Positions 1 through 64,000 of a stretch of 64,000 nucleotides of DNA are shown in pieces; position 1 is the first letter of the stretch; each line of letters begins with the position of its first letter. Location: NCBI GenBank assembly GCA_030390025.1, contig CM059432.1, positions 91,886,001-91,950,000 of the forward strand, written 5' to 3'. Source of the stretch: Squalus acanthias. Taxonomy: Eukaryota. A program made the translations under genes and the position numbers. The notes below the pieces were generated by a model. That model was given only the letters and a program-made list of their open reading frames with translations, ran no database searches and was not told the origin of the DNA.

Positions 1-524
1 GAAGGGAGAGAAGCAAAGCTGGAAATGAAAAGCAGAAAATTAGTAAGTGAGTTTGGTAGGCAGAGGAAACAAAGCCTAGAAAATAGACAACAAGGGAGTT
101 TGGCAGTGCTAAATGGTATATACTTCAACGCAAGGAGTGTAGGGAATAAAGCAGATGAGCTGAGGGCACAGATAGACACGTGGGAGTATGATATAGCTAT
201 TACTGAGACATGGCTGAAAGAAGGGCAGGAATGGCAGCTCAACATTCCTGGTTACAGGATTTTCAGATGAGATAGGGGGATAAAAAAGGAGGAGGGTCGC
301 AATATTGATTAAAGAATCAATTACAGCTGTGAGGAGGGAGGATATCTGAGAAGGATCATCAAATGAGGCCATATGGGTTGAACTGAAACAAAAAAAGGGC
401 AATCACACTGCTGGGAGTGTACTATAGACCTCTGAACAGTCAGAGGGAGATAGAAGAGCAAATATGTGGGCAAATTTATGAGACGTACAAAAATAGGGCA
501 GTAATAGTAGGAGATTTCAACTTC

Positions 525-834
525 ACAGAATCCCCACAGTGCAGATAGAGGCCATTTCGGCCCATCGAGCCTGCACCAACACATATCCCACCCTATCCCC
601 GTAACCTCACGTATTTAATCCCCCCTAACACTAAGGGTCAATTTATCATAGCCAAATCAACCTAACCCGCACATCTTTGGACTGTGGGAGGAAACCGGAG
701 CACCCGGAGGAAACCCACGCAGACACGGGGAGAATGTTCAAACTCCACACAGACAGTCACCCAAGGCTGGATTCGAACCCGGGTCTCTGGCGCTGTGAGG
801 CAACAGTGCTAACCACTATGCCACCGTGTTGCCC
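525..834 (-). mobile_element. tRNA-derived V-SINE (HE1-like) inserted in CR1
   Basis: Minus strand has A box TGGCATAGTGG, B box GGTTCGAATCC, V-domain GTCTGCGTGGGTTTCCTCCGGGTGCTCCGGTTTCCTCCCACAGTCCAAAG and a CR1-like tail. AACTTC is duplicated at 519-524 and 836-841. Confidence 0.9.
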
Positions 835-994
835 TAACTTCCCTAATATTAACTGGGCTAAAATTAGTGTGAAAGGTATAGAGGGAGCATAATTCTTAAA
901 ATGCATTGAGGAGAACTTTTTTAGCCAGTACGTAGCAAGCCCAACCAGAGAGGGGGCGGTTCTGGACCTAGTTTTAGGGAATGAAGCTGGGCAA

Positions 995-1120
995 AAGAAA
1001 GAAAGACTTGCATTTATATAGCGACTTTCACGACCACCGGACGTCTCAAAGCACTTTACAGCCAATGAAGTCTAGTGTAGTCACTGTTGTAATGTGGGAA
1101 ATGCGGCAGCCAATTTGCGC
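995..1120 (-). mobile_element. 3' tail fragment of a DeuSINE (L2-type tail)
   Basis: Reverse complement ends ...GTCGCTATATAAATGCAAGTCTTTCTTTCTTT, the same tail as at 10700-10735. Confidence 0.75.
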
Positions 1121-2081
1121 AGGTGGAAAGGGTATCGGTGGGAGAGCATATTGGTGGTAGTGATCATAATTCAGTTAGATTTAGGGTAGTTAAGGAAAAG
1201 GACATGGATAGACCAGGAATAAAAGTTCCCAATTGGGGAAAGAGATTTTTACTAAGCTGAGAGGTGATTTAGCCAAAGTGGCCTGGAGACAGAAACTTGA
1301 AGGTAAATCAGTGTCAGAGCAGTGGGAGGCATTCAAGGAGGAGATAGTGAGGGTTCAGAGCAAGTATGTTCCCTTAAAGAAAAAGGGTGGGACTAACAAA
1401 TCTAGAACCCCCTCGATGTCAAGAGGCATACAGGGTAGGATAAAGAAAAAAAGGGAAGCTTATGACAGATACCGAGGACTCAATACTGCAGAAAGCAGAG
1501 AGGAGTATAGAAAGTGCAGGGGTGAAATTTAAAAAGGAAATTAGGAAAGCAAAGAGAGGGCATGAAAGAATATTGGCAAGTAAAATCAAGGAAAACCCAA
1601 AGATGTTTTATAAATACATTAAGAGCAAGAGGATAACTAAAGTAAGAGTAGGGCCTATTAGGGACCATAAAGGTAACCTGTGTGTGGAAGTAAAGTTCTT
1701 AATGAATACTTTGCGTCTGTTTTCACAAAAGAGAGGGACGATGCAGACATTGCAATCAGGGAGGAGGAGTGTGAAATATTAGATGAAATAAACGTCGTGA
1801 AAGAGGAAATATTAAGGGTTTTATTAAGGGATAAATCCCCAGGCCTGGATGAAATGTATCCCAGACTGTTAAGAGAATTAAGAGAGGAAATAGCAGAGGC
1901 TCTGACCATCATTTTCCAATCCTCTCTGGCTACAGGTGTGGTGCCAGAGGACTGCTAATGTGGTACTGTTGTTTAAAAAGGGAGAAAGGGATAGACCGAG
2001 TAATTACAGGCCAGTCAGCCTAACCTCGGTGGTGGGAAAATTGTTCGAAAAAGTTCTGAGGGATAGGATAAATCTTCATTT

Positions 2082-2981
2082 ACATAGAAACATAGAAGAT
2101 AGGAGCAGGAGTAGGCCATTCGGCCCCTCGAGCCTGCTCCGCCATTTAATGAGATCATGGCTGATCATCCAAATTCAGTACCCTGTCCCTGCTTTCTCCC
2201 CATATCCCTTGATCCCTTTAGCCTTAAGAAATATATCTAACTCCTTCTTGAATATATTTAATGAATTGGCCTCAACTGCCTTCTGTGGTAGAGAATTCCA
2301 CAGGTTCACCACTCTCTGGGTGAAGAAATTCCTCCTCATCTCAGTCCTAAATGGCTTACCCCTTATCCTTAGACTGTGACCCCTGGTTCTGGACTCCCCC
2401 GCCATCAGGAACATCCTTCCTGCATCTAGTCTGTCTAGTCCTGTTAGAATTTTATAAGTTTCAATGAGATCCCCTCTCATTCTTCTAAACTCTAGCGAAT
2501 ACAAGCCCAATCGTCCCAATCTCTCTTCATACGTCATTCCTGCCATCCCAGGTATCAGTCTGGTGAATCTTCGCTGCACTCCCTCCATGGCAAGAACATC
2601 CTTCCTCAGATAAGGCGACCAAAACTGCACACAATACTCAAGGTGTGGTCTCACCAAGGCCCTGTACAACTGCAGCAAGACATCCTTGCTCCTGTACTCA
2701 AATCCTCTCGCTATGAAGGCCAACATACCATTTGCCTTCTTAACCGCCTGCTGCACCTGCATGCTTACCTTCAACGACTGGTGCACAAGGACTCCCAGGT
2801 CTCGTTGCACTTCCCCTTTTCCCAATCTATTGCCGTTCAGATAATCTACCTTCCTGTTTTTGCCACCAAAGTGGATAACCTCGCATTTATCCACATTATA
2901 CTGCATCTGCCCAATCACCCAACTTGTCCAAATCATACTGGAGTTTCTCTGCATCCTCCTCACAGCACACACGCCCACCCA
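2082..2981 (-). mobile_element. 5'-truncated CR1 LINE nested in the + CR1
   Basis: 267-aa ORF ([33 protein letters not shown]) and TTCTATGT-type tail at 2082. The host CR1 frame resumes at ~2983. Confidence 0.93.
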
Positions 2982-4329
2982 GCTTAGAAAGACACGGATT
3001 AATCAGGGACAGTCAGCATGGATTTGTTAAGGTAAAGTCGTATCTGACTAACTTGATTCAACTTTTTGAGGAGGTAACAAGGAGGGTCGATGAGCGTAGT
3101 GCGTTTGATGTAGTCTATATGGATTTTAGCAAGGCTTTTGATAAGGTCCCGCATGGCAGACTGGTCACGAAAGTAAAAGCCCATGGGATCCAAGGCAAAG
3201 TGGCAAGTTGGATCCAAAATTGGCTAAGAGGCAGGAAACAAAGGGTAATGGTCGAAGGGTGTTTTTGTGACTGGAAGGCTGTTTCCAGTGGGGTTCCGCA
3301 GGATTCAGTACTGGGTCCTTTGCTTTTTGTGGTATATATCAATGATTTGGACTTGAATGTAGGAAGTATGATTAAGAAGTTTGCAGATGATACAAAAATT
3401 GGCCGTGTGGTTGATAATGAAGAAGAAAGCTGCAAACTGCAGGAAGATATCAATGGACTGGTCAGGTGGGCAGAACAGTGGCAAATGGAATTCAATCTGG
3501 AGAAGTGTGAGGTAGTGCATTTGGGGAGGGCTAACAAGGCAAGGGAATACACTATAAATGGTAGGACACTGAAGTGCAGAAGATCAGAGGGACCTTGGAG
3601 TGCATGTCCACAGATCCCTGAAGGTAGCAGGATAGGTAGATAAGGTGGTTAAGAAGGCATACGGGATACTTGCCTTTATTAGCCGATGCATAGAATATAA
3701 GAGCAGGGATGTTATGCTTGAACTGTATAAAGCACTAATTAGGCCGCAGCCAGAATACTGCGTACAGTTCTGGTCACCACATTATTGGAAGGACGTGATT
3801 GCCCTAGAGGGGGTGCAGAGGAGATTTACGAGGATGTTGCCTGGGCTGGGGAATTTTAGCTATGAGGAAAGATTGGATAGGCTGGGGTTGTTTTCTTTGG
3901 AACAGAAGGAGGCTGAGGGGCGACCTAATTGAGGTGTATAAAATTATGAGGGGCCTAGATAGAGTGGATAGGAAGGACCTATTTCCCTTAGCAGAAGAGT
4001 CAATAACCAGGGGGCATAGATTTAAAGTAATTGGTCGGAGGTTTAGAGGGGATTTGAGGAGAAATTATTTCACCCAGAGGGTGGTGGGGGTCTGAAACGC
4101 ACTGCCTGAAAGGGTGGTAGAGGCAGAAACCATCATCACATTTAAAAAGTACTTGGATATGCACTTGAAGTGCCATAATCTACAAGGCTACGGACCAAGT
4201 GCTGGAAAGTGAGATTAGGGTGGATAGCTCAGCACAGACAAGATGGGCCGAATGGCGGCCTCCTGTGCTGTAAATTTCTAGGATTCTATGAACCAAATAT
4301 TAGATATCTCGATAATTAGCCTAGATATT

Positions 4330-4590
4330 TATCTTAGAATCCTCGGGTTCTGTGACTCCACTCCTTTTGAGTTGGGCGTGAGAGACCGCCTTCCTCCTCT
4401 CCGCTGAATTTCTACTATCACCAAATTTTCAGCTTCCACTGTGTTTGCAATCCACTCCGATTGCGATTCACCCAACTCTGTCTCCAAGCTCTGTTCCCAA
4501 GCATCCTTGAGAAATGTTCTGCAATTCATTGGAAGATAAGAATTTAGAGATGTACCCTGTATGCAAAGATTGAGCAATTTTTGGCTCAGA
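4330..4590 (-). mobile_element. Degraded fish-type L1 ORF2 C-terminal fragment
   Basis: Minus-strand GYISKF.. / KDAWEQSLETELGESQSEWIANTV..SLTP resembles the 'ISKIY..AWE.ELG.EIS..QW..LTP' segment of non-mammalian L1 ORF2. Confidence 0.5.
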
Positions 4591-4605
4591 ATAAACTTCT
4601 ATAGT

Positions 4606-4785
4606 AAATAAAAACAGAAAATGCGGAGAGAGAAATAGAGTTAACATTTCAGGTCGATGACCTTTCATCAGACCTGAAACGTTAACTCTGTTTCTCGCTC
4701 AACAGATGCTGCCTGACTTGCTGAGTACTTCCAGCATTTTCTGTTTTTATTTCAGATTTCCAGCATCCGCAGTATTTTGTTTTTG
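4606..4785. mobile_element. Foldback Penelope-like pLTR remnant with hammerhead-like core
   Basis: Inverted arms AATAAAAACAGAAAATGC..GAGTTAACATTTCAGGTC / GACCTGAAACGTTAACTC..GCATTTTCTGTTTTTATT. Exact 14-bp TSD TAAACTTCTATAGT at 4592-4605 and 4786-4799. Confidence 0.8.
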
Positions 4786-6682
4786 TAAACTTCTATAGTG
4801 TCCAGGGTGACTCTTTTTTAGCAAGCTTTTCCACTTAATATGATTCAACAGATTGTTGGGTTCTGCCTTCTTTCTTCTCCCACTATACTGCTCCAATTGA
4901 TACTATTACAAAGTGGTAATTTTTCTTTAACTACAGAATTATACAATATGTGCCATTTGAGATGGGAAGGAGTATATTTAATTATAGGTTTTTAGTATTC
5001 TTTAAAAGTCAGGATTCAGAGTCCCAAATACATTCTTACAAAAGTTCAAGAAAGCTAGTGTCTACAGTTACTTATGCGTACTACTCTGAAATATCTGAGA
5101 TGGTTTGCAATTAGATAATTTTCAGAATGTGTCATAGGAACCTTTTCACTTCAAGTGAGAGACAAATAGTTACCTAAAACAATAGTGTCTTTTGACCTTC
5201 CTTGTGAACAAAGAGTCTTCACAAACCATTTTAAGTGTACCTTTATTTAAATTAGCTCATCAAGCTGCTCTGGGGCCATCCAAAGGACAGTATCGTAGAT
5301 GGTTAGGTTGAGCCTCTTGCTAACTTCCCTAGCCCAGAAGCATTGACGCCAGTTGTAATGCCCACTGCCTTACCTACTGATATGCGAAAATTCAGGAATC
5401 AAGCCTGGAATACTCCTGGTCTGCAGGGCTCATGCTTTTACCCACTAAGCAATTGACAAATCCCAATAAAAAAATCTCTGGAAATAATTCTTAAAAATAT
5501 TCTTGTATTGCAAATCAGGGACAGATTAGAGGAGGATACTGGAAAAAGAAATTTATTTATTTCCAATTATCTTGATTTTTCTCCTCTCCTCAAGGAACTG
5601 ACTCTTGCTGGAATATCGTTCCATGCATGATGGGAGCCCTCTGCAATCTTGCCCAAGTGGCTATTCTTCATTCACTGCAGGCTATTTGAATGTGAGTAAC
5701 ATCACAGCTAAGTCCAAATCTGTTCTCGGCCAAAGCCCAAACATGCACTTTCCTGCAGCCATTTAAATCCAATCAGGAGAATGAGCCCTGGTTCTCTTCC
5801 CCTCTTCACCATCCACCCCCCTTGTTGGCTCAGCTGAGATATACTAAGTCGCCACAGACAGCAATCAAATTCTTCTCTGACTCAAGTGTTCAACCAAATG
5901 ATGCATTTACTCATGAGTAATTGGCGCAAGTCCCAGAAAACAAGTTTTAAAGCCCAAATCATATACTTTGGTGTAAATTATTTGATGTTTATGTATCCAT
6001 CTATAGTATCTTTGGTTTATTGCTCTGGCAATCATAAACAAGGACTATAACCATTTTCCAAACGTGCCATTTTTTTTACCCAATTGGAAATTATAGATTA
6101 GAAATACAAAAGACATATTTGACATTTTAAAGAACAAAATGTTTCTCTGTATTTTGTGTTTTAACTGGCAGGTTGTTAATGGAATCGGTATTAGTGATTA
6201 TATAGCCAGCAATCTCCTGATTGAGGCATATGACTTTTAGCTTTTCAAGGAATAAAATTTAGGTTTTACCAGAATATGTATTTTTATTTAAAACATATAG
6301 GGGTAGAGTTTCCACTTTGGGCGCAGTTGGCAATCCGAATTGATTTTATGGTTCAAGTTTATTTGCGTAATCACAAACTTAAAATCTTCCATGAACCAGC
6401 ACATTGGGCAGCGTTTTAGAATGTAATTGTTTCTTTTCTTGCATTAAAAAATATTCTTTGATATATTTAAAGTGGTAACCTGGTGTAGTTTTATTAATAC
6501 AGCTGAAAATGGATTTAATCACCAAAAAACAAACATTTTAAATAGGTGTCTAGTCCACCAATTGTAAGTAACCTGATTTTAAATAACTGAAAATGACTTT
6601 AAAAAACTATTAAAAAGAACTATACAGAACCATTTACTAGTTTCATTAGTGGACAATAGTCAGTTTCTTAGTATTTTGTGTC

Positions 6683-7084
6683 AACTGTGGCTCAGTTGAT
6701 AGCACCCTCACCTCTGAGTCAGAAGGTTGTGGGTTCAAGTCTCACTCCAGGGACTTAAGTACAAAAATCTAGGCTGTCACTCCAGTTCAGTACTGAGGGA
6801 GTGCTGCACTGTCGGAGGTGCCGTCTTTCGGATGAGCCGTTAAACCGAGGCCCCGTCTGCGCGCTCAGGTGGATGTAAAAGATCCTATGGCATTATTTCG
6901 TAGAAGAGCAGGTGTAGCCAATATTTAACCCTCAATCAACATTACTAAAAACAGATTATCTGGTCATTATCACCTTGGTGTTTGTGGGAGCTTGCTGTGC
7001 GCATAATGGCTGCCACGTTTCCTACATTACAACAGTGACTCCACTTCAAAAGTACTGCATTGACTGTAAAGCAGCTTGGGACGT
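6683..7084 (+). mobile_element. DeuSINE (SacSINE1-like); 3' tail displaced to 10677-10735 by the RTE
   Basis: tRNA head TGGCTCAGTTG..GGTTCAAGTC and Deu-domain GTGCTGCACTGTCGGAGGTGCCGTCTTTCGGATGAG..GTAAAAGATCC. Confidence 0.88.
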
Positions 7085-10000
7085 TCTCCTCCTCTTAGGC
7101 AGTTCCTCAGAACCGAGGATGACTTGCTTCCACACTAAAAATGAGTTCTCAGGTGACTGATGAGTCCAATGCGGGACCTACAGTCTCTGTCACAGGTGGG
7201 GCAGACGGTGGTTGAAGGGATGGGTGGGTGGGGTGCTTGGGTTGACGTGCGCTCCTTCCGCTGTTTGCGCTTGGCTTCCGCTTGCTCCCGGCGAAGAGAC
7301 TCGAGGTGTTCGGCGCCTTCCCGGATGCTTCTCCTCCACTTTGTGCAGTCTTGGGCCAGGGATTCCCAGGTGTCGGTGGGGATGTTGCACTTTTTCAAGG
7401 AGGCTTTGAGGGTGTCCTTGAAGCGTTTCCTCTGCCTACCTGGGGCTCTCTTGCCGTGTCGGAGCTCCGAGTAGAACGCTTGTTTTGGGAGTCTCGTATC
7501 GGGCATGCGGACGATGTGGCCCGTCCATCGGAGCTGATCGAGCATGGTCAAAGCAATGCTGGGGATGTTGGCCTGAGCGAGAACACTGACGTTGGTGCGC
7601 CTATCCTGCCAATGGATTTGCAGGATCTTGCGGAGGCAGCATTGGTGGTACCTCTCCAGTGCTTTGAGGTGCCTGCTGTACATGGTCCATGTCTCTGAAG
7701 CATACAGGAGGGCGGGTATCACTACTGCTCTGTAGACCATGAGCTTGGCGCTGGGTTTGAGGTCCTGGTCTTCAAACACTCTTTTCCTCAGGCGACCGAA
7801 GGCGGTGTTGGGCTTCGTCATCGACGTCTGCCCTTGTTGACAGTAGGCTCCCGAGGTATGGAAAGTGGTCCACGTTGTCCAAGGCCCCGTCATGGATTTT
7901 GATAATCGGGGAGCAGTACTGTGTGGCGGGGCAGGTTGGTAGAGGACCTTTGTCTTACAGATGTTTAGTGTAAGGCCCATGCTCTCGTATGCTTCAGTGA
8001 AGGTGTTGACAATGGTTTGGAGTTCGACCTCAAAGTGTGCGCAGATGCAAGCGTCGTCTGCATACTGTAATTTGATGACAGAGGATGGGAAGACCTTGGA
8101 TCTGGACTGGAGGCGACGAAGGTTGAACAGTTTCTCGTTTGTTCTGTAGATTAGCTCCACTCCAGCGGGGAGCTTACTAAGGGTGAGATGGAGCATTGCA
8201 GCCAGGAAGATCGAGACGAGCGTTGATGCGATGAGAAAGCCTTGCTTGACCCCGTTCCGTACGTGAATTGTTTATGTGGTGGATCCGTTGGTCAGGATCA
8301 CGGCTTGCATGTCGTCGTGAAGCAGGCGGAGGATGGTGACAAACTTTTAAGGGCAGCCGAATTTGAGGAGGACACTCCATAATCCCTCATGGTTGACGGT
8401 GTCGAAGGCCTTTGTGAGGTCAAAGAAGGCCATGTACAGCGGTTGGTGCTGTTCCCTGCATTTCTCTTGTAGTTGACGCGCGGTGAAGATCATGTTCATT
8501 GTGCCCCTTAGTGGGTGGAATCCGCATTGCGACTCTAGGAGGAGCTCTTCAGCCACTGGGAGAAGGTGATTGAGCAGAATTCTTGCGATGACTTTCCCTG
8601 TGGCAGACAGCAGAGACACTCCTCTGTAATTACCACAATCGGACTTGTCATCTTTCTTGAAGATGGTCACGATTACAGCGTCTCTGAGATCCCCTGGCAT
8701 GCTCTCCTCCTTCCAAATAAGAGAAATGAGTTCATGTATTCGCGCCAATAGTGCTTCTCCGCCATGCTTTAGTGCCTCGGCGGGGGTTCCATCTGCTCCT
8801 GAGGCCTTGTTGTTCTTCAGTTGTCGGATTGCCTTTTCAACTTCATGCCGGGCTGGGGTTGTGCTGAGGTGGTGGCGGGTAGCATGCTGCAGGATGGAGT
8901 TGAGGACAGTCGCGTCGAAGACAGAGTCTCGGTTAAGGAGATCTTCGAAGTGCTCCTTCCAGCGGGCACTGACTGCCTCTCTGCCCTTGATGAGTACCTC
9001 TCCGTTCTTGGCCCGCAGTGGGGTAGGACCTTAGGTGCTTGGGCCGTAGGTGGTCTTGACTGCGTTAAAGAATCCACGCACATCGTGGTTGTCGGCTAGC
9101 TGCTGGATCTCCTGCGCTTTCTCCACCCACCATCTGTTCTTTAGGTCGCGAGTTTTTTGTTGGACCTCGGCCTTCAGGCGTCTGTAGAGCTGCTTTCTTG
9201 CTCTCGAGTTGTGTTGCTGTTTCCAAATCAGGAATGCCTTGCGCTTGTGGCTTATTAGCTCCTGGATCTCCCGGTCATTCTCGTCGCACCGGACTTGGTG
9301 TTTCCTGGTGGAGTGACCGAGTGCCTCTTCACAGGTGCTGATTATGGAGGCCTTGAGTGCAGACCAGGCGCTGTGAACACTCTGTGTCTCTGAGTCACTG
9401 GGAGTCGTCAGGTTGGTTGTGAGGCGCAGGCTGAATAGGGCTTTCTTAGCAGGGTCTTTGAGTGCTCCAGCGTTGATTTTTCCTGCGGCATTGCTTCTGT
9501 TGCCGCCGCTGTTTTGGGGCTATGTTGATGGAGATGACAGAGCAGTCGTCAGCTCCTGTCATGGCGCAGGTAATGCGGACGTCCTTGCGGTCCCTCGCTC
9601 GGACGATGACGTAGTCCAGCAGATGCCAGTGCTTGGAGCGAGGGTGTTGCCATGAAGCCTTGTACTTGTCTCTCTGACGGAACAAGGTGTTGGTTATGAC
9701 AAAGCCATGTTCTAAGCATTTCGTCAGGAGGAGGGTACCGTTGGAGTTGGCTTTCCCTAGCCCCTCTCTGCCAATCACACCTCCCCAGAGGTCTGTGTCC
9801 TTTCCAACTCTGGCGTTAAAGTCGCCAAGGAGGATCAGCTTGTCGCCCGTTGGGACTCGGGACAGGGATTGTTCGAGGCTGGAGTAGAATTCCTCTTTGG
9901 TCTCGTCTGTGGCTTCCAGTGTTGGGGCATACGCACTGATGACCGTAGCGCACTGGTTCCGGGCTAGGGTGAGCCGTAGAGTCATGAGGCGTTCGTTTAT

Positions 10001-10676
10001 CCCACAAGGGGAATCTCTGAGACGTTCAACTAGCTCATTTTTGATGGCGAGGCCTACCCCATGGAGGCAGTGTTCTTCTTCAGGTTTGCCTTTCCAGAAG
10101 AAGGTGTAACCACCGCCTTGCACCTTGAGCTGGCCTTCCCCTGCCCGCCGGGTCTCGCTTAGGGCGGCGATGTCTATGTTGAAACGTCTGAGCTCCCGGG
10201 CAATGATAGCAGTATGGCGTTCCGGTCTGTCGCTGTTGGGGTTGTCAATGAGGGTCCTGACGTTCCAGGTCCCAAACTTCATTTTAAAGGGTGGAATATG
10301 CCTGTGCGTGAATTCTTTTAACGTGGTGTGGCCGTTGCACACCAGCTACCACACGGGCTTGACAGAGCAAGGTCTTGGTCCAATGGCAAGGGGATCCAAG
10401 ACGATTGGAGACCAGGCTCTGCTACATCGGCCTAGCACACACACACAAACATACTCCTACTGTCCTCCTCCCTCCTTCCCACAGGTCCTCTCTGCCTGGG
10501 TTTCATAGGCTGCGGTGTGGTCCTCCCGGCCACGCTGCTGGTCCACGCTGCGCCACCCCTAGGCCCCGTCCTCGCCCCGGGCCCCCTCCTCGTCCTCGCC
10601 CTCACCCCTGGGCCCCGACCTCCTTATAGTGTGTCTCCTTCCAGTGAGTGTGTCCCGCGGTGTCTCCTTCTAGTGC
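7085..10676 (-). mobile_element. Near full-length RTE-clade (BovB-like) LINE with disrupted ORF
   Basis: KFGTWNVRTL..AALSETR..ISAYAPT..LGDFNARVG (APE), GNYRGVSLL..SQCGF..FFDLTKAFDTV, LQYADD, and C-terminal CPTCDRDCRSRIGLISHLRTH. TSD GCTTGGGA(C/T)GT at 7074-7084 and 10677-10687. Confidence 0.93.
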
Positions 10677-11018
10677 GCTTGGGATGTACGGTGGTCGTGA
10701 AAGGCGCTATATAAATGCAAGTCTTTCTTTTTTAAAGGCTTTTAAAAGGTGACTCAAACAGCTTAATTTTAAGAGCCTCCTCGAAGGCGCAATTAGCGGA
10801 AACTTGCTTTTGTGAATAACTCGATCTAGGGTATGGCCATTTTTGTGGGCGGGGCCGGCTTCCAGCGCAATGTTTTTCAAACCAATGCAAAAGATCACGG
10901 AAAGTCGATTTGCGTTGGATGTAACTTGTGCTTGAAATTCCTCGATCTTTTGTGCTGGTTTGGCCAATTTCAGGCGAATTGCACTGGAAAAATCAGCACA
11001 ACCTCGTGGAAACTCTAC

Positions 11019-13002
11019 TACAACAACAACTTGTATTTGTATAGTGTCTTTAACGTAGTTAACCGTCCCAAGGTGCTTCACAGGAGCATTATCAAACAAA
11101 ATTTGACACAGGCACATAAAGAGCAATTAGGGCAGGTGGCCAAAAGCTTGGTCAAAGAGGTAGGTTTTAAGGAACATCTTAAAGGAGGAAAGAGAGGCGG
11201 AGAGGTTTAGAGAGGGAATTCCAGAGCCTAGGGCCTTGGCAGCTGAAAGCACGGTCAGCAATGGTTGAGTGAATCAGGGATGCTCAAGAGACCAGAATTA
11301 GAGGAGCGCCGATATGTGGGGGTGGGGCGGTGGTTGTGGGACTGGAGGACATTAGAGATGAGGCCATGAAGGGATTTGGGGAAAAAATGGATGACAATTT
11401 TAAAATTGAAGCGTTGCATAACTGGGAGCCAATGTAGGTCAGCGGGCACAGGGGTGATGGGTGAATGGGATTTGGTGCGATTAGGCAACAGGCAGCAGAG
11501 TTTTGGATGACCAAGTTTACATAGGGTAGAACGTGGGAGGCCAGCCAGGAGTGTGTTGGAATAATCAAGTCTAAAGGTAATAAAGGCATGGATGAGGCTT
11601 TCAGCAGCAGATGAACTGAGGCAGGGGCGGAGTCAGGTGATGTTACGGAGGTGGAAATAGGAGGTCTTAATTATGGCGTGGATATTTGGTCGGAAGCTAA
11701 TTTCAGGGTCACATATAACACCAAGGTTGCTAGGGAGAGAGATGGAGTCGGTGGCCAGGGAATAGAGTTTGTGGCAGGGACCAAAGACAATGGCTTCGGT
11801 CTTCCCAATATTTAGTTGGAGGAAATTTCTGCTCATCCATTACTGAATGTCGGGCAAGCAGTCTGATATTTAGAGACAGTGGAGGCATCGAGAGAAGTGG
11901 TGGGGAGGTAGAGCTGGGTGTTGTCAGCATACATGTGGAAACTGACGCTGTGTATTTGGATGATGTCGCCGAGGGGCAGGATGTAGATGAGAAATAGGAG
12001 TGGGCCAAGGATAGATCCTTGGGGGACACCAGAGGTAACGATGTGGGAGCGGGAAGAGAAGCCATTGCAGGTGATTCTCTGGCTACGATTAGATAGATAA
12101 GAATGGAACCAGGCGAGTGCAGTCCCACCCAGCTGGACGATGGTGGAGAGGCGTTGGTGGCGGATGGAGTGGTCAACCGTGTCAAAGACCGCAGACAGGT
12201 CAAGAAGGATGAGGAGGGATAGTTTACTTTTGTCACAGTCACATAGGATGTCATTTGTGACTTTGATAAGAGCCATTTCGGTACTGTGGCAGGGGCGGAA
12301 ACCTGATTGGAGGGATTCAAACATGGAGTTCCGGGAAAGATGGGCACGGATTTGGGCGGCGACAACACGTTCAAGGACTTTGGAGAGGAAAGGGAGGTTG
12401 GCAATGGGACAGTAGTTTGCAAGGACAGAGGGGTCAGGGTTTTTTTTGAGGAGAGTGGTGATGATGGCAGATTTAAAGGCGTGGAACAGTACCTGAGGAG
12501 AGAGAACTGTTAATATCTGTTAACATGGGAGCCAGAAAAGGAAGATCAGTGGTCAGCAGTTTAGTGGGAATAGGGTCGAGGGAGCAGGAAGTGCGTCTCA
12601 TGGACAAGGTGAGCTCGGAGAGGGCATGAGGGGAAATCGGAGAGAAACTGGAGAAAGATGTGAGTTCAGGCCTAGGGCAGGGGGAACCTTAGATGAAGTT
12701 TGGCCCAGTGGGCTGGAGGAAGGAAGGGAAGTGGCAAAGGCAGCTGATCGGATGGTCTCAATCTTAAGAGACAAAGCAGTCCATGAGCCTCTTGCACTTG
12801 TTTTGGAAGTGAGGGTGGAGGAGAGGGGTTTAAGAAGACGGTTTGCAGTAGAGAAAAGAAGGGCTATCTTTCCATTCCAGAATGATCCTTGAATAGTGAG
12901 CAGTTTTGGCAGAGGAGAGCAGGACCCAATAATGCTTTGTGGTCCAGCCAGATCTGGGGGTGAATGGCTAAACCAGTTGTCCGTCATATCCGTTCAAGTC
13001 TG
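11019..13002 (-). mobile_element. L2 LINE, 5'-truncated and degraded
   Basis: FESLQSGFRPCHSTEMALIKVTND..LDLSAVFDTVDH..GVPQGSILGP..YADNTQLY, LHWLPV, and a (GTT)n-type tail at 11019. Confidence 0.92.
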
Positions 13003-13868
13003 AATATATTATGGCTATGAAACATGGGTGATTAATTTAATTAAATACTGATGCTGTGGAAGATAGGCTAATGGATACCATATCTGTAAAGTACATGTTA
13101 CAGAGCTGTGCACAGTTGACTTCTCATTATGCAGATGTATATTTTGAGCATAAAAGTATCGTATCTTAATTAAAAGTATTTCAGCTTTTTTAATGGATTA
13201 CTATAGATGTATGTGAGTTTTGATGAAATAAAAACTGAATTTTCTCATTAATCTATTTCATTATTTTGGGAAAAAAAATGAAATGCAACTATTTAGCTAT
13301 GGGAAATTTATATTACTGAATCGTAGTGAATTCAAATTTAGCAAGATTATTTTTTTCATTTACAGCTTGGTGCCAAACGTCCATAATCAAAAAATCATTG
13401 AGATGTATTTTTGAATCACAGTCAAAAATTTGTCAGAAATGCATTATTTTCTATTGTCTCTTTTTTGTGCTCTTCAAGATAAAGGATGTTAATACTGGGG
13501 AATTAAATACTTTTCCATTCCAGGTACCCAATATAAGCATGAGCCACTCCAAAAACAGCTTCTTGTACTTTGCCCAGCAACATGCCATTCCTATAGCCTC
13601 TCTGAGGAAAATGTTTGTTGGTTATGGCAGCTTTATCTTTAATCCTAATTCCCTACCCTTCTCCATAAATACGCATCTGCCTTTTAAACACTTCTATTAA
13701 TTCTACATATATGGCATTCCACATTCTCCTTTTTTTTCCCCTTCCATTTTCTTTTAACTGGTTTAGTTCTGATTTTTACATTGTCACCTTATTCTGGTTT
13801 CCCCTACTGGAGGGAAGAATCATTCCCTATCTGCCTCTGTCAATTCACTTCATTATTTTAAACACCTA

Positions 13869-14366
13869 GGGAGAGAAATTCGGTATTGCCCCGTTTGGGG
13901 CGCAATTATTGGCCGGGCGCAAAGTTTAGCGCCTGGCGCTAATTATCGCCTCCCACTGCAAACTTGGCTTCTATCACCCCTGGAGGTGATTGGAGCGCTA
14001 AATCAGGCGCTACACACCTCTCAAGGCGCTAATGCCGAGGAGCAAGGCGCTACCTCACGCTGGCGAAGCTCGTGATGTCAGTCAGCAATGGAACACAGAC
14101 ACACTGGCGCCGGCCAGTTCTTAAAGGGGAGGGCCGATCTTGCTCTCCATCCACACCCTGCTCATTGCAGCCTTGAATCTCGGCCTGGAGAGACCTGTAC
14201 ATCAAATCTGCTGGAAAGAACAATGGAGAGGCCCAGGGAAAGAGCTCCGAGTGCAGCCCCCATAATCTCTTCTAAATCGGTGCAAGGAAGGTCAAATAAA
14301 AATGAACCTGCAAAGTGCTGCTCAGTACTCAAAACTCCTTCATGCAGCGTTGAATTTCTCCAGAAG

Positions 14367-14404
<38 letters not shown>

Positions 14405-14762
14405 AATGCGTGGTGCAAAAATGTCGCCGACAAAAAAAGGCAGGAAGCGGTCGCCTTTAAATAGTGCTCCCCCAGTCCCTTCCCGACTGCAAAACGCTCC
14501 CCTCAACCTGTCGTTGCTAGCGGCAGGCAGTAAGGCAGGGGGCGCCACTCAATATCCGGTCCGGGCCGTTACACGCTCGACTGTCGTCACGATCTGCGGG
14601 CGCAGGAGATCGTGGCGGTAGTGTTTAGCACCGCCGCAAAATGTCTGGTCAACTTCGCGAGCGGCGCAAACATCGCCGCGCCCGGGTGCTCGTTGCTTTG
14701 TGCCTCATTAACGCCCTCTTATGGCGCTAACGGGAGGCGCAAAACAACTGAATTTTTCCCCC
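13869..14762. mobile_element. Non-autonomous PIF/Harbinger-type element (MITE-like) with an internal (CT)n tract
   Basis: TIRs GGGAGAGAAATTC / GAATTTTTCCCCC, 3-bp TSD CTA, GC-rich subterminal GGCGC repeats. Inserted in a decayed CR1 3' fragment. Confidence 0.8.
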
Positions 14763-15359
14763 CTAAACTCCTTAGCCTCCTTATCTCTGGGGGCATATTA
14801 CCCAAATTTATGCAGGCTCTTACCTGGAATTAAGGGACTTGCCTTTGATATCATCCTGATAACCACTAGACTTTCTTCAAGGCCAGTACAATTTTCCTAA
14901 GGTGAGGCAACTGAACACAGTACTTCAAATAAGGTCTAACTAGCACTCTCCATAAATTGCCAATTGAGTAACAAACTGTGAGGCAAGTCTTCTGCTTTAG
15001 GTCCATGTCATTTACCTAAGAACAGGGCTGCAACGGCCCAAACCTATTTCACATAGGATCCTTACATTTTATGCAAACATTTTAAATTTGATAGCAGCTC
15101 AAGAAAAGGGATGAAAAAATAAGATGTGCAGATGGGGAATTTGAGGTTCTTTGAGATGTACAAGTTGGAGCACTAGAGCGTAAACCATGTTCTTTATAAT
15201 TGGTATTTTGCGATGCAGTTGGGTAAACAGGACTCTGGTTGCCATACCATCAACACAGGAACACTTGGATTTGTCAATCTCCGCTCCAGAATGCCCTTAT
15301 TACATGGAAGCTAAAATGGTGGCTTACTGGGGCATTGTAAAGGGATTTATACTTAGCAC

Positions 15360-15542
15360 CAATGTTCCCTTTAAGCTGCGCGCGTGCACAGCTGCGCATC
15401 AATCTGGAAGGTACAGCGCAGGCTGCTCACAAGTTGTTCCCTCTAAGATACTGCGTGTGCGCAGCCTCGCAGCAAATTTAAAGGTACCACGCATTGAAAT
15501 AAACAGGCCATGCACAACAAAGAAAATTTAGAGGGAACATTG
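15360..15542. mobile_element. hAT-type MITE
   Basis: TIRs CAATGTTCCCTTTAA / TTAGAGGGAACATTG with 8-bp TSD CTTAGCAC/CCTAGCAC. Confidence 0.8.
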
Positions 15543-15717
15543 CCTAGCACCTCCCCTGAGAGTGCTTGAAGTTGATATTTGATGTAAAAACTGCAACAGC
15601 ATTGCATTCCTCAAAAGATTGTCCTTAATTATGAGAAAAATGGAAATCTACTGGGCTTCAAATATTTTTTGTTCATAAATACTTAATGTTTACCTTTTTT
15701 TGATATTTTATTTTCAG

Positions 15718-15831
15718 AGGTTTGTCCAGTAACATCAGATCTCGAACACCAACACCACCCAGTGGAACTAGGAATGTTGCTGCTACAGTCTCGGTGAACA
15801 AAAAGACTTACAATGCTGAGAATTATATAAG
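15718..15831 (+). CDS. ZC2HC1A: ZC2HC1A penultimate coding exon (114 nt, phase 2-2)
   Basis: Acceptor TTTTATTTTCAG and donor AG|GTAGTA. Encodes GLSSNIRSRTPTPPSGTRNVAATVSVNKKTYNAENYIR, resembling the human segment as recalled (NVKPRNSTPPSLARN..KRKTYTESYIAR). Splices in frame to the next exon. Confidence 0.88.
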
Positions 15832-16808
15832 GTAGTATAGTGTTTAATATACTGTAACTTGAAAGGGAGGAATCTGTTCTATTGAAGCTATTTTATTTGT
15901 TTTTATATCCAGAATAAAGTAGTGAGAATTCACCTTCAGCTGATGGTTTTTACTTGGATTCAATTTGAAGCTTGCAGTCTTTTTTTCATGAAATGGGTTT
16001 GTGAAATTTTGAATTTTTTGGAGGGTTGAAGAAAGAGAATAAAGTGTGTACCCTTTGTGTCTTTATAATTTGTATGCTTCAAAGAAATGCTATAATTTGT
16101 TATAGTTGAAAATTTCTGGGATTCTTTTCGTTTGTTGATTTTGAGATGTGGACAACTCTGGCAAGGCTGGCATTTATCGCCCATCCCAAGTTGCCCTGAG
16201 AAGGTGGTGGTGGTGGGCTTCATTGAACTGCTGCTGCCCTTGTGCTTATGGTACTCCCACAATGATTTTCAGCATTGGTATTAGGTAGGGAAATCCAAAA
16301 TTTGTACCCAACAACAATTAAGGAATGTTTAAGTCAGGATGGCATGTGGCTTGGAGGTGTCCTCATGATCTTGCTGCTCTTGTCAAGTATAACGATTCAA
16401 GAAGTGACATGAATCTATTTTGAAACTTGCACCTCAGATTTGAAAACATTTATAAGGGGAGGCACACTTTCCAAGTTCCTATGGAAAAAGTTGATATACA
16501 GCCATTACAGTGCATTTTAAATTCAGTGTGGGCAGAGAAAGGTGTATGGTGTTAGTGATGCTATAAACAGAAAGGAATACTGCTGAAGGCACTGAGGAAC
16601 TAAGTATTACCATTAATAGTGCATGATACTGAAATGTGATTATACCTATGGGGATTGTGAATGATTAAGGATGTAACCTTGCCTCAGATTCTTGAAAAAT
16701 ATATTGAAGTTAATATTGGCTGTTCTGAACTATTCTTGAAACATTGCTATTAGCTGAAGCTTGAAATCCTGCCATTTCATTAAGATAAATTACACTTTTC
16801 TTTTCCAG

Positions 16809-16998
16809 GAACAGTATGAAATCTGCTTCAGACACCAGGGATCATTCCCTGACTTTCAATGATGGGATCATGAAAGGCAATGTTAGAAGTTCAGCTGGTC
16901 AACAACTGCCGAGATTTTGTCATGAATGTGGAACCAAGTATCCTGTGGAGTGCGCAAAGTTCTGTTGTGAATGTGGAATGAGAAGGGTGACCCTTTGA
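16809..16998 (+). CDS. ZC2HC1A: ZC2HC1A (FAM164A) terminal coding exon with C-terminal zinc ribbon
   Basis: Acceptor CTTTTCTTTTCCAG. Encodes ..[32 protein letters not shown], matching the ZC2HC1A C-terminus [24 protein letters not shown]. Confidence 0.93.
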
Positions 16999-18418
16999 TC
17001 ATGTGGTATAAATATTTCCAAGCAAAATATGTTAATGCAATTTTCAAAGCTCATCAGACATGAGCATTGCACTGCTCAATACTACGTTAGCAGGTTTAAG
17101 CAGCAGTTGTATGAAAATTTACACAAAAAACTCAATGCATCTTGTTAAGAAAATTACCACTAAGTAATCTTGGAATTTTATGTTGTGCAATATAGCAAAC
17201 GTGAAATAGCAAGGAACACTAATTTTGTTACAAATCCTTCATTTCTGCATTGATTGTTTGAAAGTGGTAATCACATTATAGCAAAGTTCTTAGATTTTTT
17301 TTCCCGTTGATTGCAATGCACTAAAATTGCAGCGAATCAGACTGGTGCCTTCATCATTAATGTTATTTATAAGGTGGGAGAGGCAAAGCATTTAGGGAAT
17401 GCGTGTCCACTGTGTGTAATATAGAGAAAATTCCAATAGTAGCCAGGTAAAAACAAAATTCAGCAATTTCTTTTTTGTGTCTGGTGATTTAAATATTAAT
17501 GGAGTATAATGAAGAAATGTATCAGTTTAATTTGGAAAAACTTTCCCTAGCCTTTATGTTGTGGCTCAGCAGTGAGCTTTCATCCAAATATAATAGCAAA
17601 CCTGCCATTCATTGAGTACAAAATGAATTTGGTAACACAAATAGAAATATTATGTTGGGCAATGAATGATTTAAACTGAACGTACCAGAAGAGTAAATTG
17701 AGTTAAATGAACTTCCTCACAAATGAAGTTTGAAATCAGACAAATAATTCATCAAGGTCAAAGCATTAACTTTACCTCGTGTATCTATTCATTAATTTAA
17801 ATCTAGTGTACACACATGCCATTTTATCGTAGAGAATGATAAAAAATACTTGTGTGGCTACTGCAAATTATGCAAATACAAAATGACACGGGTTTGAAGT
17901 GTTTGCAGAAGATGCCATTATAAAGCCGATTATGTTGGTAAATGTCTACAGCTGGCCTTTTGGGTTGATACACTCTGCTAACTGACAAAATATTTGTTTA
18001 TCTAAACTACTGACTATTTCTCTAATAATCTGAAATAATTATGCATGTAGGTGGTATTATACTGTTAAAGGAAAGTACTTATTGCTAGTACTTTGCAGAT
18101 TATTTTGACAACGCAGGACTGTAATAGTTCACTTGGCCTCAAAAGACAAACTTTGCAGTTCACAGATGCAAGTTATACAATGCTGGAAAACTGACATATA
18201 TATGCTAGCTTATTGCTGTTGAATTACAATTCTTTTCTCTTGTAATCTTACCTGAAGCGTTGAAGTTATGCCTTAATGGTCTATTCGTACCCATGTGCTA
18301 CTGTGTTTATTTCACATGGGTTAAAGATGCTTCATGTGAATTATCTGGTGTTTCTAATGAGCAAAGTAAACCCAATAATGCATTAATATGTTCAAGCATT
18401 CAACTCTGGATTTTCTCA

Positions 18419-18424
18419 AATAAA
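18419..18424 (+). terminator. Candidate polyadenylation signal of ZC2HC1A
   Basis: AATAAA ending a ~1.4-kb repeat-free AT-rich stretch after the stop codon, followed by U-rich sequence. Confidence 0.5.
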
Positions 18425-18624
18425 GTAAAAGGTAAGACAATTTTTCTGAAACTCTTAAACTTTGTTGACTTTTCTCACATAGAAGGAAGCCAGTGTAGAT
18501 GTATCCTGTTCAGGATTTGCATGCTTATTCATTGATTTATTATCTCAATATCACGAGTGTTGCTCTCGAAATGAAGTGGTAGTTGTTATTTTCACATTTG
18601 TGTCAAGTAATTACTTAAGGTGCC

Positions 18625-19070
18625 AGCCTTGACCCAGTGGTAGCACTATCACTTCTGAATCAGAAGGTTGTGGGTTCACACATCACTCTGAAGACTTGAA
18701 CGTGTAATCTAGGCTGACATGTCAATGCAGCACTGAGGGAGTGCTGCACTATCAGAGGTGCCGTCTTTCACATGAGACATTAAATCAAGGACCTGTCTGC
18801 CCTCTTAGGTGAAATTTAAAGATCCCATGCCACTATTTGAAGAAGAGCAGGGGAGCTCGCCTGGTGCCTTGGCCAATATTTATCTCTCAACCAACATCAT
18901 TTATAAAAAAAAAAATTATCTGGTCATTTTCTCTCATTGCTGTTTTGTGGGATCTTGCTATATGTCATGTTTCCCTACATTGCAACGGTGACTACATTTG
19001 AAATGTGCTTCATTGGCTATGAGCACATCCTAAGATTGTAGAAGGTGCTATAGAAATATAAGTTCTTTCT
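18625..19070 (+). mobile_element. DeuSINE, full-length and diverged
   Basis: tRNA head, Deu-domain GTGCTGCACTATCAGAGGTGCCGTCTTTC and L2-type tail GGTGCTATAGAAATATAAGTTCTTTC. Confidence 0.85.
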
Positions 19071-19699
19071 ATCTTTAATGTGTTTGAGTGGGGAAGATTG
19101 TGAAAATAACTAAATAATATAACATGCTAAACACCAACACAGTTCTGTCAGTAAATGCATTAAATAATGGCCTGGAAATTGCAGAATGGAATAATAGTAT
19201 AAGAACGCTTAATGTATTTAAATGAAATTCCTTCCTCTATTTTAAATGGTTTAAGACCTTTTTGAAAAAAGCAGAGGAAAGAGTTTTATATATTCCTATG
19301 CTGGTATTACATGGGGTAATCTTAAGGCCCCTGTTAAGGAGGGGACAGAATTTGAGATAGGAAAAAATAAGCTGTTTACACAAAAATAACTTTGCAGTTT
19401 CTCAACTGTTAGGGGAAAATAAAAGCTCTGTGCAAACACTGAACGTTGAATATGTTTGAAAACAGTTGTAAATTGTTGCCAATGTTACTATCCGCTAATT
19501 GACATTGTGCTCTTTCCACCTTAAACTTGTAAATAGCACTACTTACATTTTTTTTTAAAGCAGAACAAAATGAGAATAGGTTTTTAATCCTTAAAGTACT
19601 GCTTTATCAGCTATTTTATCCATGTACCGGGAAGAGACCTGACCATAAAAGGATAAAGGAAATGGAGGGATCTTGGGACAAATCCCAGGAGGTGATAAT

Positions 19700-20220
19700 G
19701 GGCTGGGTATTAACACCCAAAAATGGGTGGGTTGGGGTCAGGTCAGAGGTTACCATTTTAAAAATCTGAAACCTTACCACAACCTGCCCACTTCTGGCTT
19801 CAACAGAGGCGGAGCAAGGGGCGGGCAGCCAACCTGTTCCCAGGAGGCAGGTTGCCGATTTAAAATTTTAATGAGGCACGCAGCCTCGGATTTAACCTGT
19901 TTTGCAGGTTTAACTGTGGCCTGCGGGGTTTCCCAGGCCTTGGGGAACCCAGCAGCTGAAGGGGGGCAAGGACAGCTGAAGGGGAGAATGTAAGTGCCTT
20001 TATAGCACTGCTTGTAAGCCAGGAGGAGCAGGAGTGCTTCCTCCTAGGGTCAGACACCCCCCCCCCCCCCCCCACCCCCAGGGTCATGGATTCTGTCAAA
20101 GAAATGTGTCACATGCTGTGTCGTCAAAACACCACAGCATGCAGGGCATCTCGGACTTCCGTGTTTCCCATCCGAAACTCTGCCCCACCTAGGTAACCCG
20201 CCCCTGTTAATATCCAGGCC
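19700..20220. mobile_element. Harbinger-type MITE with an internal poly(C) run
   Basis: TIRs GGGCTGGGTATTAACA / TGTTAATATCCAGGCC, flanked by AAT/CAT. Confidence 0.7.
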
Positions 20221-20423
20221 CATGAGTCTGTACAAGACACTGGGATGGCCACACCTGAAATACTGTGTACAGTTCTGGTTGCTGTACTACAGCAAGGATA
20301 TCTAGGAATTGGAGGCAGTTTAGAAAAGGGCAACCAAACTGCCCATCTTAACAACACATGAGTTAAAAGAAGAGTTGAAGCATCTGGGATTGTTTATTCT
20401 GGAGAAGAGAACATTCAGAGATA

Positions 20424-22120
20424 TTACATAGAATTACATAGAATATACAGCACAGAAACAGGCCATTCAGCCCAACCAGTCTGTGCTGGTGTTTATTCTC
20501 CACACTAGTCTCCTCCCATTCCATCTACCTCATCTTAGTCTTTCAGCATTTCTTTTTATTCCCTTTTCTCTCATGTACTCGTCTAGTTTTTGAAAGCACC
20601 TAAGCTATTTGCCTCAACCGTGGTAGCGAGCTCCACATTCTAACCACTCTGAGTAAAGAAATGTCTCCTTATTTCCCTATTGGATTCATTGGTAACTATC
20701 TTGTATTTTTGGCCCCTGGTTTTGGATTCTCCCACAAGTAGAAACATTCTCTCCACATCTACCCTGTCCAATCCATTCATAATTTTAATGACCTCCTGTC
20801 GGGTCACCTCTAAGTCTTCTCTTTTCTAAAGAAAAAAACCCGAAGCTGTTCAATCTTTCCCGATAGCTGTAATCTCAGGAACCATCCTTGTAAATCTTTT
20901 TTGCACTTTCTCCAGTGCTTCTATGTCCTTTTGTAGTATTGAGATCAGAACTGTGCACAGTAATCTTAAGTGCGGCCTGACCACAATACTACGCAAGTTT
21001 AACATAACTTCACTACTTTTGAATTCTATACCCCTAGAAATAAATCCCAGTGCTTTGTTAGCATTTTTTATTGCTTTGCTGACCTACAATGATGCTTTTA
21101 ATAATTTGTTCACCTAGATCCCTTTGCTCTTCTACCCCATTCAGTTTCTTATTTTCTAAGGTGTAGGTGATGTTTCTATTTTCCTACCAAAGTGCATCAC
21201 CTCACATTTATCTATGTTAAAGTTCATTTGTTACTTAACTGCCCATTCTGCAAGTTTTCTAATGTCTTCTTGTATTATGTTGCATTCTTCCTCAGTGTTA
21301 GCTATACCCCCCAGTTTGGTATCTGCAAATTTTGAAATTGGGTTACTTGTTCCCAAGTCCAAATCATTAATGTAAATTATGAATAACAGTGGTCCCAGTA
21401 CTGATCCTTGTGGAACACTGCTTTCTACCTTTCTTCAATCTGAAGAACTACCCTTTACCCCTACTCTCTGCTTTCTATTTTTTTAGCCAATTTGCTATCC
21501 ATTCAGCTATTTTTTGCCTAACTCCACATGCCCTAACATTTGTCATGAGCCTACTGTGTGGTACCTTGCCAAAAGCCTTTTGAAAATCCAAGTGCATGAC
21601 ATCTATTGCATTACCCTTGTCTACTCTTTCCGCTAACTCTTCCAATAATTCCATCAGGTTAGTTACGCATGATTTAACCTTTCAGAATCCATGCTGACTT
21701 TATTATTTTTTATCTCCAGATGCTGTACTATCACTTTTAGTATAGATTCTAGTATCTTTCCTGTCACTGACGTTAAGCTGACTGGTCCATAACTCCCAGG
21801 TTTCTAGCTCCCTTTTTGTTTATAGGAATAATATTAGCTGTCCGCCAGTCATCTGGCACTCTCCCCTCTTCGATGGAACTTTTATTTACATACGCACGCG
21901 CACACACACGGTTCCATGAGAATGTGGGTATATACCATCTGGATCTGGGGCTTTATCCTCTTTTGGTTTTGCTCATTTGTCAATTATTTTCCTCCTTTCT
22001 ATCCCAACTGTATTAATCTTTTTAAGCTCATCCTCTAATGAAGTGTCTATTTCATTATCTTCTTTAGTAAATATTGAGGCAAAGTAATTATTCAATACTT
22101 CTGCCATTTCTTTGTTATGA
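20424..22120 (-). mobile_element. Degraded CR1 LINE inside an older + CR1 fragment
   Basis: Remnants EMAEVLNNYFASIFTKED and DFQKAFGKVPH; tail ACATAGAATTACATAGAA. Confidence 0.8.
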
Positions 22121-23729
22121 TGTTCAAGATGCTTAAGGAATTCGATAAATTTAACCACAGTCAAATGTTTAAGATTGCCACAAACTGTAGAACCTGGTCC
22201 TACGTGCTCAAGCTTAGAAGAGGGAATATGCATGGACGGTTTAGGTTTAAATACTTTACACAGATGGGAGGCTGTAGAAGCAGATAGTGTGGAAATATTA
22301 AGGTTAAAGTGGGGGAAAAAAGTACGGTTGGATTAGTATTTGAGGGAGTGGCCAACTGACAGGTATTAGCTTCTGATACTAGTCAGTATTAGTTTTTGGT
22401 ACTGGCCAGAATAACTGCAGAATGTTTTCTGGTCCTGTACTTCCCTATGTAACCTGTTGGAATGTAAGTAAACTTTCAGATATAAATGACCAATGATCTC
22501 TAAATTTGAACAGTTTAACCATTTAAAACATTTAAGATTTAAAATACCTCCCATGCTTACATTTGAGAGAAATTTATATAGGGGAAATGTTTGTTTTGAA
22601 TGTGAGGTAACTTCCTTTGTTCTAGCATTTAGGTATAGTAACTTGTAAAAAGAGCTTGGTGCACATTTTTCTTCAAATGCATTGAGACCATTATGTTCTT
22701 TTAGTCTTAACACTTTCTCGAAACAAATATTTAAATTTGTTTTAACTCGAAAATGGTATAAATTAACAGTATGAAACTTGCAGAGTCAAAATATAACTGA
22801 ACAAAAATTTGAGTTCTAAGGTTTGAGTTTAAATTTGTTTGAGTGTAATAGCTGTGAGGACTGACTTTAATTATTCCTTTGAAGACCCCAGAGCCATTTC
22901 CGTCTCAAAATGGAAGTGATATGGATAAATCCAGGAATAGTTTGACTTCCTTAATGTGCTTTAGTCATTATGAATATTTTTTAAATCATTCATGTGAAAA
23001 GCTCATAATTTATTTTATTACTTGAAGTGTTAAGAATGTACACTATGTAGCTTCAGGGTAAATAAATAATGTATTGTTTTAAAATCTCTAGAATCTTTGC
23101 TAATTTACTGATCAAAAGTAGTCTAGTATTGCAACTCAAAGAAATATAAACTGTACTGTAACAGGTTATGAGTTATGTAATTAATATAATCATTGGCATA
23201 ACCTACAAATGGTGGGGGAGGAATGCAATGAATACTACTTCCCACATGTAGATGCCCTCAAACCTCATTTTAAGCTTGACTGGGATTTGTAGAAGTTAGG
23301 CCCATTTATTATCTTTATCAAATTAATTTTGTCACTAATGTAATTTTCCTGGAACTGTTTCCTCTTTCTTTAGTCTCATCTTTCATCAAAAATGTTTGTG
23401 TTTTCAGAACATAAGAATTAGGGGCAGGAGCAGGCCATACAGCCCCTCGAGCCTGCTCTGCCATTCAATAAGATCATGGCTGATCTTCGACCTCAACTCC
23501 ATTTTCCTGCCCTATCCCCATATCCCTTGATTCCTCTAGAGTCCAAAAATGTATATCTCAGCCTTTGAATATACTCAACAACCCAGCAGTAACCATGCTC
23601 CCCATGCTGGTTTGAAACCCTACTTTGTGCATCAGTTCCCTGAGCTACAAAACTATGTAACAAAGCAGTATTCTGCTCTATTTATATAAGCAGAATACTG
23701 CTTTCCAATATTAGTTTGGCGGGGTGGTG

Positions 23730-24550
23730 CAAATTGTTAATGCAGAACGAGGTAGGCCCGTACGATGGACAGATAGGTGGTAGATGCAGCTCGGTGTAGA
23801 AAATGTGAATATACATTTTGGAAGTAGAAATAGGGAAAGGAAATGCATAGTAAGATTTTAAGATGAATAGAAGAGCAAGGGGACCTTGGTATGCAGGTAC
23901 ACAGGTCATTAATAGTAGTAGCACAGTGAGATGGACTTTAAAAGGCGTATGGAATCCTTAGTTTTGTATATAGAGGCACGGAGTACAAAAATAAAGAGGT
24001 AATGTTCAGGTTGTACAAGACCGTAGGCTGCAGTTATGGAACAATTTTGGGCACTCCATTATAAGGGGTATAAAAGCAATGGAAAAGATGCAACATAGCT
24101 TCGCTAGGATGTAACCAGGGATGAGAGGTTACAATTATGAAGAAAGACTTAAGAAATTAAGGGATTTTTCACTACAGTTGAGAAGTTTAAGGGGTGATCT
24201 GATGGAGGTCTTCTAAAATTATGAAGGGTTATGATAAAGTAAGGAGCGATAGATTGCTTCCAGTTGTCAGCAAGGTGATCATGAAGGTGCAAATTCAGGA
24301 TAATCGCAAAAAAAACCGACAAAAAAATGATTTAAACAGTTGCGTAGAATTTAAAATTCTCTGTCACAAACCACTATTGAAGCATAGTCCATGAATTCTT
24401 TTAAAAGGGAATAGATTGTTACTTGAAAAAGGAGAACTATTAAAGGGTATGGGGAGAGAACAGGAGACTAGGTGACATATGAAGAAAAACACTGATGCAG
24501 ACTTGATGGGTAGAATAGCTTGTTTCTGTGCTGTAACATTCTATAATTCT
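23730..24550 (+). mobile_element. Highly degraded CR1 3' region
   Basis: GAGTACAAAA..GTTGTACAAGAC..GGGGTGATCTGATGGAGGTC and TTCTATAATTCT tail. Confidence 0.65.
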
Positions 24551-24719
24551 TTGACTAGTAAGTAATACATCAACTGCACATGCTCAGTGTACATTCAGAC
24601 ACTTGAGGCTACTCAATAATAATACAAGCTAGCAGATCAGGTATTACACAGGATAAAGCTCCTTCTGCCTTAGCCTCAGAAGAGCAGTCACTACTACATC
24701 AATGTGGCATTTTCCATTT

Positions 24720-26040
24720 CTGGCACTTTCTATCCTGTTTCTGCTTTCAATTCCCTCCACCGGAACTTACTTCCTCTCCTTTTTTCCCCCTGCTCTAACC
24801 CTAAATTTGCATATTTCTCTTCTGTCTCCCCTCTTGCCCTTTCAAAGCTCATCTTGTCAATGAGACCGACCTCCTGCGCTCTTGACCCTATTCCTACTAA
24901 ATTGCTGACAACTCAACTTTCCTTCCTGGCTCCCATGTTAGCAGATATTGTTAACGGTTCTCTCTCCTCCGGTATTGTCCCCCTTTCCTTCAAATCTGCT
25001 GTCATCACTCCTCTCCTCAAAAAAACAACCCTTGACCCCTCCGTCCTTGGTGTCCCCCAAGAATCTATGCTGGGCCCCCTCCTATTTCTCATCTACATGC
25101 TGCCCCTCGGTGACATCATCCGGCAAAATAACATGAGTTTTCACATGTTCGCTGATGATACCCTCCGCCGTCTCTATACTATCAGACTGCTTGTCCGACA
25201 TCCAGCACTGGATGAGTAGAAATTTCCTTCAATTAAATATCGGAAAGACCAAAGCCATTGTCTTCGGTTCACACCACAAACTCCATTCCCTTTCCACTGA
25301 TTCGAGATCTCTCCCCGGCTACTGTCTAAGGTTGACCAAGTCTGTTTGCAATCTTGGTGTCATATTTGATCACGAATTGAGCTTCCTACCTCTCATCCGT
25401 TCTATCACTAAGACTGCCCATTTCTACCTTCGTAATATCGCCCATCTCCGCACTTACCTCAACTTATCTGCTGCTGAAACCCTCATCCATGCCTTTATCA
25501 CTTCTAGACTTGACTATTCCAATGCACTCCTGGCCGGCCTCCCTAGTTCTACCCTCCATAAACTTGAGGCCATCCAAAACTCTACCGCCCGTGTGCTAAC
25601 TCGCACCAAGTCCCGCTCACCCATCTCCCCTGTGCTTGCTGACTTACATTGGCTCCCAGTTAAGCAACACCTCGATTTTAAAATGCTTTTTATCTCTAAT
25701 CTCCTCCAACCCTACAATCCCCCTAGACCTCTGCGCTCTGCCTATTCTGGCCTTTTGAACATCCCCAATTTTAACTGCTCCACCATTGGCTGTCATGCCT
25801 TCAGCTGCCTAGGTTCTAAGCTCTGGAATTCCCTCCCTAAACCTCTCCGCCTCTCCACTTCTCTTTCCTCCTTTAAGACGTTCCTTAAAACCTACCTCTT
25901 CGACCAAGCTTTTGGTCATCTGCCCTAACATGTCCTTATATGGCTGGGTGTCTTTTTTTTATATGACACTCCTGTGAAGCGCCTTGGGACGTTTTATTAC
26001 GTTAAAGGTGCTATATAAATGTATGTTGATGTTCTTGTTG
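24720..26040 (+). mobile_element. L2 LINE fragment with an internal deletion
   Basis: [20 protein letters not shown] joined directly to [10 protein letters not shown]; 257-aa ORF with FLQLNIGKT..FITSRLDYSNALL..LHWLPV; TATATAAAT tail. Confidence 0.9.
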
Positions 26041-26309
26041 ACTGCCTCACTTTGCAGCTATTTATAATTAAAGATTTTTCTGTGACAACCTTAACTATAT
26101 CTTTAGAGACTGAATTAATAATCTTATCACAAAACTTGAGGGATTCTTCATGATCAGTGCTACTGATTTAAGTTTTTTACGGAAAAAATTACAAGTAGAG
26201 AGGCCATTAAAATAAAACTTACCTGAAAATAATTATGTTTAAATTTAAAGAGTGGGGTGCTGAACTTATTTTGAAAGGGCTGGTGGAACAGAGTTGGGAA
26301 TGGCCAAAG

Positions 26310-27120
26310 CTGTCCGACATCCAGTACTGGATGAGCAGAAATTTCCTCCAATTAAATATTGGGAAGACCGAAGCCATTTTCTTTGGTCCCCGCCACAAAC
26401 TCCGTTCCCTAGCCACTGACTCCATCCTTCCCCCTAGTATCTGAGGCCGAACCAAACCATTTGCAACCTTGGTGTCATATTTGACCTTCAAATGAGCTTC
26501 CAACCACATATCCGCGCCATAACTAAGACCGCCTATTTCCACCTCCGTAACATCGCCCGACTCCGCCCCGCCTCAGCTCATCTGCTGCTGAAACCCTTAT
26601 CCATGTTCTACCCTACGTAAACTTGAGGTCATCCAAAACTCGGCTGACCGTGTCCTAACTCGCACCAAGTCCCGTTCACCCATCACCCCTGTGCGCGCTG
26701 ACCTACATTGGCTCCCGGTTAAGCAACGCCTCAATTTAAAAATTCTCATCCTTGTTTTCAAATCCCTCCATGGCATCGCCCCTCCCTATCTCTGTAATCT
26801 CCTCCAGCCCCACGACCCCCCGAGATATCTGCGCTCCTCTAATTCTGGCTTCTTGAGCATCCTTGATTTTAATAGCTCAACCATTAGTGGCCGTGCCTTC
26901 AGCTGCCTAGGCCCTTAGCTCTGGAATTCCCTCCCTAAACCTCTCCACCTCGCTACCTGTCTTTCCTCCTTTAAGATGCTCCTCAAAACCTACCTCTTTG
27001 AGCATCTGCCCTAATGTCTCCTTATGTGGCTCAGTGTCAGATTTTGTTTTGTAACACTTCTGTGAAGTGCCTTGGGACTTTTTACTACGTTAAAGGCACT
27101 ATATAAATACAAATTGTTGT
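26310..27120 (+). mobile_element. L2 LINE 3' fragment
   Basis: [38 protein letters not shown], and tail ACTATATAAATACAAATTGTTGT. Confidence 0.9.
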
Positions 27121-27722
27121 CTGGCAGGGTGAAGAGGGAGGGAGCTTAACCAAACTAAGCTCAGAATAGAACAGGGAGAGGCAGAGTTGGTGACAAAAGA
27201 GGCCAGTGGGCAGGAATGTAACTGAAGTAAAAATTTTATTTATATGCAGCAAGTAGGAAGCAGAGCCATAGACTCAAAAGTATATAAACAAAATAAAAAT
27301 TATGGAGCATGGAGAGTAGATGCACAGGCAGTGGCGCTTAAACAGAGCCAGAGTTGAAGGGCAGTAGGATGGGCAAGTACAGAAATTAAAGGGAGCCAAC
27401 CTCTTGGAGAAGAAGGGGACTGCTAGAACACAGGATCCAGTGGACCACATACAGGCACAGCATAATAGCAGCCATTTCTTGTTAAGAGGCCAGTGGTTGA
27501 GAGAGACGGGTGGAAAATTCAAGCCCAATCATCGCAGCACCTCAGAAAACAAAGAAATTTTTAAAACACATTGAACATTTAAATTTGAAATGAAAATGCT
27601 CAAATCCACAGAGCAGATGGTGCTGTACAGAAATTCTGGCACAAGATTCCACAGCATCATGTGATGCTGTTACATGCAGGTGTTATAATAGTCTTAAAAT
27701 TAAAGCAGGAACTCCTATTAGA

Positions 27723-27736
27723 GTGCCACCTACTGG
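27723..27736 (-). promoter_or_regulatory. CTCF consensus motif
   Basis: Minus strand reads CCAGTAGGTGGCAC, a 14/14 match to CCASYAGRKGGCRS, in non-repetitive intergenic DNA. Confidence 0.55.
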
Positions 27737-29837
27737 TGTCAGAAGTTAGAATTGGTAAGTATAATAGTTAATTATGGACATTTTAACTTTGAAAATTAAG
27801 AATTTTAATATAGATATAAATACAGTATTTTTTAAAGAGGTCTTGACTCTAGATGACAGCTGTCCCAAGCCAGTTCTGTCAAGGAGGGGAAATCTATAAT
27901 AACAATCTTAAGATTGGGGCAGAATTGTACCGTACAAAGTGTTTGGCTTTATTTTGCTCATTTCATATCCCTCAAACACTTTATAATGTAAATTAGAGAA
28001 ATGCTCAGAAGCTCATAACATTTGGGTTTAATAAGTGACTGCTTTCTGTGTTTTTGCTCCTCAAGCTTCCTCTATTTTTTGAGATATTGCATACAACATC
28101 CATTGCTCATTGCCAACTGTCTGTTTGCCTCTGGTCTCACTAGTATTTTGCCACTTGCCACTTTTATACAAAAGCAGCTAATTGGAACAAGTAGACTTAT
28201 TTAAGCATGTATTTGGGAAATAAACTGTGTGTGTGTCATCCTTGTTGATTTGCGGTCAAATATGCATTTAGTCTCAAATGTTACTGCACACCTCAAAGGG
28301 TTAATCTTTTCAATAGTTATGCAATGTATTTTAACTAGTACATTGTTTGCAGTAAACTAAAGTGTAATGTATGTATCTGTATTTTGTGTGATCAGTTTTG
28401 TTCTAATGACGTGATGTATTTGATTCTTGTAACGTAGCCGGTGAGAGACTAGAATTTGTTTATTGTAATGAGGTTTAAGCTAAAGTGGGAACTCCTTAAC
28501 CTAGCCTAAAATGAAAATTAGAAGCCAGGAGTCAGGCAGAAGCTTTCTAATAAATTAACGCTTTAACTGAGAACCTTATAATAAGGACAAAGTGTGTAGG
28601 AAACATGTGTTGCTATTTAAACACGTTTACACCCCTTTCCTTAAACCACTTTTCTCCGTGTTCTTAATGGTTTTTTTTATCATCATGCACATCACTTTAT
28701 TCTTGCAAGAATTTTGCTGAATGGAGATGGTGTTTAATTTGTAAACCTTCAACTGTGTCCCATTAACATTACACCATTTAATTGTGTTTTTAAACTAAGC
28801 CAATTGCAAAGCAAATATATTTTGTTGTAATGAGGACATAAAAATGTGGTATTTTCAAATTAATCATACGTAATGTATTTTAATTTGTGTTTTAATATGT
28901 TTCTATCCATTTAAATTTTATTCTGCTATCATTATATTGTCCCTTTTTTTTATATTTTAACCAGTCAGTAATAAAGTGCATGCTTCAATTGGGATATACA
29001 TCCATTTGTGTCTACAATTATTTTATTATGGAAAACAGAAGCTCTGCTGCTAAATCTGAAAGGGAATAGCACTTGCCTCTTGCTGAAACATGATCTTATG
29101 TAATTAATTATACGTAAACAACTGTTTACATATTTTAAAAACTGTCAGATGCACCTTTAACATTTAATACATATCTGGCATCTTGTGTGAGAACAGTAAT
29201 GTTAAGTATTTAATTGTATAAACCAATGTATACATTGGATCTGAGTGTATCTTTGTCAGCTCAAGAATGAGATCAAGGTGCAGGCAGTTGCAGAAGCTGC
29301 TGACCAAGTAGTAACAGCCTAGGTATATGATTGGAAAATTACTGTAGTGGGAGCAACATAGAAAATCTCCAGCTTGTAAGAGACCATGGGCACTTTTTCC
29401 TCTTGTGCTTGGGTGTAAAGGTTCATCTGGCACAAAGAAAATTGGGCAGGGAGATTTACATACCTGTGATGGCACCTGCCTGATCTTCTGCACTTTTAAG
29501 TTAATAGACAGAAAATCGTGTGGGCTCTGTTACAGGCGCATGCACCTCCCCACCTGATTTTCCTGTGCTGTGTGAAGGGAATTACTTGCATAGAAGTACA
29601 AAAGAAGAAAATCTGCGCCTGCAAGTACACCTAGTCTGTCTTCTGGCTGCCCTAGCAATAGTATCCAATAATTTTTTCCCTTCAGTATACTTGTCCAGTT
29701 TTACCTTGAGCTCTCAGCCCCTACAGCTTCCCTTAGTAAGCTACTTTTTAGCTAAAGTAAAAGCACACTGAATTGAAGGTAATCTGGTGACATGTGTTGA
29801 TAATTGGTTGGGAGGTAGGGGACAGATTACGGCTAAA

Positions 29838-30748
29838 GATTGCGATTTCGCCTCATCACTTCCCCATCTCACTAGCCACCCCTCACACTCGCCCTCATCC
29901 TAGTGCAATCATACCAACTAACACACAAGGGTAGGCACTTGGGTGTTTTATGCAATGTTCATGTAAATTTTCTGTTAATGTGTTGTCAAACATTGAAATC
30001 TTTATTTTCAACACTTTGCCTTATTGTACAGATCTGTGCTCACCTTTGGAAGTGTCTTAGTGAGTTGCAGTAAATGGTGAGACATAACGGTATCCCCCGC
30101 AATGGTGATGAGTGTGATAGGAATGCTTTATGGTGCTGGTGTGGGATGGTGTTAACCTGGCGCATCATGTGGCAGCCAGGGTGTACAGCGTCAAGTGAAG
30201 TAAATCTGGCTATGGTGATGCCATCGCTGGCCTCCTGGGCAGCAATGTTGTCAGATGCTGATGTCCTGTGCAGCATCAGGTGATTGCGGAGAAGGTTGGT
30301 ATTGTTGGTGTGCCTGGTGATGTTGGTGTTGAGGCTGAACGTGGAGGGTTTCAGAGGACCAAGGTGAGATTTTTTCAAGGGCACCGATGTTGCTGGAAAA
30401 GATGGTAGCTGAAGTTGAGATAACAGAAGCGATCTGTCAGTGGTGAGAGAGCTTGCTCCAAAGAGGTGACAGTGGATAGAGAGTTTACTCCAAGCACTTC
30501 CAAACTGCATACAGCTCAAAAGTATCTTCCAAGTCCTGAAGGCTCAAGCTTCCGACATAGTAGTTAACAAGCAGTTAAGTATCTTAAATGCCTCCCCCGC
30601 TGCTTGGTATCAGGTCTGTTCTGAAATCGCAGACCCGACACTTTGGAAACTTACGTGGAGGCGGGTTCACAGCAGGTTCCCAACCCGCTGTCAATCATTT
30701 CGATTATGACAGCGGACCCGCACTCTGAGCGCCGGCAAAATTCAGCCC
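29838..30748. mobile_element. Internally deleted Harbinger-type element (same family as 50739-52406) inserted in a CR1 fragment
   Basis: Ends GATTGCGATTTCGCC / GGCAAAATTCAGCCC with TSD AAA. Body is colinear with 51290-52406. Confidence 0.8.
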
Positions 30749-31627
30749 AAAGGGTTCATTCTCTGATTGGCACGATGTGATAAGTGGTATTCCCCAGCAA
30801 TCTATACTGGGGCCTCAGCTTTTCATATATGTTAATGACTTGGATGAAGGAATAGGAGTTGTATATCCAAGTTTGCAGATGAAGCTAGGTTAGGAGGCAC
30901 GGTAAAGTTGTGTAGATGGGAGCAGGTAGATACAAGGGGACATTGACAGATTAAGTGAGTGGGCAAAACTGGCAGATGGAGTTCAATATGGAGAAGTGTG
31001 AGGTCAACTGAAACTTTCACAGCAGAGATCAACATTCTTATTAAGGTATCAAGGGATATGAATCAAAGGTGGGTAATGGAATTGAGGTACAGATCAGCCA
31101 TCATCCAATTGAATGGTGGAAGAGGCTGGAGGGCTTAATGGCCTACTCCTGTTCGTATGGTTTCCAAGAACTGACCATTCTCTCAATAAAGTAATGCTTC
31201 CTTGCATTCTGCCTGAATCTATTTCTTTTCAGCTTATGCTCCTGTTAAATGTTCTATCCCATACCAAATCAAAAAACCCTGACCGATCATCCATATCCCT
31301 GAGCCTCATTAATTTTAAAACCTCTAGTCATCACCTCTCCAATCAGAAGACCCCCAGATCTTTGAGCCCAGTATCATAAGTTTTATTCTCTACTTCTCTA
31401 ATCAATTTTGTAGCTCTTTCCTGCACCTTGTCAAACTCAGTAACATCCTTTCTCCGGTGTATGCTTTTGACTGTACATAATACTCCAGTTGTAGCCTGAC
31501 CAATGTTCTCTATTGTGTCACGATTACTTTTTTGATCCACATCTATTTCTCATGGGGCAATGCAGTTGCATGGGGTGGGAGTGGACGATGGTAGCCATAT
31601 TTTTGTAGAATTGCTGTACCCTATATA

Positions 31628-31781
31628 GGCCCTGAAATTACATTGTGGGATATTAGCATTAGAACACATAATTAATCTGTCTGAAATTCCTCTCTACTTT
31701 GGGGGAGGCAATAACCCATTTAAAATAAAGCATTCACTAAAATCAGTGATTTGAAAATTGCCACAATGTAATTTCATTGAG
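31628..31781. mobile_element. Short MITE
   Basis: Perfect 16-bp inverted repeat TGAAATTACATTGTGG (31633-31648) / CCACAATGTAATTTCA (31761-31776) with a GGCCC start. Confidence 0.55.
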
Positions 31782-32844
31782 CAATTAAGGTGAAAGGCCA
31801 TGGTTCATAATGTAGAACATCTAGGTAGAAAAGAGTAGGAGAGAAGATGAGGCAAATCAGGAAATACTGATTAGTGACACCAACTATGGATTTTTAGAGC
31901 CTGTAGAGTGAAGGGAAGATAATGGAATAAAGAGTTCCAGTTTGAGTCCTGGAAAACAATGATTTAGAGTAGAAGATGGTGAGATAAGTCCTGATTTCAA
32001 CACCGTGATTTTCTACTTTGGTGCACTCAGGATTAATTAAAATAAATGGACAGAAAGTCATAGGTTGGGGGGGTGTAATTTCCTGATATGCGCTCCCGAT
32101 GAAACAGAAAATCTCCTCAGTATAGCTGATTTGATCAAAAGGCTGGTAGTTGTCTACATGTAACACACTTTCACCTAAAATGCATTAATTTAGGAGGAGT
32201 ATCATCGCTTTGAATGCAAATTAACTATTTTGGTTCAGACTTGTTCTAATCCTATCAAGTCCTAAACTACACTTAAGTCAGTGTTTTCCGGCCACAATTT
32301 TATTTAAAATATATCCACCACATTTCTTTGATAAGTTCCCATTTTTTTGCCTCAAATATCCTTAATGTGCCAACTCTGTGGTTCTCTTGGGATCGCTTTA
32401 GGATCCAGAACAAAATCTCTGGTCAACGTCTAAGTGTGGCAGTTATTTACAATGACCAAATATGTGATTATAACATGGTAATCTGGGAATTATAGCAATG
32501 TTTTGGGATGAAATTCAGGAACTCTGGTCATTTTTTTGTGACGACCATTATTATGATGGTGGAAGTGGTACGAGAGATTGATGAGTGGCAAAGGTTCAGG
32601 ATGGGAGCAGCAAAAGGCAATGGGGAGAATGGGATGGAAGGTAAGGCTGCTCATGGCAGGAGATGGTTGGAGGAAGCAGGGAAAGCACGGACATATGAAA
32701 TGAGCCTGGCCGTTGGATCTCATTTCGATTGCATTGAAAGGATTGTTTAAATATAAAAGAAAAATAAGTGTATGAGGTTTCGGCTTTTGTAATCCCTTTC
32801 CACAACCAGGATGAAAAGGTGGAAAACCACAAGGCATACAACAA

Positions 32845-35800
32845 CTACTTATATTTATATAGCGCCTTTAACGTAATAAAATGTCCCAAGGTGCTTCACA
32901 GGAGCGTTACCAAAAAAAAAAAAAAATTTGACACCAAGCCATATAAGATGTTAAGGCAGGTGACCAAAAGCTTGGACAAAGAGGTAGGTTTTAAGGAGCG
33001 TCTTAAAGGAGGAAGGAGAGGTGGAGAGATTTAGGGAGGGAATTCCAGAGCTTAGGACCCAGACAGCTGAAGGCACGACCACCAATGGTGGAGTAATTAA
33101 AACCAGAATGATCAAAAGGCCAGAATAGGCAGAGTGCAAAGGTCTAGGGGGATTATAGCGATAAGGAGGGGCGAGGCCATGGAGGGATTTGAAAACACGG
33201 ACGAGAATTTTAAAATTGAGATGTTGCTTAACTGGGAGCCAATGTAGGGCAGCGAGCACAGGGGAGATGGGTGAGCGGGACTTAGTGCGAGTTAGGATAT
33301 GGGCGGCAGAGTTCTGGATGACCTCAAGTTTATGGAGGGTAGAGCTAGGGAGGACGCCCGAGAGTGTGTTGTAATACTCAAGTTTAGAGGTAATAAAGGC
33401 ATGGATGAGGGTTTTGGCAGCAGATAAGTTGAGATAAGGGCGGAGACGGGTGATGTTGCAAAGGTGGGAAATGGGCGGTCTTAGTGATGGAATGGGTATG
33501 AGGTAGGAAGCTCAATTCGTGATCAAATATGACGGCCATGTTGCGAACAGACTTGGCCAGCCTTGGACAGTTGCCGGGAGAGGGGTCGAATCGGTGGCGT
33601 GAACCGAAGACAATGACTTTGGTCTTCCCAATATTTAACTGGAGGATGTTTCTACTTATCCAGTGCTGAATGTCGGACAAGCAGTCTGACAGTATAGAGA
33701 CATTCGAGAGAGTTAGAGTTGGGTATCAGCAGCATACATGTGAAAACTCGTACTGTCACTGGATAATGTCACCGAGGGGCAGCATGTAGATGACAAATAG
33801 GAGGGGGCCAAGGATAGATCCTTGGAGAACACCAGAGGTGACGGTGTGGGAGTGGGAAAAGAAGCCATTACATGTGATTCTATGGCTACGGCTTGAAAGA
33901 TAGGAATGGAACCAGGCGAGTGAAGTCCCATCCAGCTGGATGACGGTGGAGGGGCGTTAGAGCATAATTTTGTGGTCAAATGCTGCAGACAAGACGAGAA
34001 GGAATAGTTTACCTTTGTCGCAGTCAATTAGGATGTCATTTGTGACCTTGATGAGAGCTGTTCCAGTACTGTGGCGGGGCCACAAACCTGATTGGAGGGA
34101 TTCAAACAAATAGAGTTCTGGAAAAGATGGGCACAGATTTGGGAGGCGACAACACATTCAAGAACTTTGGAGAGGAAAGGGAGGTTGGAGATGGGGCAGT
34201 AGTTTGCAAGGATGGAGGAGTCGAGGTTTTTTTTAGGAGAGGGGTGATGTCAGCAGATTTGAAGAAGAGAGGGGCAATACCTGAGGGGAAGAGAGAGAGC
34301 CGTTAATATCAGCTAACATGGGAGCCAGGAAGTGAAGTTGTGTGGTCAGCAATTTAGTAGGAATAGGGTTGAGAGAGCAGGAGGTCGGTATGATAGACCA
34401 GATAAGCTTTGAAAGGGCAAGAAGGGAGATGAGAGAAGCTAGAAAAAAATTCAAATTTAGTGTTAGGCAGGGGAAAAACTGAGAGGAAGTAAGGACCGGT
34501 GGACTAGGGGAAGTGAGGGAAGTAGCAGAGGCAGTTGAATGGATGTTCTCGATCTTTTTAACAAAAAAATCACTGAGCGCCTCGCATTTATTGTTGGAGG
34601 TGAGGGAGGAGGAGGCGACAGGGGAGGGTGGTTTGAGAAGACAGTTAGTGGTGGACAAGAGAAGCCTGGTGTTATCTTTACCTTCCTGGATGATCTTGGA
34701 ATAGTGGACAGTTTTAGCAATGGAGAGCGGTACCCAATAATGCTTTATATGATCTAGGCATATCTGGTGATGTATGGTTAGTTCAGTTGTCCACCAAAGA
34801 CGTTCAAGTCTGCGTCCCTTAAGGAAGCGGAGATGAAGGGTATACGAGGGGGCATGACTAGGGTGAGAGAGTGTAATGATTTTAGTGGGGACAAGAGTAT
34901 CAAAGGTGGTAGAGAGGGTGTGGTTTAGCATCTCAGTAGCTGCAGAAATGTCATTAAGAATTGTAGGCCAAAGGCTAGATAGTTGGGAATTAGATAGTGC
35001 AATGGTAAGGGACTTGGGGGAGAGTTTTTTCCAGGGGCAGACACAGAAAGAATTGGGGTTGGGTGGGGGAAGGGGAATTATGGGTAGAGAATGATGTAAG
35101 GAAATGGTCAAAGATTGCCTTATCAGTTATAGTTACGGTAGGGATAGCTAGGCCACGTGAGATAAGATCAATGGGGTGACCATGTATATGGGTGGACGAG
35201 TTTACACGGAGAGAGAGATTAAGGGAGGAAAGGAGGGCAATGAACTCCGAGGAGAGGGAGTAGGAAGAGTTGAGGTGGAGGTTGAAAACACCAAGGATGA
35301 GAAGTCACTCAGTGCAGAGGCAGAGGAAAGCAGAGAAGATATCTCGGTGAGAAAATTGGTGTGGTATTTGGATGGGTGGTACAGAACAAGGATTTTAAAA
35401 GAGACACGTGAGGGGTGGAACAAGGTGAGATGCTCGATGGAGGAGAATGGAGACAGACCAAGGTGTGATTTAGAGATCAGGGCTACACCACCACCATGGT
35501 GATTTGGGCGGGGCAAATGGTGGAAAGTATAGTCAGGTGGGGGTGCTTCATTGAGGGGAAAGGTGTCATCACCACTCAACCATGTCTCCGTCAATGCTAT
35601 GATGTCAGTGTGATCATCCATAATAAGGTCATGGATGGCAAGGCCCTTATTTAAAAGTGAATATACATTTTGAAGGGAAATGTGGAGAAGGGCGATGATA
35701 ACTAATTTACTGGCAGAGTCCAAAGGGGCAGAGCAGGGAGGGGACCGGGAGGAGATTGGTGAGATTAGCCCACAGCAGGCGCTTAGAACGGGAAGGGCAG

Positions 35801-36110
35801 GGAGAGAATAAGATGGGGCAATTGGGTTTACTGCTCACTAGGAGGCCGCAACGAGTGCCTCGTGGGCCTTTTGAAGGATGCCAAGAGAGGCACAGAGGGA
35901 AGCTGTAGAATTATTTAGTAGGGAGTTAAGATTGAGCGGCGGCAGGGGAGTAGAAAAGATGATGAGTAGTGAAGAATTGGGGATAGTGAGGGTAGAGTAC
36001 CTGAAGGCGGAGAAAAGAAAGGAGGCATGAAGGCACGGGGTTAAGAGGGAGAGATAGAAGTGATGAACTCAGGTCCGGAGCAGCAGCCAAAATGCCCACG
36101 CAGATGGACA
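32845..36110 (-). mobile_element. Near full-length L2 LINE (endonuclease + RT), degraded
   Basis: SLQNVYSL..IIALTETWL..GGGVALI (APE), SCSLNPIPTKLL, FESLQSG..LIKVTND, LHWLPV, and tail at 32845. Confidence 0.92.
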
Positions 36111-36299
36111 CGGACTAAGATAGAGGCATGATTACAAGCTAGATTATAAAGCATGATTTGGATTATATTGAGAGTATGGTGGAGAGAACACGGGAAAATA
36201 AGAAAAACTAGATTAAATTGAGATGTCTGGAAAAAGTTGATGTAGTCAGTGATCCACAGACGTCAGATGCTGAGACAATAATTGAAAGTATTTCTTGAG

Positions 36300-37400
36300 A
36301 GGCAGGGGGAGGGGAGGGGAGGAAAGAACAAAAGAAAGGTCTGTGATAGGGTGGAAAGCAGGAGAGATTAAATGACAAAAGGTACAATTGTACAAAGCAA
36401 AAGGAGATGGTAATGGGACAAGTAAAGAAACAAAAGTTGAGTCTAGAAGAGGTGTAAGTGGGTATAACAGAATCATCAACAGCTGCCATCTGAAAAAATA
36501 ATGGCAGAGGTTATGGTCTGAAATTGTTGAACTCGATGTTGAGTCTAGAAAGATGAGGTGCTGTTCCTCGAGCTTACGTTGAGCTTCATTGGAACAGTGT
36601 AGGAGGACGAGGTCAGAGTGGGAGTAGAGCGGAGAATTAAAGAGACAGGTGACCGGAAGCTCGGGGTCACACTTGCGGACTGAACGGAGGTGTTCTGCAA
36701 AGCGGTCACCCAATCTGCGTCTGGTGGTCTCAATGTAGAAGAGACCGCATCATGAGCAGCGAATACAGTATACTAAATTGCAAGAAGTACAACTAAATCA
36801 CTGTTTCACCTGGAAGGAATGTTTGCAGCCCTGAACGGTGGGAAGGGAGGTAAAAGGGCAGGTGATGCAACTCCTGCGCTTGCATAGGAAGGTGCTGGGC
36901 GAAGGGGAAGGGTGTTGGGGGTGATTGAGGAGTGGACCAGGGTGTTGTGGAGGGAGCGGTCCCTTCGGAATGCTGAAAGGGGAGGGTAGGGGAAGATGTG
37001 TTTCGTGGTGGGGGTCACACTGGAGGTGGTGGAAATGGCGGAGGATGATACGTTGAATGTGTAGGCTGGTGGGGTGAAAGGTGAGGACAAGGGGAACCCT
37101 ATCGTGGTTCTGCGAGGGCGGGGAAGGTGAAAGCAGTAGTGTGGGAAATGGAACAGACACGGTTGAGGGCCCTGTCAACCACGGTAGAGGGCAATCCTCG
37201 GTTGAGGAAAAAGGAAGACCTATTGGAAGCACTAGCATGGAAGGTGGCGTCGTCAGAACAGATGCGACGGAGACTGAGAAACTGGGAGAATGGAATAGAG
37301 TCCTTACAGGAAGTGGGGTGGGAGGAAGTGTAGTCCAGGTTTGGGAGTGGATGTTTGTCGATAGCCTATCCCCAGAAATGGAGACAGAGAAGTCGAGGAA
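36300..37400 (-). mobile_element. Penelope-like element, RT C-terminus/GIY-YIG fragment
   Basis: DRVPLVLTFHPTSLHIQRIILRHF, PLSAFRRDRSL and GDRFAEHLRSV..QRKLEEQHLIF. Confidence 0.85.
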
Positions 37401-37665
37401 TGTATTTCCTAGTTAAAGAGTGGCATTAGCAGAATTTTGGAACAATTATGCTGTCTATCCTCAGTTCTAGTAATGGTGAGTGGTACAGCAGATTATAAAA
37501 AAAGGGGGAAGTATAACTATTGGAGTTAAAAAGGTAATTATTCAAATATTGAATTGTGAATGTTGAGTAAGGATGTTGTTATGGTGTCCGCTGTAGCTCA
37601 GTGGTCGCACTCTCGCCTCTGAGTCAGAAGGTTGCTACATCAACTCCCACTCCAGAACTTTTTTT

Positions 37666-38458
37666 TTATTCATTCCTGGGATGTGGACGTCACTGACAAG
37701 GCCAGCATTTATTGCCCATTCAAGTTGCCCTTGAGAAGGTGGTGGTGAGCTGCCGCCTTGAACTGCTGCAGTCCATTTGGTGAAGGTACTCCCACAGTGT
37801 CATTAGGGAGGGAGTTCAAGGATTTTAACCCAGCGACGATTAAGGATCGGCGATATATTTCCAAGTCAGAATGGTTTGTGACTTGGAGGGGAACTTAGAC
37901 GTGATGGTGTTCCCATGTGCCTGCTGCCCTTGTCCTTCTAGTTGGTAGAGGTCAGGAGTTTGGGAGGTGCTGTCGAAGAAGCCTTGGCAAGTTGCTACAG
38001 AGCAACTTGTAGATGGTACACACTACAGACACCATGCGTTGGTGGTGGAGGGAGTGAATATTTAAGGTGGTGGATGGGGTGCCAATCAATCGGGCTGCTT
38101 TGTCTTGGATGGTGTCGAGCTTCTTGAGTGTTGTTGGAGCTGCACTCATCCAGGCAAGTGGAGAGTATTCCATCACACTCCTGACTTGTGTCTTGTAGAT
38201 GGTGGAAAGGTTTTGGGGAGTCAGGAGGTAAGACACTCGCCACAGAATACCAGCCTCTGACCTGCTCTTGTAGCCACAGTATTTATGTGGCTGGTCCAGT
38301 TAAGTTTCTGGTCAATAGTGACCCCCAGGATGTTGATGGTGGGGGATTTGGTGATTGTAATGTCGTTGAATGTCAAGGGGCGGTGGTTAGACTCTCGCTT
38401 GTTGGAGATAGTCATTGCCTGGCACTTGTGTGGCAAAAATGTTACTTGCCACTTATCA
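37666..38458 (-). mobile_element. CR1-group LINE 3' fragment; shorter copies at ~16140-16385 and ~47615-47950
   Basis: DKWQVTFLPHKCQAMTI..ILGVTIDQKLNW and TIYKTQVRSVMEYSPLAW..LDTIQDKAARLI. Confidence 0.85.
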
Positions 38459-38459
38459 A

Positions 38460-39545
38460 CCCTCCTGTTCATCAGCCTCATCCTCATCCTCCTCTCCCTC
38501 GTCCACCTCCTGAGGTGTTCCCGCAATCCCTGGTGGCAAGGGCTGAGCCCTAATGATGGCCAAGTTGTGGAGCATGCAGCAGACCACCACAAAATGGGAC
38601 ACCCACTCAGCCAACTACTGGAGGGCTCCTCCCGAGTGGTCAAGGCAGCGGAACCGTTGCTTCAGTAGCCCGATGGTCTGCTCGATGATGTTCCTGGTGC
38701 CAGCATAGCTCTCATTAGATGAGTGCTGGGCAGGAGTGTTGGGGTTGCGGAGGGGAGTCATGAGCCAGCAGGAGAGCGGATAGCCCTTGTCTCCAAGCAG
38801 CCACCCTCGAGCTTGACGTGGTGGCTGAAAGAGTGTTGGCACACTGGACTGGCGCAGGATGAAGGCATTGTGGCTACAGCCAGGATAACGGGAATTGACA
38901 TTGAGGATTCACTGTGCATGGTCGCACACCAACTGCACATTAAGTGAGTAGCAGCCTTTGCGGTTACGGAAGATCTCAAGATTGTCATGCGGTGCCCACA
39001 AAGCCACGTGGGTGCAGTCGATGGCGCCCTGCACCATGGGGAAGCCCGCTATCCTGGCAAAGCCACATGCACACTCGTCCTGCTTCTCTCTGGTGAGGGG
39101 AGCCAATGTAATCTCTTCTCCTGGTGTAGAGAGTCTCGGTGACCTCCCAGATGCAGCGATGGACGGTGAACTGAGAGATGTTGGATATGTCTCCTGCTGC
39201 AGACTGGAAGTATCTGCTGGCGAAGAAATTGAGGGCCACAGTGACCTTGAATGCCACTGGGAGAGCTGTGGTTGCCCTGGTCTGAGGCTGGAGCTCTGGT
39301 TGCAGGAGGTGGCAGAGTTCTGTGACCACTTCCTTGGTGAAGCAGAGCCTCCTAATACAATTCTCTTTGCTTAACTGGAGGTAGGAGAGGTGCTGTCTGA
39401 AGACCCTAGGTGGGTAAGGCCTCCTGTTGAGAGCCCTGATGGCCCTCCTCTTCCCTCTGCGCACATGTTCCCGTCTTTCACCCTGCCTCCGCTCACTCCG
39501 CCGTAGATCCTGGAGGGCGAGGTTGACTGCCAGTACAGCCCGCAT
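38460..39545 (-). pseudogene. PIF/Harbinger (HARBI1-like) DDE transposase pseudogene
   Basis: KVTVALNFFAS..SAAGDISNISQFTVHRCI, GFPMVQGAIDCTHV..RNRKGCYSLNVQLVCD, WLLGDKGYP..LMTP..RNIIEQTIGLLKQRFRCL. Frameshifted. Confidence 0.92.
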
Positions 39546-39859
39546 GACTTTTAGCAAGTGTTGTACTTTGAAGCATTTCAAAAATACTGAGGGAGTTCTG
39601 TACTTGCCAGAACACTCCCTGATACCTAATAACCTTGAAATAACTAAATAATACTCTTGCAGTTGCAGGAAGTAGCACACAGCCACTCAAACTGCAAAAC
39701 CCTGTCAGGCGCGAGTGATTGGTGATGATCCCTTTAAATATTGTTGCTGGAGCCAGCTTCCTGCTGCTGTACGCCAGCTTTACCTGTCGTTGCATTCTCT
39801 AGCCGGTAACTGCAATGGCCAAATCCAAATTAGGAGATCGGGCATCAAGTGAGCGTTGC

Positions 39860-42800
39860 ATAAGAACATACGAAATAGGAGCAGGAGTAGGCCCTTCGAG
39901 CCTGCTCTGCCATTCAATGAGATCATGGCTGATCATCTGCCTCAACTCCATTCACCGGCCCTATCGCCATATCCCTTGATGCCCTTACTAGTCAGAAATC
40001 TATCGACTTCTGTTTTGAATATACCCAATGACTGAGCCTCCACAGCCCTCTTGGGTAGAGAATTCCAAAGATTCACCACCTTGTGTGTGAAGAAATTTCT
40101 TCTCATCTCAGTCCTGAATGGCCTACCCTTTATCCTGAGGCTGTGGCCCCTGGTTCTAGACTCCCCAGTCAAGGGAAACATTCTCCCAGCATCCACCCTA
40201 TCAAGCCCTGTAATAATTTTGTATGCTTCAATGAGATCCCCTCTCATTCTTCTGAATTCAAGAGACTACAGGCCTAGTTTACTCAATCTCTTCTCATACG
40301 ACAGTCCCGCCATCCCAGGAATCAATCTCATGAACCTTCGTTGCACTCCCTCTATGGCAAGTATATCCTTCCTTAGGTAAGGAGACCAACATTGTACACA
40401 GTACTCCAGGTGTGGTCTCACCAAGGCCCTATATAATTGGAGTAAGACTTCTTTACTCCTGTACTCAAATCCTCTTGTAATGAAGGCCAGCATACCATTT
40501 GCCTTCCTAATGGCTTGCTGCACCTGCATCTGCACATTCACTTTCAGTGACTCATGTACAAGGACACCCAGGTCCCTTTGAGCATCTGCATTCCCCAATC
40601 TTTCACCATTTAGAAAATACTCTGCCTTTCTGTTTTTTCTACCAAAGTGGATAACTTCACATTTATCCACATTATATTCCATCTGCCATGTTCTCGCCCA
40701 CTCACTGAGCCTGTCGAGATCCCCTTGAAGCCTCTTCACAACTGACACTGCCACCTAGCTTTGTATCATCAGCAAATTTGGAAATGTTACATTTAGTCCC
40801 CTCATCCAAATCATTGATATAGATTGTGAATAGCTGGGGCCCAAGCACCGATCCTTGCGGTACCCCACTAGTCACAGCCTGCCATCCTGAAAAAGACCCG
40901 TTTATCCCTACTCTTTGTTTTCTGTTTGTTAACCAATTCTCAATCCATGCTATTATATTACCCCCAATTCCATGTGCCCTAATTTTGTTCACCAACCTCT
41001 TGTGTGGGACCTTATCAAAGGCCTTCTGAAAATCCAAATACACCACATCTACTGGTTCCCCTTTGTCTACTCCACTAGTTACATCCTCAAAGAACTCCAA
41101 TAGGTTTGTCAAACAGGATTTCCCTTTCATAAATCCATGTTGACTCTGCCCAATCTTACTATTAATTTCTAAGTGCCCAGTTATTGCATCCTTTATAATA
41201 GATTCCAACATTTTCCCAACTACTGATGTGAGGCTAACAGGTCTGTAGTTCCCCGTTTTCTCTCTCCCTCCTTTCTTAAATAGCAGGGTTACATTTGCTA
41301 TCCTCCAATCTGCAGGAACCATTCCAGAATCTATAGAATTTTGGAAGATGACAACCAATGCGTCCACTATCCCAATGGCCACCTCTTTCAAAACCCTAGG
41401 ATGTAGGTCATCCAGTCCTTGGCATTTATCGACTTTTAGTCCCATTAATTTTGCTAGTACTGTTTTTTTACTAATAATTTCTTCAAGTTCCTCATTCTCG
41501 CCACACCCTTGGTTTTCTCATTTTCTGGGAGGTTTTTTGTGTCTTCCTCTGTGAAGACAGAAACAAAGTATTTATTTAATTTTTCTGCCATTTCCTCATT
41601 CCCCATTATAAATTCTCCCATCTCTGACTGTAAAGGACCTACATTTACCTTGGCCAGTCTTTTCCATTTCAAATACCTATAGAAGCTTTTACAATCCGTT
41701 TTTATATTTTTCGCTAGTTTGTGCTCATATTCCATTTTCCCTTTATCAATTTCTTGGTCCCCCTTTGCTGATTTCTAAAAAGATCCCAATCCTCAGGCTG
41801 ACCGCTTTTTCTGGCAACTTTATAAGCTTCCTCCTTTGACTTAATACCAGCTTTAATTTCTTTTGTTAGCCATGGTTGGATCACTTTTCCTTTTGGCTTT
41901 TTATGCCCCAGAGGAATATGTGTTTGTTGCAAATTATGCATTATTTCCTTGAATGTTAGCCATTGTATGTCCACCTTCATACCTTTTAGTGTAGTCTCCC
42001 AATCTACCATGGCCAACTTGTCCCTCATACCCTTGTAGTTGCCTTTGATTAGATTGAAGACCTTAGTTTCAGATTGGACTACATCACTCTCAAACTTAAT
42101 GTAAAATTCAATCAAAATGGGCCAGAAATTCTGCTCCCTGGCTTCCCGCGGGTGCAAGGATCGCGCGCGCACCTACCTACCGCGCCAGCCGTTGACCCCT
42201 GGGCCCACGAGGAATTCGGGTCCTGGGCCTCCTCCAACTGCCGGCGCGCAGGGCTTGTGTGTCCCAGGGGCGTAGTTAGTGCGATGCGTCCCCTGGGATC
42301 ACGTGGGCCATGGAGAGCCAATGGCAGCAGACCATCTTTCATTCATAGATTTGACAGGAAGACCTGTCAAATCTATGAATACAGATCAGCCCCAAAACAT
42401 CCCTAAAACTACAAATAATTTTTTTTTTAATCACATTTTTAAAATAACTATAAATTACATTAATTAACTATTTTAAACAAAAATTTAAATTTTTGAAAAA
42501 ATTAATTACACTTTTTAACAGGGTTAAAACTAAACTTACCTTTCTTTAAAGTAATTAAAAAAGATAAATCTGTGGAAAAAAATGTTTAAATTTTAATAAA
42601 ATCAACACCTTGTTAAAAGAAGGCCTTGCGCCTCCTTTTTCAATGTGTATCTTCTCCGTGCTTACCCTCACGGAGGAACCTGTAAAAAAAACAACAAAAA
42701 AAACGAAGTGCGAGGCGAACGCGCTGGCCCTCCGGCGTGCGCGTTCGACCTCTGAACCCCTTCCTTCAGCGGAACGGAAGTGCCGGTTTCCCGCGCATGC

Positions 42801-43098
42801 GCAGTGCATGCAAGAAACCGGCACTTTCGTTCCGTCCACGGGTGAGTACACAGCGTGTACTCACCCGTGGCGAGCCTAATTTCTGCCCCAATATGGTCAC
42901 TTTCTAAAGGTCCCTTTACCACAAGATTATTGATTAGCCCTTTCTCATTACACAGTACCAGATCCAGAATAGCCTGTTCCCTGGTTGGTTCCTCTGCATA
43001 CTGATCCAGGAAACCATCTCGCATGCATTCCAAGAATTCATCCTCCACGCCATTGGTGGTAATTTGATTTGCCCAGTCAATATGTAGATTAAAGTTGC
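39860..43098 (-). mobile_element. CR1 LINE inserted in the Harbinger element and itself split by a MITE
   Basis: RT ORFs at 40702-41445 and 40266-40754, and FNLHIDW..PTREQAILDLVL at the 5' end. GTTGCA occurs at both junctions. Confidence 0.92.
42119..42889 (-). mobile_element. ~760-bp Harbinger-type MITE, copy A (reverse orientation)
   Basis: TIRs GGGCCAGAAATT / AATTTCTGCCCC with TSD AAT. Homologous to 48384-49144 and 52974-53716. Confidence 0.88.
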
Positions 43099-43289
43099 AC
43101 ACTCACTGACGTCATGATCTCCGTAACTTAAATGTCTCCGGCGATTGAGTTTACCGGCATCGATACCGGCAACTCGAAAATGGCGCCCGTAGTTGGAACC
43201 GCCACCAGCTGGAGATAAAACATCGGCTGGCGTTCTAACGCCTTCTCGTGGCACGAACGTGTGGTTCTGAAGACACGAATTTTTAGCCC
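43099..43289. mobile_element. Terminal segment of the Harbinger element carrying the 38460-39545 transposase
   Basis: Resumes after the CR1 and ends in the TIR-like GAATTTTTAGCCC, abutting a + CR1 fragment. Confidence 0.6.
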
Positions 43290-44160
43290 AAAGAGCTTGC
43301 AAAGGGATATGGACAGGTTAAGTGAGTGGGCAATAAGGTGGCAGATGGAGTATAATGTGGGAAAATGTGAGGTTATTCACTTTGGTAGGAATAGAAAAAC
43401 AGAATATTGTTTAAATGGTGAGAAACTATTAAATGTTGGTGTTCAGAGAGATTTAGGTGTCCTCCCGCAGGAAACACAAAGTTAGCATGCAGGTATAGTA
43501 AGCAATTAGGAAGGCAAATGGCATGTTGGCCTTTATTGCAAGGGGGTTGGAGTACAAGAGTAAGGAAGTCTTGCTACAATTGTACAGGGCTTTGGTGAGA
43601 CCACACCTGGAGTACTGTGCACAGTTTTATCTCCTTATCTGAGGATATACTTGCCTTAGAGGCGGTGCAATGAAGGTTCACTAGATTGATTCCTGGGATG
43701 AGAGTGTTGCTCTTTGAGGAGAAATTGAGTAGATTGGACTTATACTCTCTGGAGTTTAGAAGAATAAGGGATGATCTCATTGAAACATATAGGATTCTGA
43801 GGCAGATTGACAGGGTAGATGCTGAGAGGTTGATTCTCCTGGATGGAGAGTCTCGAACGAAGGAGCATAGTCTCAGGATAAGGGGTCGGCCATTTAAGAC
43901 TGAGGTGAGGAGGAATTTCTTCACTCACGACTGTGAATCTTTGGAATTCTCTACCCCAAAGGTCTGTGGATGCTGAATTGTTGAGTATATTCAAGGTTGA
44001 GCTAGATAGAATTTTGGACGCTAGGGGAATCAAAGGATATGGAGATCGGGCGGGAAAGTGGAGTTGAGGTCGAAGATCAGTCATGATATTATTGAATGGT
44101 GGAGCAGGCTCGGGGGTGGGGGGCTGTACGGCATACTCCTGCTCCTAATTCTTATGTTTT
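43290..44160 (+). mobile_element. CR1 3' fragment
   Basis: LQRDMDRLSEWAIRWQMEYNVGKCEVIHFG and TTCTTATGTT tail. Confidence 0.9.
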
Positions 44161-44419
44161 TAAGTATCTCCATCTTTCAACAACAACTTATATTTATATA
44201 GCGCCTTTACTGTAATAAACATCCGTCTTGTGACGCTTCTCTGAACCACCTCTGAGGCTTCAATGCTGCCTTGTGTCTTGGTCCCCACAATTGGACACAG
44301 TACTCAAGATGTGGTCGGACGAGAGTACAAGCTTTACTGCCGCTAAGTTGTACTCTATTATTTTAGCGAAATAGTTCAGATTTCTGATTCTTTGTTGATT
44401 GTTGCTCAACAGTGATTGG

Positions 44420-45135
44420 ACATATTACAAAGTATTTACAGCACAGTAACAGGCCATCAGGTCCATGCCGATGTTTATCATCCACCTTCCACCCCTCTTC
44501 ATCTAACTCCATCAACATATCCTTCTATTTCTTTCTCCCTCATGTACTTATCTAGCTTCCCCTTGAATGCATCCATGCTATTCACCTCAACTATTCCTTG
44601 TGGTAGCGAGTTCCACATTCCAACTACTCTCCTGAATTTCTTATTGGATTTATTAGTGACTATCTTATATTTATAGCCCCTAGTTCTGATCTTGCCCGCA
44701 AGTGGAAATATCTGTTCTACGTCTACCCTATCAAACCCTTTCATAATCTTAAAGACCTCTATCAAGTACCCCTCGGTCTTCTCTTTTCTAGAGAAAAGAG
44801 CCCCAGCCAGTTCAGTCTTTCCTGATAGGTATAACCTCTCAGTTCTGGTATCATTCTAGTAAATCTTTTTTGCACCTTCTCCAGTGCCTCCAAATCCTTT
44901 TTTATAATATGGAGACCAGAACTGTTTACTGTATTCAAAGTGTGGTCTAAGGTTCTATACAAGTTTAATATAACTTCTCTGCTTTTCAATTCTATCCCTC
45001 TAGAAATGAACCCCAGTGCTTTGTTTGCTTTTGTTATGGCCTTATTAACCTGTGTTGCTACTTTTAGTGATCTGTGTATCTGTACCCCCAGATCCCTCTG
45101 TTCCTCTACCCCATTTAGACACTTATTTTCCATGA
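44420..45135 (-). mobile_element. CR1 3' fragment
   Basis: QRDLGVQIHRSLKV..LEKVQKRFTRMIP and IEVFKIMKGFDRVD. Confidence 0.88.
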
Positions 45136-45467
45136 TGAATGTCAAGTCCACTGAAACCCCCAGAAAAAAAAACAGTAACGTTAAGTGGTGTTTTCCAAAC
45201 TGGAGGTGTGTAATCAGTGTTGTCCCCAGGGGTCGGTGTTGGAACCAATGTTATTAAATGATATGATGTGACACAATATCAAAATTTGCGGACAATACAA
45301 AAAATAGGGAGTGTGGTTAATTGTGAAGGGATGTAAGTGACTTCAGGAGGGCAGGAGAATGTAGATTGGACAAATAAATGTTGGTTGGAGAATAAGGAGA
45401 AGTAATATACACTAAATGATAAAACTTTAAAAGGGTAGGGGAGCAGAGAGGCCTAGGGGTTCAAATA

Positions 45468-47310
45468 TACATAGATACATAGATACATAGAAGATAGGAG
45501 CAGGAGTAGGCCATCCGGCCCTTCGAGCCTGCTCCGCCATTTAATGAGATCATGGCTGATCCTCCAATTCAGTATCCCGTCCCCGCCTTCTCTCCGTAAC
45601 CCTTAACCCCTTTTGCCTGTAGAAATATATCTAATTCCCTCTTAAATATATTTAATGAGCTGGCGTACACTGCCCTCTGTGGCAATGAGTTCCACAGGTT
45701 CACCACCCTCTGAGTGAAGAAATTCCCCCTCATTTCTGTCCTAAATGGTTTAGCCCTTATCCTTAAATTATGTCCTCTAGTTCTGTTCTCACCCGCCAAG
45801 GGAAACATTCCTTCTGCATCTAGTCTGTCTAGACCTGTCAGAATTTTATACACTTCTATGAGGTCCCCTCTCAATTTTCTAAACTCCAGTGTGTACATCC
45901 CTAAACTACATAGTCTCTCCTCATAGGTCAATCCCGCCATTCCTGGTATCAGCCTGGTGAATCGCCGCTGCACCCCCTCCATGGCAAGAACATCTTTCCT
46001 CAGATGAGGCGACCAAAACTGTACACAGTACTCGAGGTGTGGTCTCACCAGTGCCCTGTACAGCTGCAGCAAGGTATCCCTGTTCCTGTATTCCAACCCT
46101 TTTGCTATGAAGGCCAGCATACCGTTTGCCTTCTTGACCGCCTGTTGCACCTGCATGCTCGCCTTCAGTGACTGGTGTACAAGAACACCCAGGTCTCTCT
46201 GTACTTCCCCCTCTCCCAATTTATTGCCATTTAAATAATAATTTGCCCTCCCGTTCCTGCACCCAAGGTGGATAACTTCGCACTTGTCCACATTATAGTG
46301 CATCTGCCATTTATCCGCCCAATCACCCAGTCTGTCCAAATCGCTCTGGAGCTTCCTGGTCTCCTCCTCTGAGCCCACCCCCCCTCCTAGTTTAGTGTCG
46401 TCTGCAAATTTGGAAATGCTGCATCCGACTCCCTGATCCAGGTCATTAATGTAAATTGTGAACAGCTGGGGACCCAGGACAGATCCCTATGGTACCCCAC
46501 TTGTTACTGCCTGCCATTCAGAAAATGAGCCGTTTATTCCAACTCTCTGTTTTCTATCTGACAGCCAGTTCTCTATCCACGTCAATACTTTCCCCTTTAT
46601 CCCATGAGCTTCAATTTTCCATGCTAATCTTTTATGTGGGACCTTATCGAAGGCCTTTTGGAAGTCCAGGTACACCACATCTACTGGCTCTCCCCCATCT
46701 ATTTTACCAGTTACTCCCTCAAAAAATTCCAATAGATTAGTCAAGCACGATTTACCCTTTGTAAATCCATGTTGACTCTGTCCTATCCTGTCCCCATTTG
46801 CTAAGTGCTCCGCTATTTCATCCTTAATGATGGACTCCAGCATTTTGCCCACAACTGATGTAAGGCTTACAGGTCTGTAATTACCTGCTTTTTCCCTACC
46901 CCCCTTTTTGAATAGTGGGGTAACGTTAGCTACCCTCCAATCCATGGGCACTGTTCCCAAGTCTAATGAATTCTGAAAAATCATACTTAGTGCATCCGCT
47001 ATCTCTAGGGCCACCTCCTTCAGTACCCTAGGATGCATGTTATCAGGCCCTGGGGATTTGTCCGCCTTCAATCCCTTTAGCTTCCTTAACACCATATCCT
47101 TAGAGATATTGATTTGCGTCAGTTCCTCCTTTGCCAATGTCCCTATTTTTCCCGATATCCCAGGGAGGTTTTTTGTGTCTTCCTTCGTAAAGACTGACCC
47201 AAAGTATGCATTTAGTTGGTCTGCCATTTCCTTATTTCCCGTTATATATTCCCCCGTATCTGACTGCAATGGACCAACTTTGGTTTTCACCAGTCTTTTC
47301 CTCTTGATAT
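45468..47310 (-). mobile_element. Young 5'-truncated CR1 with a near-intact RT frame
   Basis: ORFs 46487-47290 and 45569-46378 are in the same frame, separated by one TAG at GVP*G. (CTATGTAT)n tail; inserted in an old + CR1. Confidence 0.95.
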
Positions 47311-48005
47311 AAATCTTTGATAGTCAGATAATGAGTTGATAAAGCTGTTAAAAAAGTAAAGCATATGGAATCCCAAATTTTATAATTAGGGGCATTGAGT
47401 ACAAAAGCAAAGACGTAATGCTAACCCTATGCAAATCATTAGTTAGGCCACATTTAGAATGCATAGGAACATACTGTTCCCAATTTGGGTGTCTTACTCT
47501 TGGAAGGATGTCAATGCCATGGAGAGGATACAGAAGAGATTCATTAAGATTATCCTAGGGATGAGAGTCTTCGTTATAAGGAAAGAGTAGAGAAACTGGG
47601 GCTTTTTTCATTTTTTAAAATTCATTCCTGGGATGTGGGCGTCGCTGGCAAGGCCAGCATTTATTGCCCATCCCTAATTACCCTTGCGAAGGTGGTGGTG
47701 AGCCGCCTTCTTGAACCGCTGCAGTCCTTGTGGTGAAGGTATTCCCACAGTGCTGTTAGGGAGGGAGTTCCAGGATCTTGACACAGCAAAGATGAAGGAA
47801 CGGCGATATATTTCCAAGTCAGGATGGTGTGTGGCTTGGAGGGGCACTTGGAGGTGATGGTGTTCCCATGCGCCTGCTGGAGTAAATGCCGCATGATAGC
47901 ACTCTCAACGACCCCTTCCATCACTTTGCTGATGATTGAGAGTAGGCTGAAAGAACATGAAATGCGATTATATCAACACATCACCAATGTCACAACAGAA
48001 TCATT

Positions 48006-48132
48006 GGGGGGTGAAATTGGTCTTTGCCAATAGCGCAAAACGAACAATAGTGTGTCTGCAACCTGTTTAACACAGCACCCGATTTTCTTTTCCAATGACT
48101 TCTCTTGCTTCGCCGAAGACTAATTTCACCCC
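48006..48132. mobile_element. Tiny Harbinger-type MITE
   Basis: TIRs GGGGTGAAATTGGTC / GACTAATTTCACCCC with TSD ATT. Confidence 0.75.
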
Positions 48133-48383
48133 ATTATCTTGTTAACACTTCTGGTAACTGGCTCACTGGAACAGCACCCTAGTACCCAAGCTCATTCTAT
48201 GTGGAGAGGTGAAACTGAGAAGTGCCCACATAATAAATGAGTGAATATTTGAGTAGTTGTAGTTGATGGGAACAAGTTACCAATTGTGATATATATTATA
48301 AAAACCCATAGTTATATTTTGTGAACCACTATAGAAGCTAACTGTAGATTTTGTGGATTTATATTAAATATGCTGAATACCGT

Positions 48384-49144
48384 GGGCCAAAAATTCGGCC
48401 CTTCCCGGGTGAGTACGCGTTCTGTACTCGCCCGTATTGCTTCCCGAAGTGCCGGTTTCCTGCATGCACTGCGCATGCGCGGGAAACCGGAACTTCCGGT
48501 CTGGTGAAGGGGCGGTTCCTAGGTGAACCGCGTGCGCGCTAGAGGCTGCGCGCACGCAGCAAACTTAGATTTTTTTTCAGGTTTCTACGCGAGGGTAAGT
48601 ATTGAAGATACTACGCTAATGAAAAGGAGGCGCAAGACCCGTTTTGAACAAGGTAAGTGGTTAATTAAGTATAATTTTAAATTTTTTTCAACAGGTTTAT
48701 CTTTTTTAGATACTTTAAAGAAAGGTAAGTTTATTTTTATCACTTTTAAAAAGTATTTTAATTTTTTCAAAAATTTAAATTTTTGTTTAAAGTGGTTAAT
48801 TTATTTAACTATAGTTATTTTATAAATGTGATGGTTTTTTTTAAATTTATTTTAAGTTTAGCTGTTCTTTTGGGGCTGATTTCAATTCACAGATTTGACA
48901 GGTCTCCTGTCAAATCTATGAATGAAAGATGGTCTGCTGCCATTGGTTCTCCATGGCCCACGTGATCCCAGGGACACATCGCACTAACTGCGCCCCTGGA
49001 ACACGCAAGCACTGCGCGCCGGCAGTTGGGAGAGGCCCAGGACCCGAAGTTCCCGTGGGCCCAAAACACAACGGCAGGCGCGGTAGGTAAGAGCGCGCGC
49101 GATCCTTACCCCCGCGGCAAGCCGGAGAGGCGAATTTCTGGGCC
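48384..49144 (+). mobile_element. ~760-bp Harbinger-type MITE, copy B
   Basis: TIRs GGGCCAAAAATTCG / CGAATTTCTGGGCC. TSD does not match (CGT/ACT). Confidence 0.85.
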
Positions 49145-49649
49145 ACTGTCTTTTGGTATTGATCCCAATGTAAGCAATTTAATCTAGAGGAGTTTAACAG
49201 CAATTCATACTGGGCTGGGAAATGTAAAACTGCTGTTGTATGGAAAGTGACTTTACCACAGATTATGAGTGCTCCATTGTCATATATTCAGTATTTCAGG
49301 ATGTGACAGTAAAGACAGAGCAAGCATAAATTAGTAAAAAGAAGCAATAAAACTAGGTTATAGTCTACGAGTTCAACATTTTTAAAAATCCGGAATAAAA
49401 GACAAAGTTAAAAGACAATAGGGTAAATCAGATCATCTACAATTATCCATTATGTGCTAACTGCAGCCAAGGCCCCACCTGTGACATGGAGCCTCACAAA
49501 ATTTACTCTAAGGAATAAAAAAGGATAAAATCAAACATTTTATTACTTTATTGGCTGTCAAAAACTACTGAGTTAGGCTGTGAAGATAGCAGCACGTGCA
49601 GGGCTCATGAAACAGTAACAGGTGCAATGGATTACAATTTAATAATGCC

Positions 49650-49990
49650 TTAAGTCATTGCCAGGTAACCGTAATTACAGGCAGTCTGGTATCACTAACA
49701 ATAAGTCTGTCTTTGAAGTTAATATTTAAGTTGCTTCGAGACCAAATTTCAATGGCTTCTAGTAGTTTAAACTGCAGTTCATATTGAGCAGGAATGATCA
49801 CTTTGGTTGGATTGAAATTTTGCTTATTACCCTCCTCAAATATGTAGGCCATGAAGTTGACTGGTTGACAGCCTTATATTTTGAATCACTTCAACAAACC
49901 ATATGGTAACCAGTCTCATCAATGTAAACTTATTCATAGTTGCAAGGGATGGAATGGATAGGCGGTTCAGTACTACTGGGAGCAACATCC
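49650..49990 (-). mobile_element. Ancient Penelope-like GIY-YIG endonuclease remnant
   Basis: Minus strand IHSIPCNYE*VYIDETG (cf. VYxIPCx..VYIGETG), then NFNPTKVI..KLLEAIEIW..NINFKD. Confidence 0.65.
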
Positions 49991-50148
49991 TTTGGTCAAC
50001 TAAAGAGGCTGCACAACACTTGCATCTGTCGGGTGTCCAACCAGGTTTTGTGGAAAATGAGATAAAATGTTTCTCTTTGCTCCGAACAAGATGTGTTCCA
50101 TCTTTGGTCTCAATTCATTGCTTACTGACCACAATCCCACAACACAAA

Positions 50149-52570
50149 GGGCCGAATTTTGCGGTTGAAATAATGGTGAGGCTATTTATGTGGAAATTGG
50201 ACAGCAACTTCTGGTGACTGTACATGTGCAGTTAAACACAGAAATCCAGAAGTTGCTGTCCGAGATATGACGATCCTCCAAAAGCTTCCCGAAAACAGCA
50301 TCTCAACATCTGGGTCAAATACATTGAACAGCATAAAGTTGCTGCACTTACCTCAAAGATACAGACTAAACTCGGCAGAAAAAGTTAGGGCTCGTCTATT
50401 CCAGTGTAAGTGCCCTTTTACTGGCATGGTAATTTTACTGCTAAACAACCTCTCTGGCACTGAAAATTAACTTTTACAAGGCTGGAGTCTCATTTCTGCA
50501 GATTTTCATTATTTTTGGAGATTTTTAAAAAAATGTTTTTTTTACTTTTTCTATCTGTTTCTTATCTCTCTTTCTTAATCCATACTTTTTTCCCTCTTTA
50601 TTTTGCTTTCTGTACCTGATTTTACATTGAATTCAATATTCTAACTGACACAATTTCCCACATCTATTTATGGCCTCCTGGTTCAAACTCTGCGCTGCTC
50701 ATTAACGATTCTTCAATCTGATTGGTTAAAGAGATATAGGCCGCGATTTCGCCAGCTGTGGCGCGGCCGGAGCAGACAGTGGCCGCAAGCTCCGCTCCTG
50801 TCTTCATCCCACTTCCTCCAAGTGATTTTTCCCTGATTGGGCTTGTTAAGCCCGCCCTGCGAGGCTTCCAAACAATTAAAAGGAAGCGGGTCTGATGACA
50901 TCATTTGATGATGCGTCATCAGCCGGTTTCCTTAAAGGGGCCATGTCCAAATTGATTTTGACAGTTGTGCTGTCAGTGCTCTACAGCATTGAGGTGCTGC
51001 AAACAGAGACTGCAGATGGCCTTGCAGGACGACCTCGAGCAGCTCTGGACTTAGAATGCTCGGCAGTGGCCTGCTCCACCTCGGCAAGGGCAGCAGTCTG
51101 GCTGCAGTGACACAAACCTTTCAATGATCTCAGTAGATCACAAAACGTTACTGCAAAGCCACACTCAACCTCATCTTCCTGTGCCACTCATCACATCCCC
51201 ATCACTCTGCCTTCCCTACCCTACTCCTGCACATCCTTACTGACACCAACTTACCTTGCACCTCCACCCATCCCTCTCCATCTACATTATCACATCTCCA
51301 TCTCACTAGCCACCCCTCACACTCGCCCTCATCCTCGTGCAATCATACCAACTAACAACACATAAGGGTAGGCACTTGGGTGTTTTAGCCAACGGTCGTG
51401 TAAACTTTCTGTTAATCTGTTGTCAAGCATTGAAATCCTCAGTCACCACTTTGCCGCCTTGGACAGATTTGTGTGCACCTTTGAAAGTGTGTTAGTGAGT
51501 TCCAGTGAATGGTGAGACATAACGTCCCCCCAATGGTGATGAGTGTGAAAGGAATGGCTTGGACATTGTAGAGATGCTTTATGGTGCTGGTCTAGTGTGG
51601 TACCAACCTGGTGCATCATGTGGCAGCCAGGGTGTACAGTGTTAAATGAAGTAAATCTGGACATGGTGAGGCCATTGCTGGCATCCCAGGCAGCAATGTG
51701 TAAGGGTGATGATGCCCTGTGTCCGGTGCAGCATCAGTTGATTGCGGAGAAGGTTGGTGTGGATATTGGTGCTGCTGTGTGCCTGGTGATGCTGGTGTTG
51801 GGGCTGATCGTGTTGGGATTCTGAGGACCAAGGTGAGATTTTTTCAAGGGCACCGATGCTGATGGAATAGATGGCAGATGAGGTTGAGATGACAGAAGTA
51901 ATCTGTCAATGTTGAGATAGGTTGTTCCAAGGAGGTGACAGTGGATAGAGAGATTACACCAAACACTTCAAAAGTGCATAAAGCTCAAAAATGGGTTCCA
52001 AATCATTAATGCTCCAGCTTCTAAGATTTGGAAGTGAACAGCTGTGAAATGGTAGGTTTTATACCACTTTTGCAGCTTTCACCTATTCACAGCAATCCAC
52101 AGTCATTTAGAACCCGATATACTTACCTGACATGATAGCCGCTCTCCGGGAACCTCGTTGAAGACCTGGTAAAATGGTAAGTACATGGGAAAATGGTTCT
52201 TAACTACCTTTTTAATAAGCTTTTAACTATCTAAATTGGCTGACCCGCCGCTTGGTGTTGGGTCTGTTCAGGGACGACAGACCCGACACTTGGGAAACTG
52301 ACAGAGGCGGGTTTACAGTGGGATACCGACCTGCTGTCAATCTTTGTGATTTTGACAGTGGACCCGCCTCCAAACCCGTACTCTGCGCGCCGGCAAAATT
52401 CAGCCCATACAGTTGCTTGCTCTGTTCACACAGGACCTGATGCTCTGTAGAGGACACTGCGCCAAGATAGCTCTCTAATTTACAGTAAATTCCAGTGCAA
52501 AACCCCATAAAAGTCTATGGGCAAGTGCAAGTGTAATAAACGGTTCACTGTTGAGAGCAAAATCCAGCCC
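50149..52570. mobile_element. Harbinger-type non-autonomous element (outer)
   Basis: TIRs GGGCCGAATTTTGC / GCAAAATCCAGCCC with TSD AAA. Confidence 0.8.
50739..52406. mobile_element. Harbinger-type element (inner) with a possible Myb/SANT-like gene remnant
   Basis: Ends GGCCGCGATTTCGCC / GGCAAAATTCAGCCC with TSD ATA. AVWLQ..FNDLSR-like remnant at ~51010-51145. Confidence 0.78.
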
Positions 52571-52973
52571 AAAGCTTTACGATAATTCAGCATAGACTGG
52601 CGCTCATTCGATGAGGCCATAAATATGGCTGATGTGGGAAATTGCGCAGTAGCGGGTACTCTTCTGAGCTTGGGGTTAAGAAAAATTATTAGAACACAGT
52701 AGTAGGATTTTTCCTCGGCATCTGGCCTTTGCAATACCTGAGTTGGAGTTCTTGATGCTGCAACTCTGCAAAAAAACACAAATCTAAATAAAGAAAAACA
52801 CTTTATATCTCCATGTTATTTGTTTTGCAACCACTTTTGTTAATGCAAAAGCTCTCAAAACATTGCTGAGCTCTGATCATTATTTTGTCTCTGTTGCCAC
52901 ATCTGTTACAAGTACTTATTTTGTATTTCACTAAAATGTTTACTGATATGGATCCATTTTATTAAAAGACAAT

Positions 52974-53716
52974 GGGCCGAAAATTGATCCCGGGACGCGA
53001 GAGTACGCACTGCGTACTCTCGCGTATTCCCACTCCAATTGCCGGTTTTCTGCATGCCCTGCGCATGCGCTGAAAACCGGCAATTGCTCTTCTGAGAAGG
53101 GGGCGGGTCCTGGGTGCATCGCGTGCGCGCTACAGGCTGCGCGCACGCTGTGCACTTCATGCTTTGGACACGCAGGTAAGTAGGGAAGATTTTGGAAATG
53201 TAAAAAGGAGAGTAAGACCCGCTTTTAAGAAGGTAAGTAGTGAATTCAGTATTTTTTTGAATTTTTTTTTACAGGTATATCTTTTTTAGAGACTTTAAAG
53301 ACAGGTAAGTTTATTTTTATAACTTTTTAAAAGATTTTAAATTTTTTCAAAAATTTAATTTTTTATTTAAAATGGTTAATTTAATTAACTATACTTATTT
53401 TATTAATGTGATGGGTTTTTTTAAAATTTAATTGAGGTTTAGCTGTTATTTTGGGGGGGTGTAAGATTCATAGATTTCACAGCAGGTCTGTGAAACTTAT
53501 GAATGGAAGATGGTGTGCTGCCATTGGCTCTAACTGAGTCACGTGATCCCACAGCTCGCACGAATTCACTACGCCGCTGGGATACGCAAGCCCAGCACAG
53601 CTGATGTCTGGAACATCAAGTTCGTGCGAGCTGGATCTGAAAAAGCACAAGCGAGGTGAGACATCGCGGGGAAGGCCTTACCCCCGCGGGAACAGAGCGA
53701 GATCAATTTCTGGGCC
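52974..53716 (+). mobile_element. ~760-bp Harbinger-type MITE, copy C (diverged subfamily)
   Basis: TIRs GGGCCGAAAATTGATC / GATCAATTTCTGGGCC with TSD AAT. Confidence 0.88.
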
Positions 53717-54990
53717 AATATGTGGTCATACCAATTATTCTCTGAACAGTCCCAATATTAATGATTTAGACTTAAATATATATCACAAAATCAGCCAGTA
53801 TCAGAAGTGCCTATTGTACATGTTTCACTCTATAGTGGTATTCCAGTGCATTTTGTCTAAACTGCTACAAATTATTTTTTTCAAGTTACTTTCCCCCTAT
53901 CTTTCCATGGTTCCTTTGCCTAATACAGCATTTCCCAGCAGAGAGGTGGAAGCTGTTCCTATACCTATGCTGTCTTAATTGGCCACCAGGATGTGATGAA
54001 AAGAAATAGTCCAGGGTAACTGATCGATCTGATAAAATCTGGAACCTACTATTTGGTGAACTGCAGATTTTGTTCAAACTTAAAATACAGTCTGTTGTCA
54101 CTCAAAGGGTTATTTCATTTACTAGAAAAAAATCCATTAATTTCATAATTTTTCAAATAGATAAAAAGTATATATTTAGTTTTAATACATAGCCATATCA
54201 AATATAAAAATATAAACCAGAATTATTTTATTATGTACAGCAAGTGATAATCTCTTGCCTGCAAGCACAGCACACAATGAATCGCAGCTAATTCATAGGA
54301 AGTTTCAGACACAGTAAAGGTATTGACACATTTTCCATCAGTAACACTTCAAACAATCGCTAACTTTAAAGGAAAATAAAGGGCAAAAACATATTTGCTC
54401 AATACAGTAATTTACACACAAAATCACAATATATTCTTCATGACACTGTTCCTGTATTTGACACATCTAATCTCAGTAAAACACAACATAAATTAAATCT
54501 AATCCTATTATGATACTTAAACCAAGACTACTTCATAACTGCATAAAACAGTCTCGCTATAAGAACACCAACAGTGGCTGTGCACTGATTGATAGAAGAA
54601 GTATTTCTGCGCACTGACTACTAATATATATTAGGCTCAACATAGATCATCAAATATTGGAAGACTTGTAGAATAAGTCGGGCTATTTTCCAAACAGGTA
54701 TAACACTGAAGACATAGAAATATGGGCCCTGAAATTCCATGGGGGTTCTACGAATCTCCCGCCTGTAACTCTGCAAGAACCCTCGGGGAACTAGCATAAC
54801 TAGCTGAAGATCATTTTCCTGGAGAACTACTGGTTGAAGTTAATGGAAAAGAAAATCGGCCGGAGTGCAAAATGGGCTGCCGATTCGCTATAGCCCATTT
54901 TGAGCTACCACCCGTCATATTTATATCTTTTTAGGTCTAGAGAATATTGCCACAAATTAGAATTTAATCATATTCCCAAAAAAATGCAAT

Positions 54991-55734
54991 GGGCCAGAAA
55001 TTGCTGGGAAGTCATGCCATTATATTGACGTATTAATGGCTCTCGCTATTATTAATTCACGAAATATCCAGGAATTTGCGGACTCAAAGAGATAGACCAT
55101 GAGTTCCAATTCTCCGCAAATGGCTGGACGATTTGCGTTGTTCCGCTGTTAGCCTCGTCAAAGCCGATAATCGTTCCTTCTTGCCGTAAAGCTCTCCATT
55201 GAAGTTAATGGTGATCATTAAACTGCTGGATTGACTGTGCTATTATGAATTATTCCTGTTGCAGCCATATAGGGCTGCTAATCAATGTCATAGAGGACCC
55301 TGTTAATTATGCGATTTATGGTCCTCACAGGACACTCAACGTTGGAGTCCAGAAAGGGAACAATGAAGCTGTGGAGTCTCTCTCTAACAGGTAGTGAATT
55401 GTTCCTAAAGATATTTTCATTCTTTTAATCTATCTTGGCAGTCTTTTTGTGCCATTCTTGCCATCACGCTCCTGTTAGTGTCAGAAGGCAATCATTTTCA
55501 GGACACAATGCTGTTTCAACACTCAGAAGGGGGTCACTCACTCAAATGTAAATTTCCAAGGAGATAAGCAGGACATTCATGAGGTCTCAACTGCGACATT
55601 GACGTCACTGCACCGTTATCCTATCAAAGTTCCAGCAGTTTGTGACGCAAATATAATGCAATGTCAATGGTCAGCATAAAAGTCTAATTAATGTAGCTCG
55701 TTGCCAAACCTGCCATTGCAGCAATTATTGGCCC
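54991..55734. mobile_element. Harbinger-type MITE of a different family
   Basis: TIRs GGGCCAGAAATTGCTG / CAGCAATTATTGGCCC with TSD AAT. Confidence 0.8.
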
Positions 55735-55874
55735 AATAAGTATGTGCAAGGTTAGAGATATTAGGACAAAATCAGAATACGGAAGAGGAAATATTACAGC
55801 TGCAGATGAAGATCAATCCTTCACACATCTCCATGACTGTAATTGCGTGTCTAGCAGACAGATCCACCAAACTC

Positions 55875-56452
55875 TAGGAACATAGGGGCAGGCGTAGGCC
55901 ATTCAGCCCCTCATGCCTGTTCCACCATTCAATGAGATCATGGTTGACCTGTATGTTAACTCCATCCACCTGCCTTGGTTCCATATCCATTTATACCCTT
56001 GTCTAGAAAAAAATCTATCGATCTCAGATTTAAAATTATTAATTGAGCTAGCAGCTATTGTTTTTTGTGGCAGAGAGTTCCACACTTCTACCACCCTTTG
56101 CATGAAGAAGTGTTTCCTAAATTCTCTCCTTGATGGTTTGGCTCTGATTTTACGGTTATGTCCACTTTCACTAGACTCCCCCACCAGCAGAAAAAAATTC
56201 CCTCTATCTACCCTATATCAATTCCTTTCAAAATTCTAAAAACCTCAATCAAATCACCTCTTAACCTTCTATATTCCAGGGAATACAAACCTAGTTATGT
56301 AATCTCTCCTCATAATCTAACCCTTGGAGCCCTGGTAACATTCTGGTGAATCTGCGCTGCACTCCTTCCAAGGCCAATATATCCTTTCTAAAATGTGGTG
56401 CCCAGAACTGTACACAGTACTCCAGATGTGGTCTAACCAGGGCTTTCTATAG
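55875..56452 (-). mobile_element. CR1 3' fragment
   Basis: [34 protein letters not shown] region; CR1 3'UTR. Confidence 0.88.
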
Positions 56453-57225
56453 CTACGCCATCACCAAGACTGCCTATTTCCACCTCCATAACATCGCCCG
56501 TCTCCGCCCCTGCCTCAGCTCATCTGCTGCTGAAACCCTCATCCCTGCCTTTATTACCTCTAGACTTGACTATTCCAGCACACTCCTGGTCGGCCTTCGT
56601 AAACTTGAGGTCATCCAAAAGTCTGCTGCCCATGTCCTAACTGGCACCAAGTCCCGTTCATCCATCACCAATGTTCCCCCTAAGGTGCACAGGCATGTGG
56701 CTGCGCTCAAGCTGTTGCCGCTGGAAGATACCACACATGCAGCGGCCGTGCAGCAAATTTAAAGGGACCACACAAAAAAAAGTGAACAATGCCCAACACC
56801 CCTGTGCCTGCTGGCCTACATTGGACTCTGGTTAAGCATTGCCTCAATTTTAAAATTCTCATTGCTGTTTTCAAATCCCTCCATGGCCTCGCCCCTCCCT
56901 ATCTCTGTAATCTCCTCCAACCCTACAAAATATCTGCGCTCCTCCAATTCTGGCCTCTTGAGCAGCCCCGATTTTAATCGTTCCACCATTGGCGGCTATG
57001 CTTTCAGCTGCCAAAGCCCTAAGTTCTGGAATTCCCTCCCTAAACCCCTCCAGCCTCCTTTAAGACGCCTCTTAAAACCTACCTCTTTGCCCAAGCTTTT
57101 GGTCGTCTGCCCTAATATCTCCTGATGTGTCTCAGTGTCAAATTTGGTTTGATAATGCTCCTGTGAAGCACTTTGGGATGTTTTACTACAATAAAGGTGC
57201 TATATAAATACAATTTCTGTTGTTG
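56453..57225 (+). mobile_element. L2 3' fragment containing a hAT MITE
   Basis: ITKTAYFHLHNIARLRP..FITSRLDYS and tail GCTATATAAATAC. Confidence 0.88.
56669..56791. mobile_element. hAT-type MITE, same family as 15360-15542
   Basis: CAATGTTCCCCCTAA .. GTGAACAATG with 8-bp TSD TCCATCAC/CCCAACAC, matching the single CCCATCAC in uninterrupted L2 copies. Confidence 0.75.
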
Positions 57226-58324
57226 AGCAACACTTCCTCCCCTTTATATTCTAGCCCTCCAGAACTATCTTGGACTGAATTGCCTGGTCTCAGAACCCAC
57301 AGATTAAGGTAAAATAGACCAAATTATCTGTTCTATTGTGAGCACATTTTTGTCAAAGAGCCCTACAGTTGAGCCTGATGTGAATCCAGAGGCCCTTCTT
57401 GGAGCATATTTATAGATAAAATCCCTGCTATGCCCAGGCGCTATGGAGAATAAAATGGGGTAGAGACTTGTTAGTGTTAAAGGGTCTCCGTCCCTTTAAC
57501 ACTACCCTGGGAATGTTTGAGGCTTCCCTAAATAGGCACAGTTGGGACAATGCTGCAATCGTCGCAGGCCCAGAGCTGCAATGCAAATTAGGCAGAAGGG
57601 AACATTCTCACCCCTCTAGCCTCACTCTCTGGCCATTATAAAGGCTGTGGGTGGTAAATCCGTAAATCACGAACCGTATCTGTCAGAGAGTATCTGATGA
57701 ATCATTATTTCCTTGAACTGCATTGGTGCACCAGGAAGCTGGCATTGGGCCTGGTATGAGAATTCCCCAAAGAGTGGAGGATCTGTGGGGGCCTAACAGG
57801 AAGGTGGAGAGGACCCGAAGGATAAGTTTCCACTTTGTTGAGCAAATCAGCAGATGGTCTTCCCCGAGGCCAGCAAGCATTCCATGCAGCTGCAGCTCTC
57901 TCCTCACTAATTCCATCCCTAATTCACGGTGCTAGGCCCTGCCAGGGGGTGGACCTGTGCCAAAGCTGCGAGTGGGCCATGTTGGCCTGGACAGGTGGAG
58001 TAATCTTCCGATGCACTGTGCCCAGGTTGGGGGAGTAAGAGGGATGACTAGGGTGTAGTCTTTTTGCCAGAAAAATATTTTCAAAATAAATGTACCACAA
58101 AAACCGTAGCAATCAAAGCTGAGCCAAAAACAATCTTGCAGGCTGCTGCACCACCAGAAATGTGGCAGAGTGCATATTCTGTCTGTCAGTCTGTCCCATC
58201 GTTGACTCCTTTTGCAAATCCTGGTGACAGGATCATTAGCATAAAAAAAGGCAGGCACCATGCCGATTACACCTTTTATGTTGAAATTCGGTGATTGATG
58301 GCTGGTGCCATCACCAATAAGGCA

Positions 58325-58620
58325 GTATGCAAGTGCCCCCTTTTAACGGGGCACAACCAATAAACTGCAAATTAAGCCAAATTTAAATTAAACTTAACAA
58401 ATCAAATCAAAATTTTGTTTCTGGGGGTGATGAAACACTCCAGTCCCCACCGGTCGCAGAAGGCCTCAAGCTACATCTCCAGGGACACCTGGGTGTAAAC
58501 ATAAGCACAGAAGAGAGGCAAGCAGTCGGGCCAAACGACCCCCTCGACCACCCGCTTCCTGGACCTGTTAATGGCGACCTTGGCCAGGCCCAGGAGCAGT
58601 CCAACAAGGAGGTCCTCCGA
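58325..58620 (-). mobile_element. Tx1 (L1-clade) LINE 3' end
   Basis: Minus strand EDLLVGLLLGLAKVAINRSRKRVVEG..DCLPLF, typical of a Tx1 ORF2 C-terminus, followed by a short T-rich 3'UTR. Confidence 0.7.
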
Positions 58621-58737
58621 TCTGTCCACTCTAAAGAGCGCTTAATTCTGAAAGTTATTATTGCACCAACACTGAACTGGCCATCCTTCCAACACTGCCC
58701 TGATATAAACCCAGGATCTGACGTTGTGAAGACTCTA

Positions 58738-58809
58738 TGAGCCCGACGTGGTTCGAACAGGCAGCCTTCTGATCTGGAGTCAGACACGCTACCGTTGCAC
58801 CACAGTGAG
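58738..58809 (-). pseudogene. tRNA-Trp(CCA) pseudogene
   Basis: CTCACTG TG GTGC AACGGTA GCGT G TCTGA CTCCAGA TCAGA AGGCT GCCTG TTCGAAC CACGT CGGGCTC A. The anticodon arm is intact, the acceptor stem cannot pair, and there is no immediate TTTT terminator. Confidence 0.85.
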
Positions 58810-59377
58810 CACCCATGCCGATTACAGTGCTCCCTGAGCATCCGTCTGTTGGAGGATCTGGAACTTGAGGAACGCAGAGTTCTTGGAAGGTTGTAGGAGG
58901 TTACAGAGATATCACCCACATTTGGAGAACAAGTGAAAAAACAAAATGTGAATTCCGTTTACTTCCATATGAATCTAATTGCTCCACAAGGTGACATAAA
59001 ATGTAGTTTTTGGATCTCTCCCGCTCTGAGATTCTCACTTGTCTGTGCACCTGTTAGGAAACAAACAGGTCTGCCCTCTTAAACCACAAAGAAAACAAGC
59101 TGCAACATTGGTAGAATCAGCTGAACTGTTACTTAATAGAAGATACGTTTAACTAGTTGAACTCATTTTTATGCAGCTTCTGCAATTTCAAAAGGTATTT
59201 ATGGCAAGCATGGTTTCTGATATTTCTACATAGAAAAATCATCTCTTTATTTGAAGACAATGAGTTGTAGGAACAAAAATAAAATAAATAAGAAGCCATA
59301 CGGACTGTGGCCATTTTCTTTACACACACATCCTCTATAAAGTGTGTAAATTGGTCAAAACTGGTGTTACATTGTCG

Positions 59378-59645
59378 AAAGAAAGAATTTGCATTTATAT
59401 AGCGCCTTTAACGACCTCAAGATGTCCCAAAGTGCTGCACAGCCAATTAAGTGTTTTTCAAGCGTAGTCACTATTGTAATGTAGGGAATTGTGGCAGTCA
59501 ATTTGTCCACAGCAAAGTCCCACAAACAGCAATGAGACAGCGAGAGAATTCCCTCGCTCTTCTTTGAATAGTGCCATGGAATCTTTTATGTCCACCTGAA
59601 AGGGCAAATGAGGCCTCTGTTTAACGTCTCATCTGAAAGACTGAT
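59378..59645 (-). mobile_element. DeuSINE 3' portion
   Basis: Deu-domain remnant GGTGGACATAAAAGATTCCATGGCACTATT and L2-type tail. Confidence 0.8.
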
Positions 59646-59694
59646 GTCTGGTCAACTGGGACATGGACTTGCATTTACTACGCTGACCTTCAAT

Positions 59695-60138
59695 AATAGA
59701 AACATAGAAACATAGAAACATAGAATCTAGGAGCAGGAGTAGGCCATTCGGCCCGTCGAGCCTGCTCCGCCATTCAATACGATCATGGCTGATCATCCAA
59801 ATCCAGTACCCTGTCCCTGCTTTAATCCCCACAGTACACATATCCCACCCTACCCCCGTAACCCCACGTATTTAATTCCGCCTAACATATCCCATCCTAT
59901 CCCCATAACCCCACATATTTAATCCCCCCTAACACTAAGGGTCAATTTATCATAGCCAAATCAACCTAACCCACACATTTTTGGACTGTGGGAGGAAACC
60001 GGAGCACCCGGAGGAAACCCACGCAGACACGGGAAGAATGTGCAAACTCCACACAGACAGTCACCCGAGGTCAGATTCGAACCCGGGTCTCTGGCGCTGT
60101 GAGGCACCAGTGCTAACCACTATGCCACCGTGTTGCCC
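59695..60138 (-). mobile_element. V-SINE (HE1-like) joined to a CR1 3' end
   Basis: tRNA head and V-domain at 59940-60138, a ~50-bp tandem duplication, then a CR1 3'UTR with (TTCTATGT)3. Confidence 0.85.
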
Positions 60139-60306
60139 ACTAATGCAATGATCATACCAATAGAGATTGCACGGATGTATGCAGTTCAAACCTGCACTGT
60201 TATCATGCTTGATGAACCATAAACCAACATGTAGCCATCAACACAGATGCTTAAATTGAAGGGGTATTCTCTTCATGATTAACACAAATGTTATAATAAA
60301 AGTTAA

Positions 60307-60465
60307 TCAGATTTTTGTGAACTTAAATATTTTTCCCCAGCATAAGTTTAAATCTGAAACTTTTTCTTTTATCCTTAGGAACTTCTTTTGTGGGCATTTT
60401 GTCTTGCTCTTGGCTACTGTTTTGGTTGACATCTTTGGTTTCCTGTTGCCATTTTTTCTGCGTTG
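60307..60465 (-). CDS. IL7: Interleukin-7-like cytokine, terminal coding exon (CD loop + helix D)
   Basis: Acceptor CTCTCTGTTCACATTTTGACAG, phase 0. Encodes QRRKNGNRKPKMSTKTVAKSKTKCPQKKFLRIKEKVSDLNLCWGKIFKFTKI*; CWGKIF parallels IL-7 CWNKIL. Convergent with ZC2HC1A. Confidence 0.82.
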   Translation of the reverse strand, partial: QRRKNGNRKPKMSTKTVAKSKTKCPQKKFLRIKEKVSDLNLCWGKIFKFTKI

Positions 60466-60575
60466 CTGTCAAAATGTGAACAGAGAGATTAGACCCGAAC
60501 ATTCCAATAATAAAAACATTTATTTTAATCATTACTACTTTTAGTCAAAACATACCACACAGGTATAACCATATA

Positions 60576-60751
60576 GAAATAACAACAGAAAATGCTGGAA
60601 ACACTCAGCAGGTCAGGCAGCATCCGTGGAGAGAGAAACAGAGTCAACGTTTCAGGTCTGAGACCCTTCGTCATCGACCGGAAACGTTAACTCTGTTTTT
60701 CTCTCCACGGATGCTGTCAGACCTGCTGAGTGTTTCCAGAATTTTCTGGTC
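60576..60751. mobile_element. Foldback Penelope-like pLTR remnant with hammerhead-like core, in the putative IL7 last intron
   Basis: ~70-bp inverted arms CAGAAAATGCTGGAAACACTCAGCAGGTC..AACGTTTC / GAAACGTT..GACCTGCTGAGTGTTTCCAGAATTTTCTG. Exact 10-bp TSD TAACCATATA at 60566-60575 and 60752-60761. Confidence 0.82.
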
Positions 60752-62891
60752 TAACCATATACTTTGTTAATGCTTGCTTAAACATGCAAATAAAAATACA
60801 ATGTTGTTTTATTGCACTTAAAAAGGTATACTGTCAATTCAAATTCAGCTGTGATAATTGAAGCCCAGAGATTACTATTTATAATATTATGCTTTGTCCA
60901 TATTTTAATGGAGGTGTTAATCCATTTATTTTAAGCAGGTTAGTGTCTCTGGTAAAATAGGGGATAAAGGAATCATACAAATGCTTTAAGACTTCCGACA
61001 CTAATATCAGAACCAGTAAATTTCTTACTATAATTTCTTACTATAATAATGGCATCAGATTATCAGCGACTATTATATTTAAAATGAAAACTTTAGTAAT
61101 GTATTGTACAAGCCACTTAAATGGGATAGTCAGAAGGGCCCCGAAAATCTGTCAGCACATCTGTCAATTTGATCCCGGAATAAGTGGCAGCATCTGCCAG
61201 TCGGTGATCTCCAGCGCTGACCCTGCCAAAGTCTGCAGGATCGGGGGAAGTCACCTGATTTAAATAATGGCAATGGGTGTCAACACCACCAGTGGTGCAC
61301 CTTGGGCTCCTGTCTACCAGAGGAGGCTGAAAATAGGGTCCAGGATCTGGGGAAGGAAATGAACCCCTGAAATGATTCCTTACCAGTGAACATTGGTTCC
61401 CTTTATAAGGGGGGGCGATAAATTTGGGCAAAGTTTTTCTGTTCTTTGTGGGTCCAGGCCACAACCAAGACCCTTTGTTGGGAAAATGTTCCATCCATAA
61501 CAAGACCCCATTGAAAGTTTCCAGGAAAGGCCAGGACATGACATCTCCGGGTCTAGGCCTTGCTTGTGCACTTCCAACACACTCCCACCAGATGTTTGGC
61601 AGAGGGCCATGAATTTAGGCCGCAAGATATTTAATACTAACAGAAGCACTTTTAGAGAAGTGTAAAATATATACACATGATCAAATTATTTTCACTTTTC
61701 TGAAAATACTGCCAATGAAGAATATCACATGTCTTACATTTCTGCAATTATACTTGATAATATGAAAGCCTGGAAATTTACAGAAATAATTTGGAAGCAC
61801 ACCTAATTTAAAAAATACAAACACCAGAGAGTTTTGTAATAAGTTATGTGCATAGATATAGTAACAGTATTAATGCTGTTATAATAATCAGCCAGCATGA
61901 GTGAGGCACGATCAAGAACATGACTTCAGTGTTCCCAGTTAGGTGGTCTCAGGCAGGGTTGCAGAGATCAGTGGATAGTGATCACAGGTGCGCTTACTGA
62001 TTTTTCTTGTCCAAAGATACTAAAGTCTCAACTGGTGAGATCAGCTGATTCATACCTGGGGTGCAAATAGGTGGGATGATAGTTTTTCTTAATATTTGTT
62101 GTTGGGATGATCTAGGCAGAGGGCTTTACTAGTCAGGCATAGGCAACTACACACAGTATGGTGGGACTGGAATCACACGGAGGCGAGACCAGGTAGAGGT
62201 GACAGATTAAAGAACATTAATGAAACAGTTGAGTTTTTACAAGAATCCTTTTACAAATCCTTTCATGGTCACTTTTCCAGATTACTAGAATTCTCAATTT
62301 ACCACGGTGGGATTTGAACTCACAATCATTGGATTGCTAGTGCAGTACCATAGTATACAATAATTAGCATGAGAACAAGGAACCAAAGAGGTGATAATTG
62401 TTAAAACAGAGTGCTTTGGTGTACTGATTAGGAGACAAATCGAATGGTTATTGTGGATAAATCAATTGTGGATAAATCAATAAAACCCAATCAGTACAGT
62501 ACACAGCTTCAGTATAAAGAGGAATTAGGGTTTCATTATCAGAGTACAAATCATAAAAGGTTGTATAGTGATAGCGTAAGGCAGTGATCAGACACCATCT
62601 GGAGAATGGTGTGCATTTATTGTCACCTAATCATAGGATGGATATAATTTCCCTTGAGAGAATACACAAGTGAGTAACAGATCGTTCCGAGTAACAGGAA
62701 TTGAAGTTATAAGGAAAATTTAAGGATGTTGGCTTTATTTTCTTTGGGCAAAAAAAGAGAGACTTCAAGACGATCTAACTCATGTTTTCAAGATTATGAA
62801 GTGAATTGACCAAATTGATCCTGGGAAAGCGCTCACTGTGGAAATCAGGGAGAACTTTCTTCATCAGAAGGGTAATAAGAGTTGTGGAATA

Positions 62892-63230
62892 AAGACTTGT
62901 ATTTATGTAGCGCATTATCACATCTCACAGAAACATCTCAAAACACTAAGTACTGCAAGTGTTAGGTAGGCAAATGTGACAGCTATATTGCACACAGCAA
63001 GATCCCACAAAGAGAAGAATCAGAAGTAGTTATTCTATTTTTGGTAGTATTAATTAAGAAAAGAATGTTTATCAGCAGAAGAACTCCTTGCTCTTCTCTG
63101 AATAGTGTCATGGGATCTTTAACGTCCACCTGTACCACCAGATGGAACCGCAGTTTAATATCACATCCAAACGGTGTCATCTTTAACAATGCAGCACTTC
63201 CTCAGTACTGCATTGGACTGTCAACCTAGA
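62892..63230 (-). mobile_element. DeuSINE fragment
   Basis: GGTGGACGTTAAAGATCCCATGACACTATTCAGAGAAGAGCA Deu-domain and L2-type tail. Confidence 0.8.
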
Positions 63231-63782
63231 ATAGAGGTAATTTCCAATTTCACACTCCCAGGCTCATTAATCAGAAGCACGTTGGAAGTCTGGGCAGATG
63301 AACTGTACGGTTTTCTGGCTGTTAATTTGTCAGGAGCATAAAGTTGGAAAATGACCTCTTATGTGCCCCAGTCCTCGATTGAGGCTTGAGCCCATGACCT
63401 TCTGACTCAGAAATGAAAGTAGTACTAACTGAGTTAAGCTGACATGTTGAAGACTGTTGAATAGTATAAATTGGTTCAAGAGACAATTGGATGCATTTTC
63501 AAAGAGAGGAGGAGTGGGAGATGTAGTGGGAAGGCAGGTAGGTTTAGATCTTCCATTAAGAAGAGGTTTGTTTGCATCAAATGGCCTTTCTCTGTGGCTA
63601 AAAGTTCTTATGCTGTAAATGTGGCACAAAGAATCCAGAATTTAAAAATATTTAACCGTGTTAAGCAATGCATCTCTGGTACAGAGTATAGCTGTGCACA
63701 TTCTTGGTCTCCCTCTTTTTAGTTTTAATAAAACTTAAGTAAATATAATAAAATGTGATGTAACCAAATCTTGCTGACATAC

Positions 63783-63920
63783 CTTTTGACTTTTGCAACT
63801 GCATTGCAATGTTTTTTCAGTTTTCCTGGATAAGGTTGTTATCTCCCGATTAAAATCAAAGTTATTGTGTTTAGCAATATAAAATACAGAGCATGTCAAG
63901 CGCTGGACTGAATGAATTTC
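63783..63920 (-). CDS. IL7: Interleukin-7-like cytokine, internal coding exon (helices B-C; 138 nt, phase 0-0)
   Basis: Acceptor TGTGCTTTTATTCTAG and donor AAG|GTATGT. Encodes EIHSVQRLTCSVFYIAKHNNFDFNREITTLSRKTEKTLQCSCKSQK with no stop. Size and pattern parallel human IL7 exon 4 (EGMFL..GDFDLHLLKVSEGTTILLNCTGQ). Confidence 0.82.
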
Positions 63921-64000
63921 CTAGAATAAAAGCACAACATTTTTTTAGAATATAGTTTGTTCGTCTTTCACACTATGAAAATAAATAGTGAGAGACAAGG

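Follow-up and report, generated by a model that had tools for sequence, protein, structure and literature searches.

Two exons on the minus strand of the analysed DNA (a 64,000-nucleotide stretch of Squalus acanthias sequence, referred to as the window) very likely make up the spliced 3' end of the Squalus acanthias IL7 gene, whose product is predicted to be secreted, to fold as a four-helix cytokine and to act through IL-7R-alpha and the common gamma chain in support of lymphocyte development. Exon A (63920..63783, 138 nt, 46 codons) encodes 46 aa, is phase 0 at both ends, is preceded by a T-rich acceptor ending in TTCTAG and is followed by the donor GTATGT. Exon B (60465..60307, 159 nt, phase 0) follows an acceptor ending in TGACAG and encodes 52 codons plus TGA, bringing the two peptides to 98 aa. 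The sequence-only reading had claimed two minus-strand exons with strong splice sites, both phase 0 and together encoding 98 aa, and its coordinates and frame were reproduced; the intron is of the GT-AG type. Short-chain helical cytokine genes have phase-0 introns, and both intron boundaries visible here are phase 0. The features of the window were:

63783..63920, minus strand: very likely IL7 penultimate coding exon (exon A), phase 0/0, with predicted helices B and C and three conserved cysteines
60466..63782, minus strand: GT-AG intron of 3317 nt, read from the splice sites
60307..60465, minus strand: very likely IL7 last coding exon (exon B), with a CD loop rich in basic residues, then predicted helix D carrying the Cys-Trp motif
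60323..60457, minus strand: candidate alternative last exon with 44 codons in another frame, opened by an AG that lies 8 nt past the acceptor
15718..15831, plus strand: penultimate coding exon, likely ZC2HC1A, AG/GT-bounded, 114 nt, one open frame continuing in phase into the next exon
16809..16998, plus strand: last coding exon, likely ZC2HC1A, with a double CxxC zinc-ribbon end

The exons were compared with proteins of other cartilaginous fishes. Exon A corresponds to residues 80-125 (37/46 identical) and exon B to residues 126-177 (47/52 identical) of P0003, a Heptranchias perlo protein named interleukin-7-like isoform X1 by NCBI (XP_067832131.1). Residues 80-177 of P0003, its C-terminal half, are covered end to end, with 84/98 identical and no gap or overlap at the junction; the CD loop has the same length in both, and the 14 substitutions mark P0003 as the protein of another shark species. 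The residues equivalent to P0003 C89, C119, C121, C167 and W168 are conserved in the window (alignment A4). When exon A alone was used as the query a single protein was found, Heptranchias P0001 (E 1.1e-16), which carries PF01415 and belongs to a gene whose longest isoform is labelled interleukin-7-like X1. Using tblastn with 17 elasmobranch proteins, exon A started exactly at 63920 in all 17 and ended exactly at 63783 in 14, and exon B was matched in the predicted frame by 11, in another frame by one and by none of the remaining five. Among the predicted isoforms, P0012 is without precisely exon A, and P0010, P0011, P0025 and P0026 diverge directly after it. From these relatives we infer that exon A is spliced to exon B in Squalus acanthias. 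No IL-7-like extra exon was detected inside the 3317-nt intron at E<=1 (tblastn with the 17 relatives, a search that an exon absent from all of them would escape).

Residues 1-79 of P0003 had no match within the 64-kb window (tblastn), which places the upstream exons outside it, in agreement with the earlier statement that they lie beyond 64000. A signal peptide and helix A are present in the shark relatives, as judged by alignment. The claim that the gene had been missed by the open reading frame track holds in that exon A sits inside a stop-to-stop frame of 61 codons and the list of frames of at least 60 aa does not include that of exon B, but any short internal exon would behave in the same way. 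Likewise, the description of the gene as highly divergent is apt when the comparison is with human IL-7 (the Heptranchias relative is about 20% identical to it) but not when it is with sharks (80-90% identity to the Heptranchias protein).

The exons might be left over from an IL7 gene that has become a pseudogene, or be part of a gene making mostly helix-D-less transcripts in Squalus acanthias, although we consider both very unlikely. The window does not include the 5' exons and the 5' half could be broken, several truncated isoforms are predicted in relatives, and the AG 8 nt downstream of the exon B acceptor opens the 44-codon frame listed above. A form starting at 60457 would be without helix D and is a possible candidate in Squalus acanthias; a predicted whale shark isoform (P0009, XP_048452260) aligns to the frame of 60323..60457 at 62% over 45 aa (tblastn). 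Against this, both exon frames are open, the splice sites are canonical, the conserved cysteines and tryptophan are in place and identity to an intact relative is 80-90%.

Assignment to the IL-7 family was assessed by sequence. An HMM search against the IL7 family had been suggested by the sequence-only reading, and full-length P0003 passed the cut-off of the Pfam IL7 family (PF01415; 27.8 bits, cut-off 26.8). This family was matched at E<=1 by 8 of 9 elasmobranch proteins, several shark orthologues scoring below the cut-off (21.8, 18.9, 24.0 and 18.6 bits), and the elephant shark IL-7-like protein gave no Pfam match at E<=0.1. Matches of shark IL-7 to DUF4681, UvrD and Fungal_trans were weak and below cut-off and were set aside. 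Among PDB sequences, human IL-7 (3DI2, PF01415) was the sole match to P0003 under E 0.001 (E 3.2e-4). The CW.KI motif of exon B, proposed earlier as an IL-7 helix-D signature, aligns with helix D of human IL-7 (Cys-Trp-x-Lys-Ile); a role for the buried tryptophan is described in part of PMC7396566. A shark profile searched against 1.84 billion proteins returned 15 matches, namely 6 elasmobranch relatives, the elephant shark IL-7-like protein, 6 bony-vertebrate IL-7 and 2 C20orf204 homologs. The nearest named relatives outside sharks were the elephant shark, coelacanth, axolotl, bird, sturgeon and lungfish IL-7. The elephant shark protein (P0032, XP_007895001.1; E 7.7e-41), published as IL-7 together with the cartilaginous-fish clade of Venkatesh 2014 and Redmond 2018, is identical to the window at 21/46 residues of exon A and 21/51 of exon B.

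Fold was evaluated using the Heptranchias protein as a stand-in. The AlphaFold2 model of P0003 contained four mature helices (mean pLDDT 71), with helices 80-98 and 103-117 in the exon A part, helix 150-173 in the exon B part and a loop at 125-147 with pLDDT<50. Human IL-7 was the best match by Foldseek (prob 1.00, E 0.11, with none at E<=0.001) and by VIA-align (Z 11.8, rmsd 3.4, 109 aligned), ahead of IL-11 (10.3), two TSLP entries (8.9 and 8.3) and IL-9 (6.1), although a Z of 11.8 is not beyond what helical bundles may attain through arrangement alone, as the IL-11 score illustrates. The alignment behind the model included 7 bony-vertebrate IL-7 rows, and the fold match is therefore not independent of the sequence result. 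The four-helix bundle looked for in the earlier reading was predicted for a relative, with IL-7 as its closest match. Together, the family profile, PDB, large-database and fold matches of the full-length relative back the proposal of an IL-7 orthologue in an early-diverging jawed vertebrate.

TSLP shares the four-helix fold (PDB 5J11, Z 8.3) and, according to the part of PMC5382266 dealing with its loop, a disordered basic CD loop like that predicted for the shark. TSLP was not retrieved by sequence with shark queries, either from the PDB, which includes 5J11 and returned only IL-7, or among the 15 large-database matches, and with its lower fold scores this identity was rejected. IL-9 was rejected on its fold score and the lack of a sequence match in the same searches.

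It is also very unlikely that, in place of the IL7 orthologue, the exons belong to a paralogue within the IL-7 family (C20orf204-type, TSLP or IL-9). In favour of this, the two C20orf204 homologs are among the matches of the shark profile and have both a basic loop and a CW-x-K helix D, and the basic loop is found in TSLP as well. However, five of the six bony IL-7 outscored both C20orf204 homologs (43.6-66.3 bits versus 38.0 and 35.8), and the sixth, a turkey form without helix D, scored 39.8 bits; TSLP and IL-9 were absent from the 15 matches. The signal region at the N-terminus of the shark relatives closely resembles that of bony IL-7. In a tree rooted at midpoint only, in which bony IL-7 was unresolved, a long branch separated the two C20orf204 rows from every one of the 13 IL-7 rows (100/100). 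Redmond et al. also grouped cartilaginous-fish IL-7 with IL-7 (BPP 1.00).

The neighbouring gene would also fit IL7 itself. Its end, at 15718..16998, looks like that of ZC2HC1A; the human gene order is PKIA-ZC2HC1A-IL7-STMN2. The two genes lie tail-to-tail with their stops 43.3 kb apart. No tool supplied a name for the neighbour: Pfam gave DZR only (E 0.25, below cut-off), language-model (Atlas) leads were all under 0.9 and PDB matches were at E>0.5. IL7-ZC2HC1A synteny from sharks to humans is reported in a section of PMC6936713. Finally, although exons A and B are short and neither alone matched any Pfam family (0 at E<=10), the reading of both as open frames that arose by chance between fortuitous AG and GT sites is refuted by their exact contiguity on P0003 and by tblastn scores of 80.9 bits (exon A) and 96.3 bits (exon B) against a best of 17.7-22.3 bits in each of 30 shuffled windows.

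In the IL7 gene, the model predicts that helices B and C come from exon A and that exon B encodes helix D after a CD loop that is basic and disordered, with the signal peptide and helix A predicted to come from exons beyond 64000. The CD loop and helix D share one exon in the shark; in human IL7 the loop has a short exon to itself. The shark loop is the more basic, with 15 K/R versus 2 D/E in exon B residues 1-41. The R-X-K/R-R furin motif was absent from the CD loop encoded in the window, a difference from TSLP. By analogy with mammalian and zebrafish work, helices A and C would contact IL-7R-alpha, helices A and D would contact the gamma chain, and expression would be stromal, in the thymus. 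The basic loop may anchor the cytokine to matrix glycosaminoglycans, a tethering proposed for IL-7 and TSLP in the relevant portion of PMC5382266.

The Squalus acanthias gene is very likely the usual shark version of an already known growth factor for lymphocytes. The novelty implied earlier did not stand, as IL-7 of cartilaginous fishes has been published since 2014 (elephant shark 2014, catshark 2018; PMC3964593, PMC6238376) and the orthologue is named interleukin-7 or interleukin-7-like in databases for 5 cartilaginous fishes. The remark that such a gene is easily left unannotated was borne out, the orthologues of the other species seen being labelled only 'uncharacterized protein'. The finding leaves current knowledge unchanged and provides a further IL7 gene model from a shark, useful for annotation as many orthologues remain 'uncharacterized'. 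It is also a reagent to ask whether shark lymphocyte development needs IL-7 alone, as in mammals, or several cytokines, as described for zebrafish in part of PMC6936713.

Of more consequence than the shark model itself is the C20orf204 lead. We propose tentatively, at somewhat less than an even chance, that slowly evolving shark IL-7 acts as a bridge sequence by which C20orf204 is unmasked as a paralogue of IL-7 that has been overlooked. It would be a secreted cytokine with four helices, conserved between amphibians and mammals, and may have arisen by duplication in the genome doublings of early vertebrates, with chromosome 8q and 20q13 as the related regions. If true, vertebrates would have one more orphan IL-7/TSLP-type ligand with a receptor to seek, misdescribed in the human genome, whose secretion and receptor use could be tested directly. 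In humans, C20orf204 has been studied as a nucleolar protein of liver cancer (PMC7969625), and the available text of a 2023 paper calls it interleukin- or growth-hormone-like and does not name IL-7 there.

The C20orf204 tests used only the platypus (XP_028925942/3) and caecilian (XP_029469017) proteins labelled C20orf204 homologs by NCBI. These matched no Pfam family, their two-sequence profile found nothing under E 1 among PDB sequences, and on the portion of the IL-7 profile covering helices B and C they scored -0.4 and 1.2 bits, where shuffles reached 8.8. A model built from only these 2 sequences had four helices at pLDDT 50, with generic bundles as best fold matches, and in the Atlas search the nearest clusters were IL-26/IL-10/IL-22 (0.92-0.93), IL-7 not being among the matches listed. 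Comparison of the shark IL-7 profile with the homologs by hhalign gave 97.7% (E 1.5e-12). Against the mature IL-7 profile the homologs scored 45.8 and 51.5 bits (shuffles <=7.5), and against a profile of bony IL-7 only they scored 34.8 and 40.9 bits. At about 20% identity to IL-7, they aligned to its profile over the whole length, including helix A, the Cys-x-x-x-Lys-Glu at the start of exon A and the helix-D Cys-Trp.

The two exons that the sequence-only reading had assigned to the 3' end of an interleukin-7 gene were delimited as follows:

63920..63783, minus strand: exon A, a 138-nt open frame with a T-rich acceptor before it and GTATGT after it
60465..60307, minus strand: exon B, 159 nt (52 codons plus TGA), with an acceptor ending in TGACAG

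The intron separating them was 3317 nt long, and both visible boundaries were phase 0. Frames, phase-0 boundaries and peptides agreed with those quoted in the sequence-only reading, confirming its two-exon observation. Exon A, queried against longer proteins, returned a single match, the Heptranchias perlo protein P0001 (E 1.1e-16), which bears a Pfam IL7 domain and whose longest isoform, P0003 (XP_067832131.1), has the database name interleukin-7-like isoform X1. Exon A corresponded to P0003 residues 80-125 (37/46 identical) and exon B to residues 126-177 (47/52 identical), and the two alignments abutted with neither gap nor overlap. Exon limits, frames, contiguity with the relative and the family of that relative are the observed part of the gene model. 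Using tblastn, 17 elasmobranch proteins were aligned to the window; all 17 started at 63920 and 14 ended at 63783, while exon B was matched in frame by 11, in another frame by one and was absent for five. P0003 scored 80.9 and 96.3 bits on the two exons, compared with 17.7-22.3 bits across 30 shuffled windows. Residues 1-79 of P0003 had no tblastn match anywhere within the window. Heptranchias was the nearest to the window sequence among the sharks compared, with 14 of 98 residues differing.

Family membership was assessed using the relatives, as neither exon alone matched a Pfam family. P0003 scored 27.8 bits on Pfam IL7, narrowly above the cut-off of 26.8, and 8 of 9 elasmobranch proteins matched at E<=1. 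When 14 further proteins were searched, 11 matched IL7 at E<=0.1, several under the cut-off; the elephant shark IL-7-like protein and two C20orf204 homologs had no Pfam IL7 match at E<=0.1. A PDB sequence search with the relative returned human IL-7 as the sole entry below E 0.001, and the helix-D Cys-Trp-x-Lys-Ile of human IL-7 lined up with the shark motif. A profile built from 8 shark sequences and run over 1.84 billion proteins (E<=0.001) gave 15 matches: 6 elasmobranch proteins, the elephant shark IL-7-like protein, 6 bony-vertebrate IL-7 and 2 C20orf204 homologs. The exon matches to P0003, its Pfam score and the profile search supported the IL-7 reading, and the two exons very likely belong to the IL7 orthologue of Squalus acanthias.

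The available text of Venkatesh et al. 2014 credits cartilaginous fishes with all key CD8-lineage elements, naming IL-7 (PMC3964593), and that of Redmond et al. 2018 groups cartilaginous-fish sequences with IL-7 (BPP 1.00; PMC6238376). Orthologues are named interleukin-7 or interleukin-7-like in Heptranchias, Heterodontus, Cetorhinus, Chiloscyllium punctatum and Callorhinchus, and carry only 'uncharacterized' in the other species seen. The Squalus acanthias gene is therefore one more species' copy of a gene already known. A 2016 review states, in the part available, that recombinant fish IL-7 had not yet been tested at that date (PMC4929537), and among the matches listed for shark IL-7 and its receptor no title indicated a functional study.

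Structure prediction, which the earlier reading had proposed as a check, was run with AlphaFold2 on P0003 as a stand-in for the window protein (17-row alignment, 7 rows bony IL-7). The model had four helices (34-58, 80-98, 103-117 and 150-173; mean pLDDT 71) and a loop at 125-147 with pLDDT <50. Exon A would thus encode predicted helices B and C, and exon B a predicted disordered loop and helix D. Human IL-7 was the top match in Foldseek (prob 1.00, although E was 0.11) and in VIA-align (Z 11.8, rmsd 3.4, 109 aligned), ahead of IL-11 (10.3), two TSLP entries (8.9 and 8.3) and IL-9 (6.1). Because P0003 stands in for the window protein and such Z can arise from the arrangement of helical bundles alone, the predicted fold counts as agreement only, consistent with the sequence-based IL-7 result without carrying it.

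Exon B opens with 41 residues (60343-60465, minus) that contain 15 K/R versus 2 D/E. Cartilaginous fishes have a more basic CD loop than the bony IL-7 examined, with 13-18 K/R in the 45 residues preceding the Cys-Trp motif (13 proteins; a skate protein without the motif was left out) versus 6-12 in 5 bony IL-7. An R-X-K/R-R furin motif was absent from the shark CD loop. Exon B carries the loop and helix D together; human IL7 has a separate short exon for the loop, which would accordingly have been gained later or lost in sharks. The basic shark loop recalls that of TSLP, for which glycosaminoglycan binding has been proposed, as for IL-7, in the available part of one report (PMC5382266). By analogy with other vertebrates, as described in the available text of two sources (PMC7396566, PMC4598789), shark IL-7 would be secreted by stroma, with helices A and C contacting IL-7R-alpha and helices A and D contacting gamma-c. 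The effect of il7 loss in zebrafish is described as mild in the text available (PMC9465101).

Some database-predicted isoforms of relatives broke at the exon limits seen in the window. P0012 (Chiloscyllium plagiosum isoform X3) was missing exactly exon A, skipped in frame, resembling the exon-4-skipping form that human IL-7 has. P0010, P0011, P0025 and P0026 diverged immediately after exon A. Two batoid isoforms, P0029 (Rhinoraja isoform X2) and P0031 (Hemitrygon isoform X2), left the normal sequence before or just past the helix-D motif and may be annotation artefacts. An AG 8 nt within the last exon gives a 44-codon second frame (60323-60457, minus) that would be without helix D; the predicted whale shark isoform P0009 (XP_048452260) takes the equivalent frame, with 62% identity across 45 aa. 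This second frame may reflect noisy splicing, with shared DNA keeping it open.

The platypus and caecilian proteins that carry the label C20orf204 homolog were the two weakest matches of the shark profile (E 1.6e-4 and 7.9e-4). An IL-7 alignment compared with a two-sequence C20orf204 alignment gave a profile-profile match at 97.7% (E 1.5e-12, 167 columns). Two platypus isoforms and one caecilian protein matched the IL-7 profile from end to end and scored 46.7-57.0 bits on it, as against <=9.5 for shuffles (296-300 of 300 reported per protein) and 45.3 bits for human IL-7 on the same alignment. The score survived removal of the signal peptide (45.8 and 51.5 bits) and a bony-IL-7-only profile (34.8 and 40.9 bits); it was contributed by helix A (17.9, 13.5) and, to a weak degree, by helix D (5.3, 9.7), and the helix B-C part alone left the homologs at chance level. 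In a 15-row midpoint-rooted tree, with bony IL-7 unresolved, the pair stood apart from all 13 IL-7 rows (100/100). Two further results were neutral or spoke against a relation to IL-7: a model built from two sequences (pLDDT 50) matched generic bundles, and by Atlas features the caecilian protein was nearest the clusters of IL-26, IL-10 and IL-22, the rows shown containing no IL-7. In published work, PROST returned mostly interleukins and growth hormones as homologs of human C20orf204 and aligned it to somatotropin (PMC9992864). According to the founding paper, the protein is nucleolar, with some of it in the ER and some bearing EndoH-sensitive glycosylation (PMC7969625), in keeping with passage into the secretory pathway. 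Among the matches listed from the openly accessible literature, none linked C20orf204 to IL-7. That C20orf204, judged from these platypus and caecilian homologs, is an overlooked IL-7 paralogue is a genuine but tentative possibility.

The remainder of the window contained a neighbouring gene and repeats:

15718-15831, plus strand: penultimate coding exon of the neighbour gene, joining the next in phase
16809-16998, plus strand: its last coding exon, ending with a double CxxC motif
757-12519, 24674-26918, 32951-35834, 40266-41774 and 45569-47323: many broken LINE-type reverse-transcriptase/endonuclease frames
about 7135-10345, minus strand: a near-complete LINE-type element
38909-39686 and 51443-51905, minus strand: two degraded frames
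42555-42879, 48380-49150 and 52970-53720: three GC-rich repeats, mutually related, that share an AT-rich core and apparently have inverted ends

We take 15718-15831 and 16809-16998 to be the 3'-terminal pair of coding exons of what is likely ZC2HC1A; none of Pfam, the Atlas or PDB returned a name for this gene, and a motif search of the window did not detect its N-terminal zinc-finger exons. By their motifs the LINE-type frames are presumably CR1- and L2-like, and the two degraded frames presumably resemble a Harbinger/HARBI1-type transposase. The neighbour gene and IL7 lie tail-to-tail with their stops 43.3 kb apart and LINE-type repeats in between, and IL7-ZC2HC1A synteny is described as kept from sharks to humans in the available text of Lawir et al. 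(PMC6936713). The three GC-rich repeats are likely non-autonomous DNA transposons.
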